Source of the DNA: a virus
Taxonomy: Duplodnaviria; Heunggongvirae; Uroviricota; Caudoviricetes
Virus record (IMG/VR): IMGVR_UViG_2896595138_000005
Coordinates: 1 to 20,870 of that record
DNA length: 20,870 nt
Strand: one strand, 5' to 3'
Shown here: one piece after another, positions 1-20,870 of the stretch
How positions within the stretch are numbered: position 1 is the stretch's first letter
Layout of the letters: the number at the start of each line of letters is the position of its first letter
Program-made: the position numbers and the translations under genes
The notes under the pieces: model-generated
Database searches by the model: none
What the model saw: only the letters and a program-made list of their open reading frames with translations
What the model was told of the DNA's origin: nothing

Positions 1-819
1 ATGTGTCAGGTATTTGGTGTATCCAGGAGCGGTTATTACAACCGGGTACAGCATGAACCCTCAGACAGAAAACAAAGTGATGAGCGGCTAAAACTGGAGA
101 TTAAGGTGGCACATATCCGCACTCGCGAAACATATGGAACCCGGCGGCTCCAGACGGAGCTGGCAGAGAATGGCATCATCGTTGGTCGTGACCGACTGGC
201 ACGTCTTCGTAAGGAGCTAAGGCTACGCTGTAAGCAGAAACGCAAGTTCAGAGCGACTACGAACCCGAACCACAATCTGCCAGTTGCGCCAAATCTGCTG
301 AACCAGACGTTCGCTCCTACAGCACCAAATCAGGTCTGGGTGGCGGACCTGACGTATGTTGCCACACAGGAGGGATGGTTGTACCTCGCTGGCATCAAAG
401 ATGTTTATACGTGCGAAATTGTCGGCTACGCCATGGGAGAGCGCATGACAAAAGAGCTGACAGGTAAAGCCCTGTTTATGGCGCTCAGGAGCCAGCGCCC
501 ACCTGCCGGGCTAATCCACCACTCTGATCGAGGTTCACAGTACTGCGCATACGATTACCGGGTCATACAGGAGCAGTTTGGTCTGAAAACATCAATGTCG
601 CGTAAAGGTAACTGTTACGACAACGCTCCGATGGAAAGCTTCTGGGGAACGCTGAAAAATGAGAGCCTGAGCCACTATCGTTTTAATAACCGGGATGAAG
701 CCATCTCAGTAATACGGGAATACATTGAGATTTTCTACAATCGTCAGCGTCGTCACTCTCGTCTGGGGAATATCTCCCCGGCAGCCTTCAGGGAAAAATA
801 TCATCAGATGGCTGCTTAA
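1..819 (+). CDS. IS3-family transposase OrfB (DDE integrase catalytic domain)
   Basis: 272-aa ORF with recognisable IS3 OrfB features ([24 protein letters not shown]); same protein as 17139..17957. Confidence 0.85.
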   Translation: MCQVFGVSRSGYYNRVQHEPSDRKQSDERLKLEIKVAHIRTRETYGTRRLQTELAENGIIVGRDRLARLRKELRLRCKQKRKFRATTNPNHNLPVAPNLLNQTFAPTAPNQVWVADLTYVATQEGWLYLAGIKDVYTCEIVGYAMGERMTKELTGKALFMALRSQRPPAGLIHHSDRGSQYCAYDYRVIQEQFGLKTSMSRKGNCYDNAPMESFWGTLKNESLSHYRFNNRDEAISVIREYIEIFYNRQRRHSRLGNISPAAFREKYHQMAA

Positions 820-862
820 AAAAAGAACAAATGGTAGTGTCCGCTATTGCCAGTACACCTCA
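1..862 (+). mobile_element. IS3-family insertion sequence (IS600-like), partial right-hand copy; window begins inside the element
   Basis: 1..862 matches 17139..18000 of the complete copy base for base where compared; the two diverge immediately after ...CCAGTACACCTCA. Confidence 0.85.
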
Positions 863-982
863 AAGTGCAAGCTGGTTCTTTAGTTTTGTTACTTCTTCAA
901 GTTCAGTGAACACCCCGGACTTAATTAAAGCGTTACGAGCGATTGTCTCTTTCATTCTCGTTGTTAAGCGGATTGATGACAT
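860..982 (-). pseudogene. truncated small ORF whose stop codon is supplied by the IS terminus
   Basis: GAGG-type RBS 7 nt upstream of the ATG at 982; the reading frame ends at TGA 862..860, which is the terminal TCA of the IS on the other strand. Confidence 0.25.
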
Positions 983-1161
983 ATTAATTCCTCTCAAATA
1001 AGTGGTTTGCTGCCTGATTTCATTTTCTGGCGACCAACACAAGTCACACCCATTTCACTGCGTGGCTTGCGGTAGTAAAGATTGTGCCTGTCTTTTAACC
1101 ACATCAGGCTCGGTGGTTCCTTCACTTTCCACAGTCAAAGGAAAGGAAGGTTCAGCGGCTG

Positions 1162-1578
1162 CTATTGAGGTGCTGGAAGTTCAGAAACCGATTTATCAAA
1201 TGCTTTTCGCTCACGTGAAATAGTTTCTGCCTGATTAATCATTACCTGAGCCTGCTGGCGAACAGCTTCACTGGCAGGCTCTTTTGTTAAGAGCTGTGTA
1301 AAACCCGCGATAATGTTGCTGGCTAACATCTCAAACCGTTTTTTCTGAATATCTCTTGATTCTTCATCAATTGGTGGTTCACTATTGCTTAGTGCCGTTA
1401 CATATACGCGAATTGCCGCTGACCGGACATCATCAGGAAGATGATCAAATGTACTGGCTCTTGTTTTTACAAGTTCGACAATATTTGCCTTCTTAATATC
1501 TTCAGTTTTTTCATCAAGTACTGAGATAAAATTTTTTACTGATGCTTCTAATAACGCTTCTAATTTATTTAAATCCAT
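1162..1578 (-). CDS. hypothetical protein immediately downstream of N (pL operon)
   Basis: 138 aa from the ATG at 1578, with a GAGG RBS; sits 2 nt after the N stop codon. No recognisable family. Confidence 0.45.
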   Translation of the reverse strand: MDLNKLEALLEASVKNFISVLDEKTEDIKKANIVELVKTRASTFDHLPDDVRSAAIRVYVTALSNSEPPIDEESRDIQKKRFEMLASNIIAGFTQLLTKEPASEAVRQQAQVMINQAETISRERKAFDKSVSELPAPQ

Positions 1579-1580
1579 AA

Positions 1581-1964
1581 TTACCTCGCTGTCAGTTGTT
1601 TTGATTTCCGGTAGCCTGCCGCGTAAATGGCTACGTTTGGAAGACATACACCAGTTTCTGGTTGCTTATGTCCAAACTCATTCGCGTACACAATGGCCGC
1701 TCGCTCCAGATTGCGTCTGTATTCTTTCTGTTGCCAGATCACGTCCTGTGCCATGAACTTAATTGGCTTAGCGTCTTCTATGCGCTCAGGCGTTTCGTGA
1801 GTACCTTTAGCCTGAATCTGCGCTCTGCTTAGAGTAGGGCGGTGTAATACTTCTGAACTTATTGCTTCTTCGCGGGCCAGCACGCCGTTAGCTAATGCCT
1901 TTGCCTTTAAACGCTCACGACGACGAGAACGTGAATTGCCTTTGAACTGAGTTCTGCGTGTCAT
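1581..1964 (-). CDS. N: N-family transcription antitermination protein (P22 gp24 / Stx-phage N type)
   Basis: 127 aa with an N-terminal arginine-rich motif (NSRSRRRERLKAK) and a C-terminus YAAGYRKSKQLTAR typical of the N family; lies downstream of OL and a boxB hairpin. Confidence 0.8.
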   Translation of the reverse strand: MTRRTQFKGNSRSRRRERLKAKALANGVLAREEAISSEVLHRPTLSRAQIQAKGTHETPERIEDAKPIKFMAQDVIWQQKEYRRNLERAAIVYANEFGHKQPETGVCLPNVAIYAAGYRKSKQLTAR

Positions 1965-2128
1965 ATAGACCTCCTGATGAACTTTGGTGGTGTGGTAGGT
2001 GGGAGACCCATTTTGACCTGTTTCGGCCTACTTCAATTCGGCAATAGTCCCGCAGGCCTCGCCGCTTTACGTGCGACATATTCCCGTCCATGAACCCTTC
2101 ACCACACCCAAAGTTCACTTTGGTTATT

Positions 2129-2143
2129 GCGCTTTGTCAGCGC
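2129..2143 (-). promoter_or_regulatory. nutL boxB-like hairpin
   Basis: Minus-strand GCGCTGACAAAGCGC: 5-bp stem with GACAA pentaloop, between OL and the N start. Confidence 0.55.
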
Positions 2144-2214
2144 CGTAGATTCATATTCGAATCGTTGTATATTCACCGCCCTGGTGAGTAGTGCGTCCTG
2201 CTGATGGCTTAAAG

Positions 2215-2300
2215 ATAACCTAGGTTATAGCGGCGGTCAATAACTTAATTTATGGATTCTGATAAATAAGTTATAAGTGATGGATAATAAAGGTATTTTA
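2215..2300. promoter_or_regulatory. OL operator cluster / pL region
   Basis: Repeated near-palindromic sites ATAACCTAGGTTAT (2215..2228, perfect palindrome), ATAACTTAATTTAT (2240..2253) and ATAAATAAGTTAT (2262..2274), sharing half-sites with the sites in front of cI. Confidence 0.6.
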
Positions 2301-2410
2301 TTTTTGTAAATGTTGCGGATTGGTCGGTATTGGAAGGGGGGCGCTGTATTGCTGGCGTGTTGGTTCGTGGTTTACCGCATTTGCGGCTGTTAAATATGGG
2401 GGACGATCGC

Positions 2411-2445
2411 GAGGCAAAGAAAACCCGGCGCGGAAGCCGGGTTTG
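2411..2445 (-). terminator. rho-independent terminator after the 44-aa ORF
   Basis: Minus-strand AACCCGGC-loop-GCCGGGTT stem followed by TTTTCTTTG. Confidence 0.55.
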
Positions 2446-2459
2446 AGATTTAGTTATTT

Positions 2460-2594
2460 TCAGCAGCTCGGATAAGAGCGGAAGTGCTGACGAACATGTT
2501 CGAGCTCACCGAAACGTATGCGGCAGTAACTGCGCACATAAACCGGCTTGTCGTGTTCGTAGATGAAGTCATCGCGATTAACATCGTGAGCCAT
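2460..2594 (-). CDS. small hypothetical protein (44 aa) not in the supplied ORF track
   Basis: Hand-translated from the minus strand as MAHDVNRDDFIYEHDKPVYVRSYCRIRFGELEHVRQHFRSYPSC; AGGAG RBS 7 nt upstream of the ATG at 2594; terminator follows 16 nt after the stop. Confidence 0.45.
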   Translation of the reverse strand: MAHDVNRDDFIYEHDKPVYVRSYCRIRFGELEHVRQHFRSYPSC

Positions 2595-2715
2595 AGCTTT
2601 TCTCCTGTTTTTGTATACAGCCTGTTTACCCGAACAGGTTGTAGTTTGTTGGGAGAACCGCTATCCTTGGCTTGCGGTTGCCAAGGGTGTAGCGGTAGGT
2701 AATCCTCCATACACT

Positions 2716-2740
2716 TCGGAAATACTGGATATATTTCCGA
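2716..2740. promoter_or_regulatory. perfect 9-bp inverted repeat, candidate operator or hairpin
   Basis: TCGGAAATA-N7-TATTTCCGA, between the terminator of the 177-aa gene and the 44-aa ORF. Confidence 0.35.
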
Positions 2741-2768
2741 CCCAAAAAGCCCCGTTCCCTCGGGCTTT
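2741..2768 (-). terminator. rho-independent terminator after the 177-aa gene
   Basis: Minus-strand AGCCCGAGGGAACGGGGCT stem-loop followed by TTTTT, starting at the TAA stop codon. Confidence 0.5.
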
Positions 2769-3300
2769 ATTCTTTTGTTCCGCCATCAATCATCGCAAAA
2801 GATTCCACAATCAGACTGATACGCTTGGCTTCATCTTTTGTCAGGTCGCGAGGCAGGTTGCCAATGGTGACGATAAGATCTCCGCGCAATGGAATCGGCA
2901 GTTCAAATGTTTTTACACCAACCTGTACGTCAGCTACCGCCTTCTTCTTAGGTGCCATCTTTTTACGCTCCTTTTTTTTATTTACATCACCAACTGACAC
3001 ATTAATCTCACCATTCTGGTAGGAGATAAATTTATCAATAGCACTTTGCATTCGGCTTTTGTATGCCTGCAAAGATGATTCAGAGGGTTTGCTTTCTGCT
3101 GAGTCTGCGTACGAACTTGCTAAGTTGGCAACGCTATAATCACGGATATCGGCATCGGTGAAATCCGCCCCAAGAACAGTAAGAAGGCGCAGGGAAGAGT
3201 CACGGAGATTGCGGGCTGTAGCATCATTGACGATACCAAGCTCAGGAAGCATCTGTAAGAAGTCCTGAAATGCTTTGATGGTGTAGCTTTTGGTTTGCAT
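2767..3300 (-). CDS. hypothetical protein (177 aa) in the cI-to-OL cargo position
   Basis: Long ORF with a lysine-rich central linker (NKKKERKKMAPKKK); no recognisable family; flanked by its own 5' hairpin and 3' terminator. Confidence 0.6.
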   Translation of the reverse strand: MQTKSYTIKAFQDFLQMLPELGIVNDATARNLRDSSLRLLTVLGADFTDADIRDYSVANLASSYADSAESKPSESSLQAYKSRMQSAIDKFISYQNGEINVSVGDVNKKKERKKMAPKKKAVADVQVGVKTFELPIPLRGDLIVTIGNLPRDLTKDEAKRISLIVESFAMIDGGTKE

Positions 3301-3575
3301 AAAAAAGCCTCATACAGTTGATGAGGCAATACTAATTTGATCGTCAAAACAAATCAAGACCCAAGAAACGATCGTTGATTCCTTTCTTTGTGACAATACA
3401 GTCAAATCAAGTTTTACAAGGATTACTTTTCTTCGATTACATTAAAGGCCGCACTTCTGCGACCATCCATCACCAAAATGTCTCTTCACTCATCCGAAGA
3501 AGCAGCAATCCGGGTCAGCACGCACAAGCTCAAGCGCATCAGTCAGCGAAAGTTCAGTACTGTACTGATGCCATT

Positions 3576-3830
3576 TCATATCCTTCCGCATCCAATAGAT
3601 TTTCCATCTATCCAGAGAACGTATGTACTTGATTCTTGCTGATGGCAGGATGTTTGTTTCACCTGGGTTGCCCTGCCACACGGGCGCTGTTCGCCGATAT
3701 CTATCGTTTGGTCATTGATGCTATAAACAATATCCAGTTCATTGCGGATATGTTCAGGCGGCCTTATGCTTTCAATGAATTGGTGAACTTCTTTTTTGAC
3801 CGCTTGATATTCAAGGTCAGTGAACGCCAT
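3576..3830 (-). CDS. hypothetical protein (84 aa) co-transcribed with cI
   Basis: GAGGAGG RBS 5 nt upstream of the ATG; starts 37 nt after the cI stop on the same strand; no recognisable family. Confidence 0.55.
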   Translation of the reverse strand: MAFTDLEYQAVKKEVHQFIESIRPPEHIRNELDIVYSINDQTIDIGEQRPCGRATQVKQTSCHQQESSTYVLWIDGKSIGCGRI

Positions 3831-3867
3831 CTATCCTCCTCACCCAAACGTTTCTTCAGGCCACTGG

Positions 3868-4575
3868 TTACCAGCTATGCGATGACCAGAATACTCTGCC
3901 AATAATCCTTACGGTTTTATGAAATTCATCTCTATCCATTACTTCATCCGGGTACTCTTCGCGATTTATTGATCTGATTATCACCGATGTAGGAGTGGCG
4001 ATTAATGTTTTTACTCGCAACAAATCAGACTGGCAAATAGCGTAGGTTTTACCATCTCTGATGGTGGTATCTTGTGTGTTAACACCAACAACATCGCCAT
4101 CGTGAAGAGTTGGTTCCATGCTTTGACCTGTTACCCTTACCAGCTTGGCAGAACTTTCAGTTACCCCCATCTTTTTCAGATAGTACTTTCTGAAAACCAA
4201 AGAGAACTCTGATGATTCTTCTATCTCGCAGCTACCGCTTCCAGCCGAAAGCGAAACGTTAAGAAGAGGCAATGCGACAAACTCGTCATCGTTTTTTTTA
4301 ATGTCTTCCCATACCACAGCTTTTAAAGATGACTCACGGATATTGGATGGTTCTTCATGTGTACCATCCCTCATTTCACCAATACCAGAACTAAGCCATT
4401 CAGGGCGTACTTTTAAAGCATTAGCTAACTCAACCATCTTGCGAGATCCGTTTGTTTTACCGGATGACATCTTCTGTATGGCTGGCTGAGATATTCCAAC
4501 CATGTCCGCAAGCTGTGATTGCGACACCCCTGCCGATCTCATGGCTGCATTTAGTCTTTCTGCGAATGTTTTCAT
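3868..4575 (-). CDS. cI: CI-type prophage repressor (N-terminal HTH, C-terminal S24 LexA-like autopeptidase domain)
   Basis: HTH-like segment QSQLADMVGISQPAIQKM and a C-terminal S24-like region (VTGQSMEPTLHDGDVV, LRVKTL). Start placed at MKTFAERL (4575) rather than the first in-frame ATG (4605) because an operator site lies between them. Confidence 0.8.
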   Translation of the reverse strand: MKTFAERLNAAMRSAGVSQSQLADMVGISQPAIQKMSSGKTNGSRKMVELANALKVRPEWLSSGIGEMRDGTHEEPSNIRESSLKAVVWEDIKKNDDEFVALPLLNVSLSAGSGSCEIEESSEFSLVFRKYYLKKMGVTESSAKLVRVTGQSMEPTLHDGDVVGVNTQDTTIRDGKTYAICQSDLLRVKTLIATPTSVIIRSINREEYPDEVMDRDEFHKTVRIIGRVFWSSHSW

Positions 4576-4587
4576 ATCCACAAATCT

Positions 4588-4662
4588 ATAACTACGGTTA
4601 TCCAAAGTAAAATAATAAAGGTTATTGCTATCTTTTATAACTTGGGTTATCCTTGGTTATAA
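4588..4662. promoter_or_regulatory. OR operator cluster with divergent pRM/pR
   Basis: ATAACTACGGTTAT (4588..4601), ATAAAGGTTAT (4615..4625), ATAACTTGGGTTAT (4637..4650) and GGTTATAA (4655..4662), between the divergent cI and cro starts. Confidence 0.6.
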
Positions 4663-4686
4663 GCAATGGCTGAAAGAGGTATGCTC

Positions 4687-4911
4687 ATGAATTTAGTAAT
4701 TCAACGAGCCTTGAAGATTGTCGGTAGTCAAAAGCGGCTTGCCGACAAGTGTGGTGTAACGCAGCCAGCAGTACACAAATGGCTGAAAGGCGGGCAGGTT
4801 TCTCCAGAGAAAGTTACCGCCATCGTTAACGCCACTGGAGGGCAGATCAAGGCTTACGAAATTCGCCCAGATTTACCACACCTGTTTCCAAAACCGAATC
4901 AGGCAGCATAA
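4687..4911 (+). CDS. cro: Cro-like HTH repressor
   Basis: Small HTH protein (KRLADKCGVTQPAVHKWLKG) divergent from cI; AGAGGT RBS favours the ATG at 4687 over the ORF-track start at 4666. Confidence 0.7.
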   Translation: MNLVIQRALKIVGSQKRLADKCGVTQPAVHKWLKGGQVSPEKVTAIVNATGGQIKAYEIRPDLPHLFPKPNQAA

Positions 4912-4949
4912 GTAACACCGCTATTTTCACAATGGGCATTCGTCCTACG

Positions 4950-4964
4950 TCGCTGACAAAGCGA
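4950..4964 (+). promoter_or_regulatory. nutR boxB-like hairpin
   Basis: TCGCTGACAAAGCGA, same GACAA pentaloop as nutL, between cro and cII; a boxA-like CGCTATTTTCACAA lies about 25 nt upstream. Confidence 0.5.
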
Positions 4965-5049
4965 GCCCCAAGATATCTGACCAACTAAGGCCATATGCGT
5001 TTCCATGCATACCTTTCAACTAACTATTCACTATTGGAAATCTTAAGAA

Positions 5050-5349
5050 ATGGAACAAACAAGTTACAGCAAACTATCACAGCGCGACGTTGATCGCGCA
5101 GAAACAGATTTACTTATCAACCTGTCAACGCTTACACAGCGCGGTCTGGCAAAGATGATTGGCTGCCATGAATCGAAGATCAGTCGTACCGACTGGCGGT
5201 TTATTGCTTCGGTCTTGTGTGCTTTCGGAATGGCATCAGACATCAGTCCGATTAGCAGGGCTTTTAAGTATGCGCTTGATGGACTCACCAATAAAAAACG
5301 CCCGGTGTGCAAAACCGAGCGTTCTGAACAAATCCAGATGGAATTTTAA
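5050..5349 (+). CDS. cII: CII-like transcriptional activator
   Basis: 99-aa HTH protein (TQRGLAKMIGCHESKISR) in the canonical position after cro and nutR. Confidence 0.65.
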   Translation: MEQTSYSKLSQRDVDRAETDLLINLSTLTQRGLAKMIGCHESKISRTDWRFIASVLCAFGMASDISPISRAFKYALDGLTNKKRPVCKTERSEQIQMEF

Positions 5350-5371
5350 CAACATCCAACGAGGTAATTAT

Positions 5372-5643
5372 ATGCGAAACAAAGGCTTTAATCCACCTGA
5401 TACACACAAAGAAGCTAAGCGTTTGCGCTTCCTTCGTTCCATTGATGAAAGAACTCAAATCTCTTTTGTGAAAGTTGCCAGAACTGAGCTTCTGAAAGCT
5501 GAGGCGAGGGCGTTGCTCCCGCCTCTACCAAAAGAGGAGGGATATACGTTCATTCCAAACGCATTTCTGGAAAAGCTGCTCAAAGAAGACATATCCGTAA
5601 GTCAGTTTAACGATGTTCTTAAGGTCTTTCGTCAAGGCAGGTA
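5372..5643 (+). CDS. hypothetical protein between cII and the replication genes
   Basis: 90 aa from an internal ATG with a GAGG RBS, inside the longer ORF-track frame 5159..5644. Confidence 0.4.
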
Positions 5644-5646
5644 GTG

Positions 5647-6531
5647 ATGAGCAATACAGCAAAAATCTACGATTTCAGCGCCGCACACGAGCGCAGGAGC
5701 AACAGGATGGAGAACCAGAAAACTGGTTACATTCCGTTGTACCGGAGCATTCTGAAACAGTCATGGGCGAAAGATGTTTATCTTCGCACCCTGTGGGAAA
5801 ACCTTCTCCTGAATGCTGCCAGAAAGCCATACAAAGCGAATTTCAAAGGTCATGAATGGCATGTGCAACCCGGTCAACTGGTTGTGACAGCAGCTGATTT
5901 AGGTCTTCAGTTATGCGACAGGCATGGCAAGCCAGCAAGCCGTGATCAGGTTGAGCGGATGCTTCAGGTTTTTGTGAAAGAGGGGATGATCTCCATTGAT
6001 GGAGAGAAGCAAAAAGGTCGTGTGATCACCATCACAAATTACCATGAATATGCTCAAAAAATGGACAATTCACCCGCACATGAAGCCGCACAAACAACCG
6101 CACATCATGAACAAGAAGGTATTAACAAGAATATAAATAATATCTCTAATACTGACGTATTAGAGAGTGCCACAGCAGACAAAAAGTCTGACAAGAAAAA
6201 ACCTTCCGTTAGCTGTCAGGATGTTGTCGATGCTTACCACGAAATCCTTCCTGAAGCGCCAAGAATCCGCGCACTGAATGACAAGCGTAAAAACCAGATC
6301 CGAACGTTCTGGCGCAAAGCCGGAGTGATAACCCGCCAGCTTGACGGGCATGGGTTCACGATGCAGGACTGGAGAAATTATTTGAGCTACGTAGGCGAAA
6401 ATTGCCGATGGATGTTCGAAGAGCGCCCAAACCATCAGCGCGGAACCGTCTGGCACAAAAAGGGATTTGATTACCTGCTTAACGATAATACCTACCTGAA
6501 AGTTCGTGAGGGTGAACACGATGACCGATAA
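5647..6531 (+). CDS. phage replication initiation protein (O-like)
   Basis: 294 aa in the O position, ending 11 nt inside the start of the helicase gene; assignment is by position and general resemblance. Confidence 0.6.
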   Translation: MSNTAKIYDFSAAHERRSNRMENQKTGYIPLYRSILKQSWAKDVYLRTLWENLLLNAARKPYKANFKGHEWHVQPGQLVVTAADLGLQLCDRHGKPASRDQVERMLQVFVKEGMISIDGEKQKGRVITITNYHEYAQKMDNSPAHEAAQTTAHHEQEGINKNINNISNTDVLESATADKKSDKKKPSVSCQDVVDAYHEILPEAPRIRALNDKRKNQIRTFWRKAGVITRQLDGHGFTMQDWRNYLSYVGENCRWMFEERPNHQRGTVWHKKGFDYLLNDNTYLKVREGEHDDR

Positions 6532-7957
6532 TTTTTATGCGCCGCCCCATAGCATCGAGGCAGAGCAGGCGGTGATTGGTGGATTGCTTCTGGATGATGA
6601 CAGCAGTGAGCGCGTCCAGAAGGTTCTTGCGATGCTGAAGCCTGACTCATTTTACAGCCGGCCACACAAAATCCTTTTCGAAGAAATAACCAGAATGCAC
6701 CGGGAGCAAAAGCCAGTAGATGGCCTGACGCTTTTCGATGAACTGGAGCGTAAATCGTTAACGGCGTCTGTTGGCGGTTTTGCTTATATCGCTGAGATCG
6801 CAAAGAACACGCCAAGCGCCGCAAACATCGTTGCCTATGCAATGCAGGTTCGCGAAACCGCAATGGAACGCTACGCCATCAACCGCATGACTGAAGCGAC
6901 GGAATTGCTCTATTCCCGCAACGGAATGACTGCAACGCAGAAGTACGAAGCTATTCAGGCGATTTTCACGCAACTGACAGACCATGCAAAAACCGGATCA
7001 CGTCGCGGCCTTCGCTCATTTGGTGAGGTCATGGAAGACTGGGTTAGCGACCTTGAGAAGCGTTTTGACCCGTCAGGCGAACAACGAGGAATGAGCACAG
7101 GGATCCCATCGCTGGACAGGATGCTGTCACCGAAAGGTCTGGTGAAAGGCTCTCTGTTTGTCATTGGCGCTCGCCCTAAGATGGGGAAAACGACGCTATA
7201 CAGCCAGATGGCAATCAACTGCGCAGTGCATGAGAAAAAGCCCGCTCTGATGTTCAGCCTTGAAATGCCAGGTGATCAGATACTGGAAAAACTGGTAGGG
7301 CAGAAGTCTGGTGTTAACCCGAATATTTTTTACCTTCCGGCGACAAATGACGCCGATGACGGCTATCAGGGTGATTACGATGGTGACTTCAACAGGGCGA
7401 TCGAAACAGCCAATCGCTTGAGTGAAATCGACCTGCTTTACATCGACGACACGCCGGGATTATCTCTGGCTCAAATCGTCAGCGAAAGCCGTCGAATCAA
7501 GCGAGAAAAAGGATGTGTTGGCATGATTCTGGTCGATTACCTGACACTAATGACCGCTGAAAAGGCCGATCGCAACGACCTTGCCTACGGCATGATCACC
7601 AAAGGACTGAAGAACCTTGCCAAAGAGCTTGATTGCGTTGTTGTGCTTCTGACGCAGCTTAACCGCGCACTGGAAAGCCGAACCAATAAACGCCCATTAC
7701 CAAGTGACTCACGAGATACAGGGCAGATTGAACAGGATTGCGATTATTGGGTGGGGATCCATCGTGAAGGTGCTTTTGATGACAGTGTTCCACCTGGTGA
7801 AACCGAACTAATCCTTCGTCTCAATCGTCATGGCAATACCGGCACGGTGTATTGCATTCAGGCAAATGGAGCTATTTATGACACAGACCAACAGTCTGCT
7901 GAAATGCGCCGCCGTGAACGCGAGGAACCGCAGTCCAAGAAGAAAGGAGGATTCTGA
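6521..7957 (+). CDS. replicative DNA helicase, DnaB family (P-equivalent)
   Basis: DnaB N-terminal signature PPHSIEAEQAVIGGLLLD and Walker A GARPKMGKT; GAGGGTG RBS before the ATG at 6521. Confidence 0.85.
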   Translation: MTDNFYAPPHSIEAEQAVIGGLLLDDDSSERVQKVLAMLKPDSFYSRPHKILFEEITRMHREQKPVDGLTLFDELERKSLTASVGGFAYIAEIAKNTPSAANIVAYAMQVRETAMERYAINRMTEATELLYSRNGMTATQKYEAIQAIFTQLTDHAKTGSRRGLRSFGEVMEDWVSDLEKRFDPSGEQRGMSTGIPSLDRMLSPKGLVKGSLFVIGARPKMGKTTLYSQMAINCAVHEKKPALMFSLEMPGDQILEKLVGQKSGVNPNIFYLPATNDADDGYQGDYDGDFNRAIETANRLSEIDLLYIDDTPGLSLAQIVSESRRIKREKGCVGMILVDYLTLMTAEKADRNDLAYGMITKGLKNLAKELDCVVVLLTQLNRALESRTNKRPLPSDSRDTGQIEQDCDYWVGIHREGAFDDSVPPGETELILRLNRHGNTGTVYCIQANGAIYDTDQQSAEMRRREREEPQSKKKGGF

Positions 7958-7985
7958 TGACCATCTACATCACTGAGCTAATAAC

Positions 7986-8017
7986 AGGCCTGCTGGTAAT
8001 CGCAGGCCTTTTTATTT
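7986..8017 (+). terminator. rho-independent terminator (tR2-like) between helicase and ninB
   Basis: AGGCCTGC-loop-GCAGGCCT stem followed by TTTTTATTT. Confidence 0.6.
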
Positions 8018-8032
8018 GGGGAGAGGGAAGTC

Positions 8033-8473
8033 ATGAAAAAACTAACCTTTGAAATTCGATCTCCAGCACATCAGCAAAACGCTATTCACGCGGTACAGCA
8101 AATTCTTCCAGACCCAACCAAACCAATCGTAGTAACCATTCAGGAACGCAACCGCAGCTTAGACCAGAATCGAAAGCTTTGGGCTTGCCTTGGTGACGTC
8201 TCTCGTCAGGTTGAATGGCATGGTCGCTGGCTGGATGCAGAAAGCTGGAAGTGTGTGTTTACCGCGGCATTAAAGCAGCAGGACGTTGTTCCTAACCTTG
8301 CCGGGAATGGCTTTGTGGTAATAGGCCAGTCAACCAGCAGGATGCGTGTAAGCGAATTTGCGGAGTTATTAGAGCTTATACAGGCATTCGGTACAGAGCG
8401 TGGCGTTAAGTGGTCAGACGAAGCGCGACTGGCTCTGGAGTGGAAAGCGCGATGGGGAGATCGGGCTGCATGA
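8033..8473 (+). CDS. ninB: NinB recombination protein
   Basis: 146 aa with the characteristic N-terminus [21 protein letters not shown] and [10 protein letters not shown]. Confidence 0.8.
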
Positions 8474-9159
8474 CTATCAAATCAAATACGCCAGCACACG
8501 ACAAGGACTGCTGGCAAACGCCACTTTGGCTTTTTGATGCGCTGGATATTGAGTTTGGATTCTGGCTGGATTCGGCAGCGAGCGACAAAAATGCTCTGTG
8601 CGCTCACTGGCTAACTGAGGCCGACGACGCGCTCAATTCTGAGTGGGTAAGCCACAGTGCAATCTGGAATAACCCACCGTACAGCAATATCAGGCCGTGG
8701 GTGGAAAAAGCCGCTGAGCAGTGTATACAACAGCGACAGACGGTAGTTATGCTTGTGCCAGAGGATATGTCAGTCGGATGGTTCAGCAAGGCTCTGGAGA
8801 GTGTTGACGAAGTTCGCATCATCACTGATGGACGGATTAATTTTATCGAACCATCGACAGGGCTGGAGAAAAAGGGAAACAGTAAAGGCTCAATGCTGCT
8901 GATTTGGCGACCGTTCATCAGTCCCCGGCGAATGTTTACTACCGTATCCAAAGCGGCATTGATGGCGATCGGGCAGGGCGGCATGAGGCGACAGCGACGA
9001 AGTATTACCGACATAATCTGTGAAAACTGCAAATACCTTCCAACGAAACGCTCCAGAAATAAACGCAAGCCAATCCCAAAAGAATCTGACGTAAAAACCT
9101 TCAACTACACGGCTCACCTGTGGGATATCCGGTGGCTAAGACATCGTGCGAGGAAATGA
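8470..9159 (+). CDS. phage DNA N6-adenine methyltransferase (Dam type) with C-terminal basic extension
   Basis: NPPY catalytic motif; ATG at 8470 overlaps the ninB stop (ATGA); last ~60 residues are basic and not typical of the family. Confidence 0.7.
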
Positions 9160-9200
9160 CTATTTATCCGGTGCGCCGCCAGAATGACGGCGCGGTGTGG

Positions 9201-9509
9201 TTAAACGAAGCGGATCTGGAGTTTTTTTCCAGTAGCGCGGGCGAATTTTTTTAGTGTGGCAAATGATGGGCCGCTGATACCTGATGCGAGATTACTTTCC
9301 ATTCTGGTGATCGCGGTCGCTTTTGTTCCCATTCGCTCGGCAACTTCAGCCTGAGTTAAGCCAGCTTCTTTGCGTGCTGCCAGCATTTCATCAAGCAGTG
9401 CGAATTCGTCAGCGATAGCGTCGTATTCTGCTTTAAAAGCCGGGTCTTCCATCCATTTGGCTGCCATTTCGTCGTGTGTCATGGTGGGGAGAGTGCGTTT
9501 ACCAGTCAT
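9201..9509 (-). CDS. HigA-like HTH antitoxin (XRE family)
   Basis: HTH segment LTQAEVAERMGTKATAITRME; sits downstream of and overlaps the toxin gene. Confidence 0.7.
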   Translation of the reverse strand: MTGKRTLPTMTHDEMAAKWMEDPAFKAEYDAIADEFALLDEMLAARKEAGLTQAEVAERMGTKATAITRMESNLASGISGPSFATLKKFARATGKKLQIRFV

Positions 9510-9828
9510 GCTTAACCTCCTTCATTCTGGTTTCAGCTTTCTTGCGTTCGGCTGGCGGTGTTTTCTGCGTTTTCTTTACAAAACTATGCAGCATGATGAT
9601 GCGTTTCCCTGTCAGAGTGCAGTAAAAAACACGCGCGATCCCATCGTTGCCTTTAATTCTGAGTTCGAAAAGTCCGTCACCAAAGGCGCTGGTGTGAGGT
9701 TCTCCGAGATTGCTGCCATATATCTTCATACGTTCAACGAGATGTTGGTATCGGGCACGCATACTCAATGGAAGCCGATCGACTTCCAGCCTTACATCTT
9801 CACTGTAGTATTCGATAGTGTAGTTCAT
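9499..9828 (-). CDS. HigB/RelE-ParE family toxin (Gp49-like)
   Basis: Conserved C-terminal pattern LHSFVKKTQKTPPAERKKAETRMKE; start uncertain, the frame opens at 9918. Confidence 0.65.
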   Translation of the reverse strand: MNYTIEYYSEDVRLEVDRLPLSMRARYQHLVERMKIYGSNLGEPHTSAFGDGLFELRIKGNDGIARVFYCTLTGKRIIMLHSFVKKTQKTPPAERKKAETRMKEVKHDW

Positions 9829-9949
9829 AGGTATCAACATAACAAAATCGTTATATGCATTCAAGGCCTGTAGTTGACGACAACACATATCCGGGCTATA
9901 TTCCTCATACGCCAGCAAAATCTGGCGTCGGGATTGAGACCCCGGATGT

Positions 9950-10420
9950 TTACGGAGCGATATGAGACGCGCCCGCGTCTTTTTTCATATCGTTTGCACA
10001 GTCACATTCGCGATTTATGGTGGGCTGTGTGGGGGAGCCGAAACCGATAACCATTTCTTTGTTGAAGAGACAAAGCGAGCAGGCCAGTCCGATCGCGGTC
10101 CAACTGAGCCCCATTTCACGGGATTTTTCGGTAATACCATTCTCCCGATTGCTCCAGCGTTCCATAATCCAGTGGATCCACTCCTCCTGCTTAGGGAAGA
10201 GTAAAAACGGAATGGTCACCGGCAGGCCATAATCAATATTACGCGGGTCCGTTGTCATGCCCCAGCCGATAATGAACTGAGCCGGGTTGGTACGGTAAAA
10301 CTGTTTTAGTGCAGGCAATATTTCAGGATTCTGGCGAATGCGCTGTAGGCGTTCCATCCGCCATTCAAAAACCATCTGGTAATCAGGATGTTTAAAATCG
10401 AAGGGGAATGGTAACGGCAT
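9950..10420 (-). pseudogene. terminase large subunit, N-terminal fragment only
   Basis: Directly follows terS; only 156 codons where several hundred are expected; no portal, head or tail genes follow. Confidence 0.6.
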
Positions 10421-10422
10421 AC

Positions 10423-10977
10423 TTAGCCCATCATTTTTCTATACACCTCTGCGGCCTGCTCAGGCGTTAATTTGGTAATTTCTGTTCTGACTGGTCCTCC
10501 GTCAGCGCCAGTCACTTCATTTTTGACGTTGTCTTTAAACGCCTGAACAGAAACATGACGCCCAAGCAACTCAAGGTTTTTAACCTTATCAGGCCATTTG
10601 ATTTTCTTCAGAAGTGCGGCGCTATCTGCGGATACCATCTCCACGACATCCATTCCTGATAGCGTTGTGCGCCATACCTTAGGCCAGTCTTTAATGGGCT
10701 TTAGCTCACCGTTTTGCAGGAGAATGTCGAGCACATCCATCTGGTCGATTTCAACCAATCTACGAAGAACATAGGCGGCATCTATACCCGTCTGCTCAAC
10801 GCGGGCGGATTTAAGTTCAGCAACGAATTTTTGAACATTAACATTTGCTAATAATCGAGATGCCTGCTCATTGGCGGTCTTCTCGCTGTAGCCCGCCCTG
10901 ATAGCTGCCTGTGTGCCGTTCAGATCTTTCAGGTACTCACGGGCAAACAGCTCTTGTTTGTCGGTGAGCTTTGCCAT
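10423..10977 (-). CDS. terminase small subunit (P27 family)
   Basis: N-terminus [35 protein letters not shown] is the family signature. Confidence 0.8.
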
Positions 10978-11078
10978 TATTTGTGCTCCGTTTATCCGTT
11001 AAAAGGGATATCAGTTAAGTTATCCCGTGTAGGGTATAAGCCATTATCAAGCCCACCAGTAGATGGGCTTTGTAATGG

Positions 11079-11336
11079 CTACTTCGCTTTTGCTTCCGCT
11101 CGCTTACGCCGGCGCTCTTCTTTCCTCTCGGCTTTTGCCATGTCCATGAATGTCTGCATGATCGAGTTCCGCATCATGTAGCTAACAAAGTGATGATTGA
11201 CACAGCCGTTGAGGCGCAGCTGCTCGCCAAACTCATCCACCGAGGCCAATGCTTCCATCATGCCCTTCTCGCCTTTCATGAACTCTGAGAAGTCGCGCCC
11301 CGCTCTGGAGGCGCATTCAATGACACGATCACTCAT
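11079..11336 (-). CDS. hypothetical protein with basic C-terminal tail
   Basis: 85 aa ending KAERKEERRRKRAEAKAK; start overlaps the stop of the KilA-N gene (ATGA). Confidence 0.45.
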   Translation of the reverse strand: MSDRVIECASRAGRDFSEFMKGEKGMMEALASVDEFGEQLRLNGCVNHHFVSYMMRNSIMQTFMDMAKAERKEERRRKRAEAKAK

Positions 11337-11830
11337 CCCGGAAGCCCGGGGATCGTTATCTGCAGCTGGTTAGCCAGGGAGTTAATCTCAGCGACCAACA
11401 CTGGCTTCGTATAGCGCCATGCCGCCAGCCCTTGTCCACAGAAGCTCGCCATATCTTTTTTCTGATCAAACTCATGACACTTCATATTGAGCTGCGCACT
11501 TAAGCTGTTGCGATGCTGAAGTTCTCCGGTGAAGTAGTCATCCAGGACTTTATAGGCTGCATATTTAAATCCGGGGTTTAGCCATGCTGCATAATCATAA
11601 GCAACAAACTTCCCGCCATATGTTCCACCGTGTACACCGCGCTCAGTAAAAACCACAGATTCGTGGTTTTTCTCCAGCTCGGCTAAGAACTCTTTGGTCT
11701 GCTTGTTTCGCAGGTAGTGGTACGGAGATTCAGATTCACTTTTACCACTGGCTTTCCACATATCAGTGAGGCAGATCATTCCTGATTCATCAACACGGAT
11801 CGGTGTATTAAAAAGCGTGATTGCTTTCAT
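11333..11830 (-). CDS. KilA-N domain protein
   Basis: N-terminal KilA-N-like segment (ITLFNTPIRVDESGMICLTDMWKASGK). Confidence 0.6.
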   Translation of the reverse strand: MKAITLFNTPIRVDESGMICLTDMWKASGKSESESPYHYLRNKQTKEFLAELEKNHESVVFTERGVHGGTYGGKFVAYDYAAWLNPGFKYAAYKVLDDYFTGELQHRNSLSAQLNMKCHEFDQKKDMASFCGQGLAAWRYTKPVLVAEINSLANQLQITIPGLPG

Positions 11831-11977
11831 GGCGTCTTTACCTTTTAGAAAGATGAGCCTGTTCGCACAGAAAAGCCGTCCCCGAGATGGTCGCCACCAT
11901 ATACGGCAATTCTCAGGCTCAGCTTTCTGAAAGACTCGGGGTTTATATGCGCTGCGATGCGCGGTTTACTGCGGACA

Positions 11978-12003
11978 TATAAAAGCCCCGCAAGTGCGAG
12001 GCT
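11978..12003 (-). terminator. candidate rho-independent terminator after Rz
   Basis: GC-rich imperfect stem (AGCCTCGCA / TGCGGGGCT) followed by TTTTAT on the minus strand. Confidence 0.35.
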
Positions 12004-12035
12004 CATTAAATGGACTTTGTGATTTGCAAAAAAAT

Positions 12036-12503
12036 TTATTTCAGGCACTGAGTCCTGATGTACTCCTGAAGCATTCTCAATGCTGTCTGGTCGCTGATGA
12101 TTCCGTCCCGGATACCGAGAACGTTTCGTCCAGCAACTGGAGAGAGTTCGACGGTGGCATCATTGCCCATGCCGGAGGCGCTGGAGGTTTCGGCTGAGGA
12201 TGGCACAGGGCATTTTCCTTTGACGAGCACCCGACCACCATTATCAAGCTTGCGCCGAAGAGCATCATTTTCAGCTTTCGCATTGGCTAACTCCTTCGTG
12301 TATTTAGCATCGAGTGCATCAGCAGCACGCTGGCGCTGCTGCATGTCAGTAATGGTTGCGTTCGCCAGCTTCAGTTCTCTTGCGTTTTTGTCGCGCTGCT
12401 CTTTGTAGGTAATGGCGTTATCACGGTAATGATTAACAGCCCATGACAGGCGGACGATGATGCAGATAACCAGAGCGGAGATAATCGCGGTGACTCTGCT
12501 CAT
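12036..12503 (-). CDS. Rz: Rz i-spanin
   Basis: N-terminus [17 protein letters not shown] with a transmembrane segment, then an [19 protein letters not shown] region. Confidence 0.75.
12077..12283 (-). CDS. Rz1: Rz1 o-spanin lipoprotein, embedded in Rz in another frame
   Basis: Lipobox VVGC after a signal peptide, then a proline-rich segment (PKPPAPPAW). Confidence 0.7.
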
Positions 12504-12996
12504 TGCTGCCCCACAAACAGACTTCACGCTCAATCTCACGACGGGTCATCAGCCCTTTCCATTGCTTACCGCCAGCATATGTCCAGCGACGTAGCTGGTC
12601 ACATGCGCCTTTGATATCGCCCTGGTTTATTTTGCGAAGAAGCGTCGATGTTCTGAAATTGCCAGCGCCCACGTTGTAAACGAACGAGTAAAGAGCGCCG
12701 CGCGTTGTTTCCGGTATATCGACTTTGATGTACGGGTTAATTTGTCTGGCGACAGTGGCAAGGTCTTTATTCAGGAGAGCTTTGCATTCTGCTTCGGTAT
12801 ACGTTTTACCAGGCATGATGTCTTTTCCGGTGTGTCCGTGACATACAGTCCATACACCAATGATATCTTTGTATGGTATGTAGCTGACACCTTCCAGACC
12901 ATCGTTACCACCTGGGCCAGTGATTAACACAGATGCTATAGCAACAGCCCCGCCACCAATAGCAACTGCAACAGCCTTGCGTAATGATGGCGACAT
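12433..12996 (-). CDS. R: SAR endolysin (phage 21 R-type lysozyme)
   Basis: N-terminal Gly/Ala-rich signal-anchor ([20 protein letters not shown]); start overlaps the holin stop (ATGA); 3' end overlaps the Rz start by about 70 bp. Confidence 0.8.
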
Positions 12997-13211
12997 TATT
13001 CACCTCTCGCAGCCTTACGCTTGTCTTCTCTTAATTTGAAATACAGATTCGTCAGATAAGTCAGAAGCCCCAGAAGCAGACTTCCCAGCACACCAATCGC
13101 AGCCCACTGTGATGGACTGACCTGATCCAACCACTGCAAAAACCAGTAGCCGGCACTGCCGGCGGAGGTGCCGTAGGCAATGCCCGTTGAAATTTTGTCC
13201 ATGGATTTCAT
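12996..13211 (-). CDS. S: class II holin (phage 21 S-type pinholin)
   Basis: Dual-start MKSMDK motif and two transmembrane segments; start at 13211 inside the longer ORF-track frame. Confidence 0.75.
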
Positions 13212-13327
13212 AGCCTCACCTCCGCAAATAACGGATGGCGTAGTTCTTATATTGGGAAGGGAAAAAAAAGGCCGCAGCGTAACTGTCACTGATGAATTCA
13301 GGATAGCCAGTGGCTACGGCTCAGTTA

Positions 13328-13403
13328 TGGTGCTGGTTAACGGACTTGAACCGCTACCCATTCGCTTACAAGGCGACTGCTCTACCATTAGAGCTAAACC
13401 AGC
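13328..13403 (-). tRNA. tRNA-like gene, anticodon UGU (Thr) by hand folding
   Basis: 76 nt with 7-bp acceptor stem, GCTC/GAGC D-stem, CTTGTAA anticodon loop, TTCAAGT T-loop and encoded CCA. Confidence 0.5.
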
Positions 13404-13408
13404 ATATT

Positions 13409-13483
13409 TGGCGGGACAGCGTGGACTCGAACCACGATAAGAAGGTTAACAGCCTTCCGTAATGACCTTTATACGACTGACCC
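13409..13483 (-). tRNA. tRNA-like gene, anticodon GUU (Asn) by hand folding
   Basis: 75 nt with perfect GAAGG/CCTTC anticodon stem, CTGTTAA loop, CGTGG-TTCGAGT-CCACG T-arm and encoded CCA; one mismatch each in acceptor and D stems. Confidence 0.45.
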
Positions 13484-13672
13484 AAATAAAAAATCCCGAA
13501 AGCAGGCTCTATTCCTATGTGCTCTCGAGTTTATGATGCGCATGTCAGTGCGCTTAGCGAAAAACGCCGTAAACCCTCGCCCGACAGGGCGGGGAGCAGT
13601 CACAACTTAAAGATGAGGTGGGTAAAAAACCGAAAGAATGTGAACGGATATAAACCTGCCATTCTTGAGTCA

Positions 13673-13701
13673 AATTTACCCAACTTTATTCAAAAAGTCA
13701 A
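13673..13701 (-). promoter_or_regulatory. late promoter pR' (lambda-like)
   Basis: Minus-strand TTGACT, 17-nt spacer, TAAATT, within TTGACTTTTTGAATAAAGTTGGGTAAATTTGACTCAA. Confidence 0.6.
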
Positions 13702-13743
13702 TATCATGCCGTTAAGATGTTGCCATCCATGGCAATCATGCCG

Positions 13744-14367
13744 CTAACGTGTGACCGCATTCAAAATGTTGTCTGCGATTGACTCTTCTTTGTGGCATTG
13801 CACCACCAGAGCGTCATACAGCGGCTTAACAGTGCGTGACCATGTGGGTTGGGTGAGGTTTGGGATTAGCATCGTTACAGCGCGATATGCTGCACTTGCT
13901 GGCATCCTTGAATAGCCGACACCTTTGCATCTTCCGCACTCTTTCTCGACAACTCTCCCCCACTGCTCTGTTTTGGCTATATCAACTGCCAGACCTGTTC
14001 CGTGGCAATCTCTGCATCTTGCGCCCGGCGTCGCGGCACTACGGCAATAATCCGCATAAGCGAATGTTGCGAGCACTTGCAGTACCTTTGCCTTAGTATT
14101 TCCTTCGAGCTTTGCCACACCACGGTATTTCCCCGATACCTTGTGTGCAAATTGCATCAGATAGTTGATAGCCTTTTGTTTGTCGTTCTGGCTGAGTTCA
14201 TGCTTACCGCAAAATGCAGCCATTCCGAATCCGGCTTGTGATTGCGCCATCCCCATAGCAGCCATCACATCAGTACCGGAAAGAGAGTCAGAAGCCGTAG
14301 CCCGTGGTGAGTCGCTCATCATCGGGCTTTTTAGCGAATGAAATTTAGCTACGCTTTCGAGTCTCAT
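13744..14367 (-). CDS. Q: late antiterminator Q (lambda Q type)
   Basis: 207 aa with a CxxC...CxxC zinc-binding motif (CRDCHGTG...CGRCKG); recalled as near-identical to lambda Q. Confidence 0.8.
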   Translation of the reverse strand: MRLESVAKFHSLKSPMMSDSPRATASDSLSGTDVMAAMGMAQSQAGFGMAAFCGKHELSQNDKQKAINYLMQFAHKVSGKYRGVAKLEGNTKAKVLQVLATFAYADYCRSAATPGARCRDCHGTGLAVDIAKTEQWGRVVEKECGRCKGVGYSRMPASAAYRAVTMLIPNLTQPTWSRTVKPLYDALVVQCHKEESIADNILNAVTR

Positions 14368-14552
14368 CGTCTTCCCCTCTTGCCCTGTTTGACCATCAGG
14401 ACGCCGTTAACTATTACGTGACGCTCGCCTTTGCTGTCTCGGTTGTACTTGAGCACTGTTCCTCTTGCGCAGGAAAGCATCCTCGCCACTTCGGTCTGAT
14501 TGCCTCGTGTCTGGATAAGAAGCTCTGGTATCGTTTGAATTGTGGCGTTCAT
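14364..14552 (-). CDS. ninH: NinH-like small DNA-binding protein
   Basis: Segment GNQTEVARMLSCARGTV resembles lambda NinH. Confidence 0.6.
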   Translation of the reverse strand: MNATIQTIPELLIQTRGNQTEVARMLSCARGTVLKYNRDSKGERHVIVNGVLMVKQGKRGRR

Positions 14553-14911
14553 ACGTTCTCCAGTTCGGTGATTTTTATTCCAAGCCTTCCGCCTGGTACT
14601 TTCACACCACGAATTACGCGAATGTCATCGAATTGCTCGTCGTCTTCCGCAAATCCGGCGTGGATAAGAGAGTCGAGTAGCCCCTTCAGGATGTTGTCGA
14701 GGTCGCGGCGGCGGGAGTCTGGAACGTCTGCGATGACTTTGATGCGGAGTCGTGCTTTGGTGAAAATATCTAACTTGAGTTGGCGGATGATTTGCTGAAC
14801 GTCTTTTCGGTATTTCTGGCCTTTATAGCTGATGTAGTATTGGCTTCCCCGTCTTCGCCAGTAGGTGTTCAGCGACGGTGGGTATGGAAGCACAAACTGA
14901 TATTCGTTCAT
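14549..14911 (-). CDS. rusA: RusA-family Holliday junction resolvase
   Basis: 120 aa with the RRRDLDN motif characteristic of RusA. Confidence 0.8.
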   Translation of the reverse strand: MNEYQFVLPYPPSLNTYWRRRGSQYYISYKGQKYRKDVQQIIRQLKLDIFTKARLRIKVIADVPDSRRRDLDNILKGLLDSLIHAGFAEDDEQFDDIRVIRGVKVPGGRLGIKITELENV

Positions 14912-15198
14912 GGCTTAATCTTCCCCTCCTTCAGCAGTATCGCCTGCGTCCTGATCACGCCTTCGAGGTGGTAAAGTCTGGCGTCTTTGTTGTCGAGGTT
15001 ATGGGTGCGTCGGTCGATTTCATCGTGACACGCGCTACAAGCCCATGCGCCGATCAGGTCGTCAGGCTTCATTCCCGTTCCGCAAATTCCAGCCATCCGG
15101 TAATGTGCCAGAACTGTAGTTTCAGGATTGCCATTGCATACGCCGTAAATACGTACCTGGCATTCTCTGCCGCGCGCTTCTTTGCGTAAGTTAGCCAT
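14908..15198 (-). CDS. YbcO-like protein (DUF1364)
   Basis: 96 aa, cysteine- and histidine-rich, immediately upstream of rusA as in DLP12. Confidence 0.55.
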   Translation of the reverse strand: MANLRKEARGRECQVRIYGVCNGNPETTVLAHYRMAGICGTGMKPDDLIGAWACSACHDEIDRRTHNLDNKDARLYHLEGVIRTQAILLKEGKIKP

Positions 15199-15926
15199 TA
15201 AGCAGCCTCCCCTGTTACTTTCAGCATTCCGTTATAGAGCAGCTTTCTGGTCAGCCACTGTTGGCCACGCCCGGTGATTTTTGTGGTGAACGATATCTGT
15301 ATTCCGTGATTTGTGTTGACTGCTGTTTCTTTCACTGTGAAATAGCCGCGATCCATATATTCCTGCATTGGCACATTGCGCCGGGAACCTGAAGCAATAA
15401 GGATTTTGTGATCGCGCATCCACGCAAACAGTTTGTTTGGACCAATTCCAACAACCTTTGCAAAGTTTCCAATCAAAATTCCGCTGGCCTCGCTAACGCG
15501 ATCGGCAAACTCAACTTTAGGTGCTGCGAGAGCAAGCTGTTTCTCCAGTTCAGCCTTCTGGTCTTCAAGGTCGGCCGCAAGGCGCAATGCCTCAGAAAAG
15601 GTTTGTGGGATTTTCGCGGTTGCCCCTTCAAGCTCTCGCCAACGGTCAACAAGACGAGCGGTGAATTCCGGCGACAACTGGGCAACGACAATAATGCTGT
15701 CGCGCTTACCTTGTTCGCCTTCGAAGACGTAATGCTCGTACTGAACATTGAACCCTAAGTTATTGATTCTTTCGGAAACCTCAAATTGAGGATGCCGGAT
15801 AACACCATTTTTAGCCAGCGTTTCGATGGTACGTTTCACATTGTCATGACGCTTACCCACCAACTCAGCGATTTCAATGCTGGTCATTTTGATGGCGTTG
15901 CTATTTATCAGCTCGTTCATTGTCAT
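15198..15926 (-). CDS. antirepressor (Rha-like N-terminus, KilAC-type C-terminus)
   Basis: N-terminal TSIEIAELVGKRHDNVKRTIETL; two-domain layout typical of phage Ant proteins. Confidence 0.65.
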   Translation of the reverse strand: MTMNELINSNAIKMTSIEIAELVGKRHDNVKRTIETLAKNGVIRHPQFEVSERINNLGFNVQYEHYVFEGEQGKRDSIIVVAQLSPEFTARLVDRWRELEGATAKIPQTFSEALRLAADLEDQKAELEKQLALAAPKVEFADRVSEASGILIGNFAKVVGIGPNKLFAWMRDHKILIASGSRRNVPMQEYMDRGYFTVKETAVNTNHGIQISFTTKITGRGQQWLTRKLLYNGMLKVTGEAA

Positions 15927-15951
15927 GTCCTCTCATATTGAAAATTCAGCA

Positions 15952-15975
15952 ATAAAAAACCCAGCCGAAGCTGGG
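15952..15975 (-). terminator. rho-independent terminator between the ORF6N gene and the antirepressor gene
   Basis: Minus-strand CCCAGC-TTCG-GCTGGG followed by TTTTTTATT. Confidence 0.55.
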
Positions 15976-15994
15976 TCGTTGCGTTGGCAATCTG

Positions 15995-16672
15995 TCAGTA
16001 GTGATGTAGTGAAGGAGGTAATTCTTTGTTCTTAAGTCTTACCCATGCAGAAAGATTCGTTGGTCCGTCTGGCTCATTAATATCAACATCTCGTGTGTGA
16101 TTGATTAAAACGTCTCTCGCCATTCCGATAACATACGAGAACTCATGACCGTAGTCGTGGCATCTGCCGGAATAGTTAGACTGAATTTGTCTTAGCGCCG
16201 GATACAGTTCGCGGAATAATGCCTGTGAGCGGTTGGCATAATCCCACAACCATACCAGACTGTTTGCATCTTTTGCAGAAAGCTCGCTGGTTTTCTTCTC
16301 GTGATGACCTGCGCTTTTCGAAGTCTGGCTGAAATAGCAGTCTTCCAGTTTTTCGAACACGTCCCATGCCTGATCGGTTTCGAGCATCTTCGCGTGACGG
16401 GCTGCGCCTCGTTCTGTCCAGAGGATGAGCGAGCGGGCATTTTTACCAACTAACCCGATTGTTTCGGGTCTGTTCTTAAACTCGCGTAATTCGTTTTTTT
16501 CAATTTTAAAGTAATGCTTTCCTACCACGAATCGCATCGTGTTGTTCAGAAAATTATCAGAAATGTTTTTGATTTTTGTTCCGTATAACTGCGCCAGAAG
16601 TTCAGTTGTAATAACGGGGATCTGGTTGTGGGTGATTGCAGGAAGAGTGTCGACAGAAATTTGAGTGAGCAT
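15995..16672 (-). CDS. ORF6N-domain phage protein
   Basis: Start assigned to MLTQ (GGAG RBS 8 nt upstream); the longer ORF-track frame runs into the IS; the IS left end lies about 65 bp upstream of the assigned start. Confidence 0.5.
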
Positions 16673-16800
16673 AACGATAACTCCGTACATTTGGTCATTA
16701 TCGCCACCTTCTGGTCTCAATAATCTGGTGGCGAGCTGAGGTAGCCTGAGTTTAACGGACACTCCTTCCTGAAATAGAATGGCATCAGAAGGAGCTAATA

Positions 16801-17103
16801 ATGAGCAGAAAAACCCAACGTTACTCTAAAGAGTTCAAAGCCGAAGCTGTCAGAACGGTTCTTGAAAATCAACTTTCGATCAGTGAAGGCGCTTCCCGAT
16901 TATCCCTTCCTGAAGGCACTTTAGGACAATGGGTTACCGCCGCCAGAAAAGAGCTCGGTACTCCTGGTTCCCGCACGGTGGCTGAACTGGAATCTGAAAT
17001 TCTGCAACTGCGTAAGGCGTTAAATGAAGCTCGCCTTGAGCGAGATATATTAAAAAAAGCAACAGCGTATTTTGCACAGGAGTCGCTGAAAAATACGCGT
17101 TAA
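16801..17103 (+). CDS. IS3-family transposase OrfA (HTH, leucine zipper)
   Basis: 100 aa; the A7G frameshift site lies near its 3' end. Confidence 0.85.
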
Positions 17104-17138
17104 TCGAACAATGGCGACAACAATTTCCCATTGAAGCG

Positions 17139-20870: not shown

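What the first reader, a model, noticed from the sequence alone, without database searches (positions are those of the whole stretch)
860..982. Short ORF terminated by the IS terminus
The reading frame ends in a stop codon formed by the last bases of the IS, so this is probably the 5' remnant of a gene interrupted by the insertion or rearrangement.
Basis: seen in the sequence. Interest (0 to 1): 0.2.

Follow-up and report, generated by a model that had tools for sequence, protein, structure and literature searches.

The report
Phage gene stub cut by IS600
This 40-codon reading frame is the leftover start of a 207-residue prophage gene (Nmad5 family) that was cut off by the end of an IS600 insertion sequence, an ordinary piece of prophage decay.

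Summary
On the minus strand, ATG 982-980 opens a 40-codon frame. Its TGA stop is the complement of TCA at 860-862, the last three bases of the right inverted repeat of IS600.

In lambdoid phages such as SH2026Stx1, mEp235 and HK542, the same 40 residues (97.5% identical) begin a 207-aa gene directly downstream of antiterminator N. That gene is a full-length Pfam Nmad5 (PF18757) protein, which NCBI names "Nmad5 family putative nucleotide modification protein". Homology to those phages stops exactly at window 862/863.

One refinement: this is not a simple split gene. Two public chromosomes carry the identical junction. Across the IS lies host DNA, ycaM in one and ycaI in the other, and there is no 3-bp target duplication. 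The 3' 504 bp of the gene, and the prophage left arm that would lie beyond it, are therefore not at this locus. An IS600-associated deletion or rearrangement is the likely cause.

In some Stx2a phages IS629 independently splits the same gene 13 bp away.

The stub is a non-functional pseudogene fragment. It is ordinary, already present in public data, and of low interest.

The parts
860..982 (-). 40-codon ORF plus TGA stop. It is the 5' remnant (gene nt 1-120 at 863-982) of a 207-aa Nmad5-family phage gene. The stop at 860-862 is supplied by the IS600 terminus.
1..862 (+). IS600 copy 1, the 3' 862 bp (the window starts at the listed orfB ATG). The listed orfB ORF is 1-819 and the right inverted repeat ends in ...CCTCA at 862.
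983..993 (-). 11-bp spacer between the N stop and the Nmad5 start, holding most of the ribosome-binding site (GAGAGGAA, which begins in the last 2 nt of the N TGA stop at 994-995). It is conserved in phages with the intact gene.
994..1079 (-). Orphan 3' end of a lambda-type N gene (about 28 codons, ...RKPRSEMGVTCVGRQKMKSGSKPLI*). It travels with the Nmad5 module and marks a mosaic joint at about 1079/1080.
1162..1578 (-). 138-aa ORF of unknown function between N and the remnant, in the same pL-operon orientation.
1581..1964 (-). Complete 933W-type antiterminator N (127 aa, PF25694), the upstream gene of the operon.
16737..18000 (+). Complete IS600 copy 2 (1264 bp). It was used to define the IS terminus and is itself without a target duplication.

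Best explanation
The ORF is a dead 5' stub of a lambdoid-prophage gene of the Nmad5 family (PF18757). In intact phages this gene is 207 codons long and is the first gene after N in the leftward early (pL) operon.

An IS600 element (IS3 family) now abuts gene nucleotide 120. IS600 ends in 5'-...CCTCA-3', so the coding strand reads TGA as the first IS codon, in frame. Translation, if any, would stop after Leu40 with no IS-encoded tail.

The remaining 504 bp of the gene are not on the other side of the IS. Neither is anything of the prophage left arm that lies downstream of this gene in intact relatives (cIII, kil, recombination genes in mEp235 and HK542). The IS joins the stub to host chromosomal DNA.

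The most likely history, which is inferred, has two steps. IS600 first inserted into the gene. Homologous recombination between IS600 copies then deleted or moved the distal DNA; this genome carries many copies and the window holds two. The stub covers 36 of the 206 positions of the domain, so it is taken to be non-functional.
For: Shown by tool results:
- The ORF and the source of its stop codon.
- The IS600 identity and its exact terminus, from the complete second copy and from RefSeq annotation.
- A 207-aa homologue immediately downstream of N in SH2026Stx1, mEp235 and HK542, 97.5% identical over residues 1-40, with DNA homology starting at window 863.
- The full-length protein matches Pfam Nmad5 over 1-206/206 with E = 3e-71. 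The stub alone matches positions 1-36 with E = 1.3e-7.
- The stub falls in the same 90%-identity cluster as the 207-aa protein. That cluster has 2436 members (40 read), and the members carrying a descriptive name are called 'Nmad5 family putative nucleotide modification protein'.
- Intact copies are annotated under that name in about 209 of 5426 complete E. coli genomes. In the phage collection, 76 records match the protein at 95% identity or more.
- The exact 40-aa ORF and junction occur in CP026845.1 (identical to window 1-10982), in CP026877.1 and in about 10 short-read assemblies.
- Across the IS lie ycaM nt 1034 onward in CP026845.1 and ycaI in CP026877.1. No Nmad5 residues 41-207 are found within 10 kb.
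- The flanks are AAT / AAG, so there is no 3-bp duplication.
Against: - I could not search the whole source genome, so the 3' part of the gene might survive elsewhere next to another IS600. That would mean inversion or translocation rather than deletion.
- The order of events is not resolved. The alternatives are insertion followed by IS-IS recombination, or a one-step IS-mediated adjacent deletion.
- Non-function of the 40-residue peptide is inferred, not tested.
Confidence: 0.95

Rival explanations
1. This is a simple IS600 insertion. The gene is merely split, with its 3' 504 bp intact on the far side of the same IS copy and flanked by a 3-bp target duplication.
For: This is the default expectation for an IS in a gene. 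It is exactly what IS629 does to the same gene in Stx2a phage LC616043.1, with a TTC duplication.
Against: In CP026845.1 (identical to the window) the left IS end abuts ycaM. In CP026877.1 it abuts ycaI. tblastn finds only residues 1-40 in 20 kb around the junction, and the flanks AAT / AAG differ. The predicted reciprocal junction sequence was absent from the species-representative genome collection, which is weak evidence because Shigella-like genomes seem not to be represented there.
Confidence: 0.03
2. The junction arose in one step. An IS600 already resident in the chromosome (in ycaM) made an intramolecular transposition or adjacent deletion into the prophage gene. The gene was never simply split, and no reciprocal product ever existed.
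For: The lack of any target duplication and the direct ycaM-IS600-Nmad5' joint fit this as well as they fit the two-step route.
Against: From general knowledge, not tested here: IS3-family elements move mainly by copy-out/paste-in through a circular intermediate. IS-rich Shigella-type genomes are known for homologous recombination between IS copies. Two genomes share the prophage-side junction but differ on the other side, which shows that recombination at this IS copy does occur.
Confidence: 0.25
3. The 40-codon ORF is a real small gene, or a retained functional micro-protein, rather than debris.
For: It keeps its start codon and ribosome-binding site. It sits in an operon with an intact N and a promoter-like site upstream at 2240-2212. 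Gene callers did call it in public assemblies.
Against: It covers only positions 1-36 of a 206-position domain. Its end is set by an IS terminus. It is seen on only about 10-12 contigs, against 623 contigs for a single intact sequence variant. No conservation of a 40-aa form independent of the IS was found.
Confidence: 0.02

Closest known systems
Nmad5 family (Pfam PF18757; PHROG 1965) gene downstream of N in lambdoid phages, e.g. SH2026Stx1 AVO22779.1, mEp235 gp37 and HK542 gp33
   Same: The first 40 residues are 97.5% identical and the DNA is 96-97% identical over 217 bp. The ribosome-binding site, the position directly after an N gene 3' end and the strand are the same.
   Different: Only 120 of 624 bp remain, and residues 41-207 are missing. 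The family has no demonstrated biochemistry. Its name comes from a computational association with DNA-base-modification genes. A distant Dhillonvirus Nmad5 was reported as the locus of escape mutations from the Tmn defence system, and its cloning was unsuccessful, apparently because of toxicity (PMC11846954). No solved structure, PADLOC hit or NCBIfam hit was found.
IS629 insertion in the same gene in Stx2a-converting phages (LC616043.1 and relatives)
   Same: This is also an IS3-family element in the same orientation, with its right end next to the 5' stub. It lies 13 bp from the IS600 junction and leaves a 5' stub of about 36 codons.
   Different: There it is a clean insertion: 1310 bp, a TTC duplication, and the 3' part of the gene retained. 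The stub also reads 12 codons into IS629 before stopping. Here the 3' part is not at the locus and the stop is the very first IS codon.
IS-bounded prophage remnants of Shigella-type genomes
   Same: Two IS600 copies without target duplications join unrelated pieces: prophage early region to ycaM, and antirepressor to mlrA. There is also an inverted late-gene block and a further IS66-family element.
   Different: Nothing unusual was noted. The organism name of the source record was not available to me. Shigella is my inference from the IS load and from identical prophage genes in CP000034.1, which I recall as S. dysenteriae Sd197.

Membership tests
Nmad5 (Pfam PF18757) | Sequence match to the family HMM above the curated gathering score | tested here: met
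   The 40-aa stub scores 32.4 bits against a cut-off of 27, E = 1.3e-7. The intact 207-aa phage homologue scores 240 bits, E = 3e-71.
Nmad5 (Pfam PF18757) | Presence of the whole domain of about 206 positions, as a precondition for being a functional member | tested here: not met
   The stub covers profile positions 1-36 of 206. No further residues are found within 10 kb in either chromosome. It is a fragment of a member, not a functional member.
Nmad5 (Pfam PF18757) | Neighbourhood of, or activity in, nucleotide/DNA base modification | not testable with these tools
   In the annotated lambdoid phage regions I looked at, the neighbours are N and cIII/kil/recombination genes, and no base-modification enzymes are annotated there. 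I found no biochemical data for the family.
IS600 (IS3 family) | Element of about 1.26 kb with imperfect terminal inverted repeats beginning 5'-TG and ending CA-3' | tested here: met
   Copy 2 is 1264 bp. IRL TGAGGTAGCCTGAG... and IRR TGAGGTGTACTGGC... match at 20 of 30 positions. Copy 1 is 100% identical over 862 bp.
IS600 (IS3 family) | Two overlapping transposase frames, orfA (HTH) and orfB (DDE/rve) | tested here: met
   The 100-aa product hits HTH_Tnp_1. The 272-aa product hits HTH_21, rve, rve_3 and rve_2. RefSeq names the element 'IS3-like element IS600 family transposase'.
IS600 (IS3 family) | 3-bp direct target-site duplication flanking a simple insertion | tested here: not met
   Copy 1 flanks are AAT (from L004) and AAG. 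Copy 2 flanks are AGC and ATG. This does not argue against the element being IS600. It indicates that both copies sit at recombinant joints.

The most novel reading that the evidence does not exclude
The first ~120 bp of the lambdoid Nmad5 gene may be a recurrent landing site for IS3-family elements. IS600 sits at nt 120/121 here, and IS629 sits at nt 105-107 in Stx2a phages, in the same orientation. This could reflect either a target hot spot or selection to silence a costly pL-operon gene in resident prophages. Cloning of a distant Nmad5 was unsuccessful, apparently because of toxicity (PMC11846954).
Probability: 0.12. Interest if true: 0.3.

Novelty: already known. Interest (0 to 1): 0.08.

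Why it matters
It matters little beyond correct annotation. The ORF should be labelled as a pseudogene fragment ([quoted passage not shown]) rather than as a hypothetical protein.

The junction is a useful marker. It shows that this prophage has lost its left arm at this locus and is part of an IS600-scrambled set of prophage remnants. The shared junction with differing far flanks could serve as a lineage marker for the strains that carry it.

Tried and rejected
- **Junction in E. coli:** I looked for the same junction in 5426 complete E. coli genomes and found none; no place covered the junction.
- **Junctions in representative genomes:** I scanned the species-representative genome collection for the predicted reciprocal junction (GCGTCAAG+IRL) and for the observed junction. 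Both gave 0 hits, probably because Shigella-type genomes are not represented separately there.
- **Naming the source organism:** searches of papers for CP026845, CP026877 and the GCA/GCF numbers gave 0 papers.
- **Intact ancestor arrangement:** I looked for N(933W type) - orf138 - N' - full Nmad5 in phages and in E. coli genomes. It was not found contiguous; the best hits share either N+orf138 or N'+Nmad5.
- **Function of the intact protein:** I found no solved structure (best E = 0.054, not meaningful), no PADLOC hit and no NCBIfam hit.
- **Structure prediction:** not run. The stub is too short to be informative, and the intact protein is not encoded in this window.
- **Plus-strand ORFs:** ORFs 831-1001 and 1002-1223 overlapping the site were treated as antisense chance frames and were not searched for homologues.

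Full report
**Observation**

The window begins inside an IS3-family element. Its listed orfB ORF runs 1-819 (272 aa). The sequence ...GTGTCCGCTATTGCCAGTACACCTCA ends at 862.

A complete second copy lies at 16737-18000. It is 1264 bp, with terminal repeats TGAGGTAGCC.../TGAGGTGTAC... that match at 20 of 30 positions. It is 100% identical to window 1-862, which fixes the terminus of copy 1 at 862. RefSeq annotation of matching E. coli DNA names the element IS600. Pfam hits on the two transposase frames (HTH_Tnp_1; rve) agree.

On the minus strand, ATG 982-980 opens MSSIRLTTRMKETIARNALIKSGVFTELEEVTKLKNQLAL. Then comes TGA, the complement of TCA at 860-862, which are the last three IS bases.

A 40-codon ORF is not itself remarkable: the window has 92 ATG-ORFs of at least 40 aa. 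Homology is what makes this one real.

**What it is**

Window 863-1079 matches 343 phage records at 90-100% identity. In SH2026Stx1, mEp235 and HK542 the matched stretch covers three things:
- the last ~85 bp of an N antiterminator gene;
- an 11-bp spacer;
- the first 120 bp of a 624-bp CDS annotated 'hypothetical protein'.

That CDS encodes 207 aa, and its first 40 residues are 97.5% identical to the window ORF. A four-way DNA alignment shows identity running up to window 863 and nothing shared to the left of it. Where the intact gene continues with codon 41 (GAC, Asp), the window has the IS600 end.

The 207-aa protein is a full-length Pfam Nmad5 (PF18757, 1-206/206, E = 3e-71) and PHROG 1965 (unknown function). 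The stub alone still passes the Nmad5 gathering score, at positions 1-36 with 32.4 bits.

In the 15-billion-protein collection the stub falls in the same 90% cluster as the 207-aa protein. That cluster has 2436 members. Of the 40 read, those with a descriptive name are called 'Nmad5 family putative nucleotide modification protein'. About 209 of 5426 complete E. coli genomes carry an essentially full-length copy under that name.

**Insertion or rearrangement?**

An exact look-up of the 40-aa product found it on 12 contigs. Two are complete chromosomes. CP026845.1 is 100% identical to window 1-10982 and is probably the source or a near twin. The other is CP026877.1. The rest are about ten short-read contigs that break just inside the IS.

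In CP026845.1 the left end of this IS600 copy abuts nucleotide 1034 of ycaM, followed by ycaN, ycaK, pflA and pflB. In CP026877.1 it abuts ycaI, followed by ihfB, rpsA and cmk. ycaM is intact in E. coli FDAARGOS_943.

tblastn finds only residues 1-40 in the 20 kb around either junction. The flanking triplets are AAT and AAG, so there is no 3-bp duplication.

The stub is therefore joined by the IS to host DNA. In intact relatives the DNA downstream of this gene holds cIII, kil and recombination genes. None of that is at this locus, and the rest of the gene is missing too.

Two genomes keep the same prophage-side junction but differ on the other side. This shows that recombination at this IS copy has happened at least once since the junction formed. 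I infer a two-step history: insertion, then recombination between IS600 copies. I cannot exclude a one-step IS-mediated deletion. I also cannot say whether the 3' part survives elsewhere in the genome.

**Surroundings**

The stub is the last piece of a leftward early operon:
- a promoter-like site at 2240-2212;
- a complete 933W-type N (1964-1581, 127 aa, PF25694);
- a 138-aa ORF with no family hit (1578-1162);
- an orphan 28-codon 3' end of a lambda-type N (1079-994), which marks a mosaic joint;
- the stub itself.

No phage or E. coli genome in the collections has this whole arrangement with an intact Nmad5 gene. That is ordinary lambdoid mosaicism.

The rest of the window is a patchwork:
- cI/cro/cII/O/P/nin genes;
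- a HigB/HigA-like pair;
- an inverted late block (small terminase, KilA-N, Rz, lysozyme, holin, two tRNAs, Q, RusA, YbcO, two antirepressors);
- IS600 copy 2 without a target duplication, joining a 5'-truncated antirepressor to a fragment of mlrA;
- a prophage integrase and an IS66-family transposase.

**How it works**

It does not do anything. The stub keeps a start codon and a ribosome-binding site, so read-through from pL could yield a 40-residue peptide. That peptide would end cleanly, because the IS600 terminus reads TGA in frame. With 36 of 206 domain positions it cannot be a functional Nmad5 protein.

What Nmad5 proteins do is not known experimentally. The name reflects a computational association with base-modification genes. 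The one experimental paper I found concerns a distant Dhillonvirus homologue. A point mutation in it lets the phage escape the Tmn defence system, and cloning of the gene was unsuccessful, apparently because of toxicity (PMC11846954). I found no solved structure, PADLOC hit or NCBIfam hit.

**A side observation**

In Stx2a-converting phages such as LC616043.1, IS629 sits in the same gene only 13 bp from the IS600 junction and in the same orientation. IS629 is another IS3-family element, 1310 bp here. It is a clean insertion, with a TTC duplication at gene nt 105-107 and the 3' part of the gene retained. In LC616031.1 the far side of that IS629 has in turn been replaced by a truncated cI and a 933W-type N.

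Two independent IS3-family hits this close together may be coincidence, a target preference, or selection against the gene. I did not test this further.

**Verdict**

The one refinement is that the IS marks a deletion or rearrangement joint rather than a simple split. Both the gene family and the IS are known, and the exact ORF is already in public assemblies with the Nmad5 Pfam hit attached. Interest is low.

Noticed in passing
L014 (LC616043.1 11000-13300), equivalent to window 876-878; also L012/L013 (LC616031.1): IS629 (1310 bp, TTC target duplication) independently splits the same Nmad5 gene 13 bp from the IS600 junction, in the same orientation. In LC616031.1 the far side of that IS629 is instead a truncated cI plus a 933W-type N. 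This could be an IS3-family hot spot or recurrent inactivation.
   Followed up: partly
window 994-1079 (-): An orphan 28-codon 3' end of a lambda-type N gene lies downstream of a complete 933W-type N (1581-1964). It is a mosaic recombination scar carried along with the Nmad5 module.
   Followed up: partly
window 1162-1578 (-): A 138-aa ORF between N and the stub has no Pfam, PHROG, NCBIfam or PADLOC hit. The N+orf138 stretch (window 993-1700) is found contiguous, at least 80% covered and about 95% identical, in only 3 complete E. coli genomes. Function is unknown.
   Followed up: partly
window 16737-18000 and flanks 15995-16736, 18001-18225: The second, complete IS600 copy has no target duplication (AGC / ATG). 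Its left end cuts the 5' end of an ORF6N/P22_AR_C antirepressor gene, whose ORF now starts inside the IS. Its right end abuts a fragment of mlrA (yehV).
   Followed up: partly
window 18225-20870: The mlrA fragment abuts a prophage tyrosine integrase (18253-19200). The same mlrA-integrase joint is found in 458 complete E. coli genomes. An IS66-family transposase follows (19312-20490). This looks like the edge of a different, mlrA-integrated prophage.
   Followed up: partly
window 9950-16736 (-), with 9201-9918: The late-gene block lies inverted relative to the O/P/nin genes, next to a Gp49/HTH_3 (HigB/HigA-like) pair. It holds small terminase, KilA-N, Rz, lysozyme, holin, Q, RusA, YbcO and antirepressors. 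This indicates further rearrangement of the prophage.
   Followed up: no
window 9909-9985 (+); 13331-13403 and 13412-13483 (-): Rfam hits above the gathering score: isrK Hfq-binding sRNA (70.6 bits) and two tRNA genes between Q and the holin.
   Followed up: no
L004 11385 onward vs L005 11385 onward: Two chromosomes share the identical Nmad5'-IS600 junction, but the other IS end abuts ycaM nt 1034 in one and ycaI in the other. This shows later recombination at this IS copy.
   Followed up: partly

Follow-up and report, generated by a model that had tools for sequence, protein, structure and literature searches.

Two short hairpins with the same GACAA loop lie on opposite strands of the window, by which we mean the whole 20,870-nt stretch of DNA that was analysed. 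One is located between the pL promoter and the N gene, and the other between cro and cII. The features of this region, from left to right, are as follows:

1581..1964, minus strand: N antitermination gene, 127 aa (from the ORF list)
1899..1940, minus strand: core of the N arginine-rich motif, GNSRSRRRERLKAK, residues 9-22 (from the translation and alignment to P22 GNAKTRRHERRRKL)
2129-2143, minus strand: hairpin GCGCU-GACAA-AGCGC, GCGCTGACAAAGCGC, assigned to nutL boxB (sequence reading and pattern search)
2144..2148, minus strand: CUACG motif adjoining the 5' side of the nutL boxB
2148..2163, minus strand: nutL spacer hairpin GAUUC-GAAUAU-GAAUC, present in the centroid structure
2173..2187, minus strand: upstream hairpin of the pL leader, UCACC-AGGGC-GGUGA, the counterpart of lambda CACC-AUGAA-GGUG just 5' of the lambda boxA
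2187..2195, minus strand: CGCACUACU, a weak boxA match at the start point of the 933W nutL feature (933W: CGCATTACT)
2205..2240, minus strand: pL, with -35 TTGACC (2240-2235) and -10 TATCTT (2217-2212), from a promoter scan
3868-4605, minus strand: cI, with HTH and Peptidase_S24 domains
4587..4666, plus strand: oR/pR region between cI and cro, with operator-like repeats TATAACnnnGGTTATCC
4666..4911, plus strand: cro, an ORF with HTH/P22_Cro family matches
4919..4927, plus strand: boxA-like element of nutR, CGCUAUUUU, at the start of the annotated 933W nutR
4934..4945, plus strand: nutR spacer hairpin GGGC-AUUC-GUCC, with a G.U wobble here and GGAC in 933W and H-19B
4945..4949, plus strand: CUACG motif adjoining the nutR boxB
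4950-4964, plus strand: hairpin UCGCU-GACAA-AGCGA, TCGCTGACAAAGCGA, assigned to nutR boxB (sequence reading and pattern search)
5050..5349, plus strand: cII, the first gene downstream of nutR (Pfam Phage_CII, E = 6e-35)

Both hairpins are present exactly where the original prediction had placed the boxB elements of nutL and nutR. GCGCTGACAAAGCGC is separated by 164 nt from the start codon of N downstream of it, and TCGCTGACAAAGCGA lies between cro and cII, 38 nt from the stop codon of the former (4911) and 85 nt from the latter (5050). Folding gives each of them a 5-bp stem and a GACAA loop, with energies of -8.5 kcal/mol (z -3.5) for nutL and -6.4 kcal/mol (z -2.4) for nutR, and the boxB hairpin is also contained in the centroid structure of longer transcripts. 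A scan of both strands of the window finds a 5-bp Watson-Crick stem closing a GACAA loop at these two positions only. The hairpins are not intrinsic terminators because no U-tract follows either of them, and this assignment was rejected for both. The occurrence of 5-bp inverted repeats in intergenic regulatory DNA near operators might suggest that the hairpins are protein-binding DNA palindromes, or inverted repeats that arose by chance, but we consider this exceedingly improbable. Hairpins with a GACAA loop are expected only 0.041 times on average in dinucleotide-preserving shuffles (n = 2000), and two were reached in 1 of the 2000. Moreover, the loop is asymmetric, and at both sites, which are on opposite DNA strands, it is invariably G(A/U)CAA when read along the transcript; in the window itself, GACAA is read in both early transcripts, leftward from pL and rightward from pR. 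Compensatory substitutions in the stems include G.U wobbles, as is characteristic of RNA, and the operator motif differs from the hairpins and is longer. The asymmetric loop, the RNA-type wobble pairs and the different operator motif led us to reject a role as DNA operators. As RNA elements, in turn, the hairpins have the short G+C-rich stem, the GNRA-like purine-rich loop and the early-transcript sense of a lambdoid boxB, and they occupy its positions, nutL between pL and N and nutR between cro and cII/tR1. Rfam contains no nut or boxB family, so that there is no independent model match.

Other elements of an early-control region lie around the two hairpins. The pL region includes an operator-like palindrome (TATAACCTAGGTTAT), and the pL transcript is predicted to start near position 2205, at AUCAGCAGGACGC, as in lambda pL. 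The leader of the window aligns with the lambda pL leader, and the nutL boxB would be located about 63-77 nt into the pL transcript when counted from the predicted start. Neely and Friedman (2000) reportedly found boxA and NusB to be dispensable for H-19B N. No recognisable boxA consensus is seen at nutL, where CGCACUACU poorly matches both lambda boxA CGCUCUUA and rrn boxA UGCUCUUUA (PMC2724277), and the boxA-like CGCUAUUUU of nutR has two mismatches relative to the boxA consensus. Each site also has a hairpin in its spacer. That of nutL has a constant stem across loci and a loop that is GAAUAU, AAAUAU, AAGCAA or AGUGAU, with Sakai-type loci having a different stem (GUCGA/UCGAC), and that of nutR has a 3' arm, GUCC, that does not vary among the 195 tabulated loci. 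An alternative nutR helix, in which GGGC pairs with GCCC located 3' of boxB, is predicted for the window and was rejected, there being no consistent covariation for it across the 195 loci.

Alignment with known nut sites, by which the original prediction had proposed to be judged, bears out the assignment. The nutL (L001 2048-2114) and nutR features annotated in the 933W genome (GenBank AF125520) cover the same sequences as the window hairpins. Similarly, H-19B oligonucleotide RS662, described as 'antisense to nutR boxA', corresponds to window positions 4907-4930 with 0 mismatches, the spacer oligonucleotide RS663 corresponds to 4928-4949 with 1 mismatch, and the boxB oligonucleotide RS664 has 1 mismatch and an identical boxB 15-mer, the three together covering 4907-4969. 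The nutL 15-mer GCGCUGACAAAGCGC is identical to the P22 nutL boxB at 15 of 15 positions, including a GACAA loop closed by U-A, and this P22 sequence is the RNA of PDB entry 1A4T (PMC11480772). GACAA is therefore a P22-type pentaloop, as had been proposed, but the accompanying label of 'phage 21 type' is mistaken, in that the phi21 boxB (PDB 1NYB) has a CUAACC hexaloop (PMC12550061), of a UMAC-like fold and on a longer stem. The H-19B nutR, the boxB of which is identical to that of the window, has two hairpins, with boxB and spacer being protected by N together with NusA/NusG in footprints (PMC3526286), and both N binding and terminator read-through have been published for it (PMC3526286, PMC4499122). 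The window hairpins are hence identical to nut sites that have been annotated or used in experiments, and they are correctly placed with respect to promoters and genes. A boxA-like element, a hairpin-bearing spacer, CUACG, a GACAA boxB and a 127-aa N all occur here. The hairpins are almost certainly the nutL and nutR boxB RNA elements of a lambdoid prophage with an N module of the 933W/H-19B/HK97 type. For the nutR hairpin we also considered whether it might mainly be part of a Rho-dependent terminator, or rut site, after cro, and not an N-binding site, as rutA and rutB are annotated on both sides of the nutR boxB in the lambda record. This is very unlikely, since it leaves unexplained the matching hairpin at nutL, the strict coupling of the loop to the N-terminal motif (see below), and the protection of boxB by N with NusA/NusG (PMC3526286). 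A dual role of the nutR hairpin, for N and for Rho/rut, is likely, whereas an exclusive Rho/rut role is not.

The N protein that would read these boxB elements shows 100% identity with N of 933W and 98% with that of HK97, and it matches Pfam PF25694 (N_peptide) with 57.5 bits (cut-off 27.9). When its arginine-rich motif is aligned to that of P22, the contact residues of the latter (Asn1, Lys3, Arg5, Arg6, His7, Arg9 and Arg11) correspond to N1, R3, R5, R6, R7, R9 and K11, so that positions 3, 7 and 11 are conservative replacements and the motif is of the P22 type. Lys20 of the window N (codon 1905-1907) aligns with P22 Arg11, which, together with His7, contacts C8 in the P22 complex (PMC12550061, PMC11480772). 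PDB sequence searches with N, its arginine-rich motif and P22 gp24 gave no useful hit, which is probably due to the shortness of the peptides.

Related phages having the same N and lacking the hairpins at the equivalent positions were named by the original prediction as the finding that would count against it. In a best-match search, all 79 contigs that encode this N keep the nutL hairpin exactly, and 74 of 75 so keep the nutR hairpin, although the surveyed contigs are often close relatives and counts from them, here and below, represent non-independent events. Six loci that seemingly lack nutL merely have a longer leader (276 nt). The contigs with the same N span 36 distinct cro-region sequences and 44 different distances from N to nutR, and the hairpins thus co-occur with this N across immunity contexts. 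The covariation analysis across related phages that had also been proposed points the same way. Across loci, the boxB stem cells are paired in 94-97% of cases, versus 22-60% when the 3' partners are slid, figures that are biased by the requirement for pairing in the survey hairpin caller, if only to a limited extent given that nearly all loci gave a call. Two of the stem positions vary on both sides, with changes that include G.U wobbles, and the stem changes are compensatory. These values come from separate gapless alignments of the pentaloop and tetraloop sets, MAFFT having left the 4-nt and 5-nt loops ungapped.

In 265 loci, the class of the loop tracks the class of the arginine-rich motif, the 933W type and the Sakai type being told apart without exception. 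Among the loci with enough flanking sequence, the 933W type has a pentaloop at nutL in 97 of 97 and at nutR in 92 of 93, and the Sakai type has a tetraloop at 109 of 109 and 103 of 105, respectively. Only one column of the motif, +11, is disjoint between the pentaloop (K/R) and tetraloop (A) classes, and it is this residue that has been described as contacting the C flipped out in the P22 complex. The idea that GACAA fits the P22-like C-terminus of N is misleading. The C-terminal likeness itself is real, the last 30 residues being 67% identical to those of P22 N, but it says nothing about the type of boxB, because N proteins with tetraloop boxB sites share the same tail: YAAGYRKSKQLTAR is common to those with GAAA or GCAA loops (Sakai/g341c type, 82 loci) and to those with C[GAAA]U (HK620 type). 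It is the arginine-rich motif of the N-terminus that binds boxB, and the C-terminus contacts RNA polymerase (PMC4499122). The type of boxB should consequently be predicted from the motif and not from the conserved C-terminus.

Whether these nut sites are still of use to the prophage is a separate matter. The prophage is rearranged, and its nut sites may therefore no longer serve a complete lytic programme. An IS3-family transposase ORF is present at 1-819, just past the first gene downstream of N, and the pL operon is therefore cut within the window. From about 9950, beyond the nin region, the opposite strand carries the late block (terminase small subunit, lysozyme, holin, tRNAs, Q, RusA and antirepressors), and a second IS3 copy at 16801-17957 is followed by an IS66 transposase. 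In addition, the collection examined contains no complete E. coli genome covering at least 80% of window positions 1-6000. These observations would suit a prophage in which the hairpins, although genuine nut boxB sequences, are relics, either without a role today or acting in trans only, with co-resident prophages. We think this unlikely, as N, nutL, nutR, pL, cI, cro, cII, O and P are all intact and have near-identical counterparts in functional phages. Such an explanation, moreover, concerns the present usefulness of the hairpins rather than their identity, and is compatible with their being boxB.

As the nutL and nutR boxB of a 933W-type module, the hairpins would be expected to work as follows, by analogy with published work on H-19B, P22 and lambda, from which N-boxB binding, the loop fold, the contact between Lys20 and the cytosine, and the antitermination outcome are all taken. 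Once repression by cI is lifted, RNA polymerase would start leftward at pL and rightward at pR and transcribe each nut site. Each boxB would then fold into its 5-bp stem and GACAA loop, probably GNRA-like with the third base (C) flipped out as in the P22 complex, an expectation that derives from the identical RNA sequence. The arginine-rich motif of N, GNSRSRRRERLKAK, may bind boxB as a helix in the major groove, with Lys20 presumably taking the place of P22 Arg11 beside the flipped-out C. The middle of N would recruit NusA, which would bind the spacer, and the C-terminus of N would engage RNA polymerase. Tethered by RNA in this way, the polymerase would be predicted to resist the Rho-dependent terminator after nutR and terminators located further downstream.

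A basic +11 residue is paired in nature with an extruded loop C, and alanine with a plain GNRA tetraloop. The pattern is in line with the P22 NMR structure, and prophages could be sorted by it into antitermination compatibility groups. The distribution of motifs and loops suggests one group in which N of 933W/H-19B/HK97 and of P22 (Lys/Arg at +11) reads GACAA, and another in which N of Sakai/epsilon34 (Ala at +11) reads GAAA; a distinct boxB specificity had already been predicted in the epsilon34 genome paper (PMC2629481). We advance only tentatively, and with some doubt, the broader proposal that lambdoid and Stx prophages form 'antitermination groups' which do not depend on the immunity groups and would be set by one RNA base and one protein residue. 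If the groups are truly orthogonal, the N of the window, which is controlled by a repressor other than that of 933W, could act in trans on any co-resident 933W-type Stx prophage, and it would not act on a Sakai-type prophage, so that early expression of Stx phages would be either coupled or insulated between prophages in one cell. Otherwise the assignment is of minor consequence, serving as an annotation aid for an immunity and early-control region that is standard for lambdoid phages and has an N-nut module of the 933W/H-19B type.

The window was compared with known systems. Lambda shares the genome position of the sites, the 5-bp stem, a purine-rich pentaloop closed by a U-A pair, and the AUCAGCAGGACGC of its pL leader, but its loops are GAAAA (nutR) and GAAGA (nutL), its boxA is canonical and its spacer short, and neither its arginine-rich motif (MDAQTRRRERRAEKQAQW) nor its N C-terminus is related in sequence to the corresponding part of the window N. 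Phage 21 also has a boxB hairpin that is bound by the arginine-rich motif of N, but with a C-C pair flanking its hexaloop. In P22, the arginine-rich motif shares F-x-G-N-x-(K/R)-(S/T)-R-R-x-E-R, with a basic residue at +11, and the C-termini are alike as described above; BLASTP finds similarity between the N proteins in the C-terminus alone, the short motif likeness being undetected. P22 differs in its canonical boxA (GCUCUUUA) and in a short spacer that lacks a spacer hairpin, and the loop of its nutR is closed by a C-C mismatch (CCGC-C-GACAA-C-GCGG), in place of the U-A pair at the nutR of the window. The CUACG motif beside boxB is absent from P22, lambda and HK620, and is found at both nut sites in every 933W-type and Sakai-type locus examined. 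The Sakai/VT2, POCJ13, epsilon34 and g341c type resembles the window in CUACG, in its spacer hairpin, in the N C-terminus and in near-identical nutR flanks (GGACAUUCGUCCUACG-boxB). Its loop, however, is GAAA or GCAA, the nutR boxB being that of the window minus the C, and its motif is G(T/S)AA(S/G)RRR(A/E)(R/H)RA, with Ala at +11. The module of 933W, H-19B and HK97 is the same as that of the window, with identical nutL and nutR boxB sequences, N proteins that are 98-100% identical, and the same order of boxA-like element, long hairpin-bearing spacer, CUACG and boxB. Differences from 933W and H-19B are confined at nutR to the spacer, where GGAC has become GGGC (the G.U pair), and to one change just 3' of boxB; beyond the nut sites, the cI/cro immunity module resembles that of SH2026Stx1 instead of 933W, and the rearrangement of the prophage sets it apart from all three phages. 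The hairpins are, in sum, already known as the boxB sites for N of the 933W/H-19B/HK97 group, and their identification here is correct but ordinary.

The window carries an immunity and early-control region of classical lambdoid type, in which an O-like replication gene and then a DnaB-type P gene lie downstream of cII:

1581-1964, minus strand: N (Pfam N_peptide, 57.5 bits)
2129-2143, minus strand: nutL boxB hairpin, GCGCTGACAAAGCGC, 5-bp stem and GACAA loop, -8.5 kcal/mol alone
2240-2212, minus strand: sigma-70-like promoter upstream of the nutL hairpin (-35 TTGACC, 2240-2235; -10 TATCTT, 2217-2212)
3868-4605, minus strand: cI-type repressor with HTH and Peptidase_S24 domains
4666-4911: cro
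4950-4964, plus strand: nutR boxB hairpin, TCGCTGACAAAGCGA, 5-bp stem and GACAA loop, -6.4 kcal/mol alone
5050-5349: cII
5295-5325, minus strand: inside the 3' end of cII and antisense to it, a strong terminator-like hairpin that has a U-tract, where P22 has an annotated oop RNA terminator

Reading of the sequence, folding and a scan of both strands confirm the two predicted hairpins, which are the only GACAA loops in the window closed by a 5-bp Watson-Crick stem. Over 2000 dinucleotide-preserving shuffles, such hairpins average 0.041, and a single shuffle reaches two. Moreover, the fold energies of both isolated hairpins beat those of almost all shuffles, and the boxB hairpin is kept in the centroid fold of longer leader RNAs. 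Neither hairpin is an intrinsic terminator because no U-tract follows it on the 3' side. An operator-like palindrome, the motif of which recurs between cI and cro, overlaps the promoter upstream of nutL, and the sequence 3' of this promoter, AUCAGCAGGACGC, is identical to the start of the lambda pL leader. By analogy, the pL transcript would start near 2205, thereby placing the nutL boxB at approximately +63 to +77.

The pair of hairpins accompanies this N protein in nearly every contig with enough sequence. Among 80 viral contigs encoding N at 98-100% identity, exact CTACG+GCGCTGACAAAGCGC is present in all 79 with enough upstream sequence, and exact CTACG+TCGCTGACAAAGCGA is found on the opposite strand in all but one of the 75 that have sufficient flank (74/75), so that the expectation of the original prediction that relatives sharing N would keep both sites is borne out. 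The N ORF is disrupted in the sole nutR exception (contig L083), for which nutR probably lies beyond the available flank. These nutR sites occur at 44 distances from N and alongside 36 distinct cro-region sequences, and the hairpins therefore travel with N through many immunity modules. In the same-N contigs, the leader that separates boxB from the N start codon is 143/144, 180 or 276 nt long, the 276-nt form having an additional ACGCUA-GCAA-UAGCGU hairpin (L016-L019, L065, L066 and other same-N contigs).

In 265 loci, drawn from phage records, four viral contig sets and 11 genome contigs, we compared the class of N-terminal motif with the hairpins present where nutL and nutR are expected.

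BoxB loops by N-terminal motif (denominators are loci with enough flank)
933W/HK97 type (..FKGNSRSRRRERLKAK..), 98 loci: nutL G(A/U)CAA pentaloop, 97/97; nutR GACAA pentaloop, 92/93
Sakai/g341c type (..G(T/S)AA(S/G)RRR(A/E)(R/H)RA..), 110 loci: nutL GAAA or GCAA tetraloop, 109/109; nutR GAAA tetraloop, 103/105
P22 type, 47 loci: nutL GACAA; nutR GACAA
HK620 type, 2 loci: nutL C[GAAA]U; nutR C[GAAA]U

The flanks of nutR in the Sakai/g341c class are almost identical to those in the window, and nutR of the Sakai type (e.g. locus L007) differs from that of the 933W type by essentially one missing loop C. Sakai/VT2, POCJ13, g341c and SI8-type loci (L005-L008, L103-L182) have a true GNRA tetraloop boxB, in the forms UCGCU-GAAA-AGCGA, UGGCU-GAAA-AGCCA and one GCAA. 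One contig encoding a tetraloop-class N (within L103-L182) has, at a nutR-like position, the lambda-type hairpin GCCCU-GAAAA-AGGGC, and could be a mosaic whose nutR is non-cognate. N-like genes near-identical to E. coli phage N also lie on very short genome contigs labelled Xanthomonas pisi and Segatella copri MAG (L092, L093, L097), labels that probably stem from contamination or mis-binning and do not name the true hosts.

The original prediction held that the GACAA loop fits the P22-like C-terminus of N. The similarity is real, the last 30 residues being 67% identical to P22 N and forming the sole segment aligned by BLASTP, but the argument fails because none of the four main classes lacks the C-terminus YAAGYRKSKQLTAR (90, 82, 3 and 2 loci). 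This result agrees with the established division in which boxB is bound by the arginine-rich motif of N, and RNA polymerase by its C-terminus (PMC4499122; PMC8632103). Assignment of the loop to a "P22/phage 21 type" is correct for P22 and wrong for phage 21, because phi21 boxB has a CUAACC hexaloop (PMC12550061). In one Winslowiella prophage (L101), an N with a lambda-like motif and a P22-like C-terminus is paired with a lambda-type GAAAA loop, and Lonsdalea N (L098, L099) has a P22-like arginine-rich motif, a C[GUCAA]C boxB and a C-terminus with an added lambda-like ...KGKSIPLI tail; these proteins are further examples of modular shuffling.

Gapless alignment of the distinct hairpins (10 pentaloop 15-mers and 7 tetraloop 14-mers) places standard pairs in 94% and 97% of cells, respectively, compared to 22-60% after sliding of the 3' partners, for sequences harvested by a caller that itself requires pairing and that returned a call for almost every locus. 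Two-sided changes are seen at two of five stem positions in each set, the outermost pair being G-C, C-G, U-A or A-U, and G.U intermediates also occur. When the motif cores (9 distinct pentaloop-associated, 8 tetraloop-associated) are aligned on the conserved Gly, +11 is the only column with disjoint residues, and this position correlates with loop type, being Lys or Arg where boxB is a pentaloop and Ala where it is a tetraloop. In the P22 complex (peptide numbered by Asn1, Lys3, His7 and Arg11), both His7 and Arg11 are contacted by C8, the loop cytosine that is flipped out (PMC12550061; PMC11480772). Lys20 of the window N (codon 1905-1907, minus strand) is equivalent to Arg11, and might by analogy with the P22 structure contact the flipped-out C. 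The idea of separate specificity classes is older: the epsilon34 genome paper (PMC2629481) had already predicted that the N-terminus of the tetraloop class has a boxB specificity of its own.

The H-19B nutR site has two hairpins (PMC3526286), and the second has a counterpart in both spacers of the window:

2148-2163: nutL spacer hairpin, GAUUC-GAAUAU-GAAUC
4934-4945: nutR spacer hairpin, GGGC-AUUC-GUCC

Across loci the stem of each is constant and the loop variable, and the nutL stem differs from that of nutR. In the window, as in six related contigs, the nutR stem reads GGGC for GGAC (4936, plus strand), giving a G.U pair; for this variant an alternative helix with the GCCC directly 3' of boxB (4965-4968, plus strand) is predicted, but 195 loci show no consistent covariation between the two positions. 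The pentamer CUACG adjoins boxB on its 5' side (2144-2148, minus strand; 4945-4949, plus strand) at nutL and nutR of every 933W-type and Sakai-type locus, including L001 (933W), L003-L008 and the viral contigs, whatever the stem sequence, and is absent from P22, lambda and HK620; it may be part of a NusA-bound spacer.

No convincing boxA was found at nutL. Where the Sakai type (L007) has a canonical boxA, GGCUCUUUAAACAACG, the 933W type has GGUGAAUAUACAACG (window 2173-2195, minus strand), leaving nutL with no recognisable boxA, whereas the nutR boxA CGCUAUUUU is near-consensus, with two mismatches. The poor boxA of the window fits the behavior of H-19B N, which reportedly needs neither boxA, NusB nor S10. 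Right behind the nutL boxB, a hairpin CCAAAGUGAACUUUGG is followed by GUGUGGUG (2100-2123, minus strand); this element, which resembles CAAAGCAGAAGGCUUUGGGGUGUGUG at the same place in lambda, may be a boxC or N-leader element.

The prophage surrounding this module is rearranged:

1-819, plus strand: IS3-family transposase ORF (OrfB, 272 aa), just past the first gene downstream of N
8410-9159, plus strand: ORF with Dam DNA adenine methyltransferase and NinE domains in a single frame
9909-9985, plus strand: match to the Hfq-binding sRNA isrK (Rfam, 70.6 bits), at the point where orientation flips
10423-10977, minus strand: terminase small subunit gene
13328-13403 and 13409-13483, minus strand: tRNA-Thr (anticodon TGT) and tRNA-Asn (anticodon GTT), between Q and the holin gene
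13744-14367, minus strand: Q
16801-17957, plus strand: second IS3-family OrfB copy (272 aa, same Pfam profile)
18253-19200 and 19312-20490, minus strand: phage-integrase-family gene and IS66 transposase

The two IS3 copies flank the prophage segment in the same orientation, the left one truncating the pL operon just after an L0079-like gene and the second being followed by a phage-integrase-family gene and then an IS66 transposase. Past the nin region the genes change orientation (stretch 9909-16762), and from about 9950 the opposite strand encodes a late block with terminase small subunit, lysozyme, P21-type holin, two tRNAs, Q, RusA and two antirepressor genes. Transcription from pR therefore meets the late block head-on, and the N-nut module, intact in sequence, may have ceased to drive a complete lytic programme. 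In Stx phages, tRNAs and toxin genes sit at this location between Q and holin; no stx genes are present in the window.

The identity of the hairpins as boxB of nutL and nutR is established by comparison with studied phages. The window N matches 933W N at 100% identity and HK97 N at 98%, and the features annotated as nutL and nutR in 933W (GenBank AF125520) contain exactly the hairpins of the window, with the same flanks. In addition, the nutR boxB 15-mer of H-19B is identical to that of the window, and oligonucleotides antisense to H-19B nutR (PMC3526286, supplement) map to 4907-4930 (boxA, 0 mismatches), 4928-4949 (spacer, 1 mismatch) and 4946-4969 (boxB, 1 mismatch). At H-19B nutR, N together with NusA/NusG protects boxB and the spacer but not boxA (PMC3526286). 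The nut feature of the window is thus already known, having been annotated in 933W and studied experimentally in H-19B.

What the first reader, a model, noticed from the sequence alone, without database searches (positions are those of the whole stretch)
2215..4662. Shared operator half-sites at OL and OR define the immunity specificity
At least three sites left of cI and three or four in front of it share ATAAC...GTTAT half-sites, including a perfect palindrome ATAACCTAGGTTAT. The arrangement supports the cI, cro, pL and pR assignments and implies a leaderless or near-leaderless cI transcript from pRM.
Basis: seen in the sequence. Interest (0 to 1): 0.4.

Follow-up and report, generated by a model that had tools for sequence, protein, structure and literature searches.

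The report
Lambdoid prophage operators, 434-like type
The repeated ATAAC…GTTAT sites are real repressor-binding operators flanking the cI repressor gene of a lambda-like prophage, arranged almost exactly as in phage lambda, so this is an ordinary but previously uncharacterised immunity type.

Summary
The motif is real and not compositional. A weight matrix built only from related phages ranks five 14-bp sites first to fifth in the window, at 15.5-21.6 bits: OL1 2215-2228, OL2 2240-2253, OR3 4588-4601, OR2 4612-4625 and OR1 4637-4650. An AT-rich null expects 0.01 such sites. The fourth OR site scores 8 bits and is absent from 62 of 110 related contigs.

The sites lie between a divergent cI (3868-4575, minus strand; HTH plus S24 autopeptidase) and cro (4687-4911), and over pL upstream of N. 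Site spacings of 25, 24 and 25 bp are identical in all seven related genomes examined. Distances to the promoters match lambda within 0.5-2.5 bp.

Specificity co-varies. Every repressor with helix SQPAIQKM, across at least four C-terminal domain types, has ATAAC-N4-GTTAT. Relatives with the same C-terminal domain but another helix have ACAAC-N4-GTTGT or ATCGC-N4-GCGAT, and Cro changes with them. Joints with heteroimmune phages fall just outside the operators.

The DNA-binding domain is closest to 434 repressor. A leaderless cI mRNA is well supported: a TAGATT -10 lies 7 nt from the ATG, with no Shine-Dalgarno sequence.

Verdict: a new member of a known kind, with low to moderate interest.

The parts
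2215..2228 (.). OL1, ATAACCTAGGTTAT. Perfect palindrome and the best-scoring operator. It lies in the spacer and -10 of pL.
   Evidence: Exact match. PWM 21.6 bits, rank 1. Half-sites invariant in 7 relatives.
2240..2253 (.). OL2, ATAACTTAATTTAT. One mismatch (right half TTTAT, conserved as such). It abuts and overlaps the pL -35 by 1 bp.
   Evidence: 18.0 bits, rank 4. The 25-bp centre spacing to OL1 is the same in all 7 genomes and holds in 86 of 100 viral contigs.
2212..2240 (-). pL: -35 TTGACC (2240-2235), 17-bp spacer, -10 TATCTT (2217-2212). Predicted +1 at 2205. The transcript starts ATCAGCAGGACGCACT, as at lambda pL.
   Evidence: Promoter scan. Alignment A3 with lambda, H-19B and PA28.
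2261..2297 (.). Distal OL element: conserved everted half-sites GTTAT (2270-2274), N9, ATAAT (2284-2288; ATAAC in relatives). These are candidate weak sites OL3 (2261-2274, at the position of lambda OL3) and 'OL4' (2284-2297). Neither is a full consensus site.
   Evidence: PWM -1.9 and 2.8 bits. N=9 in 78 of 86 viral contigs, with a variable intervening sequence.
2413..2441 (-). Intrinsic terminator-like hairpin CCCGGC-TTCCGC-GCCGGG followed by TTTTCTTT. It ends the leftward cI-side transcription unit before OL (tIMM-like) and is shared with heteroimmune phages.
   Evidence: Read from the sequence. Homology block 2400-2442 with Min27 and H-19B. Not called by the simple scan.
3868..4575 (-). 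cI repressor, 235 aa. N-terminal HTH_3 domain with recognition helix S29-Q-P-A-I-Q-K-M36. C-terminal S24 autopeptidase with cleavage site A111-G112, Ser152 and Lys189.
   Evidence: Pfam. Invariant columns in the alignment. NTD is closest to the 434 repressor NTD.
4583..4611 (-). pRM: -35 TTTACT (4611-4606), 17-bp spacer, -10 TAGATT (4588-4583), then 7 nt to the cI ATG (4575). No SD, so the cI mRNA is leaderless or has a 1-2 nt leader.
   Evidence: Sequence. Same -10 hexamer as lambda. The -10 is TAnnnT and the gap is 6-7 nt in 110 of 110 contigs.
4588..4601 (.). OR3, ATAACTACGGTTAT. It lies between the pRM -10 and -35, centred 19.5 bp from the cI ATG. Its centre is G/C-rich.
   Evidence: 19.3 bits. 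Central G+C averages 2.5 of 4 across relatives.
4612..4625 (.). OR2, ATAATAAAGGTTAT. One mismatch; it is the weakest of the five sites. It sits directly next to the pRM -35 and overlaps the pR -35 by 1 bp.
   Evidence: 15.5 bits. The 24-bp and 25-bp spacings are invariant.
4637..4650 (.). OR1, ATAACTTGGGTTAT. It lies in the spacer and -10 of pR.
   Evidence: 19.5 bits. ATAAC-N4-GTTAT is present at this offset in 110 of 110 contigs, although it was not part of the search pattern.
4625..4653 (+). pR: -35 TTGCTA (4625-4630), 17-bp spacer, -10 TATCCT (4648-4653). Predicted +1 near 4660-4661.
   Evidence: Hexamers are conserved at fixed offsets (TGGACA, TTGCTA or TTGCTC, and TATCTT, TATTTT or TATCCT) in 109 contigs. 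The match is 8 of 12, below the simple scan's threshold.
4687..4911 (+). cro, 74 aa, of the YdaS/P22_Cro type. SD AAGAGG at 4674-4679. Its recognition helix TQPAVHKW parallels that of cI.
   Evidence: Pfam. Cro helices.

Best explanation
The ATAAC-N4-GTTAT sites are the operators of a lambdoid immunity switch. A dimeric cI repressor has a 434-like HTH N-terminal domain (helix SQPAIQKM) and a LexA-type S24 C-terminal domain. It binds five 14-bp dyad sites. OL1 and OL2 cover the -10/spacer and -35 of pL and shut off N. OR1 and OR2 cover the -10/spacer and -35 of pR and shut off cro, cII, O and P. OR2 abuts the -35 of pRM, the position from which lambda cI activates its own promoter. OR3 lies between the pRM hexamers and would shut off cI at high repressor levels. 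Cro (helix TQPAVHKW) reads the same sites.

The cI mRNA from pRM starts at, or 1-2 nt before, its AUG. RecA-stimulated self-cleavage at A111-G112 would induce the switch.

Shown here: the sites, their statistics, their conservation, their geometry, the co-variation with the helices, and the module boundaries.

Inferred by analogy with lambda and 434: binding itself, cooperativity, pRM activation, the affinity order and the transcript starts.
For: Statistics.

Gene identities: (HTH_3 plus Peptidase_S24; Cro; CII; N).

Phylogenetic footprint: half-sites are invariant while the central 4 bp and the flanks vary in 7 genomes. The spacings of 25, 24 and 25 bp are fixed, although the OL-OR distance ranges from 1.2 to 2.6 kb. 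The same holds in 110 IMG/VR contigs with 11, 11 and 6 variants of OR3, OR2 and OR1.

Co-variation: SQPAIQKM goes with ATAAC regardless of C-terminal domain class (HK639, Citrobacter). SQASIQKI goes with ACAAC-N4-GTTGT, and AQSSI/V with ATCGC-N4-GCGAT. Cro helices change in step.

Mosaic joints: homology with heteroimmune Min27 and H-19B breaks at 2204/2207, 3879/3880 and 4898/4899. HK639 shares only 2203-2311 and 4369-4890.

Geometry: OR3, OR2 and OR1 centres lie 19.5, 43.5 and 68.5 bp from the cI ATG, against 19, 42 and 66 bp in lambda.

Promoters: pL was found by the scan and aligns with lambda pL including the transcript start. The pRM -10 is TAGATT, as in lambda.

Structure homology: the 434 repressor NTD matches at E=3e-7, ungapped, 34% identity.
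Against: There are no binding or transcript data for this phage or any homoimmune relative in the searchable literature.

pR matches the consensus at only 8 of 12 positions and was not called by the promoter scan. GenBank's HK639 annotation places pR about 17 bp further right.

OL has only two full sites, so the octamer-plus-tetramer looping scheme of lambda may not apply unchanged.

The prophage is IS-disrupted and rearranged, so the switch may now serve only superinfection immunity.
Confidence: 0.88

Rival explanations
1. The motif is a compositional by-product of AT-rich promoter DNA and has no specific binding function.
For: OL and OR are AT-rich (about 29% G+C). Lower-scoring look-alikes occur elsewhere, for example at 11010, 2114 and 3136.
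Against: Five sites of at least 15.5 bits were found where an AT-rich null expects 0.011. Other AT-rich windows hold 0-2 half-sites. Half-sites are invariant while neighbouring bases vary in 110 contigs. The half-sites co-vary with the recognition helix.
Confidence: 0.01
2. The sites are bound only by Cro or by another regulator, and the S24-domain protein recognises a different sequence.
For: Cro has a near-identical recognition helix, so sequence alone cannot separate the two proteins.
Against: The cI N-terminal domain is the part that travels with the operators: HK639 shares only the NTD-OR-cro block and the OL block. The cI helix changes with the half-site in Dickeya, Edwardsiella and Sodalis. 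No other repeated dyad is present in OL or OR.
Confidence: 0.03
3. cI is not leaderless. It is translated from a leadered pRM or pRE transcript, or from the upstream in-frame TTG at 4605.
For: An in-frame TTG exists at 4605. pRE transcripts, if made, would carry a leader. The gap in this window is 7 nt rather than lambda's 6, so a 1-2 nt leader is possible.
Against: The TTG lies between OR3 and the pRM -35 hexamer, and is out of frame in PA28-type relatives, which have a 1-bp shorter gap. The 6-7 nt between the -10 and the ATG varies in sequence and has no SD in 110 of 110 contigs. Relatives that do have a leader (Sodalis, Edwardsiella) show a clear AGAGG/GAGGG SD. Gene callers often miss this start, giving 189-aa and 224-aa calls.
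Confidence: 0.1
4. OL and OR each carry extra functional operators, a third and fourth at OL and a fourth at OR, as the reader proposed and as reported for H-19B OR.
For: GTTAT-N9-ATAAC right of OL2 is conserved in 78 of 86 contigs. 2261-2274 sits where lambda OL3 sits. TTATCnTTGGTTAT is present in 48 of 110 contigs. H-19B is reported to have four OR sites (PMC8065619).
Against: Full-site PWM scores are -1.9, 2.8 and 8.2 bits. The fourth OR site overlaps OR1 by 4 bp and is absent from HK639- and Citrobacter-type ORs. H-19B is heteroimmune, with unrelated cI, Cro and operators. 933W has only two OL sites (PMC8065619).
Confidence: 0.3

Closest known systems
Phage lambda immunity region (cI, cro, OR1-3, OL1-3, pR, pRM, pL)
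   Same: Both have divergent cI and cro around a tripartite OR. Operator centres lie 19.5, 43.5 and 68.5 bp from the cI ATG, against 19, 42 and 66 bp in lambda. The pRM -10 is TAGATT in both. The cI start is leaderless in both. The pL -35 and transcript start align base for base. cI is an HTH plus an S24 autopeptidase, with an Ala111-Gly112 cleavage site.
   Different: The operators here are 14-bp ATAAC-N4-GTTAT, not 17-bp TATCACCGCCAGTGGTA-type. The N-terminal domain is 434-like, not lambda-like. OL has two full sites plus half-sites rather than three. The genes between cI and OL are different, and there is no rexAB.
Phage 434 repressor, Cro and operators (ACAA-N6-TTGT, 14 bp; PDB 2OR1, 1PER, 1RPE)
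   Same: 434 repressor is the closest solved homologue of the DNA-binding domain (E=3e-7, ungapped, 34% identity). Both use a 14-bp dyad operator with A at position 1 and AA at positions 3-4. The Gln at the start of helix 3 is kept (Q30 here, Q28 in 434). The central bases vary and are presumably non-contacted, and are G/C-rich in OR3 and A/T-rich in OR1 and OR2.
   Different: Position 2 is T rather than C, and position 5 is a conserved C. The helix is Q-P-A-I-Q-K here against Q-Q-S-I-E-Q in 434. The two are therefore heteroimmune.
HK639, PA28 / O157 Stx1a phages, SH2026Stx1 and Stx1a_10051 (unstudied phages with the same operators)
   Same: They have the same recognition helix, the same half-sites and the same 25/24/25-bp spacing. 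They are predicted to be homoimmune with this prophage.
   Different: cI C-terminal domains differ: HK639 is 42% identical overall. The genes between cI and OL also differ. HK639 uses put RNA rather than N. No operator study of any of these phages was found.
H-19B (four OR operators) and 933W (two OL operators)
   Same: They are Stx-phage relatives that share the N/nutL side and the cII side with this window. 933W sets a precedent for a two-site OL (PMC8065619).
   Different: Their cI, Cro and operators are unrelated. H-19B cI shows no significant similarity, and its OR carries GATAAAT-type repeats.

Membership tests
Lambdoid cI/Cro immunity switch | Divergently transcribed repressor and cro genes separated by a short multi-operator region | tested here: met
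   cI at 3868-4575 (minus strand) and cro at 4687-4911 (plus strand) are separated by a 111-bp intergenic region holding three 14-bp sites.
Lambdoid cI/Cro immunity switch | The repressor is an N-terminal HTH plus a C-terminal LexA-like S24 autopeptidase with an Ala-Gly site and a Ser/Lys dyad | tested here: met
   Pfam HTH_3 (2.4e-7) and Peptidase_S24 (3.5e-18). A111-G112 is present, and G112, S152 and K189 are invariant in 22 homologues.
Lambdoid cI/Cro immunity switch | A second operator cluster of the same specificity overlaps pL upstream of N | tested here: met
   OL1 and OL2 overlap TTGACC-17-TATCTT. The N gene is at 1581-1964. The region aligns with lambda pL.
Lambdoid cI/Cro immunity switch | Three operators at each of OL and OR | tested here: inconclusive
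   OR has three clear sites. OL has two full sites plus conserved half-sites.
Lambdoid cI/Cro immunity switch | Cooperative repressor binding, pRM activation from OR2, and Cro/cI competition | not testable with these tools
   Only the geometry supports this: OR2 is adjacent to the pRM -35, centred 43.5 bp from the start.
434-type repressor/operator class | DNA-binding domain homologous to the 434 repressor N-terminal domain | tested here: met
   phmmer against PDB: 1PER/2OR1 at E=3.2e-7, residues 6-67 aligned to 4-65 without gaps. BLASTP gives 34% identity.
434-type repressor/operator class | 14-bp dyad operator with conserved outer 4-5 bp and a variable centre | tested here: met
   Per-column information is high at positions 1-5 and 10-14 and low at positions 6-9.
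434 immunity specificity (imm434) | ACAA...TTGT half-sites and Gln28/Gln29/Gln33 contact residues | tested here: not met
   The half-site is ATAAC, and the helix is Q30-P31-A32...K35. This is not imm434.
H-19B immunity | cI, Cro and operators related to those of H-19B | tested here: not met
   cI BLASTP gives E=0.25 and Cro gives no alignment. The operators are different.
Leaderless cI mRNA (lambda pRM type) | A -10 hexamer 6-7 nt upstream of the AUG and no Shine-Dalgarno sequence | tested here: met
   TAGATT, then 7 nt, then ATG. The pattern TAnnnT with a 6-7 nt gap holds in 110 of 110 contigs.
Leaderless cI mRNA (lambda pRM type) | Mapped transcript 5' end at the AUG | not testable with these tools
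   This needs 5'-RACE or primer extension.

The most novel reading that the evidence does not exclude
The strictly conserved everted pair GTTAT-N9-ATAAC (2270-2288) beyond OL2 may be a non-canonical third OL element. Two repressor dimers would each be held by a single good half-site, 23 bp apart. This would give the family a four-dimer OL, or a dedicated anchor for OL-OR looping, unlike lambda, 434 or 933W. In addition, one DNA-binding domain with its operator set has been joined to at least four different C-terminal cooperativity/cleavage domains. Phages of identical immunity could therefore differ in inducibility.
Probability: 0.2. Interest if true: 0.4.

Novelty: new member of a known kind. 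Interest (0 to 1): 0.25.

Why it matters
The result defines the operator code (ATAAC-N4-GTTAT, read by SQPAIQKM in cI and TQPAVHKW in Cro) of an immunity group with no published operator study. The group is nevertheless common: at least 110 IMG/VR contigs, HK639, and several Stx1a-converting phages of O157 and other STEC.

It predicts which Stx1 phages and resident defective prophages are homoimmune. That bears on superinfection exclusion and on the acquisition of Stx phages.

It gives a natural specificity series for studying HTH recognition in a 434-like scaffold: ATAAC, ACAAC and ATCGC, paired with QPA, QAS and QSS.

It also explains a published anomaly. The 'HTH-less' clade V CI of SH2026Stx1 is a start-codon mis-call caused by a leaderless gene.

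Mechanistically nothing departs from the lambda/434 paradigm.

Tried and rejected
1. Link to the published four-operator OR of H-19B. I rejected this because H-19B (AF034975) is heteroimmune, with unrelated cI, Cro and operators. It shares only the flanks.

2. The PWM does not support either.

3. Literature search for the operator sequences and for HK639 operator work. No relevant paper was found in the library. Shi & Friedman 2001 and Tyler et al. 2004 are not held.

4. The simple promoter scan did not call pR or pRM, which match at 8 of 12 or fewer. I assigned them from conservation and from lambda geometry instead.

5. HK639's GenBank pR (TTGGGT-17-AGTAAT) has no counterpart in this window. 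I preferred TTGCTA/TGGACA-17-TATCyT, which is conserved in all classes.

6. A plus-strand promoter-like hit, CTGATA-18-GATAAT at 2259-2288. In most relatives the hexamer is GATAAC, so I did not pursue it.

7. A small half-site cluster at 16585-16677 and single hits at 11010, 2114 and 3136. Their PWM scores are low and they are isolated or lie in DNA shared with heteroimmune phages, so I treated them as chance.

8. A whole-window search of complete E. coli genomes. No genome holds more than 28% of the window in one place, so the source could not be identified.
Full report
**What is in the window.** The left 9 kb is the early region of a lambdoid, Stx-phage-like prophage.
- A 933W/H-19B-type N gene lies at 1581-1964 on the minus strand.
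- Three small leftward ORFs follow.
- A repressor gene lies at 3868-4575 on the minus strand. It encodes 235 aa from the ATG, with Pfam HTH_3 and Peptidase_S24 domains.
- A divergent cro lies at 4687-4911 and is of the YdaS/P22_Cro type.
- cII lies at 5050-5349, followed by O and a DnaB-type helicase.

The repressor has the LexA-type features: A111-G112, Ser152 and Lys189. G112, S152 and K189 are invariant in 22 homologues.

- Exact ATAACNNNNGTTAT occurs three times (2215, 4588, 4637) against 0.01 expected from dinucleotide shuffles.
- Allowing one mismatch adds only 2240 and 4612.
- The pentamer half-sites occur at 4-7 per 100 bp in 2205-2300 and 4580-4665, against 0.24 per 100 bp overall. 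The other AT-rich 100-bp windows hold 0-2.
- A weight matrix built only from sites in six related genomes, not from this window, ranks the five sites 1-5 of 20,857 positions at 15.5-21.6 bits. The maximum possible is 21.6, and the next best site elsewhere scores 11.4.
- A null with the composition of OL/OR themselves expects 0.011 sites of at least 14 bits in 182 bp.

ATAACCTAGGTTAT is indeed a perfect palindrome.

**What was over-read.**
- The third OL site (2261-2274 or 2262-2275) scores -1.9 and -4.4 bits. Only its GTTAT half is conserved.
- The fourth OR site (4647-4660) scores 8.2 bits, with 0.17 expected by chance. It overlaps OR1 by 4 bp and is missing from 62 of 110 related contigs.
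- The literature report of four OR operators concerns H-19B (PMC8065619). I fetched H-19B (AF034975). Its cI and Cro are unrelated to those here and its operators differ, so that precedent does not transfer.

**Comparative evidence.** DNA relatives of the cI-OR-cro block are the following:

| Relative | DNA identity to the block |
|---|---|
| Stx1a_10051 | 94% |
| SH2026Stx1 | 92% |
| PA28 and the O157 Stx1a phages | 77% |
| A Salmonella contig | 75% |
| HK639 | 72%, N-terminal part only |
| Citrobacter prophages | found through the protein |

- In all of them the ATAAC and GTTAT pentamers of OR3, OR1 and OL1 are invariant, while the central 4 bp and the flanks vary. OL2 keeps ATAAC...TTTAT, and OR2 is the most degenerate site.
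- Centre-to-centre spacings are 25 bp (OL1-OL2), 24 bp (OR3-OR2) and 25 bp (OR2-OR1) in all seven genomes. The OL-OR distance meanwhile ranges from 1.2 to 2.6 kb.
110 hits are genuine ORs next to a repressor start.
- OR1 was not in the search pattern, yet it is ATAAC-N4-GTTAT at the same offset in 110 of 110 contigs.
- 86 of 100 contigs with enough flank carry the OL1-OL2 pair.

**Do the half-sites define specificity?** Three independent lines say yes.

1. Co-variation.
   - All 104 full-length repressors read from those contigs have helix SQPA(I/V)QK(M/L), although their C-terminal domains fall into at least four classes.
   - HK639 and Citrobacter, 42-50% identical overall, share the helix and the operators.
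   - Relatives that keep this window's C-terminal domain but have another helix have other half-sites on the same 14-bp frame. Dickeya (SQASIQKI) has ACAAC-N4-GTTGT. Edwardsiella and Sodalis (AQSSI/V) have ATCGC-N4-GCGAT.
   - Cro helices change in parallel: TQPAVHKW, TQAAVQKW and AQSTI/VCDW. The helix is (S/T)QPAVHKW in 108 of 109 contigs.
2. Mosaic joints. Homology with heteroimmune Min27 and H-19B stops at 2204/2207, the predicted pL start 8-11 bp before OL1. It resumes at about 2400, stops again at 3879/3880 just inside the 3' end of cI, and resumes at 4898/4899 at the end of cro.
3. HK639 shares with the window only 2203-2311 (OL) and 4369-4890 (cI N-terminal domain, OR and cro).

**Promoters and mechanism.**
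- **pL.** The scan calls TTGACC-17-TATCTT on the minus strand (2240-2212). In alignment with lambda, H-19B and PA28, the -35 and the start region CATCAGCAGGACGC are invariant column for column. This places +1 at 2205.
- **pR.** The best candidate is TTGCTA (4625-4630), 17 bp, TATCCT (4648-4653). It matches at only 8 of 12, but the hexamers are conserved at fixed offsets in 109 contigs: TGGACA in 57, TTGCTA in 37, and TATCTT in 92.
- **Common layout.** At both promoters the proximal operator fills the spacer and supplies the TATC of the -10. The second operator ends at the -35.
- **pRM.** On the minus strand, TTTACT (4611-4606), 17 bp, TAGATT (4588-4583), 7 nt, then the ATG at 4575. TAGATT is the lambda pRM -10 hexamer.
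- **Geometry.** Operator centres lie 19.5, 43.5 and 68.5 bp from the cI ATG, against 19, 42 and 66 bp in lambda. OR2 therefore sits where lambda cI activates pRM, and OR3 sits between the pRM hexamers.

Binding, cooperativity and activation are inferred from this geometry and from established lambda biology. They are not shown here.

**Leaderless cI.**
- In 110 of 110 contigs a TAnnnT hexamer (TAGATT in 52, TATATT in 50, others in 8) lies 6-7 nt from the ATG.
- The intervening bases vary and contain no SD.
- The in-frame TTG at 4605 is out of frame in the PA28-type relatives.
- Heteroimmune relatives with a real leader (Sodalis, Edwardsiella) show a clear AGAGG or GAGGG SD, whereas Dickeya keeps the TAGATT-6 nt-ATG design.
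- Gene callers often miss this start. RefSeq annotates the SH2026Stx1 repressor as 189 aa without an HTH. However, the ORF is open to the homologous ATG and encodes a 235-aa protein about 96% identical to this one. Truncated 189-aa and 224-aa calls also recur in the protein database.

With a 7-nt gap in this window, a 0-2 nt leader is the honest range.

**Relation to known systems.** The architecture is lambda's. The DNA-binding chemistry is closest to 434.
- The N-terminal domain aligns without gaps to the 434 repressor N-terminal domain (E=3e-7, 34% identity).
- The operator is a 14-bp dyad, like the 434 operator.
- From published 434 co-crystal work (cited from my own knowledge), Gln28 reads A1 and Gln29 reads base pair 2. 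Here the Gln28 equivalent (Q30) and A1 are kept. Gln29 is Pro31, and base 2 is T instead of C. Gln33 is Lys35, next to a conserved C-G at position 5. These contacts are inference.
- As in 434, the centre may tune affinity. OR3 centres are G/C-rich (mean 2.5 of 4), while those of OR1 (1.4) and OR2 (0.9) are A/T-rich.
- It is not imm434, imm-lambda, imm-H-19B or imm-933W.
- Among deposited phages, only the Stx1a phages, PA28, HK639 and one Salmonella contig carry this N-terminal domain at more than 80% identity.
- I found no paper holding these operator sequences.

**Unexplained remainder.** Right of OL2, GTTAT (2270-2274) and ATAAT (2284-2288; ATAAC in relatives) are separated by exactly 9 bp in 78 of 86 contigs, while the 9 bp vary.
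- The simplest reading is two weak operators with one good half-site each. OL3 (2261-2274) would lie at the position of lambda OL3, and a fourth site (2284-2297) would lie 23 bp away. This is untested.
- Beyond it, an A/T block (2293-2309) is conserved even in lambda.

**Verdict.** The finding is essentially correct and now well supported. It describes an uncharacterised but conventional lambdoid immunity group. It is a new member of a known kind, of low to moderate interest.

Noticed in passing
window 3490-3830 (minus strand): The DUF3024 gene just downstream of cI has a 1-bp deletion in a C run, relative to the intact 114-aa gene in SH2026Stx1 and FDAARGOS_944. It is a frameshifted pseudogene here.
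   Followed up: yes
L001 (SH2026Stx1, NC_049919) 3178-3885: The RefSeq CI protein YP_009907967.1 (189 aa) is described in PMC8951638 as a clade V CI lacking the HTH. It is a start-codon mis-call. The ORF is open to the homologous ATG and encodes a 235-aa HTH plus S24 repressor.
   Followed up: yes
window 9200-16762 (minus strand) versus 4687-9159 (plus strand): The late-regulatory and lysis block (two antirepressors, ybcO, rusA, Q, lysozyme, KilA-N, small terminase) lies inverted relative to the early rightward operon. No complete E. coli genome holds more than 28% of the window in one place. This looks like an IS-scrambled, probably defective prophage.
   Followed up: partly
window 1-819, 16801-17957 and 19312-20870: Two copies of the same IS3-family (IS600-like) transposase ORF (272 aa) lie in direct orientation at 1-819 and 17139-17957. 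A phage-type integrase lies at 18253-19200, and IS66-family genes lie at the right end.
   Followed up: partly
window 994-1125 (minus strand): A short ORF ends ...YYRKPRSEMGVTCVGRQKMKSGSKPLI. From memory, it resembles the C-terminus of a phage 21/lambda-type N protein. It may be a remnant of a second antiterminator gene next to the IS.
   Followed up: no
window 2270-2288: An everted half-site pair, GTTAT-N9-ATAAT/C, lies right of OL2. The spacing is exactly 9 bp in 78 of 86 related viral contigs, with a variable intervening sequence. These are possible weak OL3 and OL4 sites.
   Followed up: partly
window 2293-2309: The A/T block ATTTTATTTTTGTAAAT upstream of pL is conserved across homoimmune relatives. 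Its core, AAAAATAAA(A/T)T on the minus strand, is also conserved in lambda, H-19B and PA28. From memory, lambda has an IHF/UP-type element in this position.
   Followed up: no
window 2310-2393 (plus strand): A 27-codon hydrophobic ORF (MLRIGRYWKGGAVLLACWFVVYRICGC) starts right after the A/T block. HK639 has an annotated 78-aa gene starting at the equivalent ATG without an SD, but the ORF length is not conserved in SH2026Stx1. It is probably not a gene here.
   Followed up: no
window 5050-5086 (minus strand): TTGC-N6-TTGT lies just inside the start of cII, followed by TAAGAT. From memory, this resembles the lambda pRE CII-binding repeats and -10. It would be a CII-activated leftward promoter for establishing cI.
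   Followed up: no
window 3307-3327 (minus strand): A terminator-like hairpin with a T6 run ends 6 nt before the ATG of the 177-aa ORF (2767-3300). The GAGG in the 3' arm of the hairpin would be that ORF's only SD.
   Followed up: no

Follow-up and report, generated by a model that had tools for sequence, protein, structure and literature searches.

The segment between the cI repressor gene and the left operators (OL) of the prophage DNA analysed here (a stretch of 20,870 nt, hereafter the window) can tentatively be described as two independent accessory cargo units, one of them built around a would-be DNA reader and both perhaps protecting the lysogen, an explanation to which, taken as a whole, we assign a probability of roughly 0.45. 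The first unit would be a DUF3024 gene that shares the pRM transcript with cI and that a single-base deletion interrupts in the CP026845.1 assembly. The second would comprise, in this order, a promoter, a 5' hairpin that hides a ribosome-binding site, a gene for a 177-residue protein, a terminator, a 172-nt leader that hides a second ribosome-binding site, a gene for a 44-residue protein and a second terminator. As far as sequence comparison can tell, the 177-residue and 44-residue genes are a self-contained cassette, separate from cI and from DUF3024. This two-gene cassette (an integrase-like, predicted DNA-binding protein followed by a tiny, extremely conserved protein) is widespread, and we found no description of it; a literature search by protein accession and locus name yielded unrelated papers only.

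The cargo slot between cI and OL

On the minus strand of the window the order is cI, three open reading frames (ORFs), OL/pL and N. The right edge of the slot is cI (3868..4605, minus strand), a repressor with a helix-turn-helix and an S24 peptidase domain (Pfam HTH_3, E 2.6e-07; Peptidase_S24, E 3.9e-18; transcriptional repressor in PHROG). The left edge (2212..2253, minus strand) is formed by the OL operators at 2215-2228 and 2240-2253, together with a pL-like promoter (2240..2212), beyond which lies N (1581..1964; Pfam N_peptide, E 2e-15). The two operators match ATAACYNNGGTTAT, and their comparison with OR at 4588-4660 gave 15 matches, against 2.1 expected by chance. The prophage itself is decayed, of the Shiga-toxin type and flanked by IS600, which truncates the pL operon, and there is no integrase gene nearby. 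Since it is decayed and IS600-flanked, selection may not be acting on the genes of the slot in its present host.

The first-pass annotation had placed the three ORFs on the minus strand between cI and the left operators, in a slot equivalent to that of rexAB, and both statements hold: rexAB occupies the same cI-to-OL position in lambda. The slot is a mosaic hot spot, known for defence genes, that is also home to the abortive-infection gene BstA (PMC8585504), and in phage 933W it contains the stk kinase gene. All three frames are conserved in 14 of the 17 IMG/VR viral contigs fetched, in phage SH2026Stx1 and in 6 complete E. coli genomes, and none of the ORFs is related to a structural or housekeeping protein. 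The two findings that were named beforehand as counting against these genes (absence from close relatives, or homology of that kind) were thus not made. The further statement that the genes belong to no recognisable family is wrong for the gene next to cI, which falls in Pfam PF11225 and under PADLOC PDC-S43, and stands in part for the 177-residue and 44-residue proteins, which belong to PHROG families of no known function.

The window genes resemble rexAB in their slot, in lying on the cI strand and in being accessory. They differ from it in that no RexB-like membrane protein is encoded and in that the cassette has its own terminators and candidate promoter, rather than pRM or pLIT. BLASTP and tblastn comparison of RexA and RexB with the three proteins and with the whole window detected no similarity (best E 24 and 1.5). 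BstA occupies the same hot spot, downstream of the repressor, and none of the three proteins has a Pfam match to the KilA-N or BstA_C domains.

A DUF3024 gene interrupted by a private frameshift

The ORF nearest to cI had been described as an 84-codon gene (3576..3830, minus strand), but it is no gene of its own. Because a 1-bp deletion at 3682-3684 (G3 in the window against G4 in relatives on the plus strand, that is, a C-run on the coding strand with C4 in relatives) breaks a frame of 113 codons, this ORF is a fragment, made of the first 50 codons of a DUF3024 gene and 34 out-of-frame codons. The whole gene, intact at 113 residues elsewhere and split here, extends over 3490..3830 on the minus strand (PF11225, phrog_3467 and alignment with L0084 of 933W), and its remainder is the ORF at 3490..3681. 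The deletion was read in an alignment with E. coli FDAARGOS_944, SH2026Stx1 and 933W. Both halves match PF11225 (32.4 and 65.7 bits, against a gathering cut-off of 24.9), spanning profile positions 2-50 and 49-112 of 112, and a single uninterrupted frame of about 113 codons, absent in the window, is intact in the relatives. In the records compared the frameshift is private to CP026845.1, with all close relatives intact: this source assembly (GCA_002950375.1) is the only one on record with the exact 84-residue product, and other assemblies with an identical 177-residue protein carry the intact 113-residue gene. This corrects an annotation trap: what looks like a novel 84-residue gene results from a frameshift in a single assembly.

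The DUF3024 gene starts 37 nt past the cI stop codon, with a GAGGAGG ribosome-binding site in front, and the short gap and the common orientation suggest that it is co-transcribed with cI from pRM. A close parallel is the cI-L0084-L0083-stk-L0081 operon of 933W, where the same DUF3024 gene (L0084) comes first after cI, in the same orientation and with 97% DNA identity. The two loci differ in what follows, which is L0083-stk-L0081 in 933W and the core-binding-domain gene and the 44-residue gene in the window, and in that the DUF3024 copy is frameshifted in the window only. In 933W, whose immunity region is common with phi24B, stk lies downstream of the DUF3024 gene, and in a phi24B lysogen stk expression is maintained upon induction, like that of cI. 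The stk gene of the 933W operon reportedly excludes phage HK97, an observation said to go back to Friedman et al. in 2011.

An intact relative of the DUF3024 protein matches PADLOC model PDLC05018 of PDC-S43 from end to end (E 7.2e-42, with residues 1-113 aligned to profile positions 1-115). The PDC systems are 145 candidates picked out because they are embedded in BREX, DISARM or type I restriction-modification loci ("guilt by embedding"; Payne et al., bioRxiv 10.1101/2024.01.29.577857), a context that differs from that of prophage cargo after cI. By its sequence, DUF3024 carries an independent label of phage defence candidate, and candidate only. A DUF3024 search against the PDB gave nothing significant, and our literature search found no paper mentioning DUF3024 or PF11225.

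Two units rather than one system

The three genes had been proposed to act as one system, which, in its fullest form, would be co-operating and expressed from pRM. The order cI, DUF3024, 177-residue gene, 44-residue gene is indeed kept in the same 14 of 17 contigs, in SH2026Stx1 and in the 6 E. coli genomes, including cases with different cI alleles. Nevertheless, there are at least two units, each widely present without the other, and we consider a single three-gene system very unlikely. DUF3024 occurs in about 324 of 5426 complete E. coli genomes, of which just 6 also contain the 177-residue and 44-residue genes; it travels apart from the cassette, either unaccompanied or together with the stk kinase gene. 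Between DUF3024 and the 177-residue gene there are also terminator-like hairpins and a separate candidate promoter. One such hairpin, a weak one (GGTCGCAGAAGTGCGGCC; 3447..3464, minus strand), is found 3' of DUF3024, and the same hairpin sits after cI, with a full T-run, in VT2-Sakai and in phage Oslo.

The cassette is equally found on its own. At one end of a Salmonella prophage the pair, with the same 172-nt spacing, adjoins dinI and pepN, with neither cI nor DUF3024 nearby, and a Raoultella element with a D5-type primase also carries it without either. Both VT2-Sakai and phage Oslo have a diverged pair (39% and, by eye, about 45% identity) with a spacer of 173-174 nt, in VT2-Sakai without DUF3024, and this VT2-Sakai-type pair is present in 234 complete E. 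coli genomes. In the RefSeq records inspected, the entries given under the match do not include the second gene, which in O157 Sakai is an unannotated ORF of 40 codons.

The 177-residue protein: a predicted core-binding fold without a catalytic domain

The protein encoded at 2767..3300 (minus strand) has three parts. The first (residues 1-100) is an N-terminal domain predicted to adopt the core-binding fold of tyrosine recombinases, the second is a disordered, lysine-rich linker (9 K/R in residues 99-128), and the third is a conserved C-terminal motif, PIPLRxxLxVxIxNLPxDLTxxEAxRI. The AlphaFold2 (AF2) model reaches a pLDDT of 80-93 over residues 1-100 (an uninformative 46 for the protein in single-sequence mode), and Phage_int_SAM models match eight members of its family, while none of the 74 family members examined matches the catalytic Phage_integrase model. 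Of the domains expected of a tyrosine recombinase, the core-binding (SAM-like) domain is predicted to be there and the C-terminal catalytic domain is missing: the protein stops at residue 177 and has, beyond the linker, a motif of 40 residues only. We predict for it the fold of a core-binding, DNA-clamping domain without the catalytic domain, and DNA binding is suggested by this modelled fold alone.

Within a large family, the 40-residue motif shows the strongest conservation, and AF2 models it at low confidence. It has no solved or Pfam relative (PDB profile search; Pfam at E up to 10) and is unrelated to any part of the recombinases. A PDB profile search with the whole family gave nothing significant, nor did a BFVD Foldseek search with the protein, where integrases again ranked at the top.

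In an alternative reading, the protein is a catalytically dead recombinase acting as a decoy or regulator: by occupying core-type recombination sites or operators it would govern whether its own element or a competitor integrates or excises, or would repress transcription in the manner of the recombinase-derived repressors MrpR and SroF; it would then be a regulator of life cycle or competition and no immune effector. MrpR and SroF themselves keep a full-length recombinase body (chains of 320 and 317 residues); the catalytic domain is missing here. The gene is accessory and patchily distributed over unrelated elements whose integrases differ, and this speaks against a core role in the life cycle. 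In the window no integrase lies near these genes and the binding site is only a candidate, and we regard this alternative as improbable.

Transcription and translation signals of the 177-residue gene

A candidate sigma-70 promoter (TTGATT, 17 nt, TAGTAT; 3329..3357, minus strand) was read from the sequence upstream of the gene; we infer it, given that its score lies under the threshold of the promoter scan. The Salmonella copy keeps TTGATT-17-TATTAT upstream despite its differing context. Between this candidate promoter and the start codon lies a hairpin (GCCTCAT-CAACTGT-ATGAGGC; 3307..3327, minus strand), followed by T6 and ATG, whose 3' arm holds the Shine-Dalgarno sequence GAGG; hairpins that sequester the Shine-Dalgarno sequence, with other stems, are also found in the Salmonella and Yersinia copies. 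The 5' hairpin with its T-run just before the ATG (3327..3307) and the 3' terminator (2765..2744, by eye) had both been noticed earlier and are borne out. The latter, an intrinsic terminator on the minus strand (2744..2765, from alignments and by eye), is weakened in the window by a second private 1-bp deletion (G3 at 2762-2764 against G4 in relatives), and Raoultella keeps its hairpin with compensatory changes.

No LexA box was seen by eye upstream of the gene. The dinI neighbour in Salmonella prompted us to consider identity with a Gifsy antirepressor or with IrsA, which was discarded: the genes for the Gifsy antirepressors, which are small proteins, lie between dinI and irsA, and the only two Salmonella records listed by tblastn of the 177-residue protein on phage records were both of phage Oslo.

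A predicted translation-locking leader and the 44-residue gene

The two genes of the cassette are separated by a structured spacer of 172 nt (2595..2766, minus strand), which was folded with RNAalifold and as single sequences. It contains a hairpin at 2717-2739 and a long-range helix in which GGUUCUCC (2652-2659) pairs with the Shine-Dalgarno region of the 44-residue ORF (2602-2606). The RNAalifold structure has 44 pairs, 12 of them with compensatory changes, from an alignment of three or four lineages only. Folded singly, the sequences of five lineages give -54 to -71 kcal/mol, each time with a paired initiation region. A common RNA structure for the window-type and Sakai-type spacers was sought and abandoned, the two being unalignable and alike only in length and overall foldedness. 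A permissive E-value scan of positions 1500-5500 against Rfam found no RNA family.

The 44-residue protein gene (2460..2594, minus strand; phrog_21154, E 2e-31) is, on the pattern of substitutions, a real gene under strong purifying selection (pN/pS 0.03-0.07, with pS up to 0.53). As had been proposed, it has its own ribosome-binding site (AGGAG, 2606..2602) and terminator (2441..2412), both recognised by eye. The terminator, read from the sequence (CCCGGC-TTCCGC-GCCGGG followed by TTTTCTTT; 2412..2441, minus strand), is conserved in Salmonella and Raoultella. The encoded protein is hydrophilic (GRAVY -0.90), has no hydrophobic segment (maximum Kyte-Doolittle score over 15 residues, -0.03) and is predicted to be soluble. 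A zinc site was considered and dropped, since the Sakai and Oslo homologues have Glu in place of Cys24, and Cys44 is not conserved either.

In all 17 IMG/VR loci the 44-residue ORF lies downstream of a gene of the core-binding family, and distant homologues of it follow the VT2-Sakai and Oslo genes. This phrog_21154 partner is not universal, and members from Yersinia, Enterobacter and others have different small ORFs in its place. The small ORFs encountered to date fall into three families, namely phrog_21154, a CxxC zinc ribbon and phrog_33859. A Pfam search with the C-terminal motifs and the small proteins, at E up to 10, gave no more than a weak hint of a treble clef in the zinc-ribbon ORF. 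Two kinds of small RNA were also considered and rejected, the AgvB/AsxR-type anti-sRNAs, which map downstream of PR' and outside the cI-N slot, and the Pas sRNAs, which are found in other contexts.

The arrangement of the cassette is reminiscent of toxin-antitoxin loci, and the pair could be an addiction or stabilisation module in which a 44-residue growth inhibitor, silenced by its leader, is neutralised or regulated by the DNA-binding 177-residue protein, whose C-terminal tail folds on binding; secondarily, such a module might abort infections. The N-terminal DNA-binding domain, disordered linker and poorly modelled C-terminal segment do resemble type II antitoxins, the synteny is strict (17/17 loci), and, much as in the mRNAs of type I toxins, the small ORF has its initiation region folded away in every lineage. 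Against this, an intrinsic terminator and 172 nt separate the genes, with no co-translation, whereas type II systems consist of adjacent, co-transcribed genes of known families, and neither gene matches a known toxin or antitoxin family (Pfam, NCBIfam, PADLOC). With type I systems, defined by a small hydrophobic toxin and an antisense RNA, the sole feature in common is an ORF of about 44 codons with its ribosome-binding site sequestered in a long, stable leader; the cassette differs in its hydrophilic peptide, unlike most type I toxins, and in the 177-residue gene upstream, and Rfam and promoter scans detected no antisense RNA gene and no antisense promoter. The C-terminal motif, furthermore, is conserved even where the small partner is swapped for unrelated small ORFs. 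We therefore consider a toxin-antitoxin module unlikely.

Distribution and mosaicism of the cassette

The hosts of the 177-residue family are varied and their integrases differ, including lambdoid and P2-like phages, a capsid-encoding island and a site inside a tail operon, where one member lies on the opposite strand. One Yersinia prophage has, side by side after cI, BstA and a gene homologous to the 177-residue one. The identity of the cassette is itself mosaic, at about 75% in the N-terminal half of the 177-residue gene and about 95% in the 3' part, and the C-terminal motif stays conserved across genera, also where the small partner is an unrelated small ORF.

Morons are autonomous insertions of promoter, gene and terminator in lambdoid phages (Juhala et al. 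2000, as cited in PMC4104026). The cassette is like them in its own terminators, which are seen and conserved, and its own promoter, which is inferred, as well as in its presence or absence between close relatives and its several insertion hot spots (at least four kinds of site). It differs in having two genes, which an elaborate RNA leader separates, and the label describes a structure, not a function.

The genes of the slot might also bring about a lysogenic conversion that has nothing to do with phages (through effects on host transcription or virulence, for instance), or be decaying, functionless passengers in this host. The degraded state of the prophage, with its IS600-truncated pL operon and frameshifted DUF3024 gene, is in line with this, as are the independent DUF3024 frameshifts that recur elsewhere and the effector-like genes PagK and NleG among the other cargo at the Salmonella site. 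However, the 44-residue ORF and the C-terminal motif are under strong purifying selection across genera, and the 177-residue and 44-residue genes are intact in the window and identical in several assemblies, so that we hold this possibility, too, to be rather improbable.

Discussion

Our best guess for the role of both units is that they protect the lysogen against other phages, by superinfection exclusion or abortive infection, as suggested by their position, the anatomy of the cassette and its patchy distribution. None of the proteins matches an experimentally validated defence family, the candidate PDC-S43 being all that PADLOC yields. Since no enzymatic, membrane or nucleotide-binding domain was detected in any of the three proteins, the effector activity cannot be named.

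In the two-unit explanation, the 177-residue protein would bind DNA without recombining it. Its targets might be inverted repeats with centres of 6-8 bp, of which its own spacer offers examples, or else core-type sites in the DNA of an incoming phage, and its conserved C-terminal motif would serve oligomerisation or contact with a conserved partner. The 44-residue protein would act as a tightly translation-locked co-factor or effector. It is conceivable, if doubtful, that the cassette represents a hitherto undescribed class of two-component prophage exclusion or immunity modules, found on Sakai-type Stx2 phages and many other mobile elements, which would combine a catalytically dead recombinase core-binding-domain protein (whose N-terminal "reader" varies and whose 40-residue C-terminal motif does not), a translation-locking leader of about 150-175 nt and a swappable tiny protein.

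The slot between cI and N belongs to the few regions in which a prophage displays its service to the host, as with rexAB, BstA and stk. The pair, which is carried by the reference Stx2 phage of O157:H7 Sakai and by the 234 complete E. coli genomes, is a conserved autonomous unit, whose second gene is very strongly selected, and a predicted fold, that of an integrase core-binding domain without the catalytic domain, is assigned here to an unannotated family of more than 1000 clusters, 1113 in all. If the cassette is an exclusion system, it would add a non-enzymatic mechanism, based on a DNA reader, to prophage immunity, and could bear on the competition among Stx phages; if it is not, it would still be a tractable case of dual translational locking in a moron.

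The immunity region

The stretch is the immunity region of a lambdoid, Stx-phage-like prophage, where ORF calls, Pfam and PHROG identify cI (3868-4605, minus strand), cro (4666-4911, plus), cII (5050-5349, plus) and N (1581-1964, minus). Matches to the operator motif ATAACYNNGGTTAT (15 found, against 2.1 expected by chance) give the OL operators (2215-2228 and 2240-2253) and the OR operators (4588-4660), and a promoter scan places a pL-like promoter at 2240..2212 on the minus strand. The prophage fragment is bounded on both sides by IS600-type transposase genes of the IS3 family (1-819 and about 16801-17957). To the left of N and a 161-aa ORF there is just a 40-aa Nmad5 fragment before the IS, which means that the pL operon is truncated and the prophage cryptic. 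The 161-aa ORF (1162-1647, minus) shares 67 nt with the 3' end of N. Searches of Pfam, PHROGs, NCBIfam and PADLOC assigned it to no family; it is 91-95% conserved in several IMG/VR relatives and is annotated as 138 or 161 aa long in other assemblies.

A frameshifted DUF3024 gene

The first-pass annotation had described three family-less genes between cI and OL, where lambda carries rexAB. This observation is partly confirmed, since ORF calls, sequence reading and a promoter/hairpin scan recovered the three ORFs and their signals, but its interpretation is supported in part only. The 84-aa ORF (3576..3830, minus) is not a gene in its own right, being a frameshift artefact of a DUF3024 gene (3490..3830, minus; 113 aa when intact): Pfam DUF3024 covers its residues 4-53 (profile positions 2-50), and profile positions 49-112 are matched by an overlapping ORF in a different frame (3490..3681). 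When the gene is aligned to its counterparts in E. coli FDAARGOS_944, phage SH2026Stx1 and 933W, a C4 run proves to be one C short (plus strand 3682-3684, G3). The terminator stem has lost a single base as well, from its G4 run (2762-2764). The exact 84-aa product is recorded only on CP026845.1, a 4.93-Mb chromosome from which the window evidently comes. Because other assemblies that encode exactly this 177-aa protein, as well as 14 IMG/VR contigs, have the intact 113-aa gene and normal spacing, both deletions are private to one assembly; they reflect either errors at homopolymers or mutations of very recent date. Across different assemblies (the window at 3640-3690 and proteins P0242-P0245), DUF3024 shows at least five independent -1 frameshifts, at differing positions within one G/C-rich stretch of ~35 nt and all yielding an 84-aa product; that of P0245 lies outside a homopolymer, and therefore not all of them can be sequencing errors.

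The intact protein is L0084 of 933W, whose gene comes right behind cI in an operon of the order cI-L0084-L0083-stk-L0081. Along its full length the intact protein matches PADLOC PDC-S43 (E 7e-42), one of 145 explicitly untested candidate systems that were collected from genes lying within BREX, DISARM or RM loci. Our literature search found no paper mentioning DUF3024 or PF11225, and a PDB search no related solved structure. In a phi24B lysogen, stk expression is maintained on induction, like that of cI; given that the phi24B immunity region is 933W-like and that in 933W the DUF3024 gene precedes stk, this analogy lends indirect support to expression of the DUF3024 operon in the lysogen. At an Erwinia prophage end, a cassette of DUF3024, L0083-like, Ser/Thr-Tyr kinase and 47-aa genes lies behind a dinI homologue, and in Rahnella DUF3024 stands alone behind two dinI genes, adjoining a type I-F CRISPR-Cas locus. 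From these positions, and from that of the Salmonella pair described below, the dinI-adjacent prophage end looks like another hot spot, with cargo in common with the cI-N slot.

The 177-aa and 44-aa genes as a pair

The three-gene query matches ~324 of 5426 complete E. coli genomes, nearly all over the DUF3024 part alone, and the whole stretch occurs in only 6. A single three-gene system is unlikely; an anatomy of two accessory units that are independent of each other, one of which is broken in the window, is well supported.

Comparison of loci indicates that the second unit, the 177-aa gene (2767..3300, minus) and the 44-aa ORF (2460..2594, minus), moves as a pair. The Salmonella copy, at a prophage end adjoining dinI and pepN with neither cI nor DUF3024 nearby, has a 177-aa gene of 79% identity and, again exactly 172 nt further on, a 44-aa ORF of 95% identity. 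A Raoultella element combines an upstream protein of only 43% identity with a small protein of 95%. The small ORF lies behind a gene of the 177-aa family (44-99% identity) in all 17 IMG/VR contigs containing it. Sap23 of VT2-Sakai and gp53 of Oslo, both 39% identical to the 177-aa protein, each have, 173-174 nt downstream, a 40-41-aa ORF matching phrog_21154, the PHROG of the 44-aa protein (E 5e-8), with the common motif Y.RIR.G.LEHV..H.RS.P. The Sakai-type pair occurs in 234 of 5426 complete E. coli genomes; among the RefSeq O157:H7 chromosome records listed, the match carries a single annotated feature, which leaves the small ORF without annotation. The RefSeq record of VT2-Sakai likewise omits the 40-aa homologue (L042:3196-3318) and has an opposite-strand ORF annotated in its place.

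Judging from its substitution pattern, the 44-aa ORF is truly coding (pN/pS 0.03-0.07, with pS up to 0.53), unlike the adjacent spacer, which has diverged freely. Its product is hydrophilic (GRAVY -0.90), and no conserved cysteine pair is present among the aligned homologues. Where phrog_21154 is missing, a different small ORF stands in its position, 149-168 nt downstream (L009:5657-5797, L052:7769-7912, L013:5682-5858 and L046:4744-4929). Enterobacter and the tail-operon member described below have a zinc ribbon there (CxxC...CxC, 46-47 aa), and Yersinia and relatives have phrog_33859 (58-61 aa). At its start, the L052 spacer shows homology to those of Sakai and Oslo, yet the small ORF behind it differs. 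A toxin-antitoxin-like module is a rival reading of this two-gene arrangement.

The 177-aa protein family

NCBI assigns the exact 177-aa protein to Shigella boydii. Its family yielded 53 clusters, in Enterobacterales, in a word-indexed search and 1113 clusters, nearly all 160-200 aa long, in a full HMM scan (E <= 1e-3). Members directly follow cI, or cI and BstA, in Yersinia prophages, and follow cI in another lambdoid prophage; others lie in an Enterobacter island, where replication genes and capsid genes flank them, close to gin in Yersinia phage YP3, and inside a siphovirus tail operon on the opposite strand.

AF2 with an alignment predicts a confident helical domain at residues 1-100 (pLDDT 80-93), disorder at 102-132 and a low-confidence C-terminus. 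Pfam gives weak Phage_int_SAM matches in 8 of 74 relatives and a catalytic domain in none; a recombinase-site decoy or regulator is another rival reading. The linker is Lys-rich (9 K/R in 30 residues). The C-terminal 40 residues, with the motif PIPLRxxLxVxIxNLPxDLTxxEAxRI, are the family's most conserved part (mean pairwise identity 83%, against 41% for the N-terminal domain), and Pfam and PDB searches found no relative of this motif. In two IMG/VR contigs (L019 and L031) a frameshift splits the gene in an A8 run encoding KKKERKK (window about 2970-2980); such a poly-A frameshift probably explains the separate phrog_36396 for the C-terminal 63 aa.

Signals and RNA structure

The Shine-Dalgarno GAGG of the 177-aa gene lies inside a hairpin directly before the ATG, and the Salmonella and Yersinia copies have equivalent hairpins with different stems. 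Just upstream, TTGATT-17-TAGTAT, which is conserved in the unrelated Salmonella context (TTGATT-17-TATTAT), is the putative promoter of the cassette itself. The spacer is predicted to fold strongly across five lineages (-54 to -71 kcal/mol), with the initiation region of the small ORF paired in all five, and 12 of 44 predicted spacer pairs show compensatory changes in window-type lineages; Rfam has no match at 1500-5500. At 2717-2739 there is a perfect 8-bp hairpin, CGGAAATA...TATTTCCG, whose 7-nt loop in the Salmonella copy is the reverse complement of that in the window, with arms unchanged.

Possible function

PADLOC matches none of the three proteins to a validated defence family, and Pfam, NCBIfam and hydropathy name no effector activity for them. 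A lysogen-protecting exclusion or abortive-infection role fits best, because the cI-adjacent slot is a known defence hot spot (PMC8585504), the cassette has an autonomous architecture, a patchy, mosaic distribution and tight translational locks, and a variable N-terminal domain stands beside an invariant C-terminus; cargo serving lysogenic conversion is a further rival reading. As it stands, the stretch is uncharacterised cargo at a known kind of locus, and what chiefly makes it worth testing at the bench is that the Sakai Stx2 phage carries this cassette too.

Follow-up and report, generated by a model that had tools for sequence, protein, structure and literature searches.

Gene order and the 177-aa cassette

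We analyzed a stretch of 20,870 nucleotides (the window) from a lambdoid, Stx-phage-type prophage, and concentrated on a hairpin that abuts the start codon of a gene encoding a 177-aa protein. The 2.1 kb around this hairpin are 96.7% identical to Escherichia phage SH2026Stx1, and the segment is carried by 6 of 5426 complete E. coli genomes. On the minus strand, cI is followed by a DUF3024 gene with its own downstream hairpin, and then by a putative promoter, the hairpin under study and the 177-aa gene, which ends at an intrinsic terminator; cro is divergent. Past that terminator, at ~2766-2744 in the minus-strand reading, there is a 44-aa ORF and, further on, the N gene. We take the 177-aa gene to occupy the position of lambda rexB. 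The features are as follows, with the basis of each in parentheses where it matters.

4666-4911, plus strand: cro, divergent
End at 3868, minus strand: cI (S24 peptidase and HTH)
3830-3490, minus strand: DUF3024 gene
3447-3464, minus strand: hairpin GGTCGCAGAAGTGCGGCC after the DUF3024 gene, with the tail TTTAATG (sequence)
3411-3403, minus strand: second CTTGATTTG copy (sequence)
3352-3357, minus strand: putative -35 hexamer TTGATT, inside CTTGATT (sequence; CTTGATT is invariant in 13 homologous upstream regions)
3329-3334, minus strand: putative -10 hexamer TAGTAT, with a 17-nt spacer from the -35 (sequence and homologues)
3322, minus strand: predicted transcription start, an A, 7 nt after the -10 and preceded by C (geometry of the promoter)
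3321-3327, minus strand: 5' arm GCCTCAT, with the anti-SD CCTC at 3326-3323 (sequence; 100% complementary to the 3' arm)
3314-3320, minus strand: loop CAACTGT (sequence and fold)
3307-3313, minus strand: 3' arm ATGAGGC, with the SD GAGG at 3311-3308 (sequence and fold)
3301-3306, minus strand: T6 run between the 3' arm and the ATG (sequence)
3298-3300, minus strand: ATG start codon of the 177-aa ORF, 3300-2767 (sequence)
2767-3300, minus strand: 177-aa gene, phrog_2602
2744-2766, minus strand: intrinsic terminator of the 177-aa gene, GCCCG..CGGGGC followed by T5 (sequence)

A Shigella boydii entry matches the 177-aa protein at 100% identity. The protein belongs to phrog_2602, a family without an assigned function, and has homologues in many Enterobacterales prophages. 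Searches with this protein gave only sub-threshold matches in Pfam and no match in the PADLOC or PDB sequence searches, and Foldseek against the PDB returned no match below E 0.3. An AlphaFold model (pLDDT 72.5) has a four-helix N-terminal domain, a lysine-rich disordered linker (residues 102-128) and a C-terminal beta-beta-alpha unit; in structure it resembles, and that weakly, only integrase N-terminal domains (E ~0.4).

At least four different cI genes have the cassette downstream of them; in the Salmonella, Enterobacter and Citrobacter context it follows dinI, next to pepN, and in Yersinia phage YP3 it is next to gin. Judged from its sequence organization, the 177-aa gene behaves as a moron, an accessory cassette with its own putative promoter and its own terminator. 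Since the cassette is found behind different cI genes or dinI, it would face a read-through hazard in every context. In the window, the hairpin at 3464-3447 is homologous to the T6-tailed cI/DUF3024 terminator of VT2-Sakai and Oslo, but its tail is degraded to TTTAATG and it is probably leaky. Thus, read-through to the 177-aa gene is plausible in this lineage.

The putative promoter and the hairpin before the 177-aa gene

The original prediction had placed a promoter-like element, TTGATT-17-TAGTAT, just upstream of the hairpin; this element is present and is also conserved in homologues. It matches the consensus at 8 of 12 positions and is absent from our scan list, since the scan requires 9 of 12. 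In an alignment of 13 sequences, the spacer between the -35 and -10 hexamers is always 17 nt and variable in sequence, and T-C-A is invariant at the predicted positions -2 to +1, where the predicted +1 is the A of CCTCA. The -10 hexamer of the homologues varies (TATTAT, TAATAT, TACTAT, TATCAT, TACCAT), with T1, A2, A5 and T6 invariant, while L189 and L187, two further lineages, have an 18-nt spacer. We found no conserved alternative -10 farther upstream in the homologous leaders. Invariant hexamer positions, a spacer fixed in length alone and an invariant T-C-A are what one would expect of a functional sigma-70 promoter, and it is from this pattern that we infer promoter activity. Control of the promoter by cI was considered and rejected, because the OR operators (TATAAC..GGTTAT) are unlike the CTTGAT repeats.

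The distance between this promoter and the hairpin is short. A single nucleotide separates the -10 from the first stem pair in the window, and 1-2 nt separate them across 13 lineages; in YP3 the -10 sits 4 nt from the 5' arm. For E. coli RNA polymerase, 8, 55, 29 and 7% of starts fall 6, 7, 8 and 9 nt past the -10, respectively, ~99% in all, and initiation more than 1 bp upstream of the most frequent position is rare (PMC5730371). Thus, with a -10 that ends 1 nt before the stem and a start 7 nt downstream, transcription is expected to begin inside the 5' arm, at A3322. If so, positions 2-6 after the -10 (G3327 to C3323, anti-SD included) would not be transcribed from the gene's own promoter, and the hairpin would be unable to gate the gene's own mRNA; it could act only on RNA arriving from upstream.

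The hairpin matches its original description to the base: on the minus strand, GCCTCAT-CAACTGT-ATGAGGC is followed by T6 and then by the ATG, and the sole Shine-Dalgarno-like (SD) GAGG sits in the 3' arm, as had been claimed. The spacer between GAGG and the ATG is 7 nt in the window, and reading the minus strand between the stem and the ATG revealed no second SD-like purine run. Folding recovered the described stem at -10.1 kcal/mol (z -1.96; 8 of 200 shuffles were equally stable), and the stem is present in both the minimum-energy and the centroid fold of a 230-nt read-through RNA. In predicted occlusion of the SD region (-14 to -6), the 177-aa gene ranks 7th of the 33 ATG-initiated ORFs of at least 90 codons, a comparison that is a crude control within the window only. 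Taken as a single sequence, the hairpin is real, yet it exceeds chance only marginally, and its weight comes from its conservation in homologues. The Rfam covariance models gave no match at E ≤ 1 on either strand of 2600-3900. The T6 run would play two parts: in the gene's own mRNA it would separate the SD from the ATG, and in read-through RNA it would be the U-tract of a weak intrinsic terminator.

We compared predicted SD accessibility in RNAs with different 5' ends. In the window, the probability that GAGG is unpaired was 0.00 with the 5' end at +1 or +2 after the -10, 0.03-0.07 at positions 3-4, and 0.20-0.23 at positions 5-11. Across 13 lineages, the SD was unpaired with a probability of 0.00-0.05 in read-through RNA, compared to 0.16-0.78 in RNA beginning at position +7; the corresponding values for the window are 0.00 and 0.22, the latter reflecting a weak alternative hairpin in the gene's own transcript that includes the AUG. 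This leader of the gene's own transcript folds at -5.9 kcal/mol (z 0.04), no better than shuffles. Similarly, the predicted energy needed to open the SD is ~10-11 kcal/mol in read-through RNA, compared to ~5-6 kcal/mol in the gene's own RNA. An mRNA containing the closed stem is predicted to be nearly untranslatable without help. Predictions for the window, L054 and L027 kept the SD paired (P unpaired at most 0.005) up to 60 C, and we rejected an RNA thermometer that melts at 30-42 C on the grounds that the stem is predicted to stay closed over this whole range.

Conservation of the pairing in homologous leaders

We extracted the upstream regions from homologues of the 177-aa protein in Enterobacterales prophages and found 15 distinct leaders that keep the CCTCA:TGAGG pairing; the proteins encoded behind them are 49-100% identical. 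These leaders come from E. coli/Shigella, Serratia, Symbiopectobacterium, Salmonella, Enterobacter, Citrobacter, Yersinia and metagenomes, and they share one layout: the -10, 1-2 nt, CCTCA(T), a loop, (A)TGAGG, 6-8 nt and the ATG. Their loops, 3 to 16 nt long, are unrelated in sequence (CAACTGT, TACCTT, CGACTGT, AGGTTGTTT, CTA, AAGTTGATT, the 16-nt loop of YP3, and others). Because of these differing loop lengths, a MAFFT alignment of the full leaders misaligned the 3' arm, and we counted pairs on the arms only, with the loop centers removed.

The six core pairs are standard in 87-100% of the sequences. The anti-SD has one C to T substitution in each of L014, L030 and L059, and all three result in G.U pairs; in L187, a core pair is switched from C-G to G-C. 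The pair just outside CCUC:GAGG is G-C in 5 leaders (the clade of the window), A-U in 6 (Salmonella/Enterobacter/Citrobacter) and U-A in 1 (Yersinia), while the further outer pair, where present, is C-G or U-A, and the stem is extended inward by AAG/CUU, AUC/GGU or AA/UU. In the arms-only alignment, 6 of 12 pairs changed on both sides and standard pairs made up 73% of cells, compared to 36-51% in slid registers, a measure biased in favor of the structure, which was derived from the same sequences. The covariation score was 0.213, compared to 0.142 ± 0.018 in shuffles, none of which (0 of 500) reached 0.213, although the covariation comprises few independent events in related sequences. A register slid by -1 yielded nearly as many double changes (7 pairs, 13 cells).

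Since the anti-SD changes are only to G.U pairs and the loop lengths are free, the constraint would be on a sense-strand RNA rather than on a DNA palindrome; these patterns argue for an RNA stem over a protein-binding palindrome or an antisense RNA. Moreover, 1-2 nt separate the covarying outer pairs from the -10, which implies that the RNA under selection was initiated further upstream.

The stem is not universal. It is weakened without compensation in L002 (two mismatches) and L189 (AA for GC), is weak in YP3, and is absent from clades at 56-59% identity and from several at 40-47%. The homologues of the Sakai/Oslo type have an unrelated leader, in which a hairpin again starts within the -10 with its 5' arm and covers a purine-rich SD with its 3' arm; this arrangement fits an insulating role of the leader, but is only suggestive. 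A scan of viral contigs for CTTGATT-N17-TANNAT-NN-YYTCA yielded 120 loci, nearly all of them chance matches, and only the known homologues remained after filtering. Thus, the combination of promoter and stem was not found before other genes.

Proposed insulation from read-through and competing explanations

We consider it an even call that the hairpin is a translational insulator against read-through, which in this lineage would double as a weak intrinsic terminator. The conserved job of the stem would be to pair the anti-SD CCUC with the sole SD of the 177-aa gene. Transcripts begun by the gene's own promoter at about A3322 would have a leader of ~22 nt that lacks the anti-SD and could be translated, while read-through RNA would carry the whole 5' arm, such that the stem would form and bury the SD. 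In a lysogen, read-through would consist of pRM transcripts (from the cI promoter) that continue past cI, the DUF3024 gene and the probably leaky hairpin at 3464-3447, and pRE could be a source of read-through as well; in the Salmonella/Enterobacter/Citrobacter context, it could come from dinI. With U6 after the stem, part of the read-through transcripts would probably end there in the lineage of the window. The 177-aa protein would then be produced solely under the gene's own promoter, which is probably regulated, and would be shielded from read-through. Each step in this scheme (promoter activity, the start site, read-through, and the effects on translation and termination) is one that we infer from sequence.

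The original prediction had proposed that the structure could terminate read-through from the cI operon, and we think it unlikely that the hairpin with U6 is primarily a Rho-independent terminator of the cI-DUF3024 operon in which the overlap with the SD is incidental. In form, the hairpin of the window does resemble one: the stem (7 pairs, 4 of them G-C) and the 7-nt loop fall within the ranges for intrinsic terminators (5-14 bp, 3-8 nt), at the weak end (-8.9 to -10.1 kcal/mol), TTTTTT directly follows the last pair, and a terminator scan lists the hairpin with the tail TTTTTTAT; the scan reports 7 such sites in the same 2.7 kb, compared to 2.7 expected. A back-up terminator would also make sense here, since the hairpin at 3464-3447 has lost the T-tract of its homologues. 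The T6 run is present in the window and in L014, L052, L053, L057, L189 and L032, and a d'Aubenton-Carafa-type score is +5.9 for the window and +12.7 for L053, although these scores, computed with modern energies, are rough and useful for ranking only. The U-tract, however, is not conserved along with the stem. It is retained in only about half of the lineages that keep the stem, the others having tails such as TTTGTT, GTTTT, GTTCT, GTATC and CGTTCA; and scores outside the window and L053 range from -6 to -66, including those of L014 (-6.6) and L032 (-36.3), which are negative despite T6. What the homologues share instead is the CCUC:GAGG pairing, whose distances to the ATG and to the -10 are fixed. 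Furthermore, a stem of -9 to -10 kcal/mol is weak, and its placement after the next gene's promoter would give that promoter no protection from incoming polymerases. Thus, with a U-run that is not conserved, SD occlusion and not termination is the conserved feature, and the termination claim, which stands in form for the lineage of the window, would describe a marginal, lineage-specific extra.

The alternative also raised in the original prediction, that the structure gates translation of the 177-aa gene, would apply if the stem were part of a normal mRNA begun further upstream and formed a regulated gate that temperature, a small RNA, a protein or a standby ribosome would open. The conserved pairing of SD and anti-SD across homologues is what such a gate requires; the second CTTGATTTG copy and other motifs 50-110 nt upstream could mark another promoter, and in YP3 the gene's own start could precede the stem, such that its own mRNA could include the weak stem. 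We nevertheless find this reading improbable, since the sole conserved promoter geometry, with no conserved -10 upstream of it, puts the gene's own start within the 5' arm, predictions keep the SD paired up to 60 C, the stem belongs to no Rfam family, and no conserved alternative anti-terminator or anti-sequester structure was seen in the homologous leaders or the read-through fold. It is also conceivable that there is no RNA function at all and that the complementarity is an inherited by-product of two sequences under separate constraint, the C/T-rich promoter discriminator with the start region (CCTCA) and the SD (TGAGG). The marginal single-sequence signal (z, shuffles and rank among 33 ORFs), the tolerance of mismatches or stem loss in several lineages and the similar count of double changes in the -1 register are all compatible with such a by-product, and the nearly invariant core pairs are uninformative either way. 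We regard it as quite unlikely, however, because the flanking and inner pairs, which lie outside the SD and CCTC, change on both sides yet stay paired (G-C/A-U/U-A, C-G/U-A, AAG/CUU, AUC/GGU), because substitutions in the anti-SD are limited to G.U-compatible transitions and the L187 switch preserves pairing, and because the proportion of paired cells drops from 73% to 36-51% in slid registers. Finally, the stem begins very near the promoter, and in a clade of ~40% identity (the L037 type) a hairpin at the predicted 5' end leaves the SD uncovered, as one might expect of an ompA-like 5'-terminal stabilizer that protects the gene's own mRNA from RppH/RNase E. We hold this to be very improbable for the stem here, as it needs initiation 1-2 nt after the -10, where starts are rare (PMC5730371), an argument that depends on the predicted promoter. 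Stabilization would also leave unexplained that the 3' arm is always the SD.

Translational insulation as the role of the stem has precedents: the principle is already known from insertion sequences, and the element here is a small one. Davis, Simons and Kleckner reportedly described 'fold-back inhibition' in IS10/Tn10 in 1985, and Krebs and Reznikoff are said to have described an analogous arrangement in IS50 in 1986. In IS10 and IS50, as is proposed here, a mobile gene has its own weak promoter, outside transcripts pair an upstream segment with the ribosome-binding site, and the gene's own transcript starts inside the pairing (at a predicted start, in our case) and is translatable, which insulates the gene from external promoters. 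In contrast to IS10 and IS50, the gene here is a prophage accessory gene behind a repressor operon and not a transposase gene, with no sequence homology to either, and the pairing is a compact local hairpin of 7-10 bp with a U-run in this lineage. Beuzon et al. reportedly described 5' structures of IS200 in 1999. For an IS that has landed in a transcribed region, 'mobile attenuators' upstream of the transposase gene are said to keep the IS from being expressed (Naville and Gautheret 2010, PMC2965389, and references therein). In IS200 there are two separate structures, whereas one stem would do both jobs here; the RBS stem-loop of IS200 is also present in the mRNA that the element itself produces.

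Three phage and RNA systems provide further comparisons. In lambda, t_imm is the intrinsic terminator after rexB that ends the lambdoid immunity operon. Like t_imm and the terminators of VT2-Sakai and Oslo, the hairpin before the 177-aa gene shares the strand of the cI operon, follows that operon and combines a G+C stem with a T-run; unlike them, it comes after the next gene's promoter, abuts a start codon and contains the SD, and its T-run is not conserved. Juhala et al. and Hendrix et al., both in 2000, are said to have described the lambdoid moron as a promoter, a gene and a terminator. The 177-aa gene resembles such morons in having its own promoter and terminator and in moving between unrelated contexts; to our knowledge, the classical description includes no translational insulator at the 5' end. 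The fourU and ROSE elements are RNA thermometers that sequester the SD, and they too are short hairpins that pair the SD immediately upstream of the AUG, but the C-G-rich pairing here is predicted to be closed to 60 C and the gene's own mRNA probably lacks the 5' arm.

We also considered a wider reading, which is possible but which we hold only tentatively and would sooner doubt than accept: that prophage genes of phrog_2602 carry a portable 5' module, consisting of an operator-flanked promoter (the CTTGAT repeats), a stem that straddles the start of transcription, and the SD, which would make translation depend strictly on that promoter at any site the cassette reaches (behind different cI genes, behind the SOS-induced dinI, or in a P2/Mu-like phage), with the same logic carried out by an unrelated leader in the Sakai-type clade. 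If the insulator model by itself holds, a -10 abutting a stem whose 3' arm is the SD would already be a search signature for insulated prophage genes, and RNA-seq reads over the 177-aa gene in lysogens could not be taken as a sign of protein production. The insulator would also explain how an accessory gene directly behind the constitutive repressor operon of a Shiga-toxin-type prophage can be controlled by its own promoter only. The wider reading would imply in addition that the 177-aa protein is kept tightly off, for example because it is toxic or is a conditionally needed lysogeny or defense factor. More generally, this reading would extend the 'protection from outside transcription' of insertion sequences to phage morons as a general design rule.

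The end of the cI operon

Downstream of cI, the DUF3024 gene is split into two ORFs because of a 1-nt deletion in a C-run at ~3684, which reads CCC in the window compared to CCCC in phage SH2026Stx1; the split gene is either a pseudogene or the product of a sequencing error. Beyond it lies a hairpin homologous to the T6-tailed terminator found 3' of cI/DUF3024 in VT2-Sakai and phage Oslo.

3830-3490, minus strand: DUF3024 gene, as two ORFs (3830-3576 and 3681-3490)
3464-3447, minus strand: hairpin GGTCGCAGAAGTGCGGCC, the terminator homologue

In the window, the tail 3' of GGTCGCAGAAGTGCGGCC is TTTAATG, in contrast to the T6 of VT2-Sakai and phage Oslo. Thus, judged from its sequence, the cI-operon terminator looks degraded in the window.

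Repeats and Dam sites at the promoter

Short repeats and GATC sites lie within and upstream of the predicted promoter of the 177-aa gene.

3411-3403 and 3358-3350, minus strand: two copies of CTTGATTTG, 53 nt apart, the second of which is the -35 element
3374-3363, minus strand: CGATCG, ~10 nt upstream of the -35
3346-3338, minus strand: CGATC, including a Dam GATC site, within the promoter spacer

Repeats were recorded for the window and for homologous loci of the gene (L002, L027, L030, L032, L054, L059, L006 and L007). We found that in most clades, the Sakai type among them, the 160-nt region preceding the gene is enriched for CTTGA/TCAAG (2-4 copies, compared to ~0.35 expected). In four lineages TTGAT-N11-ATCAA covers the -35 and the spacer. 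These repeats are dissimilar to the cI operators at 4606-4665, and we consider them a candidate operator for a regulator other than cI. The spacer CGATC is present in the window and in loci L002, L027, L032, L052, L053 and L057, and it is possible that the promoter is sensitive to methylation.

Other leader hairpins

The leader of the Sakai/Oslo homologues (38% identical; L006, 2463-2500, and L007, the VT2-Sakai and phage Oslo loci) is unrelated to that of the window, but still folds as a hairpin (CTCgaTCTGAGT..ACTTAGAgaGAG), in which the 5' arm starts within a putative -10 (TAAACT) and the 3' arm covers a purine-rich SD. The predicted start for this leader is at ~1256578 on the minus strand of Sakai NC_002695.2. 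In the window, folding of the RNA from the predicted start site also yielded an alternative hairpin.

3322-3271, minus strand: alternative hairpin UGUAUGAG / UUUAUGCA

This structure, predicted to pair the start codon with part of the SD, is weak (~-5 kcal/mol, with several G.U pairs) and no better than shuffled sequence.

The 177-aa protein and its neighbor

In the predicted structure of the 177-aa protein (phrog_2602), an N-terminal domain of four helices, with weak likeness to integrase N-terminal SAM-like domains (Foldseek E ~0.4), is followed by a lysine-rich disordered linker (residues 102-128); the C-terminal beta-beta-alpha unit is highly conserved (KTFELPIPLRGDL..NLPRDLT..EA.RI). The protein had no match among defence systems (PADLOC) or, by sequence search, in the PDB. 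A small ORF lies downstream.

2594-2460, minus strand: 44-aa ORF (MAHDVNRDDF...), with the SD sequence AGGAG and a terminator of its own at ~2443-2415

In almost all loci, irrespective of what surrounds them, this ORF lies at similar spacing downstream of the 177-aa gene. It has the appearance of a second small cassette co-travelling with that gene.

What the first reader, a model, noticed from the sequence alone, without database searches (positions are those of the whole stretch)
9160..9950. Convergent junction of the early block and an oppositely oriented late block
The early rightward operon ends at the Dam gene (9159) and meets head-on a minus-strand block ending in a truncated terL and a toxin-antitoxin pair. 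In an intact lambdoid phage these regions are co-linear on one strand. The region is therefore an inversion or a fusion of two prophages, and all morphogenesis genes are missing.
Basis: partly seen in the sequence, partly recalled or inferred. Interest (0 to 1): 0.55.

Follow-up and report, generated by a model that had tools for sequence, protein, structure and literature searches.

The report
Flipped late block in decayed prophage
The flagged spot is the normal edge of a toxin-antitoxin cassette that complete phages also carry backwards; the real rearrangement lies about 90 bases further on, where a 6.7-kb piece of a decaying, insertion-sequence-riddled Shigella-type prophage was flipped, which is ordinary prophage decay.

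Summary
NinE(+) facing a HigA/HigB-like pair(-) is the native layout of many un-inverted prophages and of deposited phage genomes (POCJ13, PhiR5_2), and the boundary is base-identical in them. Plus-strand collinearity continues through an IsrK sRNA gene (9909-9985) to 10043. The true junction is an 11-bp microhomology, GGGAGCCGAAA (10033-10043). It joins the orf45-like leader of an antirepressor gene to codon ~130 of terL. The 6.7-kb block 10044-16736 (terL' back to the antirepressor) is inverted, and its far end abuts IS600 (16737-18000). Only 41 bp of the parental sequence are missing. Both blocks match one E. coli prophage (RMDEC465) at 96-99%, so this is an inversion within one prophage, not a fusion of two. 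The identical junction occurs in 13 independent assemblies with different IS600 contexts, so it is old and real. Whether the 11-bp inverted repeats recombined directly, or IS600 copies inverted the block and a later deletion removed one copy, is unresolved. Low interest; already-known kinds of feature.

The parts
1..862 (+). IS600 copy 1 (3' part; the element starts before the window)
   Evidence: Identical to 17139-18000. OrfB has rve domains.
8470..9159 (+). Dam-NinE fusion ORF, last gene of the plus-strand run before the TA cassette
   Evidence: Pfam Dam plus NinE in one ORF. The two are separate genes in L003, L006 and L007; they are fused here by a frameshift.
9160..9200 (.). NinE/higA intergenic spacer with a 9-bp GC-rich hairpin; native, not a breakpoint
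   Evidence: Fold z = -3.0 on the minus strand, no T-run. 9150-9215 is base-identical in un-inverted loci.
9201..9509 (-). HigA-like HTH antitoxin gene
   Evidence: Pfam HTH_3, E = 3e-11. Closest solved chain is HigA antitoxin 6AF3_B, E = 1e-3. Annotated HigA in PhiR5_2.
9499..9888 (-). HigB-like (Gp49, RelE/ParE superfamily) toxin gene; overlaps the antitoxin gene by 11 nt
   Evidence: Pfam Gp49, E = 1.5e-25. Closest solved chain is HigB toxin 6AF3_A, E = 2e-5. RefSeq calls it a RelE/ParE family toxin.
9874..9902 (+). Promoter-like site upstream of isrK (TTGACG-17-TATATT)
   Evidence: 10 of 12 consensus matches. It sits just upstream of the Rfam IsrK 5' end at 9909. Consensus match only.
9909..9985 (+). 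IsrK sRNA gene homolog, ending in an intrinsic-terminator-like hairpin plus T-run (9964-9990)
   Evidence: Rfam RF01394, 70.6 bits against a gathering score of 50, full length 1-77. Terminator-like site. Fold.
10017..10043 (+). 5' remnant (first ~9 codons) of the orf45-like upstream ORF of the antirepressor
   Evidence: ATG at +109 from the IsrK 5' end. The frame continues into the antirepressor in L015. Anatomy as in Gifsy-1 (PMC4825925).
10033..10043 (.). Inversion junction: 11-bp microhomology GGGAGCCGAAA shared by both parental sequences
   Evidence: Three-way alignment. L003 12935-12945 and the reverse complement of L003 19680-19690. A 151-bp junction segment is 100% identical in other assemblies.
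9950..10420 (-). Chimeric ORF: TerL residues 1-129 plus 27 unrelated residues read from the antisense of the orf45/isrK region
   Evidence: BLASTP against the 539-aa TerL of L003; identity stops after residue 129.
10044..16736 (-). Inverted 6.7-kb block. In transcription order: antirepressor, Ant, YbcO, RusA, NinH, Q, tRNA-Asn, tRNA-Thr, holin, lysozyme, Rz, KilA-N protein, 85-aa ORF, TerS, TerL'
   Evidence: Reverse-order match to L003 12985-19690. Pfam. tRNAs.
15995..16672 (-). AnrP-like antirepressor (ORF6N + P22_AR_C), cut off from its isrK promoter and leader
   Evidence: Pfam. In un-inverted relatives its ATG lies at +241 of the isrK transcript. The identical protein sits next to the TA pair in L015 and L019.
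16737..18000 (+). IS600 copy 2 (1264 bp). Its left end abuts the antirepressor leader at +177; its right end abuts mlrA codon ~77
   Evidence: 99.8-99.9% identical to elements annotated IS600. The 3-bp flanks differ, AGC against ATG, so it is a hybrid copy; mlrA match.

Best explanation
The window is a decayed lambdoid prophage in a Shigella-type chromosome (source record CP026845.1, probably S. boydii). The parental order, preserved in relatives, is: O, P, NinB, Dam, NinE on the plus strand; a HigB/HigA cassette on the minus strand; then isrK, an orf45-like leader, antirepressor, Ant, RusA, NinH, Q, lysis genes, TerS, TerL and head genes on the plus strand. So the convergence at 9160 is the native edge of an antisense toxin-antitoxin moron. 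The rearrangement is an inversion, within this one prophage, of the ~6.7-kb segment running from inside the orf45-like leader to codon ~130 of terL. Its left junction (10033-10043) formed at an 11-bp sequence that both parental sites carry natively in inverted orientation. Its right end is bounded by IS600, and 41 bp of the leader were lost. Shown consequences: terL is truncated; the antirepressor is severed from the isrK promoter; the IsrK-complementary part of the leader is deleted; the late genes now point at the early region. Inferred consequence: no packaging or head genes follow, so the element cannot produce particles. Mechanism (inferred, unresolved): I slightly favour IS600 first (about 45%). 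In that route an IS600 in the leader and a second, inverted IS600 downstream recombined and flipped the block. A deletion between the 11-bp repeats, direct after the flip, then removed the left IS600 plus the 41 bp. The alternative (about 35%) is direct illegitimate recombination between the native 11-bp inverted repeats, followed by IS600 insertion 41 bp from the reciprocal junction. In both routes, later exchanges between IS600 copies joined the block to mlrA and removed the rest of the phage.
For: Collinearity with the RMDEC465 prophage: window 7957-10043 forward at 98.8%; 10033-11077, 11826-14380 and 14529-16738 reversed at 95.8-99.4%. That prophage has a full TerL, portal and head genes. 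Base-level three-way alignment shows the 11-bp overlap and the 39-41 missing bp. The chimeric ORF is TerL 1-129. The same junction is found in 13 independent assemblies or read sets, including short-read contigs that span it. Un-inverted TA-isrK-antirepressor order with the identical antirepressor or toxin protein is seen in CP026836, QWSV01, CP061527, CP026878 and CP026782. The TA cassette is antisense inside the early regions of phages POCJ13 and PhiR5_2. IsrK hit and leader anatomy match Gifsy-1 (PMC4825925). IS600 identity. IS600 sits at the same site wherever that end survives (JARKNR01; contigs end there in AAVBZG01 and AAVFAP01). Non-matching IS600 flanks and the mlrA flank show later exchange between IS copies. 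GC skew flips sign between the blocks, and composition does not separate them.
Against: The reciprocal junction and the terL 3' part were not found, so the inversion is reconstructed from one junction plus an IS-bounded end. No intermediate state (IS600 in the leader without the terL' junction) was seen among the sampled contexts. The order of events therefore cannot be fixed. RMDEC465 is a mosaic relative, not the ancestor: window 11078-11825 and 14381-14528 do not match it. The organism name for CP026845.1 is inferred only from the adjacent accession CP026844.1, an S. boydii NCTC 9733 plasmid.
Confidence: 0.85

Rival explanations
1. One reading: the breakpoint is at about 9160, and the minus-strand block including the TA pair is one rearranged late block abutting the end of the early operon.
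For: Strand switch at 9159/9201.
Against: The boundary is base-identical in un-inverted prophages. There is forward collinearity to 10043 with RMDEC465 and to 10035 with phage phi315, which lacks the cassette. The TA cassette is antisense in complete phage genomes.
Confidence: 0.02
2. Fusion of two different prophages: illegitimate recombination between the orf45-like leader of one prophage and terL of a second, oppositely oriented prophage. That would be a chromosomal inversion with its endpoints in two phages.
For: Shigella-type genomes carry several related lambdoid remnants; for example CP026836 has the same TA-antirepressor module in another phage background. The chromosome around the locus is heavily rearranged.
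Against: The left block stops at +135 and the right block starts at +177 of the same leader, with no overlap and only 41 bp missing. That is expected for one phage cut once and is an unexplained coincidence for two phages. Both sides of the junction are 98.8-99.4% identical to a single prophage. Composition does not differ between the blocks.
Confidence: 0.07
3. A programmed invertible segment (a Hin/Gin/Cin-type switch), or a misassembly.
For: None beyond the inverted orientation itself.
Against: There are no inverted repeats of 30 bp or more in the window. No invertase gene lies in the block. All 13 assemblies have the same orientation, and independent short-read contigs span the junction. 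One end is an IS600 terminus.
Confidence: 0.01

Closest known systems
Defective lambdoid prophages eroded by insertion sequences (E. coli K-12 DLP12, Rac and Qin; IS-rich Shigella genomes). From my own knowledge.
   Same: Loss of morphogenesis genes, truncated terL, frameshifts in lysis and nin genes, IS copies at block boundaries with non-matching flanks.
   Different: Here one junction is not at an IS. It is an 11-bp microhomology between an antirepressor leader and terL.
Gifsy-1 isrK-orf45-anrP locus of Salmonella (PMC4825925)
   Same: IsrK homolog above the Rfam gathering score. Promoter-like and terminator-like sites. In un-inverted relatives, an upstream ORF starts at about +109 and the antirepressor ATG is at +241. 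The middle of IsrK is complementary to the 3' part of the leader.
   Different: In the window the unit is broken at +135. The complementary stretch (+136 to +176) is deleted, and the antirepressor lies 6.6 kb away, inverted, next to IS600. The upstream ORF is fused in frame to the antirepressor in this lineage. The antirepressor was not compared directly with AnrP.
HigBA-type type II toxin-antitoxin modules carried as phage morons (solved example 6AF3)
   Same: Gp49/RelE-fold toxin gene upstream of an HTH_3 antitoxin gene, with overlapping ORFs. It forms a cassette of ~720 bp with its own boundaries, found in different phage backgrounds.
   Different: Only distant sequence similarity to the solved pair (E = 2e-5 and 1e-3). 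Activity was not tested.
IS600 (IS3 family) rearrangements in Shigella
   Same: 1264-bp element, 99.8% identical. Hybrid copies join unrelated flanks. A further IS600-adjacent deletion is seen in CP026877.
   Different: A classical IS-by-IS inversion leaves an IS at both ends. Here only one end has one.

Membership tests
Type II toxin-antitoxin, HigBA-like (Gp49 toxin + HTH_3 antitoxin) | Toxin of the Gp49/RelE-ParE superfamily | tested here: met
   PF05973, E = 1.5e-25. HigB 6AF3_A, E = 2e-5.
Type II toxin-antitoxin, HigBA-like (Gp49 toxin + HTH_3 antitoxin) | Adjacent HTH antitoxin gene, with the toxin gene upstream (reversed order typical of HigBA) and the ORFs overlapping | tested here: met
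   PF01381, E = 3e-11. ORFs 9499-9888 and 9201-9509 overlap by 11 nt. HigA 6AF3_B, E = 1e-3.
Type II toxin-antitoxin, HigBA-like (Gp49 toxin + HTH_3 antitoxin) | Toxin arrests growth and the antitoxin neutralises it | not testable with these tools
   Needs expression assays.
IsrK sRNA (Rfam RF01394) / isrK-orf45-anrP unit | Covariance-model score above the gathering threshold over the full model | tested here: met
   70.6 bits against 50, model positions 1-77 of 77.
IsrK sRNA (Rfam RF01394) / isrK-orf45-anrP unit | Own promoter and intrinsic terminator | tested here: inconclusive
   Consensus-level promoter-like site 9874-9902 and terminator-like site 9964-9990. The region has no more such sites than its shuffles do. 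No expression data.
IsrK sRNA (Rfam RF01394) / isrK-orf45-anrP unit | Read-through leader with a small ORF coupled to a downstream antirepressor, and complementarity between IsrK and the leader | tested here: not met
   Met in the un-inverted relatives L003 and L015. In the window the leader is cut at +135, the segment +136 to +176 is missing, and the antirepressor is inverted at 15995-16672.
IS600 (IS3 family) | Near-identity over the full 1264 bp, with OrfA (HTH_Tnp_1) and OrfB (rve) | tested here: met
   99.8-99.9% over 1-1264 to elements annotated IS600. Pfam.
IS600 (IS3 family) | 3-bp target-site duplication flanking a simple insertion (IS600 property from my own knowledge) | tested here: not met
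   Flanks are AGC and ATG. The copy is therefore a recombinant between two insertions, not a simple insertion.
IS-mediated inversion (recombination between inverted IS copies, or replicative intramolecular transposition) | IS copies in inverted orientation at both ends of the inverted segment | tested here: not met
   Only the right end has IS600. The two copies in the window are direct, and no inverted repeats of 30 bp or more exist. This could still be an earlier step if the left copy was later deleted.
Site-specific invertible switch (Hin/Gin/Cin type) | Flanking inverted recombination sites, an invertase gene, and both orientations present in populations | tested here: not met
   No inverted repeats. 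No recombinase gene in the block. One orientation in 13 of 13 assemblies.
Intact lambdoid prophage | Full-length terL followed by portal, head and tail genes, collinear with Q and the lysis genes | tested here: not met
   TerL is truncated at residue 129. No structural genes lie in the window. They are present in the relatives L003 and L026.

The most novel reading that the evidence does not exclude
The two lesions inside the same ~135-nt antirepressor leader (the inversion junction at +135 and IS600 at +177) are not a coincidence. They reflect selection to silence an IsrK-orf45-antirepressor-to-Q induction and toxicity cascade. The HigBA cassette and an orphan IsrK sRNA were then kept for host benefit. 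Late transcription driven by Q, if any persists, would now read into higBA in the sense direction.
Probability: 0.1. Interest if true: 0.4.

Novelty: already known. Interest (0 to 1): 0.15.

Why it matters
It matters mainly as a correction. A strand switch next to a toxin-antitoxin pair in a phage nin region should not be read as a rearrangement, because these cassettes are natively antisense. Breakpoints have to be placed by alignment to relatives. The locus is a well-resolved example of how a Shigella-lineage prophage was disabled: terL cut, the antirepressor leader cut twice, IS600 shuffling. The junction could also serve as a lineage marker. It opens no new biological question by itself.

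Tried and rejected
(1) Exact-pattern scans for the predicted reciprocal junction (CCGGCGAGCC-TTTCGGCTCCC-GTAAAGAGG...) in genome contigs and metagenome contigs found nothing. A control scan for the observed junction also found nothing. Those collections therefore lack this lineage, and the negatives carry no information.

(2) A scan for an IS-first intermediate (leader +160 to +176 followed by the IS600 right end) in metagenome contigs found nothing.

(3) Two protein searches with TerL, full length and residues 131-539, looked for an N-truncated remainder. The only partial at 99% identity, P0024, is residues 1-452 cut by a contig end.

(4) Looking up all contexts of the exact toxin and antitoxin proteins showed no intermediate among the 20 places displayed.

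It has little power and was used only as supporting evidence.

(6) My first tally pattern for the junction also matched intact terL. I discarded it and redid the tally.

(7) An RNA duplex energy for IsrK against the missing 41 nt was only about 2 sd better than shuffles. I therefore rely on the explicit 10-of-11 base-pair register and on the Rfam hit.

(8) A literature search for the source accession numbers did not identify the strains.

Full report
**1. What is in the window.** The window is a lambdoid prophage remnant (863-16736). It lies between two directly repeated copies of a 1264-bp element, at 1-862 (partial) and 16737-18000. The element is 99.8-99.9% identical to elements annotated IS600 and encodes the usual OrfA and OrfB.
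- On the plus strand lie cro- and cII-like genes, O, a DnaB-type helicase (6506-7957), NinB and a Dam-NinE fusion ORF ending at 9159.
- On the minus strand follow an HTH antitoxin gene (9201-9509), a Gp49/HigB-like toxin gene (9499-9888), a 156-aa ORF (9950-10420), TerS, an 85-aa ORF, a KilA-N protein, Rz, lysozyme, holin, two tRNAs, Q, NinH, RusA, YbcO, Ant and an ORF6N/P22_AR antirepressor (15995-16672).

**2. The boundary at 9160 is native.**
- Phage phi315 is collinear on the plus strand with window 7957-9155 and again with 9888-10035. Its next genes match window 16674 down to 15191 in reverse.
- An E. coli prophage in strain RMDEC465 carries NinE(+), HTH(-) and toxin(-), followed on the plus strand by antirepressor, Ant, RusA, Q, tRNAs, lysis genes, TerS, a 539-aa TerL, portal and head genes. 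It matches window 7957-10043 forward at 98.8%.
- The 66 bp spanning the NinE/higA boundary are base-identical in many un-inverted loci.
- The ~720-bp TA cassette (about 9173-9887) also sits antisense inside the early regions of the deposited phage genomes POCJ13 and PhiR5_2.
- The exact antitoxin protein is listed in 4,960 index blocks of the public collection, and the sampled contexts are almost all un-inverted.
- The closest solved structures are the HigB and HigA chains of 6AF3.
- So the convergence at 9160 is the ordinary edge of an antisense moron.

**3. The real junction.**
- Against RMDEC465, window 7957-10043 aligns forward. Window 10033-11077, 11826-14380 and 14529-16738 align in reverse, at 95.8-99.4%.
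- The two homologies overlap in 11 bp, GGGAGCCGAAA (10033-10043). This sequence is present natively at both parental sites in inverted orientation, upstream of the antirepressor and in terL codons 126-130.
- The 156-aa ORF is TerL residues 1-129 followed by 27 unrelated residues.
- The other end of the inverted block abuts the left end of IS600 at 16736/16737. About 41 bp of parental sequence between the two ends are absent.

**4. What was cut.**
- Rfam finds a full-length IsrK sRNA homolog at 9909-9985 (+), scoring 70.6 bits against a gathering score of 50. A promoter-like site lies just upstream and a terminator-like hairpin forms its 3' end.
- In Salmonella Gifsy-1, partial read-through of the IsrK terminator gives an isrK-orf45-anrP mRNA. 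Translation of the antirepressor AnrP depends on orf45 and on pairing between IsrK and the 3' part of orf45 (PMC4825925).
- The un-inverted relatives here reproduce that anatomy. A small ORF starts at +109 and the antirepressor ATG is at +241. IsrK 22-32 is complementary to +161 to +171.
- The junction arm is +125 to +135, the missing 41 bp are +136 to +176, and IS600 abuts +177.
- In the window, therefore, the sRNA gene survives but its cis target is gone, and the antirepressor is detached, inverted and promoterless.

**5. One prophage, not two; real, not an artefact.**
- The two blocks are complementary parts of a single leader (+135 and +177), with no overlap. Both flank sequences at the junction are 98.8-99.4% identical to one prophage.
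- Composition does not separate the blocks, and GC skew flips sign as expected for an inverted block.
- The identical junction is present in 13 independent assemblies or read sets. These are CP026845 (the source), CP026846, CP026877, CP119446, JARKNR01, LPTQ01, AAVBZG01, ABFZOY01, AAVFAP01, AAABPQ01, SRR23531017, SRR8186642 and ERR200279.
- Their IS600 contexts differ. In CP026846 the order is mlrA, int, IS600, O', P, nin, TA, the junction, then terL' to holin, then IS600. In CP026877 an IS600 abuts terL' near window 10407.
- No inverted repeats of 30 bp or more and no invertase gene are present, which excludes a programmed switch.

**6. Mechanism.** This part is inferred. Two routes fit.
- Route A: illegitimate recombination between the native 11-bp inverted repeats flipped the segment. 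IS600 later landed 41 bp from the reciprocal junction. Exchanges between IS600 copies then removed the rest of terL and the structural genes.
- Route B: IS600 first inserted at +176/+177, and a second, inverted IS600 lay downstream. Recombination between the two flipped the block. A deletion between the 11-bp repeats, now in direct orientation, then removed the left IS600 plus the 41 bp.
- Route B explains the 41-bp proximity without a coincidence. It also fits a lineage in which IS600 exchanges are demonstrably frequent: copy 2 has non-matching flanks, AGC and ATG, and joins the phage to mlrA codon ~77. IS600 is at this site wherever that end survives.
- Route B needs more steps, however, and no intermediate was found.
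- The reciprocal junction was not found either, but the collections scanned lack this lineage altogether. TerL searches showed no N-truncated remainder.
- I put route B at about 45% and route A at about 35%.

**7. Consequences.**
- Shown: terL is truncated, and the late genes face the early region. Small frameshifts affect Dam/NinE and lysozyme.
- Inferred: the element cannot package DNA or form particles. The window holds no morphogenesis genes; whether any survive elsewhere in the genome could not be tested.

**8. Comparison and verdict.** All the components are known kinds: an IS-eroded lambdoid remnant, a HigBA-type moron, an IsrK locus and IS600. The specific junction may be undescribed, but it is an instance of ordinary prophage decay. 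The organism is probably Shigella boydii. That is inferred from the adjacent accession CP026844.1, an S. boydii NCTC 9733 plasmid. Interest is low.

Noticed in passing
window 9909-9985 (+): Full-length IsrK sRNA homolog (Rfam 70.6 bits). It lies between the toxin gene and the true breakpoint. Its cis target in the leader is deleted, so it is an orphan sRNA gene here.
   Followed up: yes
window 8470-9159 (+): Dam and NinE are fused into one ORF by a frameshift. The same fusion is seen in several other assemblies. They are separate, overlapping genes in L003, L006 and L007.
   Followed up: partly
window 12433-12996 (-): Lysozyme has a 3' frameshift (187 aa against 165 aa in L023) that extends it over the start of Rz. 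The Rz reading frame itself is intact.
   Followed up: partly
window 13328-13483 (-): tRNA-Thr(tgt) and tRNA-Asn(gtt) lie between Q and holin, as in RMDEC465.
   Followed up: partly
window 16737-19443: IS600 copy 2 has non-matching 3-bp flanks (AGC and ATG). Its right flank is mlrA (yehV) cut at about codon 77, followed by a phage integrase gene and an IS66-family element. The prophage attachment end is thus now joined through IS600 to the inverted late block.
   Followed up: partly
L009 and L014 (CP026845.1 flanks of the window): The chromosomal neighbours are, on one side, ycaL-cmk-rpsA-ihfB-ycaI (itself interrupted by IS600), and on the other, ycaM'-ycaN-ycaK-pflA-pflB-focA-ycaO. By my recollection of the K-12 map this is not the K-12 order. 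Gene names are inferred from Pfam domains and synteny.
   Followed up: no
L010 (CP026877.1) 498-1028: In this genome another IS600 left end abuts terL' about 13 bp after its start codon (window ~10407). TerS and everything beyond it are gone. This is a further IS600-adjacent deletion of the same remnant.
   Followed up: partly
L041 (CP026782.1) 3063-3926: A 287-aa antirepressor ORF. The size matches the orf45-anrP fusion that PMC4825925 mentions for S. dysenteriae. In L015 and in the window's lineage the small ORF is likewise in frame with the antirepressor.
   Followed up: no
window 3868-4605 (-) and 3490-3830 (-): The cI-like repressor is called as 189 aa here against 224-235 aa in relatives. 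The DUF3024 gene is split into 84 + 29 aa against 113 aa. Both look like further decay.
   Followed up: no
window 860-982 (-): A 40-aa Nmad5-domain ORF fragment is cut by the right end of IS600 copy 1. The early-left operon beyond N is missing.
   Followed up: no

Follow-up and report, generated by a model that had tools for sequence, protein, structure and literature searches.

Two adjacent open reading frames lie on the minus strand between positions 9201 and 9918 of the window, the whole 20,870-nt stretch of Caudoviricetes DNA analysed here, close to the point at which the terminase large-subunit gene terL breaks off. The locus raises the question of what this gene pair encodes and whether its position beside a truncated packaging gene bears on its function. 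We conclude, with a probability of roughly 80%, that the two genes form a bicistronic gp49/Tad-Ata module, a toxin-antitoxin system of type II that a lambdoid prophage carries as accessory cargo in its early-right (nin) region and that now lies beside terL as a result of an inversion. Protein family, fold, gene order, catalytic residues, paired homology, selection and control layout together lead us to this assignment, and the module is made up of the following features.

9828..9499, minus strand: toxin gene, 109 aa, gp49/Tad-type (HigB-like) protein of RelE fold, stop codon TAA at 9501..9499
9509..9201, minus strand: antitoxin gene, 102 aa, XRE-type helix-turn-helix protein, overlapping the toxin gene by 11 nt
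9516..9522, minus strand: Shine-Dalgarno site of the antitoxin as read from the sequence, AAGGAGG, 6 nt 5' of the antitoxin ATG and within the 3' end of the toxin gene

The two open reading frames run from 9499 to 9918 (139 aa, counted from a TTG) and from 9201 to 9509 (102 aa), and the interval 9201-9918 given in the initial annotation therefore does contain both; the module is, however, encoded on the minus strand, and its toxin gene begins at 9828. The sequence M-N/K-Y-T-I opens the protein at this ATG in 37 of 37 aligned family members, and the toxin is annotated by NCBI with 109 aa in L001, an E. coli relative with an intact terL. Since the family alignment and the NCBI annotation agree, we assign the toxin 109 aa rather than 139. 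The start at 9918 is a mechanical extension of the reading frame, and 9829-9918 does not code for toxin; the supposed N-terminus contains two predicted back-to-back promoters, one for the toxin-antitoxin pair on the minus strand and one for an isrK-like small RNA gene on the plus strand, together with the 5' end of the latter gene. The pair is retained with an identical 11-nt overlap in Methylospira, Glaciimonas and Arsenophonus, whose homologues also keep the GAGG core of the antitoxin Shine-Dalgarno site.

The initial annotation had read the locus as a toxin-first pair with an XRE-type antitoxin, and profile searches of both proteins, which place them in families fitting a toxin-antitoxin module, bear this out well above chance. 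The toxin matches Pfam Gp49 (PF05973) with E=1.5e-25 and 89.5 bits (cutoff 23.9), covering 88 of the 90 profile positions, and matches phrog_2523 over its full length (2.6e-45), and the antitoxin matches HTH_3 with E=3.4e-11. At the reporting limit of the Pfam search (E<=0.01), PF05973 was the only model reported for the toxin, which did not match the canonical HigB models PF05015, PF09907 and PF06296. The description of the pair as HigB/HigA-like consequently holds as a loose name, in the sense in which gp49-family toxins such as S. pneumoniae HigB and M. tuberculosis HigB1-3 are called HigB (PMC11980606), but not as membership of the canonical families PF05015 or PF09907. In these terms the module toxin belongs to the HigB-like branch of the RelE/ParE superfamily.

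The predicted structure of the toxin agrees with this placement. The AlphaFold (AF2) model (pLDDT 90.5) has the element order beta-alpha-alpha-beta4-alpha of the RelE/BECR fold, ending in a C-terminal helix, and its best Foldseek match is 6AF4, S. pneumoniae HigB (TM 0.76-0.79), together with 7AWK and 7NBU, M. tuberculosis HigB1 (TM 0.71-0.74), all three at probability 1.00; YafQ, RelE and YoeB are next in line. In a profile alignment to 6AF3_A, toxin residues R57, R66, F83 and K85 correspond to R68, R73, F90 and K92 of S. pneumoniae HigB, mutants of which have lower RNase activity (PMC7984235). Aligned to 7NBU_Y, residues E55, R57, R66, K85, Q88 and K89 correspond to E66, R68, R77, K95, Q98 and K99 of HigB-TAC from M. 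tuberculosis, in which K95A abolishes both toxicity and cleavage (PMC9098466). With the exception of Q88, the residues E55, R57, R66, F83, K85 and K89 are invariant in 37 homologues, and the toxin gene is under purifying selection (dN/dS 0.02-0.16). Membership of the Gp49 family is by itself no proof of toxicity, and our literature search returned no experiments on the module's own gp49 subfamily.

The antitoxin consists of an N-terminal helical region, an XRE-type helix-turn-helix (about residues 44-98) and a short C-terminal strand, and its gene is likewise under purifying selection (dN/dS 0.03-0.11). Its best match in the PDB is HigA of 6AF3 (6AF3_B; E=1e-3 with the single sequence, 3.4e-7 with profile A2), which is the partner chain in the entry matched by the toxin itself, and M. 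tuberculosis HigA2 and HigA3 appear among the later matches. The antitoxin model, built on a 30-sequence alignment, is poor (pLDDT 60, pTM 0.39), so that the toxin-binding region is not delimited by it.

Among characterized systems, gp49/gp48 of N15 offers a close parallel, with a gp49-type toxin gene preceding an XRE-type antitoxin gene in an operon carried by a temperate phage; the toxins share 46% identity over 91 aa and the antitoxins 38% over 74 aa. The two differ in that the N15 genes (1465-1776 and 1776-2063) share a single base instead of 11 nt, and in that N15 is a linear plasmid-prophage with an obvious use for stabilisation, whereas our module resides in an integrated lambdoid prophage. 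N15 gp49/gp48 and the tad-ata systems of SXT and pAMI2 are reported to stabilise their carriers, the N15 pair being cited as a validated system (Dziewit 2007, as cited in PMC2701414 and PMC5906591), and the gp49 family is described as comprising ribosome-dependent mRNases encoded in the order toxin, then antitoxin (PMC11980606). It is also from N15 gp49 that PF05973 takes its name.

The best match for both partners, in sequence and in structure, is S. pneumoniae HigBA (6AF3/6AF4), albeit at only about 20% identity. Its antitoxin likewise ends in a short strand past the helix-turn-helix, and its promoter carries palindromic operators (PMC7984235), four of them reported against the one conserved palindrome of our module; the S. 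pneumoniae toxin is also longer at its N-terminus (141-aa chain). M. tuberculosis HigB1 (HigB-TAC, 7AWK/7NBU) shares Pfam family, fold and C-terminal helix with our toxin, which retains six of its eight mRNA-pocket residues, including the essential K95 (K85 here). In mycobacteria a SecB-like chaperone makes the system tripartite, whereas our module has no third gene; the antitoxin ends directly after the helix-turn-helix and is followed by ninE and not by a SecB-like gene, and we found no sign of membership in the toxin-antitoxin-chaperone group. Canonical HigBA systems (plasmid Rts1, E. coli K-12, V. cholerae HigB-1/2) have in common with the module the toxin-first order, a ribosome-dependent RNase of RelE fold and a helix-turn-helix antitoxin, but their toxins fall into other Pfam families (PF05015, PF09907, PF06296), and V. 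cholerae HigB2 bears only a weak structural likeness to our model (E=8e-3, TM 0.52). A search of PADLOC-DB v2 gave no full match of the module to any system; toxin residues 49-99 matched the C-terminus of the candidate defence protein NsnC (E=8e-10), beside weak generic helix-turn-helix matches.

The region upstream of the toxin gene contains the predicted control elements of the pair and, divergently, the beginning of a second transcription unit.

9836..9864, minus strand: predicted toxin-antitoxin promoter, -35 TTGAAT (9864..9859), 17-nt spacer, -10 TATGTT (9841..9836)
9839..9854, no strand: predicted operator, palindrome ATAAC-N6-GTTAT overlapping the -10 box
9874..9902, plus strand: isrK-like promoter, sigma-70-like, TTGACG, 17 nt, TATATT, 10 of 12 consensus positions, outside the toxin-antitoxin pair
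9909..9985, plus strand: isrK-like Hfq-binding small RNA gene, Rfam RF01394, 70.6 bits (gathering 50), full length 1-77
10013..10043, plus strand: remnant of a c4-like antisense RNA, first 31 nt only, cut by the inversion joint

A simple promoter scan of the minus strand reported no toxin-antitoxin promoter, since the candidate agrees with the consensus at no more than 8 of 12 positions; it was predicted instead from cross-locus conservation: the block is kept in seven loci that have unrelated DNA farther upstream, and the Glaciimonas homologue shows identical geometry with a perfect TATAAT. Given that the toxin ATG lies 7 nt 3' of the -10 box and is not preceded by a Shine-Dalgarno site, the toxin mRNA is, on this geometry alone, probably leaderless. 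Eight distinct upstream sequences were compared, among them some from Beta- and Gammaproteobacteria outside the enterics, and each has the palindrome ATAAC-N6-GTTAT, or in Methylospira its TAAC/GTTA core, over the -10 box and 23 to 30 nt 5' of the start codon; the palindrome/promoter layout is kept out to the Betaproteobacteria. Two further palindromes, at 9909-9928 and 9965-9980, were considered as antitoxin operators and rejected; both belong to the isrK-like gene, the first as its 5' hairpin and the second as its terminator, and POCJ13 lacks them upstream of the module.

The isrK-like promoter, which stands back to back with that of the toxin-antitoxin pair, stops 6 nt short of the start of the Rfam isrK match, and the isrK-like gene, found also in L001 and in the loci L002, L004 and L010, forms the leader of an antirepressor operon and ends in an intrinsic terminator (9964-9981) with a T run. 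In the uninverted relative L001 it is followed by a C4-like RNA (Rfam RF01695, 75.9 bits, at 9915-9999) and then by the antirepressor genes. The window follows L001 only up to L001 position 9945, and this link is severed. On the other side of the module, the next gene past the antitoxin is ninE, which is convergent, on the other strand and 41 nt away.

How the module came to lie beside terL is explained by a rearrangement of the prophage, the elements of which are as follows.

10033..16738, no strand: inverted segment, matching L001 16690..9985 in reverse with 96-99% identity
10033..10043, no strand: left inversion joint, 11-nt microhomology GGGAGCCGAAA common to intergenic DNA and terL
9950..10420, minus strand: chimeric terL' reading frame, terL codons 1-129 (10420..10033) followed by 27 unrelated intergenic codons
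16737..18000, plus strand: IS600, adjoining the inverted segment at its right end

The 6.7-kb inverted segment contains terL', terS, Rha/KilA-N, lysis genes, two tRNAs, Q, rusA and two antirepressor genes, and it is this inversion that carried the 5' fragment of terL (a gene of 1620 nt in L001, of which the fragment matches the phrog_2 terminase large subunit weakly) to the module. About 205 nt separate the left joint from the toxin ATG downstream of it; the joint cuts the c4-like RNA gene and spares the toxin-antitoxin pair and its promoter, and the 39 nt between the breakpoints (L001 9946-9984) are lost and found nowhere in the window. The left joint most likely arose by illegitimate recombination. 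An identical left joint is present in CP026845.1, CP026846.1, LPTQ01000137.1 and one Logan assembly, and was absent from the 5426 complete E. coli genomes in which it was sought; with CP026845.1 (GCA_002950375.1) the window shares 12.5 kb at 100% identity. Together with the IS600 load, the absence of the joint from those E. coli genomes suggests Shigella as the probable source. A second, direct copy of IS600 begins before position 1 and ends at 862, and the two copies flank a 15.9-kb remnant. We considered IS600 as the cause of the inversion and rejected it, as the left joint has no insertion sequence and only the 11-nt microhomology, and CP026846.1 has the joint while its IS600 lies elsewhere.

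The module thus adjoins the broken terL by an accident of prophage decay. The initial annotation was right to put it next to the terL break but not exactly at it, because terL homology stops at 10033-10043, 205-215 nt from the toxin ATG; the link that it implied between the two is not supported, as a relative with intact terL has the same module and the terL fragment was moved by the inversion. We accordingly give almost no credence to the view that the module was inserted at the truncation, caused it or was selected owing to it. What speaks for such a link is physical proximity, whereas the same order ninE-antitoxin-toxin-isrK occurs with an intact terL 6.5 kb off, the joint is a microhomology that falls within the c4-like RNA gene, about 205 nt away from the toxin start, and it was the terL fragment, not the module, that moved.

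When relatives with an intact terL were searched for the module, it was found in a prophage of E. coli RMDEC465, 99.5% identical at the nucleotide level and located between ninE and the antirepressor genes, with a 1620-nt terL 6.5 kb away. The module also occurs in the viable phages POCJ13, 75/02 Stx and PhiR5_2 and in 31 of the 5426 complete genomes of E. coli; it is an accessory gene pair whose place within the early region differs among several prophages. It is always antisense to the early-right operon, and hence to replication and nin genes, and in three of four distinct enterobacterial contexts it stands back to back with an isrK/c4-antirepressor unit; c4-like RNA/antirepressor units lie less than 2 kb from the module in Shigella phage POCJ13 and in two distant proteobacteria. 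Among the four assemblies that share the joint the module is 100% conserved, with nearby DNA further cut by IS600. In the alleles of PhiR5_2 and UPEC-245U, ATA replaces the toxin ATG. Our literature search turned up no relevant paper on toxin-antitoxin genes in the nin regions of lambdoid phages.

If the gp49/Tad-Ata assignment is correct, the toxin would enter the ribosomal A site and cleave translated mRNA, so that growth stops, and the antitoxin would bind and neutralise it. An antitoxin dimer may further bind ATAAC-N6-GTTAT over the -10 box through its helix-turn-helix and thereby repress the operon. The toxin is probably poorly translated from its putatively leaderless mRNA, and the antitoxin gene is equipped with a strong Shine-Dalgarno site besides the 11-nt overlap, an arrangement that would keep antitoxin in excess. 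Toxin would be freed whenever antitoxin is no longer supplied, be it because the DNA itself is lost, because an infecting phage shuts down host transcription or because antisense transcription is strong. The inversion left the module and its promoter intact; what it destroyed was the c4-like RNA, along with the connection from there to the antirepressor genes.

What such a module does for its carrier admits of several answers. That it is a selfish addiction cassette, stabilising the IS-ridden remnant by killing or arresting cells that lose the DNA, is an idea we hold tentatively; it is in keeping with the stabilisation reported for the homologous N15, SXT and pAMI2 modules, with the unchanged module in the four joint-sharing assemblies despite IS600 cuts nearby, and with the deletion-prone arrangement of direct IS600 copies around the 15.9-kb remnant. 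However, recent common ancestry could alone explain this persistence, and post-segregational killing by single-copy chromosomal modules is generally weak. A role in abortive infection, in which an invader shuts off transcription of the host or makes the antitoxin unstable, and the RNase so released stops translation before the phage can complete its cycle, is possible but doubtful: a gp49-family HigB of a toxin-antitoxin-chaperone system mediates abortive infection (PMC11980606; bioRxiv 10.1101/2024.02.24.581848), the module is accessory and varies in position within early regions, and the C-terminal half of the toxin resembles the NsnC C-terminal domain, but the module matches no PADLOC system in full, is accompanied by neither a chaperone nor a sensor gene, and is rare in complete E. 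coli genomes. We think it quite improbable that the module is coupled to prophage induction, such that strong early-right transcription, upon induction or from a superinfecting relative, would silence the module through transcriptional interference and release the RNase as a built-in timer or abortive switch, although its back-to-back position with isrK/c4-antirepressor units, its antisense orientation and its putatively leaderless toxin mRNA fit such a coupling; were this so, the loss of c4 and late genes would have turned the remnant's copy into a pure kill switch.

Two further readings question the activity of the toxin itself. The gp49-like protein may not be toxic, or no longer be so, and its partner may be a mere phage transcription regulator. 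HigB2 and HigB3 of M. tuberculosis, which belong to PF05973 as well, were non-toxic, and the ATA alleles show that the toxin can be dispensable; yet the active-site residues are invariant, purifying selection on the toxin is strong and the overlap and operator layout are retained across classes, and we judge this unlikely. Membership of the shared RelE/ParE superfamily and a distant Foldseek match to ParE2 (E about 2e-2) could suggest a gyrase poison instead of an mRNA endonuclease, but the Pfam search gave no match to the ParE model PF05016, the toxin's closest structural matches are RNases and it has kept their catalytic residues, which makes a ParE-like activity highly improbable.

The gp49/Tad-Ata module described here is of a known kind, in a family with about 22,000 Pfam entries (PF05973; PMC11980606), and its significance beyond correct annotation is small. 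That correction concerns the length of the toxin and the position of the terL stump, which is owed to an inversion that disrupted a c4-like RNA/antirepressor control unit, while the conserved layout of putatively leaderless toxin and operator should be useful for the study of enteric gp49-type toxins. The module is already annotated in public records: RefSeq labels the exact proteins 'type II toxin-antitoxin system RelE/ParE family toxin' and 'helix-turn-helix', and in phage PhiR5_2 the pair is labelled 'HigB/HigA'.

On the minus strand of the window, two open reading frames lie side by side in a mechanical ORF list, one of 139 aa with a TTG start (9499..9918) and one of 102 aa (9201..9509), and Pfam places the longer in Gp49 (PF05973; E=1.5e-25, 89.5 bits, cutoff 23.9) and the shorter in HTH_3 (E=3.4e-11). 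The initial annotation had described a toxin-first pair with a helix-turn-helix antitoxin, which these matches bear out, and the toxin-antitoxin pair at 9201-9918 is real, chance being excluded by a wide margin. Full-length matches in PHROGs link the toxin to phrog_2523 (2.6e-45) and the antitoxin to the transcriptional regulator phrog_1373 (2e-37); the NCBIfam models for RelE/ParE toxins and helix-turn-helix antitoxins match below threshold only. The toxin frame up to 9918 proved too long, as the start M-N/K-Y-T-I, equivalent to the ATG at 9828, is present in 37 of 37 homologues in the family alignment (61-94% identity) and NCBI likewise annotates a 109-aa toxin at the near-identical locus of the Escherichia coli RMDEC465 prophage (L001). 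Two promoters arranged back to back, together with the 5' hairpin of an isrK-like sRNA, occupy the surplus 90 nt.

By sequence, the best PDB matches of the two proteins fall in the same entry, Streptococcus pneumoniae HigB for the toxin (6AF3_A, E=1.5e-5) and HigA for the antitoxin (6AF3_B, E=1e-3). Family profiles sharpen these to 1.2e-8 and 3.4e-7, respectively, and also find Mycobacterium tuberculosis HigB1 (7NBU, 7AWK) with the toxin and HigA2 and HigA3 with the antitoxin. An AlphaFold model of the toxin built on the family alignment (pLDDT 90.5, pTM 0.82) places 6AF4/6AF3 (TM 0.72-0.79) and 7AWK/7NBU (TM 0.71-0.74) at the top of the Foldseek ranking, followed by YafQ, RelE and YoeB. In profile alignments, toxin residues R57, R66, F83 and K85 correspond to S. 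pneumoniae HigB R68, R73, F90 and K92, mutation of which reduces RNase activity (PMC7984235), and E55, R57, R66, K85, Q88 and K89 correspond to E66, R68, R77, K95, Q98 and K99 of HigB-TAC, the HigB1 toxin of a toxin-antitoxin-chaperone system, which line the ribosome-bound mRNA pocket and of which K95A abolishes toxicity and cleavage (PMC9098466). E55, R57, R66, F83, K85 and K89 are invariant among the 37 aligned homologues, whereas Q88 is not. The gp49 family is named after phage N15 gp49, a homolog of the toxin (46% identity), as N15 gp48 is of the antitoxin (38% identity), and a 2025 review describes PF_gp49 proteins as ribosome-dependent mRNases encoded in toxin-then-antitoxin order (PMC11980606). 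The canonical HigB families PF05015 and PF09907 gave no Pfam match to the toxin, nor did the ParE family PF05016.

We put the probability that the toxin-antitoxin identity and general mechanism are as proposed at roughly 0.8. The toxin would act as a ribosome-dependent mRNA endonuclease neutralised by a labile helix-turn-helix antitoxin, which would also repress the operon at a palindrome overlapping the -10 box. M. tuberculosis HigB2 and HigB3 belong to the family yet lack toxicity (PMC9098466), so that family membership leaves the toxicity of this toxin presumptive. The pair is of a known kind and of ordinary architecture, already annotated in RefSeq and phage records; the gains for annotation, namely the start codon, the strand, the isrK-like sRNA neighbour, the inversion and the break-up of the c4-like/antirepressor unit, are useful and unsurprising.

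The palindrome, ATAAC-N6-GTTAT at window 9839-9854, lies inside a conserved block 5' of the toxin gene (TTGAAT, 17-nt spacer, TATGTT, 7 nt, ATG) that is common to loci with unrelated DNA farther upstream. Distant homologues keep it 23 to 30 nt 5' of the start codon, and the Glaciimonas copy continues into a perfect TATAAT 7 nt 5' of the ATG. The predicted toxin-antitoxin promoter is weak by consensus (8/12) and absent from the promoter scan output. A Shine-Dalgarno site precedes the toxin in none of the loci compared upstream; the antitoxin has a perfect AAGGAGG 6 nt 5' of its ATG (9509..9507), and the two genes overlap by 11 nt (toxin stop TAA 9501..9499). From these features of the control region we infer that the toxin promoter is probably autoregulated and the toxin mRNA leaderless and poorly translated, with an antitoxin that would be well translated and translationally coupled. 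Database relatives at E<=0.001 number 2875 for the toxin and 667 for the antitoxin, and in Methylospira, Glaciimonas and Arsenophonus a helix-turn-helix gene comes after the toxin gene with the identical 11-nt overlap. Comparison with four enterobacterial alleles gave pairwise dN/dS values of 0.02-0.27 (toxin) and 0.0-0.11 (antitoxin).

An allele with a 72% identical toxin, found at another compared locus (L002, 5661) and in Escherichia phage PhiR5_2 (L010, 4628), has ATA rather than ATG as its toxin start codon, and annotators have called a 76-aa fragment for it; provided that the message is leaderless, the change should shut off the toxin but spare the antitoxin. Mosaicism is seen at the locus, where the DNA match to the PhiR5_2-type allele ends midway through the toxin gene (query 1-434). 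Between the window and PhiR5_2, divergent toxin residues 1-50 accompany divergent antitoxin residues 16-23 (AAKWMEDP versus VEKMLSNP), hinting that the toxin N-terminal half and this antitoxin segment contact each other.

Megablast of 9100-10450 recovered the entire stretch in 0 of 5426 complete E. coli genomes, and three of them have ninE, antitoxin, toxin and the adjoining 215 nt in one uninterrupted stretch reaching window 10043. One of the three, RMDEC465, has an intact prophage (L001) with the following gene order:

L001, up to Q: ninB, dam, ninE, antitoxin and toxin (opposite strand), two antirepressor genes, rusA, Q
L001, after Q: two tRNAs, lysis genes, Rha, terS, full 1620-nt terL, portal

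Window 7957-10043 aligns to L001 7846-9945 and window 10033-16738 aligns in reverse to L001 16690-9985, which makes the window an L001-type prophage with a 6.7-kb segment inverted. Its joints are as follows:

10033-10043: left joint, 11-nt microhomology GGGAGCCGAAA, common to intergenic DNA and terL codon ~126-129
Right joint: abuts IS600 at 16737-18000

The inversion explains the terL' ORF (9950..10420), in which terL codons 1-129 are fused to 27 unrelated codons. As the left joint is also found in CP026845.1, which matches the window at 100% identity over 12.5 kb, in CP026846.1, whose IS600 insertions differ, and in a draft contig and a read-set assembly, the rearrangement is inherited and no assembly artefact. 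The module had been said to sit exactly at the terL break; the joint is instead found 205-215 nt 5' of the toxin ATG and ~130 nt past the conserved promoter block, so that the module is untouched. A tie between module and break is also rejected by the intact-terL relative, as L001 carries the pair in a prophage with full-length terL and the window is inverted. In the Logan assembly SRR23531017 (L008 1605-1912), a contig with the terL'-toxin joint, the toxin is intact and an insertion at about codon 17 puts the antitoxin gene, annotated with 83 aa, out of frame; this is either a real lesion or an assembly error.

An sRNA gene lies between the module and the joint, its promoter back to back with the predicted toxin-antitoxin promoter:

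9874-9902, plus strand: sigma-70-like promoter of the sRNA, 10/12 consensus, ending 6 nt before its first base
9909-9985, plus strand: isrK-like Hfq-binding sRNA, full-length match to Rfam RF01394 (70.6 bits, gathering score 50)
9964-9981: intrinsic terminator of the sRNA

At L001, a C4-type antisense RNA (RF01695, L001 9915-9999) comes after isrK, with the antirepressor genes next, an arrangement that we take to resemble the phage P1 immI region. It also resembles the Gifsy-1 isrK-orf45-anrP unit (PMC4825925). The C4-like gene contains both breakpoints of the inversion (L001 9945 and 9985) and beside isrK is reduced to its first 31 nt (window 10013-10043), the middle 39 nt between the two original breakpoints being lost from the window; its other breakpoint end is at window 16724-16738, and the antirepressor genes (16672..15995 and 15920..15198, minus strand) are 6 kb away behind IS600. 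The inversion thus broke the antirepressor control unit as well as terL.

Of 5426 complete E. coli genomes, 31 carry the module, chromosomal in every case. Two viable Shigella Stx phages, POCJ13 and 75/02, have it as well (92.8% identity), as does PhiR5_2, whose annotation names it HigA/HigB. Its place in the gene order varies, as it can follow ninE, precede ninB or follow a DUF4222 gene, and its behaviour is that of mobile accessory cargo in the early regions of prophages, with no relation to packaging genes. Selfish stabilisation is a tentative reading of its role, in line with the N15 gp49/gp48, pAMI2 Tad-Ata and SXT systems, which are reported to stabilise replicons (Dziewit 2007, as cited in PMC2701414 and PMC5906591). 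Defence by abortive infection also fits and is a slightly more tentative reading; a gp49-family toxin acts in this way within a toxin-antitoxin-chaperone system (PMC11980606), the module has no chaperone gene, and PADLOC defence systems gave no match to it except a domain-level one to NsnC.

The module is antisense to the early-right operon in all six lambdoid E. coli/Shigella loci examined (L001-L004, L009, L010), and we regard its coupling to antirepressor/induction circuitry through antisense transcription as very improbable. It repeatedly lies 0.1-2 kb from antirepressor genes preceded by c4-like or isrK-like RNA, Methylospira and Glaciimonas included, with isrK and C4 at L001, L002, L004 and L010 (two tandem isrK-C4-Rha units at L004) and sRNA-Xcc1 at L003, L009, L011 and L012. 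A common hot spot for insertion, or else a functional link, may account for this recurrent proximity.

Two identical direct IS600 copies (1-862 and 16737-18000, plus strand) bracket the 15.9-kb prophage remnant and form a substrate for its deletion by recombination, and a relative of IS66-family transposases lies at ~19.3-20.5 kb on the minus strand. The dam (N6-adenine methyltransferase) and ninE genes are fused into a 249-aa ORF (window 8410-9159, plus strand) by an 11-nt deletion at ~8974 relative to RMDEC465, where they are separate, overlapping genes. As in L001, tRNA-Thr(TGT) and tRNA-Asn(GTT) lie between Q and the holin gene (window 13328-13483, minus strand).

Follow-up and report, generated by a model that had tools for sequence, protein, structure and literature searches.

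Proteins of the Bro network are plentiful in prophages and satellites, and little is understood about them. The domains of the network comprise KilA-N, Bro-N, Rha, ANT/KilAC, ORF11CD3, P63C, P22_AR, and T5orf172 (PMC10111431). The pair of genes considered here has already been described as hkbK/hkbL of phage HK620, where the two genes overlap by 4 nt and are situated after Rz in the late operon; our literature search found no functional study of that pair. Comparable arrangements occur in the post-Rz slot of HK97 (gp73/HK97p61) and mEp234 (gp58/gp59), in which a tight junction (TGAnnATG) joins a small gene to a KilA-N gene, and in the same slot epsilon34 gp68 and HK106 gp64 (PHROG 4284) are annotated "GIY-YIG nuclease family protein." More remote parallels are offered by P1 KilA, by the abortive-infection protein BstA, and by the polylysogen induction modules, which are reported to consist of a transcription factor and a small protein that inactivates a phage repressor (PMC10432266).

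Our locus is contained within a window of 20,870 nt, the whole stretch of viral DNA that was analyzed (IMG/VR record IMGVR_UViG_2896595138_000005), and it does lie between Rz and terS, as a preliminary description had stated. The two genes, taken from the open reading frame list, and the features that surround them are as follows.

13744..14367, Q, upstream in transcription order
no coordinates, tRNA-Asn/Thr, upstream of the cassette and listed between Q and the holin
12996..13289, P21-type holin, upstream in transcription order
12433..12996, lysozyme, upstream in transcription order
12036..12539, minus strand, Rz spanin, last gene of the lysis cassette and upstream neighbor
12077..12283, Rz1, embedded in Rz
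11983..12004, minus strand, terminator-like hairpin with a T-run, directly after Rz
11831..11982, minus strand, leader before the cassette, ending in the conserved ribosome-binding region ...CTAAAAGGTAAAGACGCC-ATG
11333..11830, minus strand, KilA-N gene (gene 1; 165 aa, ATG start), counterpart of HK620 hkbK
11333..11336, minus strand, ATGA overlap of the gene 1 stop and the gene 2 start, presumed termination-reinitiation site
11079..11336, minus strand, small gene (gene 2; 85 aa, ATG start), counterpart of HK620 hkbL
11039..11080, minus strand, strong 17-bp hairpin from the small-gene stop codon (-36.6 kcal/mol, z = -5.9)
10423..10977, minus strand, terS, terminase small subunit (Terminase_2, 131.6 bits), downstream neighbor

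The cassette and its leader share 94.7% nucleotide identity with those of HK620, and the encoded proteins are 99 to 100% identical; HK620 differs in that hkbL and terS are separated by two additional small genes, hkbM (for a DUF2560 protein) and hkbN, and its Rz, terS, and terL genes are its own, unlike those found here. Profile searches, which had been proposed for both proteins, upheld the KilA-N assignment of the first: residues 7 to 101 of the 165-aa protein match the KilA-N Pfam model (PF04383; 58.5 bits, cut-off 23.8; profile positions 6 to 106 of 107), and an ORF11CD3 domain lies C-terminal to it (PF10549; 50.5 bits, cut-off 25; residues 109 to 161 on profile positions 1 to 54 of 54). 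Among the PHROG HMMs, phrog_129, "transcriptional regulator," was matched (E = 1e-61), and the ORF11CD3 domain additionally matches the Rha-like PHROG 518. Versions with 93 to 100% identity are present in HK620, in Stx phages, and in Salmonella and Shigella phages. A two-domain architecture of this kind is typical of the Bro network and, judged from this combination of domains, the 165-aa protein is a member. Domains of the network that are reshuffled in relatives were found in KilA-N+ORF11CD3, KilA-N+P63C, Rha, and Rha+ANT proteins alike. The protein is predicted to be DNA binding and antirepressor-like, a prediction that draws on the immI-like Arc/Ant neighborhoods of its relatives.

The product of the second gene had been described as having no recognizable family. 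This holds for Pfam and NCBIfam, where no model scored above threshold, but the 85-aa protein belongs to PHROG 875, a family of unknown function that it matches over its full length (E = 6.1e-54; residues 1 to 85 on profile positions 1 to 85 of 85), and it contains a helical domain homologous to the N terminus of PHROG 4284 (hhalign probability 98.4%, E = 5e-15, 70 aligned columns; hmmscan E = 2.6e-6). It shares that domain without being a member of PHROG 4284, because it carries a basic 20-residue helix and has no T5orf172 or MUG113 match, whereas the remote homologues P0132 and P0135 do have one. Helices are predicted at residues 3 to 20, 26 to 42, and 48 to 84, and the AF2 model has a pLDDT of 92. 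The highly basic tail noted earlier was readily confirmed (10 K/R in the final 20 residues, pI 11.0); residues 1 to 65 are acidic (pI 5.2). Binding of DNA or RNA by the tail would be a guess from its composition, the helical domain itself being acidic. Foldseek searches yielded nothing meaningful in the PDB (best E = 1.2, to designed helical bundles) or in BFVD (best E = 0.19), all matches of the protein profile to PDB sequences had E values above 0.5, and no PADLOC match was obtained. A candidate zinc or metal site formed by C8, C45, H48, and H49, which are invariant in the close family, was dropped, as these residues are not kept in remote homologues: C8 is missing from P0122 and from every T5orf172 fusion, and C45 and H48 are missing from P0135.

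That ATGA at 11333 to 11336 is common to both genes was correctly noted in the preliminary description, and the same -4 junction was present at 78 of 80 IMG/VR loci; the distance to the upstream partner was -8, -4, or +2 nt in every context examined. The small ORF lacks a Shine-Dalgarno sequence (anti-SD duplex, -2.8 kcal/mol; background mean, -2.4 kcal/mol), which fits translation by termination-reinitiation at the AUGA, and genes 1 and 2 would then be translationally coupled. Pairwise dN/dS values for the small ORF ranged from 0.03 to 0.32 among pairs with measurable dS; these values, together with the shared junction and the presence of both genes in 389 of 5,426 complete E. coli genomes, place the ORF beyond chance, and by such comparisons it is a real gene under purifying selection. 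Scanned by simple consensus matching, which would overlook weak or non-sigma-70 promoters, the minus-strand interval from Rz to the KilA-N gene yielded no sigma-70-like promoter, and expression of the pair is probably confined to the late phase.

The closest relatives of the flanks carry, in place of the whole KilA-N/small-gene cassette, a Rha cassette that includes an ATGA-coupled 70-aa ORF (phrog_4439). Identity to these relatives is 99.5% as far as position 11077 and 99.3% from position 11826 onward, so that the mosaic breakpoints fall five bases within the KilA-N coding sequence upstream (11826) and at 11077/11078 downstream; relative to the Rha and 70-aa-ORF cassette, the KilA-N/small-gene cassette is swapped precisely from start codon to stop codon. 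The 70-aa ORF and the 85-aa protein have an ASR-GR-F motif in common, and homology between them was considered and rejected (BLASTP E = 3.1). The leader and ribosome-binding site are common to three types of cassette, namely, KilA-N, Rha, and T5orf172 fusion, and a rho-independent terminator is annotated at the corresponding post-Rz place in epsilon34 and HK106. The hairpin at 11039 to 11080, which has a weak T-run (UUAUACCC), is a feature of the slot's downstream flank and not of this cassette, since the Rha cassette of the relatives carries an identical one. GC-rich hairpins also follow the small-gene stop codon in E. coli, Scandinavium, Raoultella, and Klebsiella, with stem-preserving changes and at differing genome positions too; the small-gene versions at loci L089 and L095 have no good hairpin after the stop, and no known RNA family was detected by Rfam between 10900 and 12100. 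The term "moron" that had been applied to the pair is apt to the extent that the cassette is inserted between conserved genes and is missing from close relatives; it is less apt in that the site is an exchange slot with common flanks and that no promoter of the cassette's own was found.

The two genes occur together in approximately 7% of the complete E. coli genomes, and a KilA-N gene lies directly upstream of the small gene at all 80 IMG/VR loci, which differ in Rz (42 to 100% identity), in lysozyme family, and in terS. The 85-aa frame, the loss of which from carriers of the KilA-N gene would have counted against the earlier reading, is kept by practically every close relative with this KilA-N gene. 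Farther afield, the family was sampled through a genome contig search (7 loci) and an exhaustive HMM search (22 representative clusters); it is narrow, and its named sources are Enterobacterales throughout. Among the contexts examined, from Escherichia, Salmonella, Klebsiella, Enterobacter, Rouxiella, Raoultella, Trabulsiella, and Scandinavium, the small gene was always directly 3' of a Bro-network gene and was never found alone. Its partners have four architectures: KilA-N+ORF11CD3, as here; KilA-N+P63C, in HK97, mEp234, HK022, one further E. coli prophage, and Scandinavium, Raoultella, and Trabulsiella genomes; Rha (L108); and Rha+ANT (L111). Three genome positions are represented, these being the post-lysis slot, the tail module, and immI-like Arc/Ant regions. 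In HK97, a viable phage, the small ORF is frameshifted, and in phage pPE4 it is truncated; the KilA-N genes remain present in both, and the small gene is intact in HK620 and mEp234. The mEp234 protein is 96% identical to the 85-aa protein, although the KilA-N domains of the two partners are only 22% identical and the mEp234 and HK97 partners end in P63C. Distant KilA-N+ORF11CD3 genes, D3 orf11 and ST104 orf45, lack the small gene, as do some KilA-N+P63C genes; two ORFs adjacent to the SPN3UB KilA-N+P63C gene were inspected as candidate 3' homologues and proved unrelated. The post-lysis slot of epsilon34, HK106, and L115 is filled by a T5orf172 fusion. Like our cassette, epsilon34 gp68 and HK106 gp64 have the common leader and ribosome-binding site, and they show homology to the 85-aa protein over roughly their first 70 residues, but each is a single gene in which a T5orf172/MUG113 domain replaces the basic tail, with no adjoining KilA-N gene. 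P0132, which combines the helical domain with T5orf172, adjoins a KilA-N+P63C gene.

We suggest that the pair is a Bro-network regulatory cassette, late transcribed, dispensable, and mobile, whose small protein serves as a generic accessory factor, a reading to which we would assign about an even chance. The cassette occupies an exchange slot of the lambdoid late operon, which lies between the post-Rz terminator and terS, and transcription would occur late, from pR', by Q-modified polymerase that passes this terminator. Synthesis of the small protein would be tied to, and proportional to, translation of the Bro protein, and both would act in the same pathway, in all likelihood one of DNA-directed regulation or of antirepression, with coresident prophages, satellites, or the host as its target; contact with nucleic acid may be made by the basic helix of the small protein, and contact with protein by its acidic helical domain. 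The cassette would be unnecessary for lysis or packaging, and its apparent dispensability is suggested by the frameshift in HK97, the truncation in pPE4, and replacement of the entire cassette in the closest relatives. The "regulatory or host-interference module" envisaged in the preliminary description fits Bro-network membership and the immI-like (Arc/Ant) neighborhoods of relatives. A specific interface with the partner is unlikely, because a 96%-identical small protein follows divergent KilA-N and Rha-type partners, and "accessory factor" may amount to a common pathway only. There is a possible functional analogy with the polylysogen induction modules, which likewise combine genes for a DNA-binding protein and a small protein; the transcription factor of those modules reportedly activates the small gene, whereas the genes of our pair would be cotranscribed and translationally coupled (PMC10432266).

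The alternative to which we give most weight, although it too is rather unlikely, is that the genes are functionally unrelated neighbors, the small gene being an accessory gene in its own right that happens to share a recombination hot spot with Bro genes; exchange in lambdoid mosaics takes place at the boundaries of genes. Near-identical small proteins after unrelated partners, breakpoints at start and stop codons, flanks common to several cassettes, and the existence of Bro genes that lack the small gene would all be accommodated by such independence, but it is difficult to reconcile with a small gene that has no Shine-Dalgarno sequence of its own and lies invariably 3' of a Bro gene across four architectures, three positions, and the eight genera examined, or with the fact that the remote T5orf172-fused homologue P0132 likewise adjoins a KilA-N+P63C gene. 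The homology between the helical domain and the N terminus of T5orf172 fusions found in the same slot raises the further idea of a leftover from a selfish homing-endonuclease cassette formerly present at this site, in which case the 85-aa protein would have been domesticated from the targeting domain of a T5orf172 (GIY-YIG-like) endonuclease. We judge this distinctly improbable, since relic status would not explain the strong purifying selection on the free-standing gene and its constant linkage to Bro genes, and no nuclease domain is left in the 85-aa protein. Even less probable is an RNA-binding role in which the arginine-rich C-terminal helix binds the hairpin at its own stop codon and controls read-through or stability into terS. 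The tail (AERKEERRRKRAEAKAK) presumably resembles the arginine-rich RNA-binding motifs of N-type antiterminators, a resemblance that we take as a lead only, and the stem of the GC-rich hairpin after the stop is kept in several versions despite changes; however, the identical hairpin accompanies the Rha cassette, which does not encode this protein, some small-gene versions (L089 and L095) have no good hairpin, and Q-modified polymerase should need no such help.

Two further possibilities concern harm to the cell or to other phages. In a kill/antidote pair resembling toxin-antitoxin systems, the KilA-N protein would be toxic in the manner of P1 KilA and the small protein would neutralize or temper it. 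The genes are small and tightly coupled, as such a pair would be, and P1 KilA is 30% identical to the 165-aa protein over the KilA-N domain (residues 11 to 127, tblastn); this similarity is confined to the N-terminal domain and does not extend to the full length, and the C-terminal domain and genome position are different. Neither protein matched a toxin, antitoxin, or defense family in Pfam, NCBIfam, or PADLOC, and of the features that mark type II toxin-antitoxin systems, a family match and cognate, covarying partners, neither was found: antidotes are expected to be cognate, yet the same small protein accompanies four unrelated partner architectures, and KilA-N genes survive the frameshift in HK97 and the truncation in pPE4. 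We regard a kill/antidote function as improbable. Defense against other phages or superinfection exclusion, proposed by analogy with BstA, would be compatible with an accessory slot, with the KilA-N-like domain of BstA, with the implication of KilA-N proteins close to defense genes, and with a weak, domain-level match of the KilA-N protein to the PADLOC candidate PDC-S22. That match spans residues 60 to 90 only (PADLOC-DB v2), however, and no BstA model or established defense system was matched; BstA differs in its C-terminal domains and in genome position, the small protein has no PADLOC match, and with no promoter of its own found and a late-operon position preceded by a terminator, the pair would not be expected to be expressed in a lysogen. 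As with the endonuclease relic, the probability of a defensive role appears to us to be distinctly low.

In summary, the pair is the already known hkbK/hkbL of HK620 and is an ordinary, widespread accessory cassette of prophages. About 7% of complete E. coli genomes have it, as do numerous phages of the Stx, Salmonella, and Shigella groups; it is of little importance alone. The analysis has as by-products a clearly defined exchange slot, with the leader and the hairpin as common flanks, and a catalogued, uncharacterized small family that is tied to Bro-network genes and has a domain in common with T5orf172 fusions. The 85-aa partner is absent from the Pfam models listed for the network (PMC10111431). 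The slot carries alternative Bro-network cassettes; neither the constant position of the small protein after a Bro gene nor its fusion to T5orf172 was found in the literature searched. It is conceivable, although on balance unlikely, that PHROG 875 is a Bro-network module that has gone unrecognized, a small protein able to partner Bro-type antirepressor-like proteins of every kind (KilA-N, Rha, ANT, and others) and also to be fused to a T5orf172 nuclease-like domain, and that it might itself be the effector. It could then be, for instance, a small antirepressor or a nucleic-acid-binding adaptor that functions through its arginine-rich helix, and the Bro gene would supply targeting and translation-coupled dosing. 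If PHROG 875 is indeed such a module, the nonhomologous 70-aa ORF that is coupled to the Rha gene in the alternative cassette would point to a general design, "Bro gene plus coupled microprotein," that has been overlooked by annotation.

In the late operon of this prophage, a DNA-binding-type protein of the Bro network (domain-shuffling, antirepressor-like phage proteins) and a conserved small helical protein make up one exchangeable unit, and both ORFs are real genes. The preliminary description of two ORFs overlapping by ATGA between Rz and terS was accurate, and their surroundings, in transcription order, are as follows.

13744..14367: Q antiterminator, first in transcription order
After Q and before the holin: tRNA-Asn and tRNA-Thr
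12996..13289: P21-type holin
12433..12996, minus strand: lysozyme
12036..12539: Rz, with an embedded Rz1 lipoprotein frame
11983-12004: terminator-like hairpin, just after Rz
11333..11830, minus strand: KilA-N gene, 165 aa
11333-11336, minus strand: ATGA overlap, four bases common to the two ORFs, read on the coding strand
11079..11336, minus strand: small gene, 85 aa
11039-11080: 17-bp hairpin starting at the small-gene stop codon (-36.6 kcal/mol; z = -5.9)
10423..10977: terminase small subunit, after the two ORFs

The KilA-N identity proposed for the first protein was borne out by Pfam, with matches to KilA-N (58.5 bits; residues 7 to 101) and ORF11CD3 (50.5 bits; residues 109 to 161) that lie far over the cutoffs, as was the highly basic tail of the second protein (10 Lys/Arg in the last 20 residues; pI 11.0), residues 1 to 65 of which are acidic (pI 5.2). 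Over 1.2 kb, the region matches phage HK620 at 94.5% identity, with hkbK (KilA-N domain protein) and hkbL (hypothetical) as the counterparts, and Stx-converting and Salmonella phages at 88 to 92%; the part holding the two genes is about 96% identical to Shigella phage Ss-VASD. Part of the stretch from 11079 to 11830 is present in 525 of 5,426 complete E. coli genomes, and both genes are present in 389. As sequences, the genes are already known, since annotation covers them in the HK620 record and in hundreds of prophages, and the pair is an instance of the Bro-network accessory genes that lambdoid late operons are known to carry. Two more Bro-network genes lie in the same prophage fragment, upstream of YbcO, RusA, and Q: Rha plus ANT/KilAC (15198..15926, minus strand) and ORF6N plus P22_AR_C (15995..16762, minus strand).

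All 80 IMG/VR loci with the small gene have the 165-aa KilA-N gene directly upstream, and 78 keep the -4 overlap, while Rz (42 to 100% identity), the lysozyme family, and terS are free to vary; the pair thus travels together across mosaic backgrounds, and the 85-aa frame, on whose persistence in KilA-N-bearing relatives the preliminary description had staked its reading, is conserved in the close ones. The partner is not specifically the KilA-N protein of the window. A KilA-N plus P63C protein of 242 to 268 aa, its KilA-N domain only 22% identical to that of the window, precedes the small gene across a TGAnnATG junction in HK97, HK022, mEp234, an E. coli prophage (L105), and Scandinavium, Raoultella, and Trabulsiella genomes, and in mEp234 the small protein shares 96% identity with that of the window; a Rha-domain partner with a 4-nt overlap occurs in metagenomic contigs, and a Rha plus ANT partner with a 2-nt gap occurs in a Rouxiella genome. 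Nor is the pair confined to the position after Rz: Klebsiella phages, a metagenomic contig, and an Enterobacter prophage have it within the tail module or next to immI-like (Arc/Ant) genes. No such gene follows the distant KilA-N plus ORF11CD3 genes of Pseudomonas D3 (orf11), Salmonella ST104 (orf45), and a Vibrio phage, nor does a homologue follow the KilA-N plus P63C gene of Salmonella phage SPN3UB, whereas in the contexts examined the small gene was never without a Bro-type neighbor or a fused T5orf172 domain, so that the dependence is one-sided. The small gene is dispensable; it is frameshifted in HK97 and reduced to 22 codons in phage pPE4.

In the latter (vB_Apl-pPE4; L096, PP818812.1; 1971..2566), reported from Actinobacillus pleuropneumoniae, those codons follow a KilA-N product 100% identical to the E. 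coli-type protein of the window, an odd cassette for that host that may reflect recent transfer or a misassigned host. A recurrent remnant in several E. coli genomes is a 120-aa, N-terminally truncated KilA-N plus ORF11CD3 ORF joined directly to Rz, with no annotated small gene adjoining (E. coli B1W1, L104 1961..2323, minus strand; phage cdtI orf60, L100 1564..1926).

The second protein had been said to have no recognizable family, which holds for Pfam and NCBIfam, where it had no match, and fails for PHROGs, where it belongs, over its full length, to PHROG 875 (E value, 6e-54), annotated as function unknown. Its relatives form 138 clusters at an E value of ≤1e-3, the named ones nearly all from Enterobacterales (Escherichia, Enterobacter, Salmonella, Citrobacter, Klebsiella, and Rouxiella), and the family is narrow, since only 22 clusters emerged when 1.84 billion representative proteins were searched exhaustively by profile. 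Purifying selection is clear, with pairwise Nei-Gojobori dN/dS values of 0.03 to 0.32 across nine versions and dS up to saturation. A confident AlphaFold2 model (mean pLDDT, 92; 22 homologues) predicts helices at residues 3 to 20, 26 to 42, and 48 to 84, the exposed basic tail being the last third of helix 3; neither PDB nor BFVD yielded a significant relative by structure or by sequence. The motifs ECASRAGRDFSEF, GEK, EQLR, and GCVNHHFV are conserved. A possible Cys/His metal site was rejected because the residues are lost in remote homologues.

In the two most remote profile matches (P0132 and P0135), the helical domain of the small protein forms the N-terminal part and is fused to a T5orf172/MUG113 (GIY-YIG-like) domain, the architecture of PHROG 4284, and profile-profile comparison aligned residues 3 to 72 with this fusion family (98.4% probability; E value, 5e-15; 70 columns). 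In epsilon34 (gp68), HK106 (gp64), and a metagenomic phage, the slot from the lysis genes to terS is filled by the fusion gene, whose neighbor in another genome, within an Arc/Bro-N region, is a KilA-N plus P63C gene. The domains assigned to the Bro/KilA-N shuffling network include T5orf172 itself.

The closest flank relatives, E. coli RMDEC465 (L002; NZ_CM177019.1) and L003, are 99.5% identical to the window up to 11077 and 99.3% identical from 11826 on, and carry between these limits a 198-aa Rha-family gene; cassette exchange therefore spans start codon to stop codon. A leader ending in ...CTAAAAGGTAAAGACGCC-ATG is common to KilA-N, Rha, and T5orf172-fusion cassettes, and the 17-bp hairpin also follows the Rha cassette and is thus part of the slot, not of the cassette. 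Overlapping the Rha stop by ATGA is an unannotated 70-aa ORF (L002 2069..2281, minus strand) of PHROG 4439 (E value, 1e-34) with a basic stretch at its end and no detectable relatedness to the 85-aa protein. HK620 (L001) holds the hairpin-containing flank twice (2498..2604 and 2823..2859), on either side of the hkbL-hkbM spacer, which suggests a repeated linker between accessory cassettes. The lysozyme gene of the window has a one-base deletion at about 12512 relative to that of the 99%-identical L002, replacing the C terminus ...CLWGQQ-stop with a 22-residue extension and abolishing the usual 4-nt overlap with Rz.

The prophage is defective, unable to package DNA: terL (9950..10420, minus strand) retains about 156 N-terminal codons, and homology to the intact TerL of close relatives ends at 10033. 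Exactly at the junction of this stump with what looks like an inserted toxin-antitoxin pair, a HigB-like Gp49 (PF05973) gene and an HTH_3 gene overlapping by 11 bases (9201..9918, minus strand), is an Rfam match to the Hfq-binding sRNA isrK (9909..9985, plus strand; 70.6 bits; gathering score, 50). In PMC10111431, the isrK and C4 Rfam profiles are the means of finding relatives of two P4 elements, the immunity RNA CI and its target seqA. Either the prophage has been rearranged or it is made up of two prophage pieces: a plus-strand block (3868..9159) runs head-on into a minus-strand block (9950..16762; late and nin regions), the early region reading cI (3868..4605, minus strand) and then cro, cII, O, DnaB-like helicase, NinB, and Dam-NinE (plus strand). 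This last ORF (8410..9159, plus strand) joins a Dam methyltransferase domain (residues 24 to 189) to a complete NinE domain (192 to 249) and could have arisen by fusion or through loss of a stop codon. An IS3-family orfB end occurs in two direct, 99.9% identical copies (1..866 and 17139..18004, plus strand), the second also having its orfA (16801..17103) and lying near a phage integrase (18253..19200) and an IS66 transposase (19312..20490).

No sigma-70-like promoter was found between the post-Rz hairpin, whose place is annotated as a terminator in epsilon34 and HK106, and the KilA-N start; the pair would be transcribed from pR' by Q-modified polymerase reading through that terminator. The small ORF lacks a Shine-Dalgarno sequence (-2.8 kcal/mol; background, -2.4), and the junction suits termination-reinitiation, by which the small protein would be made in fixed proportion to the Bro protein; it would act as a generic accessory factor in the pathway of the latter. 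The most likely function, to which we give about an even chance as a whole and far less for any specific activity, is regulation or antirepression, with co-resident prophages, satellites, or the host as its target, a reading preferred because relatives of the pair sit in immI-like antirepressor regions.

Among rival readings, mere adjacency of the two genes through boundary recombination has the constancy of the pairing against it. A kill/antidote pair would sit well with tight coupling, but the near-identical small protein behind unrelated partners counts against a cognate toxin-antidote relation and against a partner-specific interface; neither protein matched toxin, antitoxin, or defence-system models, the last bearing also on BstA-like defence. 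Domain sharing with the fusions is what a relic of a T5orf172 homing-endonuclease cassette would display, and the basic tail might be an arginine-rich RNA-binding element acting on the adjacent hairpin. Regulation or antirepression remains our preferred reading. The searchable literature yielded no description of three things: that PHROG 875 is constantly paired with Bro-network genes, whatever their architecture; that it shares a domain with T5orf172 fusions; and that a parallel Rha plus PHROG 4439 cassette exists. All three are modest observations of a comparative-genomic kind.

Follow-up and report, generated by a model that had tools for sequence, protein, structure and literature searches.

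Background

[quoted passage not shown] The equivalent slot of the Stx phage 933W (NC_000924) also holds tRNA genes, in the order Q, pR', qut, terminators, promoter pT, ileZ-argN-argO, stx2AB, further genes and then S.

The host tRNAs of both species are also substrates of anti-phage nucleases. The Old protein of P2 is the effector of P2-lambda interference and kills by cutting the host tRNA-Thr(UGU), its target being paired CNG motifs at nt 28-30 and 40-42 of the anticodon stem; the Asn(GUU) tRNA is cut as well, more slowly than ThrU (PMC12445682). In the same study, phage-encoded tRNA-Thr(UGU) genes rescue Old toxicity, and tRNA-Thr21 and tRNA-Thr6 are among those that suppress it. The phage 21 gene ('Thr21') was tested there and, in 2025, found protective, with a partial rescue (small colonies) when expressed from a constitutive plasmid promoter. 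Its resistance maps to the anticodon arm and requires an alteration of the CNG motif (C28U/G42A) plus a shortened stem, and Thr21 restores decoding of ACA (PMC12445682). [quoted passage not shown] HepS of Gifsy-1 likewise attacks Thr tRNAs (PMC13043305).

The tRNA gene pair and its relatives

The window analysed here, that is the whole stretch of 20,870 nucleotides, contains the following two tRNA genes:

13409..13483, minus strand: tRNA-Asn, anticodon GUU, 75 nt, encoded CCA, discriminator G73 (ARAGORN and Rfam)
13328..13403, minus strand: tRNA-Thr, anticodon UGU, 76 nt, encoded CCA, discriminator A73 (ARAGORN and Rfam)

These are the only tRNA genes that ARAGORN reports in the whole 20.9-kb window, tRNA-Thr (tgt) and tRNA-Asn (gtt), and the same two were called by an independent method, the Rfam model RF00005 (gathering score 29), with 63.2 bits (E 7e-12) for tRNA-Thr and 55.3 bits (E 1e-9) for tRNA-Asn. 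With the same RF00005 scoring, the host genes thrU, asnT, glyT and tyrU obtain 73.8, 72.6, 64.9 and 53.4 bits, respectively, and both window tRNAs score inside this range of genuine host tRNAs (53-75 bits). A spacer of 5 nt (AATAT, 13408..13404) separates the two genes. As in elongator tRNAs, both anticodon loops have 7 nt with U33 and a purine at position 37 (CUGUUAA in tRNA-Asn, CUUGUAA in tRNA-Thr), and the 3' ends read G73-CCA and A73-CCA, respectively. The T-arms (GGTTCGAGTCC in tRNA-Asn, GGTTCAAGTCC in tRNA-Thr) contain the GTTCRA T-loop. What we take to be the identity elements for AsnRS (G34U35U36 and G73) are present in the tRNA-Asn, and those presumed for ThrRS (G1-C72, C2-G71, G35 and U36) in the tRNA-Thr.

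An initial annotation of this DNA had proposed two tRNA-like genes at 13328-13483, with anticodons UGU and GUU by hand folding, both with an encoded CCA and lying 5 nt apart, and all of this is borne out: the two callers agree on genuine tRNA genes, ARAGORN returns the same anticodons, and the CCA ends and the separation can be read from the sequence. The strand, which is minus, had not been stated. The annotation had also attributed stem mismatches to one of the two tRNAs; mismatches do exist, but both tRNAs have them, as non-Watson-Crick pairs occur at U4.U69 and U13.U22 in tRNA-Asn and at G27.A43 in tRNA-Thr. It had allowed for the opposite outcome, in which predictors make no call or a pseudogene call for both and the pair is not conserved in relatives, whereas both genes were called and the pair proved to be widespread. 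A pseudogene or decay reading was rejected, the scores being host-like and the stem mismatch of tRNA-Thr being a feature of the functional Thr21; G27.A43 is part of the Old-resistance feature set shown for phage 21 and not decay. Plus-strand open reading frames that run over the tRNA genes (13180-13440 and 13310-13462) were treated as spurious, as was the plus-strand frame 13517-13747, for which there is no Pfam match.

The pair is 97-99.5% identical to the annotated tRNA-Asn/tRNA-Thr genes of phages 21, Sf6, SfI, BTP1, SPN9CC, HK446, mEp506, Kapi1 and others, with 98.7% identity over 156 nt to the pair of phage 21 and Sf6. The tRNA-Asn is identical to the copies in phage 21, Sf6, JLK-2012, Salmonella phage L and E. 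albertii, and the tRNA-Thr matches those of phage 21 and Sf6 in 75/76 positions, the sole difference being a C to U change at D-loop position 14. This U14 allele is rare; the FDAARGOS_943 prophage, whose pair is 100% identical to that of the window, has it too. Of 5426 complete E. coli genomes, 347-369 (about 6%) carry the pair, and further carriers are E. albertii, Escherichia sp. E1V33, Shimwellia pseudoproteus and two gut MAG bins. A scan of genome contigs for the spacer pattern gave five species representatives, none of them with the context seen in the window. In view of the near-identity to annotated pairs and of the published description (PMC3636060), the element is therefore already known: it is the late-leader tRNA-Asn/tRNA-Thr cassette of the phage 21/Sf6 type. 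New here is the combination of Q and holin modules inside a decayed prophage, not a new kind of element.

More diverged relatives indicate that the folds are maintained, although few diverged sequences stand behind this comparison. In the Klebsiella phage Mulock, compensatory double changes are found in the acceptor and anticodon stems: in tRNA-Asn at 6:67 (A-U to G-C), 7:66 (G-C to A-U) and 28:42 (A-U to C-G), and in tRNA-Thr at 3:70 and 6:67 (both U-A to C-G). The U4.U69 mismatch is retained in the Mulock copy. Genuine decay is exemplified by Salmonella phage L, whose second tRNA has lost 4 nt from the anticodon arm. In JLK-2012 and E. albertii, alignment shows the second tRNA to be chimeric, combining phage tRNA-Thr with host thrU sequence; its anticodon stem has 3 bp, and ARAGORN makes no call for it.

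An Asn-5nt-Thr tandem recurs in P7, a P1-like phage unrelated to the lambdoid carriers. The P1/P7 tandem (AF503408), which lies upstream of tciA/ban, has the same order, 5-nt spacer and anticodons, and its tRNA-Thr is 81% identical. Its regulatory setting differs, as the P7 pair is under the C1-controlled early lytic operator Op(ban) and the window pair lies in a Q-dependent late leader.

The late operon from Q to Rz

The order on the minus strand is Q, a 260-nt leader, tRNA-Asn, tRNA-Thr, 116 nt, an S21-type holin gene, lysozyme and Rz, with the following features besides the tRNA genes:

13744..14367, minus strand: late antiterminator Q, lambda type, 207 aa (Pfam PF03589 Antiterm, E 3e-57)
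13673..13701, minus strand: pR' late promoter, TTGACT-17-TAAATT, with a lambda-type Q-binding element inside the spacer
13503..13664, minus strand: late-transcript leader, 5' remnant of an HNH-endonuclease cassette, split by a 46-nt insert
13558..13603, minus strand: the 46-nt insert, a GC hairpin CCCGCCCUGUCGGGCGAGGG with a U-rich tail, absent from the related E. coli prophage leader L007
13484..13529, minus strand: tR' remnant, a substitute hairpin (13529-13495) followed by AUUUUUUAUUU (13494-13484)
13262..13320, minus strand: terminator-like hairpin (13320-13271) followed by C+U8 (13270-13262), right flank of the cassette
12996..13211, minus strand: S21-type class II (pin)holin, dual start MKSM (Pfam PF04971, E 6e-35)
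12499..12996, minus strand: lysozyme, SAR endolysin type (Pfam PF00959)
12036..12503, minus strand: Rz spanin (Pfam PF03245)

The stretch spanning Q, pR' and qut has 96.2% nucleotide identity to lambda 43886-44594, and the pR'/qut part aligns base for base with lambda. A sigma-dependent pause-like element, AAGAAT, follows downstream of pR' at about 13666-13661. By analogy with lambda, transcription presumably starts at about 13666. In a promoter scan of 12900-14500, pR' is the sole promoter-like site, and a promoter of the tRNA genes' own, like pT of 933W, was rejected on that basis. The cassette is bracketed by tR' on one side and by the hairpin with its U8 run on the other.

Lambda homology of the Q/pR' region stops at 13665, and because of this the leader cannot be equated with lambda 6S RNA, a candidate that we rejected. 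Instead, 13800-13604 and 13557-13503 match positions 2101-2351 of L007, the leader of E. coli prophages that have an HNH endonuclease CDS between pR' and tRNA-Asn. Positions 2352-3092 of L007, that is 741 nt of HNH cassette plus the 5' arm of tR', are missing from the window. A search for the leader across phages returned fragments only, and the complete window-type leader is present in 2/5426 E. coli genomes. The 46-nt insert, whose hairpin also appears on folding, has copies of about 91% identity in about 367 E. coli genomes, one copy lying 33 nt past tnpA of ISEc46, and is probably a solo end of an IS200/IS605-family element.

The fold energy of the tR' remnant is -13.5 kcal/mol, compared with -28.3 for tR' of lambda and -20.2 for that of phage 21. 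Relative to lambda tR', its 5' arm is absent and its 3' arm has a 7-nt deletion; the T-tract of tR' is common to the window, lambda, phage 21 and Sf6. The hairpin behind the tRNA genes has an energy of -23.4 kcal/mol (z -4.05), a stability that was reached by 0/200 shuffles, and was also flagged in a terminator scan. Phage 21 has conserved this hairpin, and lambda has a version with 91% identity and a shorter U run. A 302-nt stretch (13493-13192), reaching into the holin gene, is 95% identical to phage 21, in which the homologous holin is annotated as antiholin/holin S21-71/68. Lysozyme and Rz are collinear with rrrD and the lysis protein gene of L008, a collinear E. coli prophage used for comparison.

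Comparison with the phage 21/Sf6/SfI pair (OL657228, AF547987, JX509734) shows the same spacer length of 5 nt, with one base differing, the same place directly behind the tR' U-tract and ahead of the holin gene, and the same downstream hairpin flank; with phage 21 the window also has the S21 holin in common. The differences lie upstream of the pair and in its surroundings. Phages 21, Sf6 and SfI have a Q21-type Q, whereas Q, pR' and qut of the window are of lambda type, and the window leader is a 182-nt deletion derivative of a lambda leader bearing the HNH cassette, with a weakened tR'. Moreover, the window has the IS200/IS605-like hairpin insert and is part of a rearranged prophage remnant.

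The initial annotation had placed the pair between pR' and the holin gene, without toxin cargo, in the slot taken by ileZ-argN-argO and stx in Stx phages, and had held the tRNA set to be a different one. Each of these points stands. From Q to the holin gene no toxin-like ORF, nor any ORF matching Pfam, was found, and on the map of 933W the slot is equivalent, lying after Q, pR', qut and terminators and before the lysis genes. Its tRNAs are Ile, Arg and Arg, with a separate promoter pT and with stx2AB and further cargo, in contrast to Asn and Thr in the window, which shows neither cargo nor a second promoter-like site. With anticodons GUU and UGU, no second promoter-like site in 12900-14500 and the holin gene following 116 nt on, the pair does not belong to the Stx cluster type.

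Module combinations and state of the prophage

Alignment with lambda, mEp506, Kapi1, phage 21 and Sf6 places the cassette borders at the tR' U-tract TTTTTTAT on the left and at ACTGAGCCGTAGCCACTG on the right; lambda has both flanks, which there enclose about 160 nt of unrelated DNA instead. The window pair conforms to this arrangement: it comes right after the tR' U-tract, has Q upstream and the holin gene downstream, and keeps the ACTGAGCCGTAGCC hairpin flank. Five Q/holin combinations carry the pair:

Q21 with S21: phage 21
Q21 with S-lambda: Sf6
Q-lambda with S-lambda: mEp506 and Kapi1
Q-lambda with HNH endonuclease and S-lambda: L007
Q-lambda with S21: the window and FDAARGOS_943

The early region of the prophage runs on the plus strand to about 10043, and Pfam matches identify N, cI, cro, cII, O, a dnaB-like gene, ninB and dam-ninE. 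BLAST against the collinear prophage L008 shows that the late block (about 10044-16736) has been inverted with respect to this early region. It contains a P22AR-like gene, Q, the tRNA genes, the lysis genes and terS, past which it is truncated, and it is bounded by IS600 (16737-18000; a second copy at 1-863), an integrase gene and IS66. The load of IS600 and IS66 would fit Shigella or a closely related E. coli as the host. Structural genes are absent from the prophage remnant in the window. The inversion and truncation disconnect Q from pR, and expression of Q may thus have been lost at this locus. Since the cassette sits in a rearranged remnant, its present expression is uncertain; it would rest on read-through from pR' across weakened terminators.

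Nuclease recognition motifs

The anticodon arms of the window tRNAs and of their host counterparts are as follows, given as positions 27-31, loop and positions 39-43:

Host thrU: ACUGA-CUUGUAA-UCAGU; paired CNG CUG/CAG; nt 36-41 UAAUCA; stem of 5 bp
Window and phage 21 tRNA-Thr: GUCGC-CUUGUAA-GCGAA; no paired CNG; nt 36-41 UAAGCG; stem of 4 bp (G27.A43)
Host asnT: GCGGA-CUGUUAA-UCCGU; paired CNG CGG/CCG; nt 36-41 UAAUCC; stem of 5 bp
Window tRNA-Asn: GAAGG-CUGUUAA-CCUUC; no paired CNG; nt 36-41 UAACCU; stem of 5 bp

At positions 28-30/40-42 the window tRNA-Thr has UCG/CGA and the window tRNA-Asn AAG/CUU. The tRNA-Thr combines the UGU anticodon with loss of the paired CNG and a shortened stem, which are the sequence features of the Thr21 class (PMC12445682). 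Its anticodon arm equals that of Thr21, for which resistance to Old and restored decoding of ACA have been demonstrated. The likeness to the tRNAs that suppress Old toxicity, Thr21 and Thr6 (PMC12445682), comprises an arm that is the same as that of Thr21, the C28U/G42A changes, absence of CNG from either strand and the 4-bp stem; the window tRNA-Thr differs from Thr21 in one D-loop position and in its native expression, which is predicted to be from the late operon. We infer from the sequence that the U14 allele behaves like Thr21, which has C14.

The U36-A-A-U39 motif beside the AriB cleavage site (PMC12409363) is lost in both window tRNAs. The set lacks a resistant tRNA-Lys(UUU), as neither of the two tRNAs that ARAGORN finds in the window is Lys, and the annotations of phage 21 and Sf6 likewise give Asn and Thr only at this locus. 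Hence, the pair alone should not neutralise the B185 PARIS system, of which tRNA-Lys is the prime target. Having lost both the Old and the AriB motifs, the phage tRNA-Asn would by its sequence be a nuclease-resistant replacement for the host tRNA-Asn.

The T5 tRNAs Lys, Thr and Asn (PMC11464382, PMC12409363) resemble the window pair in including Thr(UGU) and Asn(GUU), in the substitution of U39 and position 41, and in the absence of CNG. The identity is low (51/78 and 48/79 aligned positions), and they are therefore not close relatives. Furthermore, T5 is virulent and encodes more than 20 tRNAs, with a Lys partner, whereas the window has the two-tRNA cassette of a temperate phage, without tRNA-Lys(UUU).

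The resistance signature of the two tRNAs is not universal among related pairs. The P7 tRNA-Thr keeps a paired CNG and the P7 tRNA-Asn keeps UAAUCA, neither of which is present in the window copies, and the Mulock tRNA-Asn also has a paired CNG. With CNG in the Thr arm of P7 and UAAU in its Asn arm, the signature is thus specific to certain lineages. Timing counts against a role in defence, as the phage tRNAs are late whereas Gam, the protein that sets off Old, is early.

Codon usage

A check of phage against host codon usage, suggested in the initial annotation, was made on annotated CDS sets, with a sample of 14,748 codons for E. coli. The frequencies of ACA per thousand codons were as follows:

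E. coli sample: 5.4 (10% of Thr codons)
Lambda late genes: 8.1
Lambda early genes: 16.3
Sf6 late genes: 16.8
Sf6 early genes: 12.8
FDAARGOS_943 prophage: 11.0-14.3
Phage genes of the window: 12-18

ACA is thus commoner in the phage genes than in the host, as had already been reported for SfI (17.3, compared with 7.1 in its host; PMC3636060). Asn codons show no excess, with 30-48 per thousand in the phage sets and 38 in the host.

Proposed role and alternative explanations

We propose, as the likely reading, that the main role of the pair is to replace host tRNAs that are destroyed by anti-phage nucleases, and that it does so from the pR' late transcript, with supply for ACA codons as a secondary benefit. 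Lying in this transcript downstream of tR', the pair would be produced when Q antiterminates, and host tRNA-processing enzymes would then excise both tRNAs. During lambdoid lytic growth these could substitute for host tRNAs lost to tRNA nucleases. The phage tRNA-Thr would escape Old and restore ACA decoding, as has been shown experimentally for the nearly identical tRNA-Thr of phage 21, which escapes because it lacks the CNG motifs and has a shortened stem; the tRNA-Asn may act in the same way for its host counterpart. The additional capacity to decode ACA could be of further use, as this codon is 2-3 times commoner in lambdoid than in host genes.

Codon supply might on the other hand be the whole purpose, isoacceptors for codons that are commoner in the phage speeding late protein synthesis and defence playing no part. 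The enrichment of ACA in lambdoid gene sets (8-18 per thousand, over 5.4 in the host) and in SfI is in line with this, as is the fact that thrU is a single-copy gene for a low-abundance tRNA (PMC12445682). However, we consider this unlikely: lambda has no tRNA genes and its early genes are equally rich in ACA, while Asn codons are not in excess demand, neither in our sets nor in the earlier study (PMC3636060). In addition, extra host tRNA-ThrU protected little or not at all from Old, unlike phage tRNA-Thr (PMC12445682), and supplementation offers no reason for the loss of precisely the nuclease recognition motifs from both phage tRNAs. As ACA demand is common to tRNA-less lambda and Asn demand is lacking, supplementation is therefore plausible as a secondary benefit of the Thr member, not of the tRNA-Asn. 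A far more improbable explanation is that the genes are chiefly substrates for recombination or integration, providing homology for module exchange or an attachment site rather than tRNAs for translation. The mosaic joints do coincide exactly with the cassette borders, in five Q/holin combinations, the chimeric tRNA-Thr/thrU genes of JLK-2012 and E. albertii could be read in the same sense, and HNH and IS-end insertions cluster in the leader adjoining the cassette. Yet lambda, which has no tRNA genes, shares the flanks that contain the joints (the T-tract and the ACTGAGCCGTAGCC hairpin), and the cloverleaf is preserved by compensatory substitutions. Thr21, moreover, decodes ACA functionally, and no att-like duplication of tRNA 3' ends exists in the window, where ARAGORN finds the two genes only.

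A different question is whether the cassette of the window is still active. It could be an inert relic, with Q cut off from pR, the tRNAs not meaningfully expressed and too little time elapsed for decay, a possibility of some weight to which we nevertheless do not lean. The inversion of the late block relative to L008, its truncation after terS and its IS600, integrase and IS66 flanks agree with such a state, and so do the leader, as a deletion derivative with an IS-end insert, and the rare U14 allele shared with the FDAARGOS_943 prophage. Against this, Q, pR', the Q-binding element and the pause element are all intact, and so are both tRNAs, whose scores are like those of functional tRNAs. 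In lambda, pR' is constitutive. With tR' weakened (-13.5 versus -28.3 kcal/mol) and a strong hairpin and U8 run after the tRNA genes, Q-independent read-through could therefore yield a short tRNA transcript.

Implications

The replacement of nuclease-damaged tRNAs may be taken further, more tentatively, to the cassette as a whole, which could be a two-tRNA countermeasure to Toprim/OLD-family nucleases (P2 Old, PARIS AriB and relatives), with pR' of the remnant perhaps heading a Q-independent tRNA mini-operon. If this were true, the role of tRNA-Asn(GUU) would be explained as that of a cleavage-resistant stand-in for the host tRNA-Asn, and the weakened tR' together with the strong terminator behind the tRNA genes might give the host partial immunity to these nucleases or to tRNase toxins.

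The Thr member, in its phage 21 form, is a proven anti-defence replacement tRNA in P2-lambda interference, and the pair thereby offers a worked example of the purpose that a late-leader tRNA can serve. The prediction for its partner is that the phage tRNA-Asn(GUU), whose role has been called unclear since at least 2013, is a second nuclease-resistant tRNA. The spread of the pair over about 6% of E. coli genomes, several Q/holin types and P1-like phages suggests that defences targeting tRNAs commonly exert pressure on temperate phages of enterobacteria.

Inversion and insertion elements

The late part of the prophage remnant has been rearranged, as follows from comparison with the collinear prophage L008. 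The entire late block at about 10044-16736 lies in opposite orientation to the early operon. It has a P22AR-like gene at one end and terS at the other, with Q, the tRNAs and the lysis genes between them, and is truncated past terS. Features around it are:

1-863 and 16737-18000, IS600 copies
9201-9509, minus strand, HTH protein, within 9201-9918 (minus strand)
9909-9985, plus strand, isrK, Hfq-binding sRNA of Gifsy-1 (Rfam match, 70.6 bits)
18253-19200, integrase, beyond the IS600 copy at 16737-18000
IS66 transposase, beyond the same IS600 copy

The 863 bp common to both IS600 copies (17139-18001 in the second) are 100% identical and in direct orientation. The isrK match ends about 60 nt short of position 10043, the approximate breakpoint of the inversion. 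In L008 the isrK-homologous sequence is found upstream of a P22AR/ORF6N antirepressor-like gene; in the window the inversion parts these two neighbours. The open reading frame adjoining the HTH protein corresponds in position to the RelE/ParE-family toxin of L008, and the minus-strand segment 9201-9918, part of the nin region, is a predicted toxin-antitoxin pair carried by the prophage.

Structure and origin of the late leader

Three elements lie in or near the late leader of the window or its relatives:

13262-13320, minus strand, strong hairpin followed by U8, directly after tRNA-Thr
13558-13603, minus strand, 46-nt insert within the late leader, GC hairpin with U-rich tail
L007 (E. coli AH21A060 prophage) 2226-2921, HNH endonuclease gene cassette between pR' and tR', beside the tRNAs

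The hairpin after tRNA-Thr has a folding energy of -23.4 kcal/mol, which was equalled by none of 200 shuffled sequences, and it is kept in phage 21 and, for the most part, in lambda; two terminator-like structures therefore bracket the tRNAs. The 46-nt insert may terminate the pR' transcript. It is present as a single copy per genome, with about 91% identity, in approximately 367 E. coli genomes, and one copy lies 33 nt past tnpA of the IS200/IS605-like element ISEc46. The insert is probably a solo IS end.

The HNH endonuclease cassette interrupts the lambda-type 6S leader of L007 and of at least 17 further E. coli genomes among the matches listed; in this variant tR' has its central loop in inverted orientation. 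The late leader of the window derives from it by deletion.

Variants and spread of the tRNA tandem

Other genomes carry the following tRNAs:

phage JLK-2012 (L020) 1281-1356 and E. albertii (L015) about 5553-5628, chimeric second tRNA
Salmonella phage L (L021) 1281-1352, second tRNA, annotated as tRNA-Leu(TAA)
phage P7 (L023) 1425-1578, tandem of tRNA-Asn, 5-nt spacer and tRNA-Thr

The chimeric tRNA joins the 5' half of the phage tRNA-Thr to a 3' part resembling host thrU; positions 42-43 are altered, leaving a 3-bp anticodon stem with a 3' strand that lacks CNG. It is followed by a tRNA-Gly(UCC) in both genomes, and then in JLK-2012, as in P1, by tciA/tciB. The second tRNA of phage L has, relative to tRNA-Thr, an anticodon arm shortened by a 4-nt deletion, and is probably a pseudo-tRNA. 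ARAGORN made no call for either the chimeric tRNA or that of phage L.

Short contigs in MAG bins of unrelated gut anaerobes, labelled Segatella copri (L013) and Collinsella sp. (L016), also carry exact copies of the tRNA pair of enterobacterial phages; these are most likely mis-binned phage contigs. In the P1-like phage P7 the tandem is identical in arrangement to that of the window and follows the C1-controlled operator Op(ban). The Asn-5 nt-Thr arrangement thus crosses phage families.
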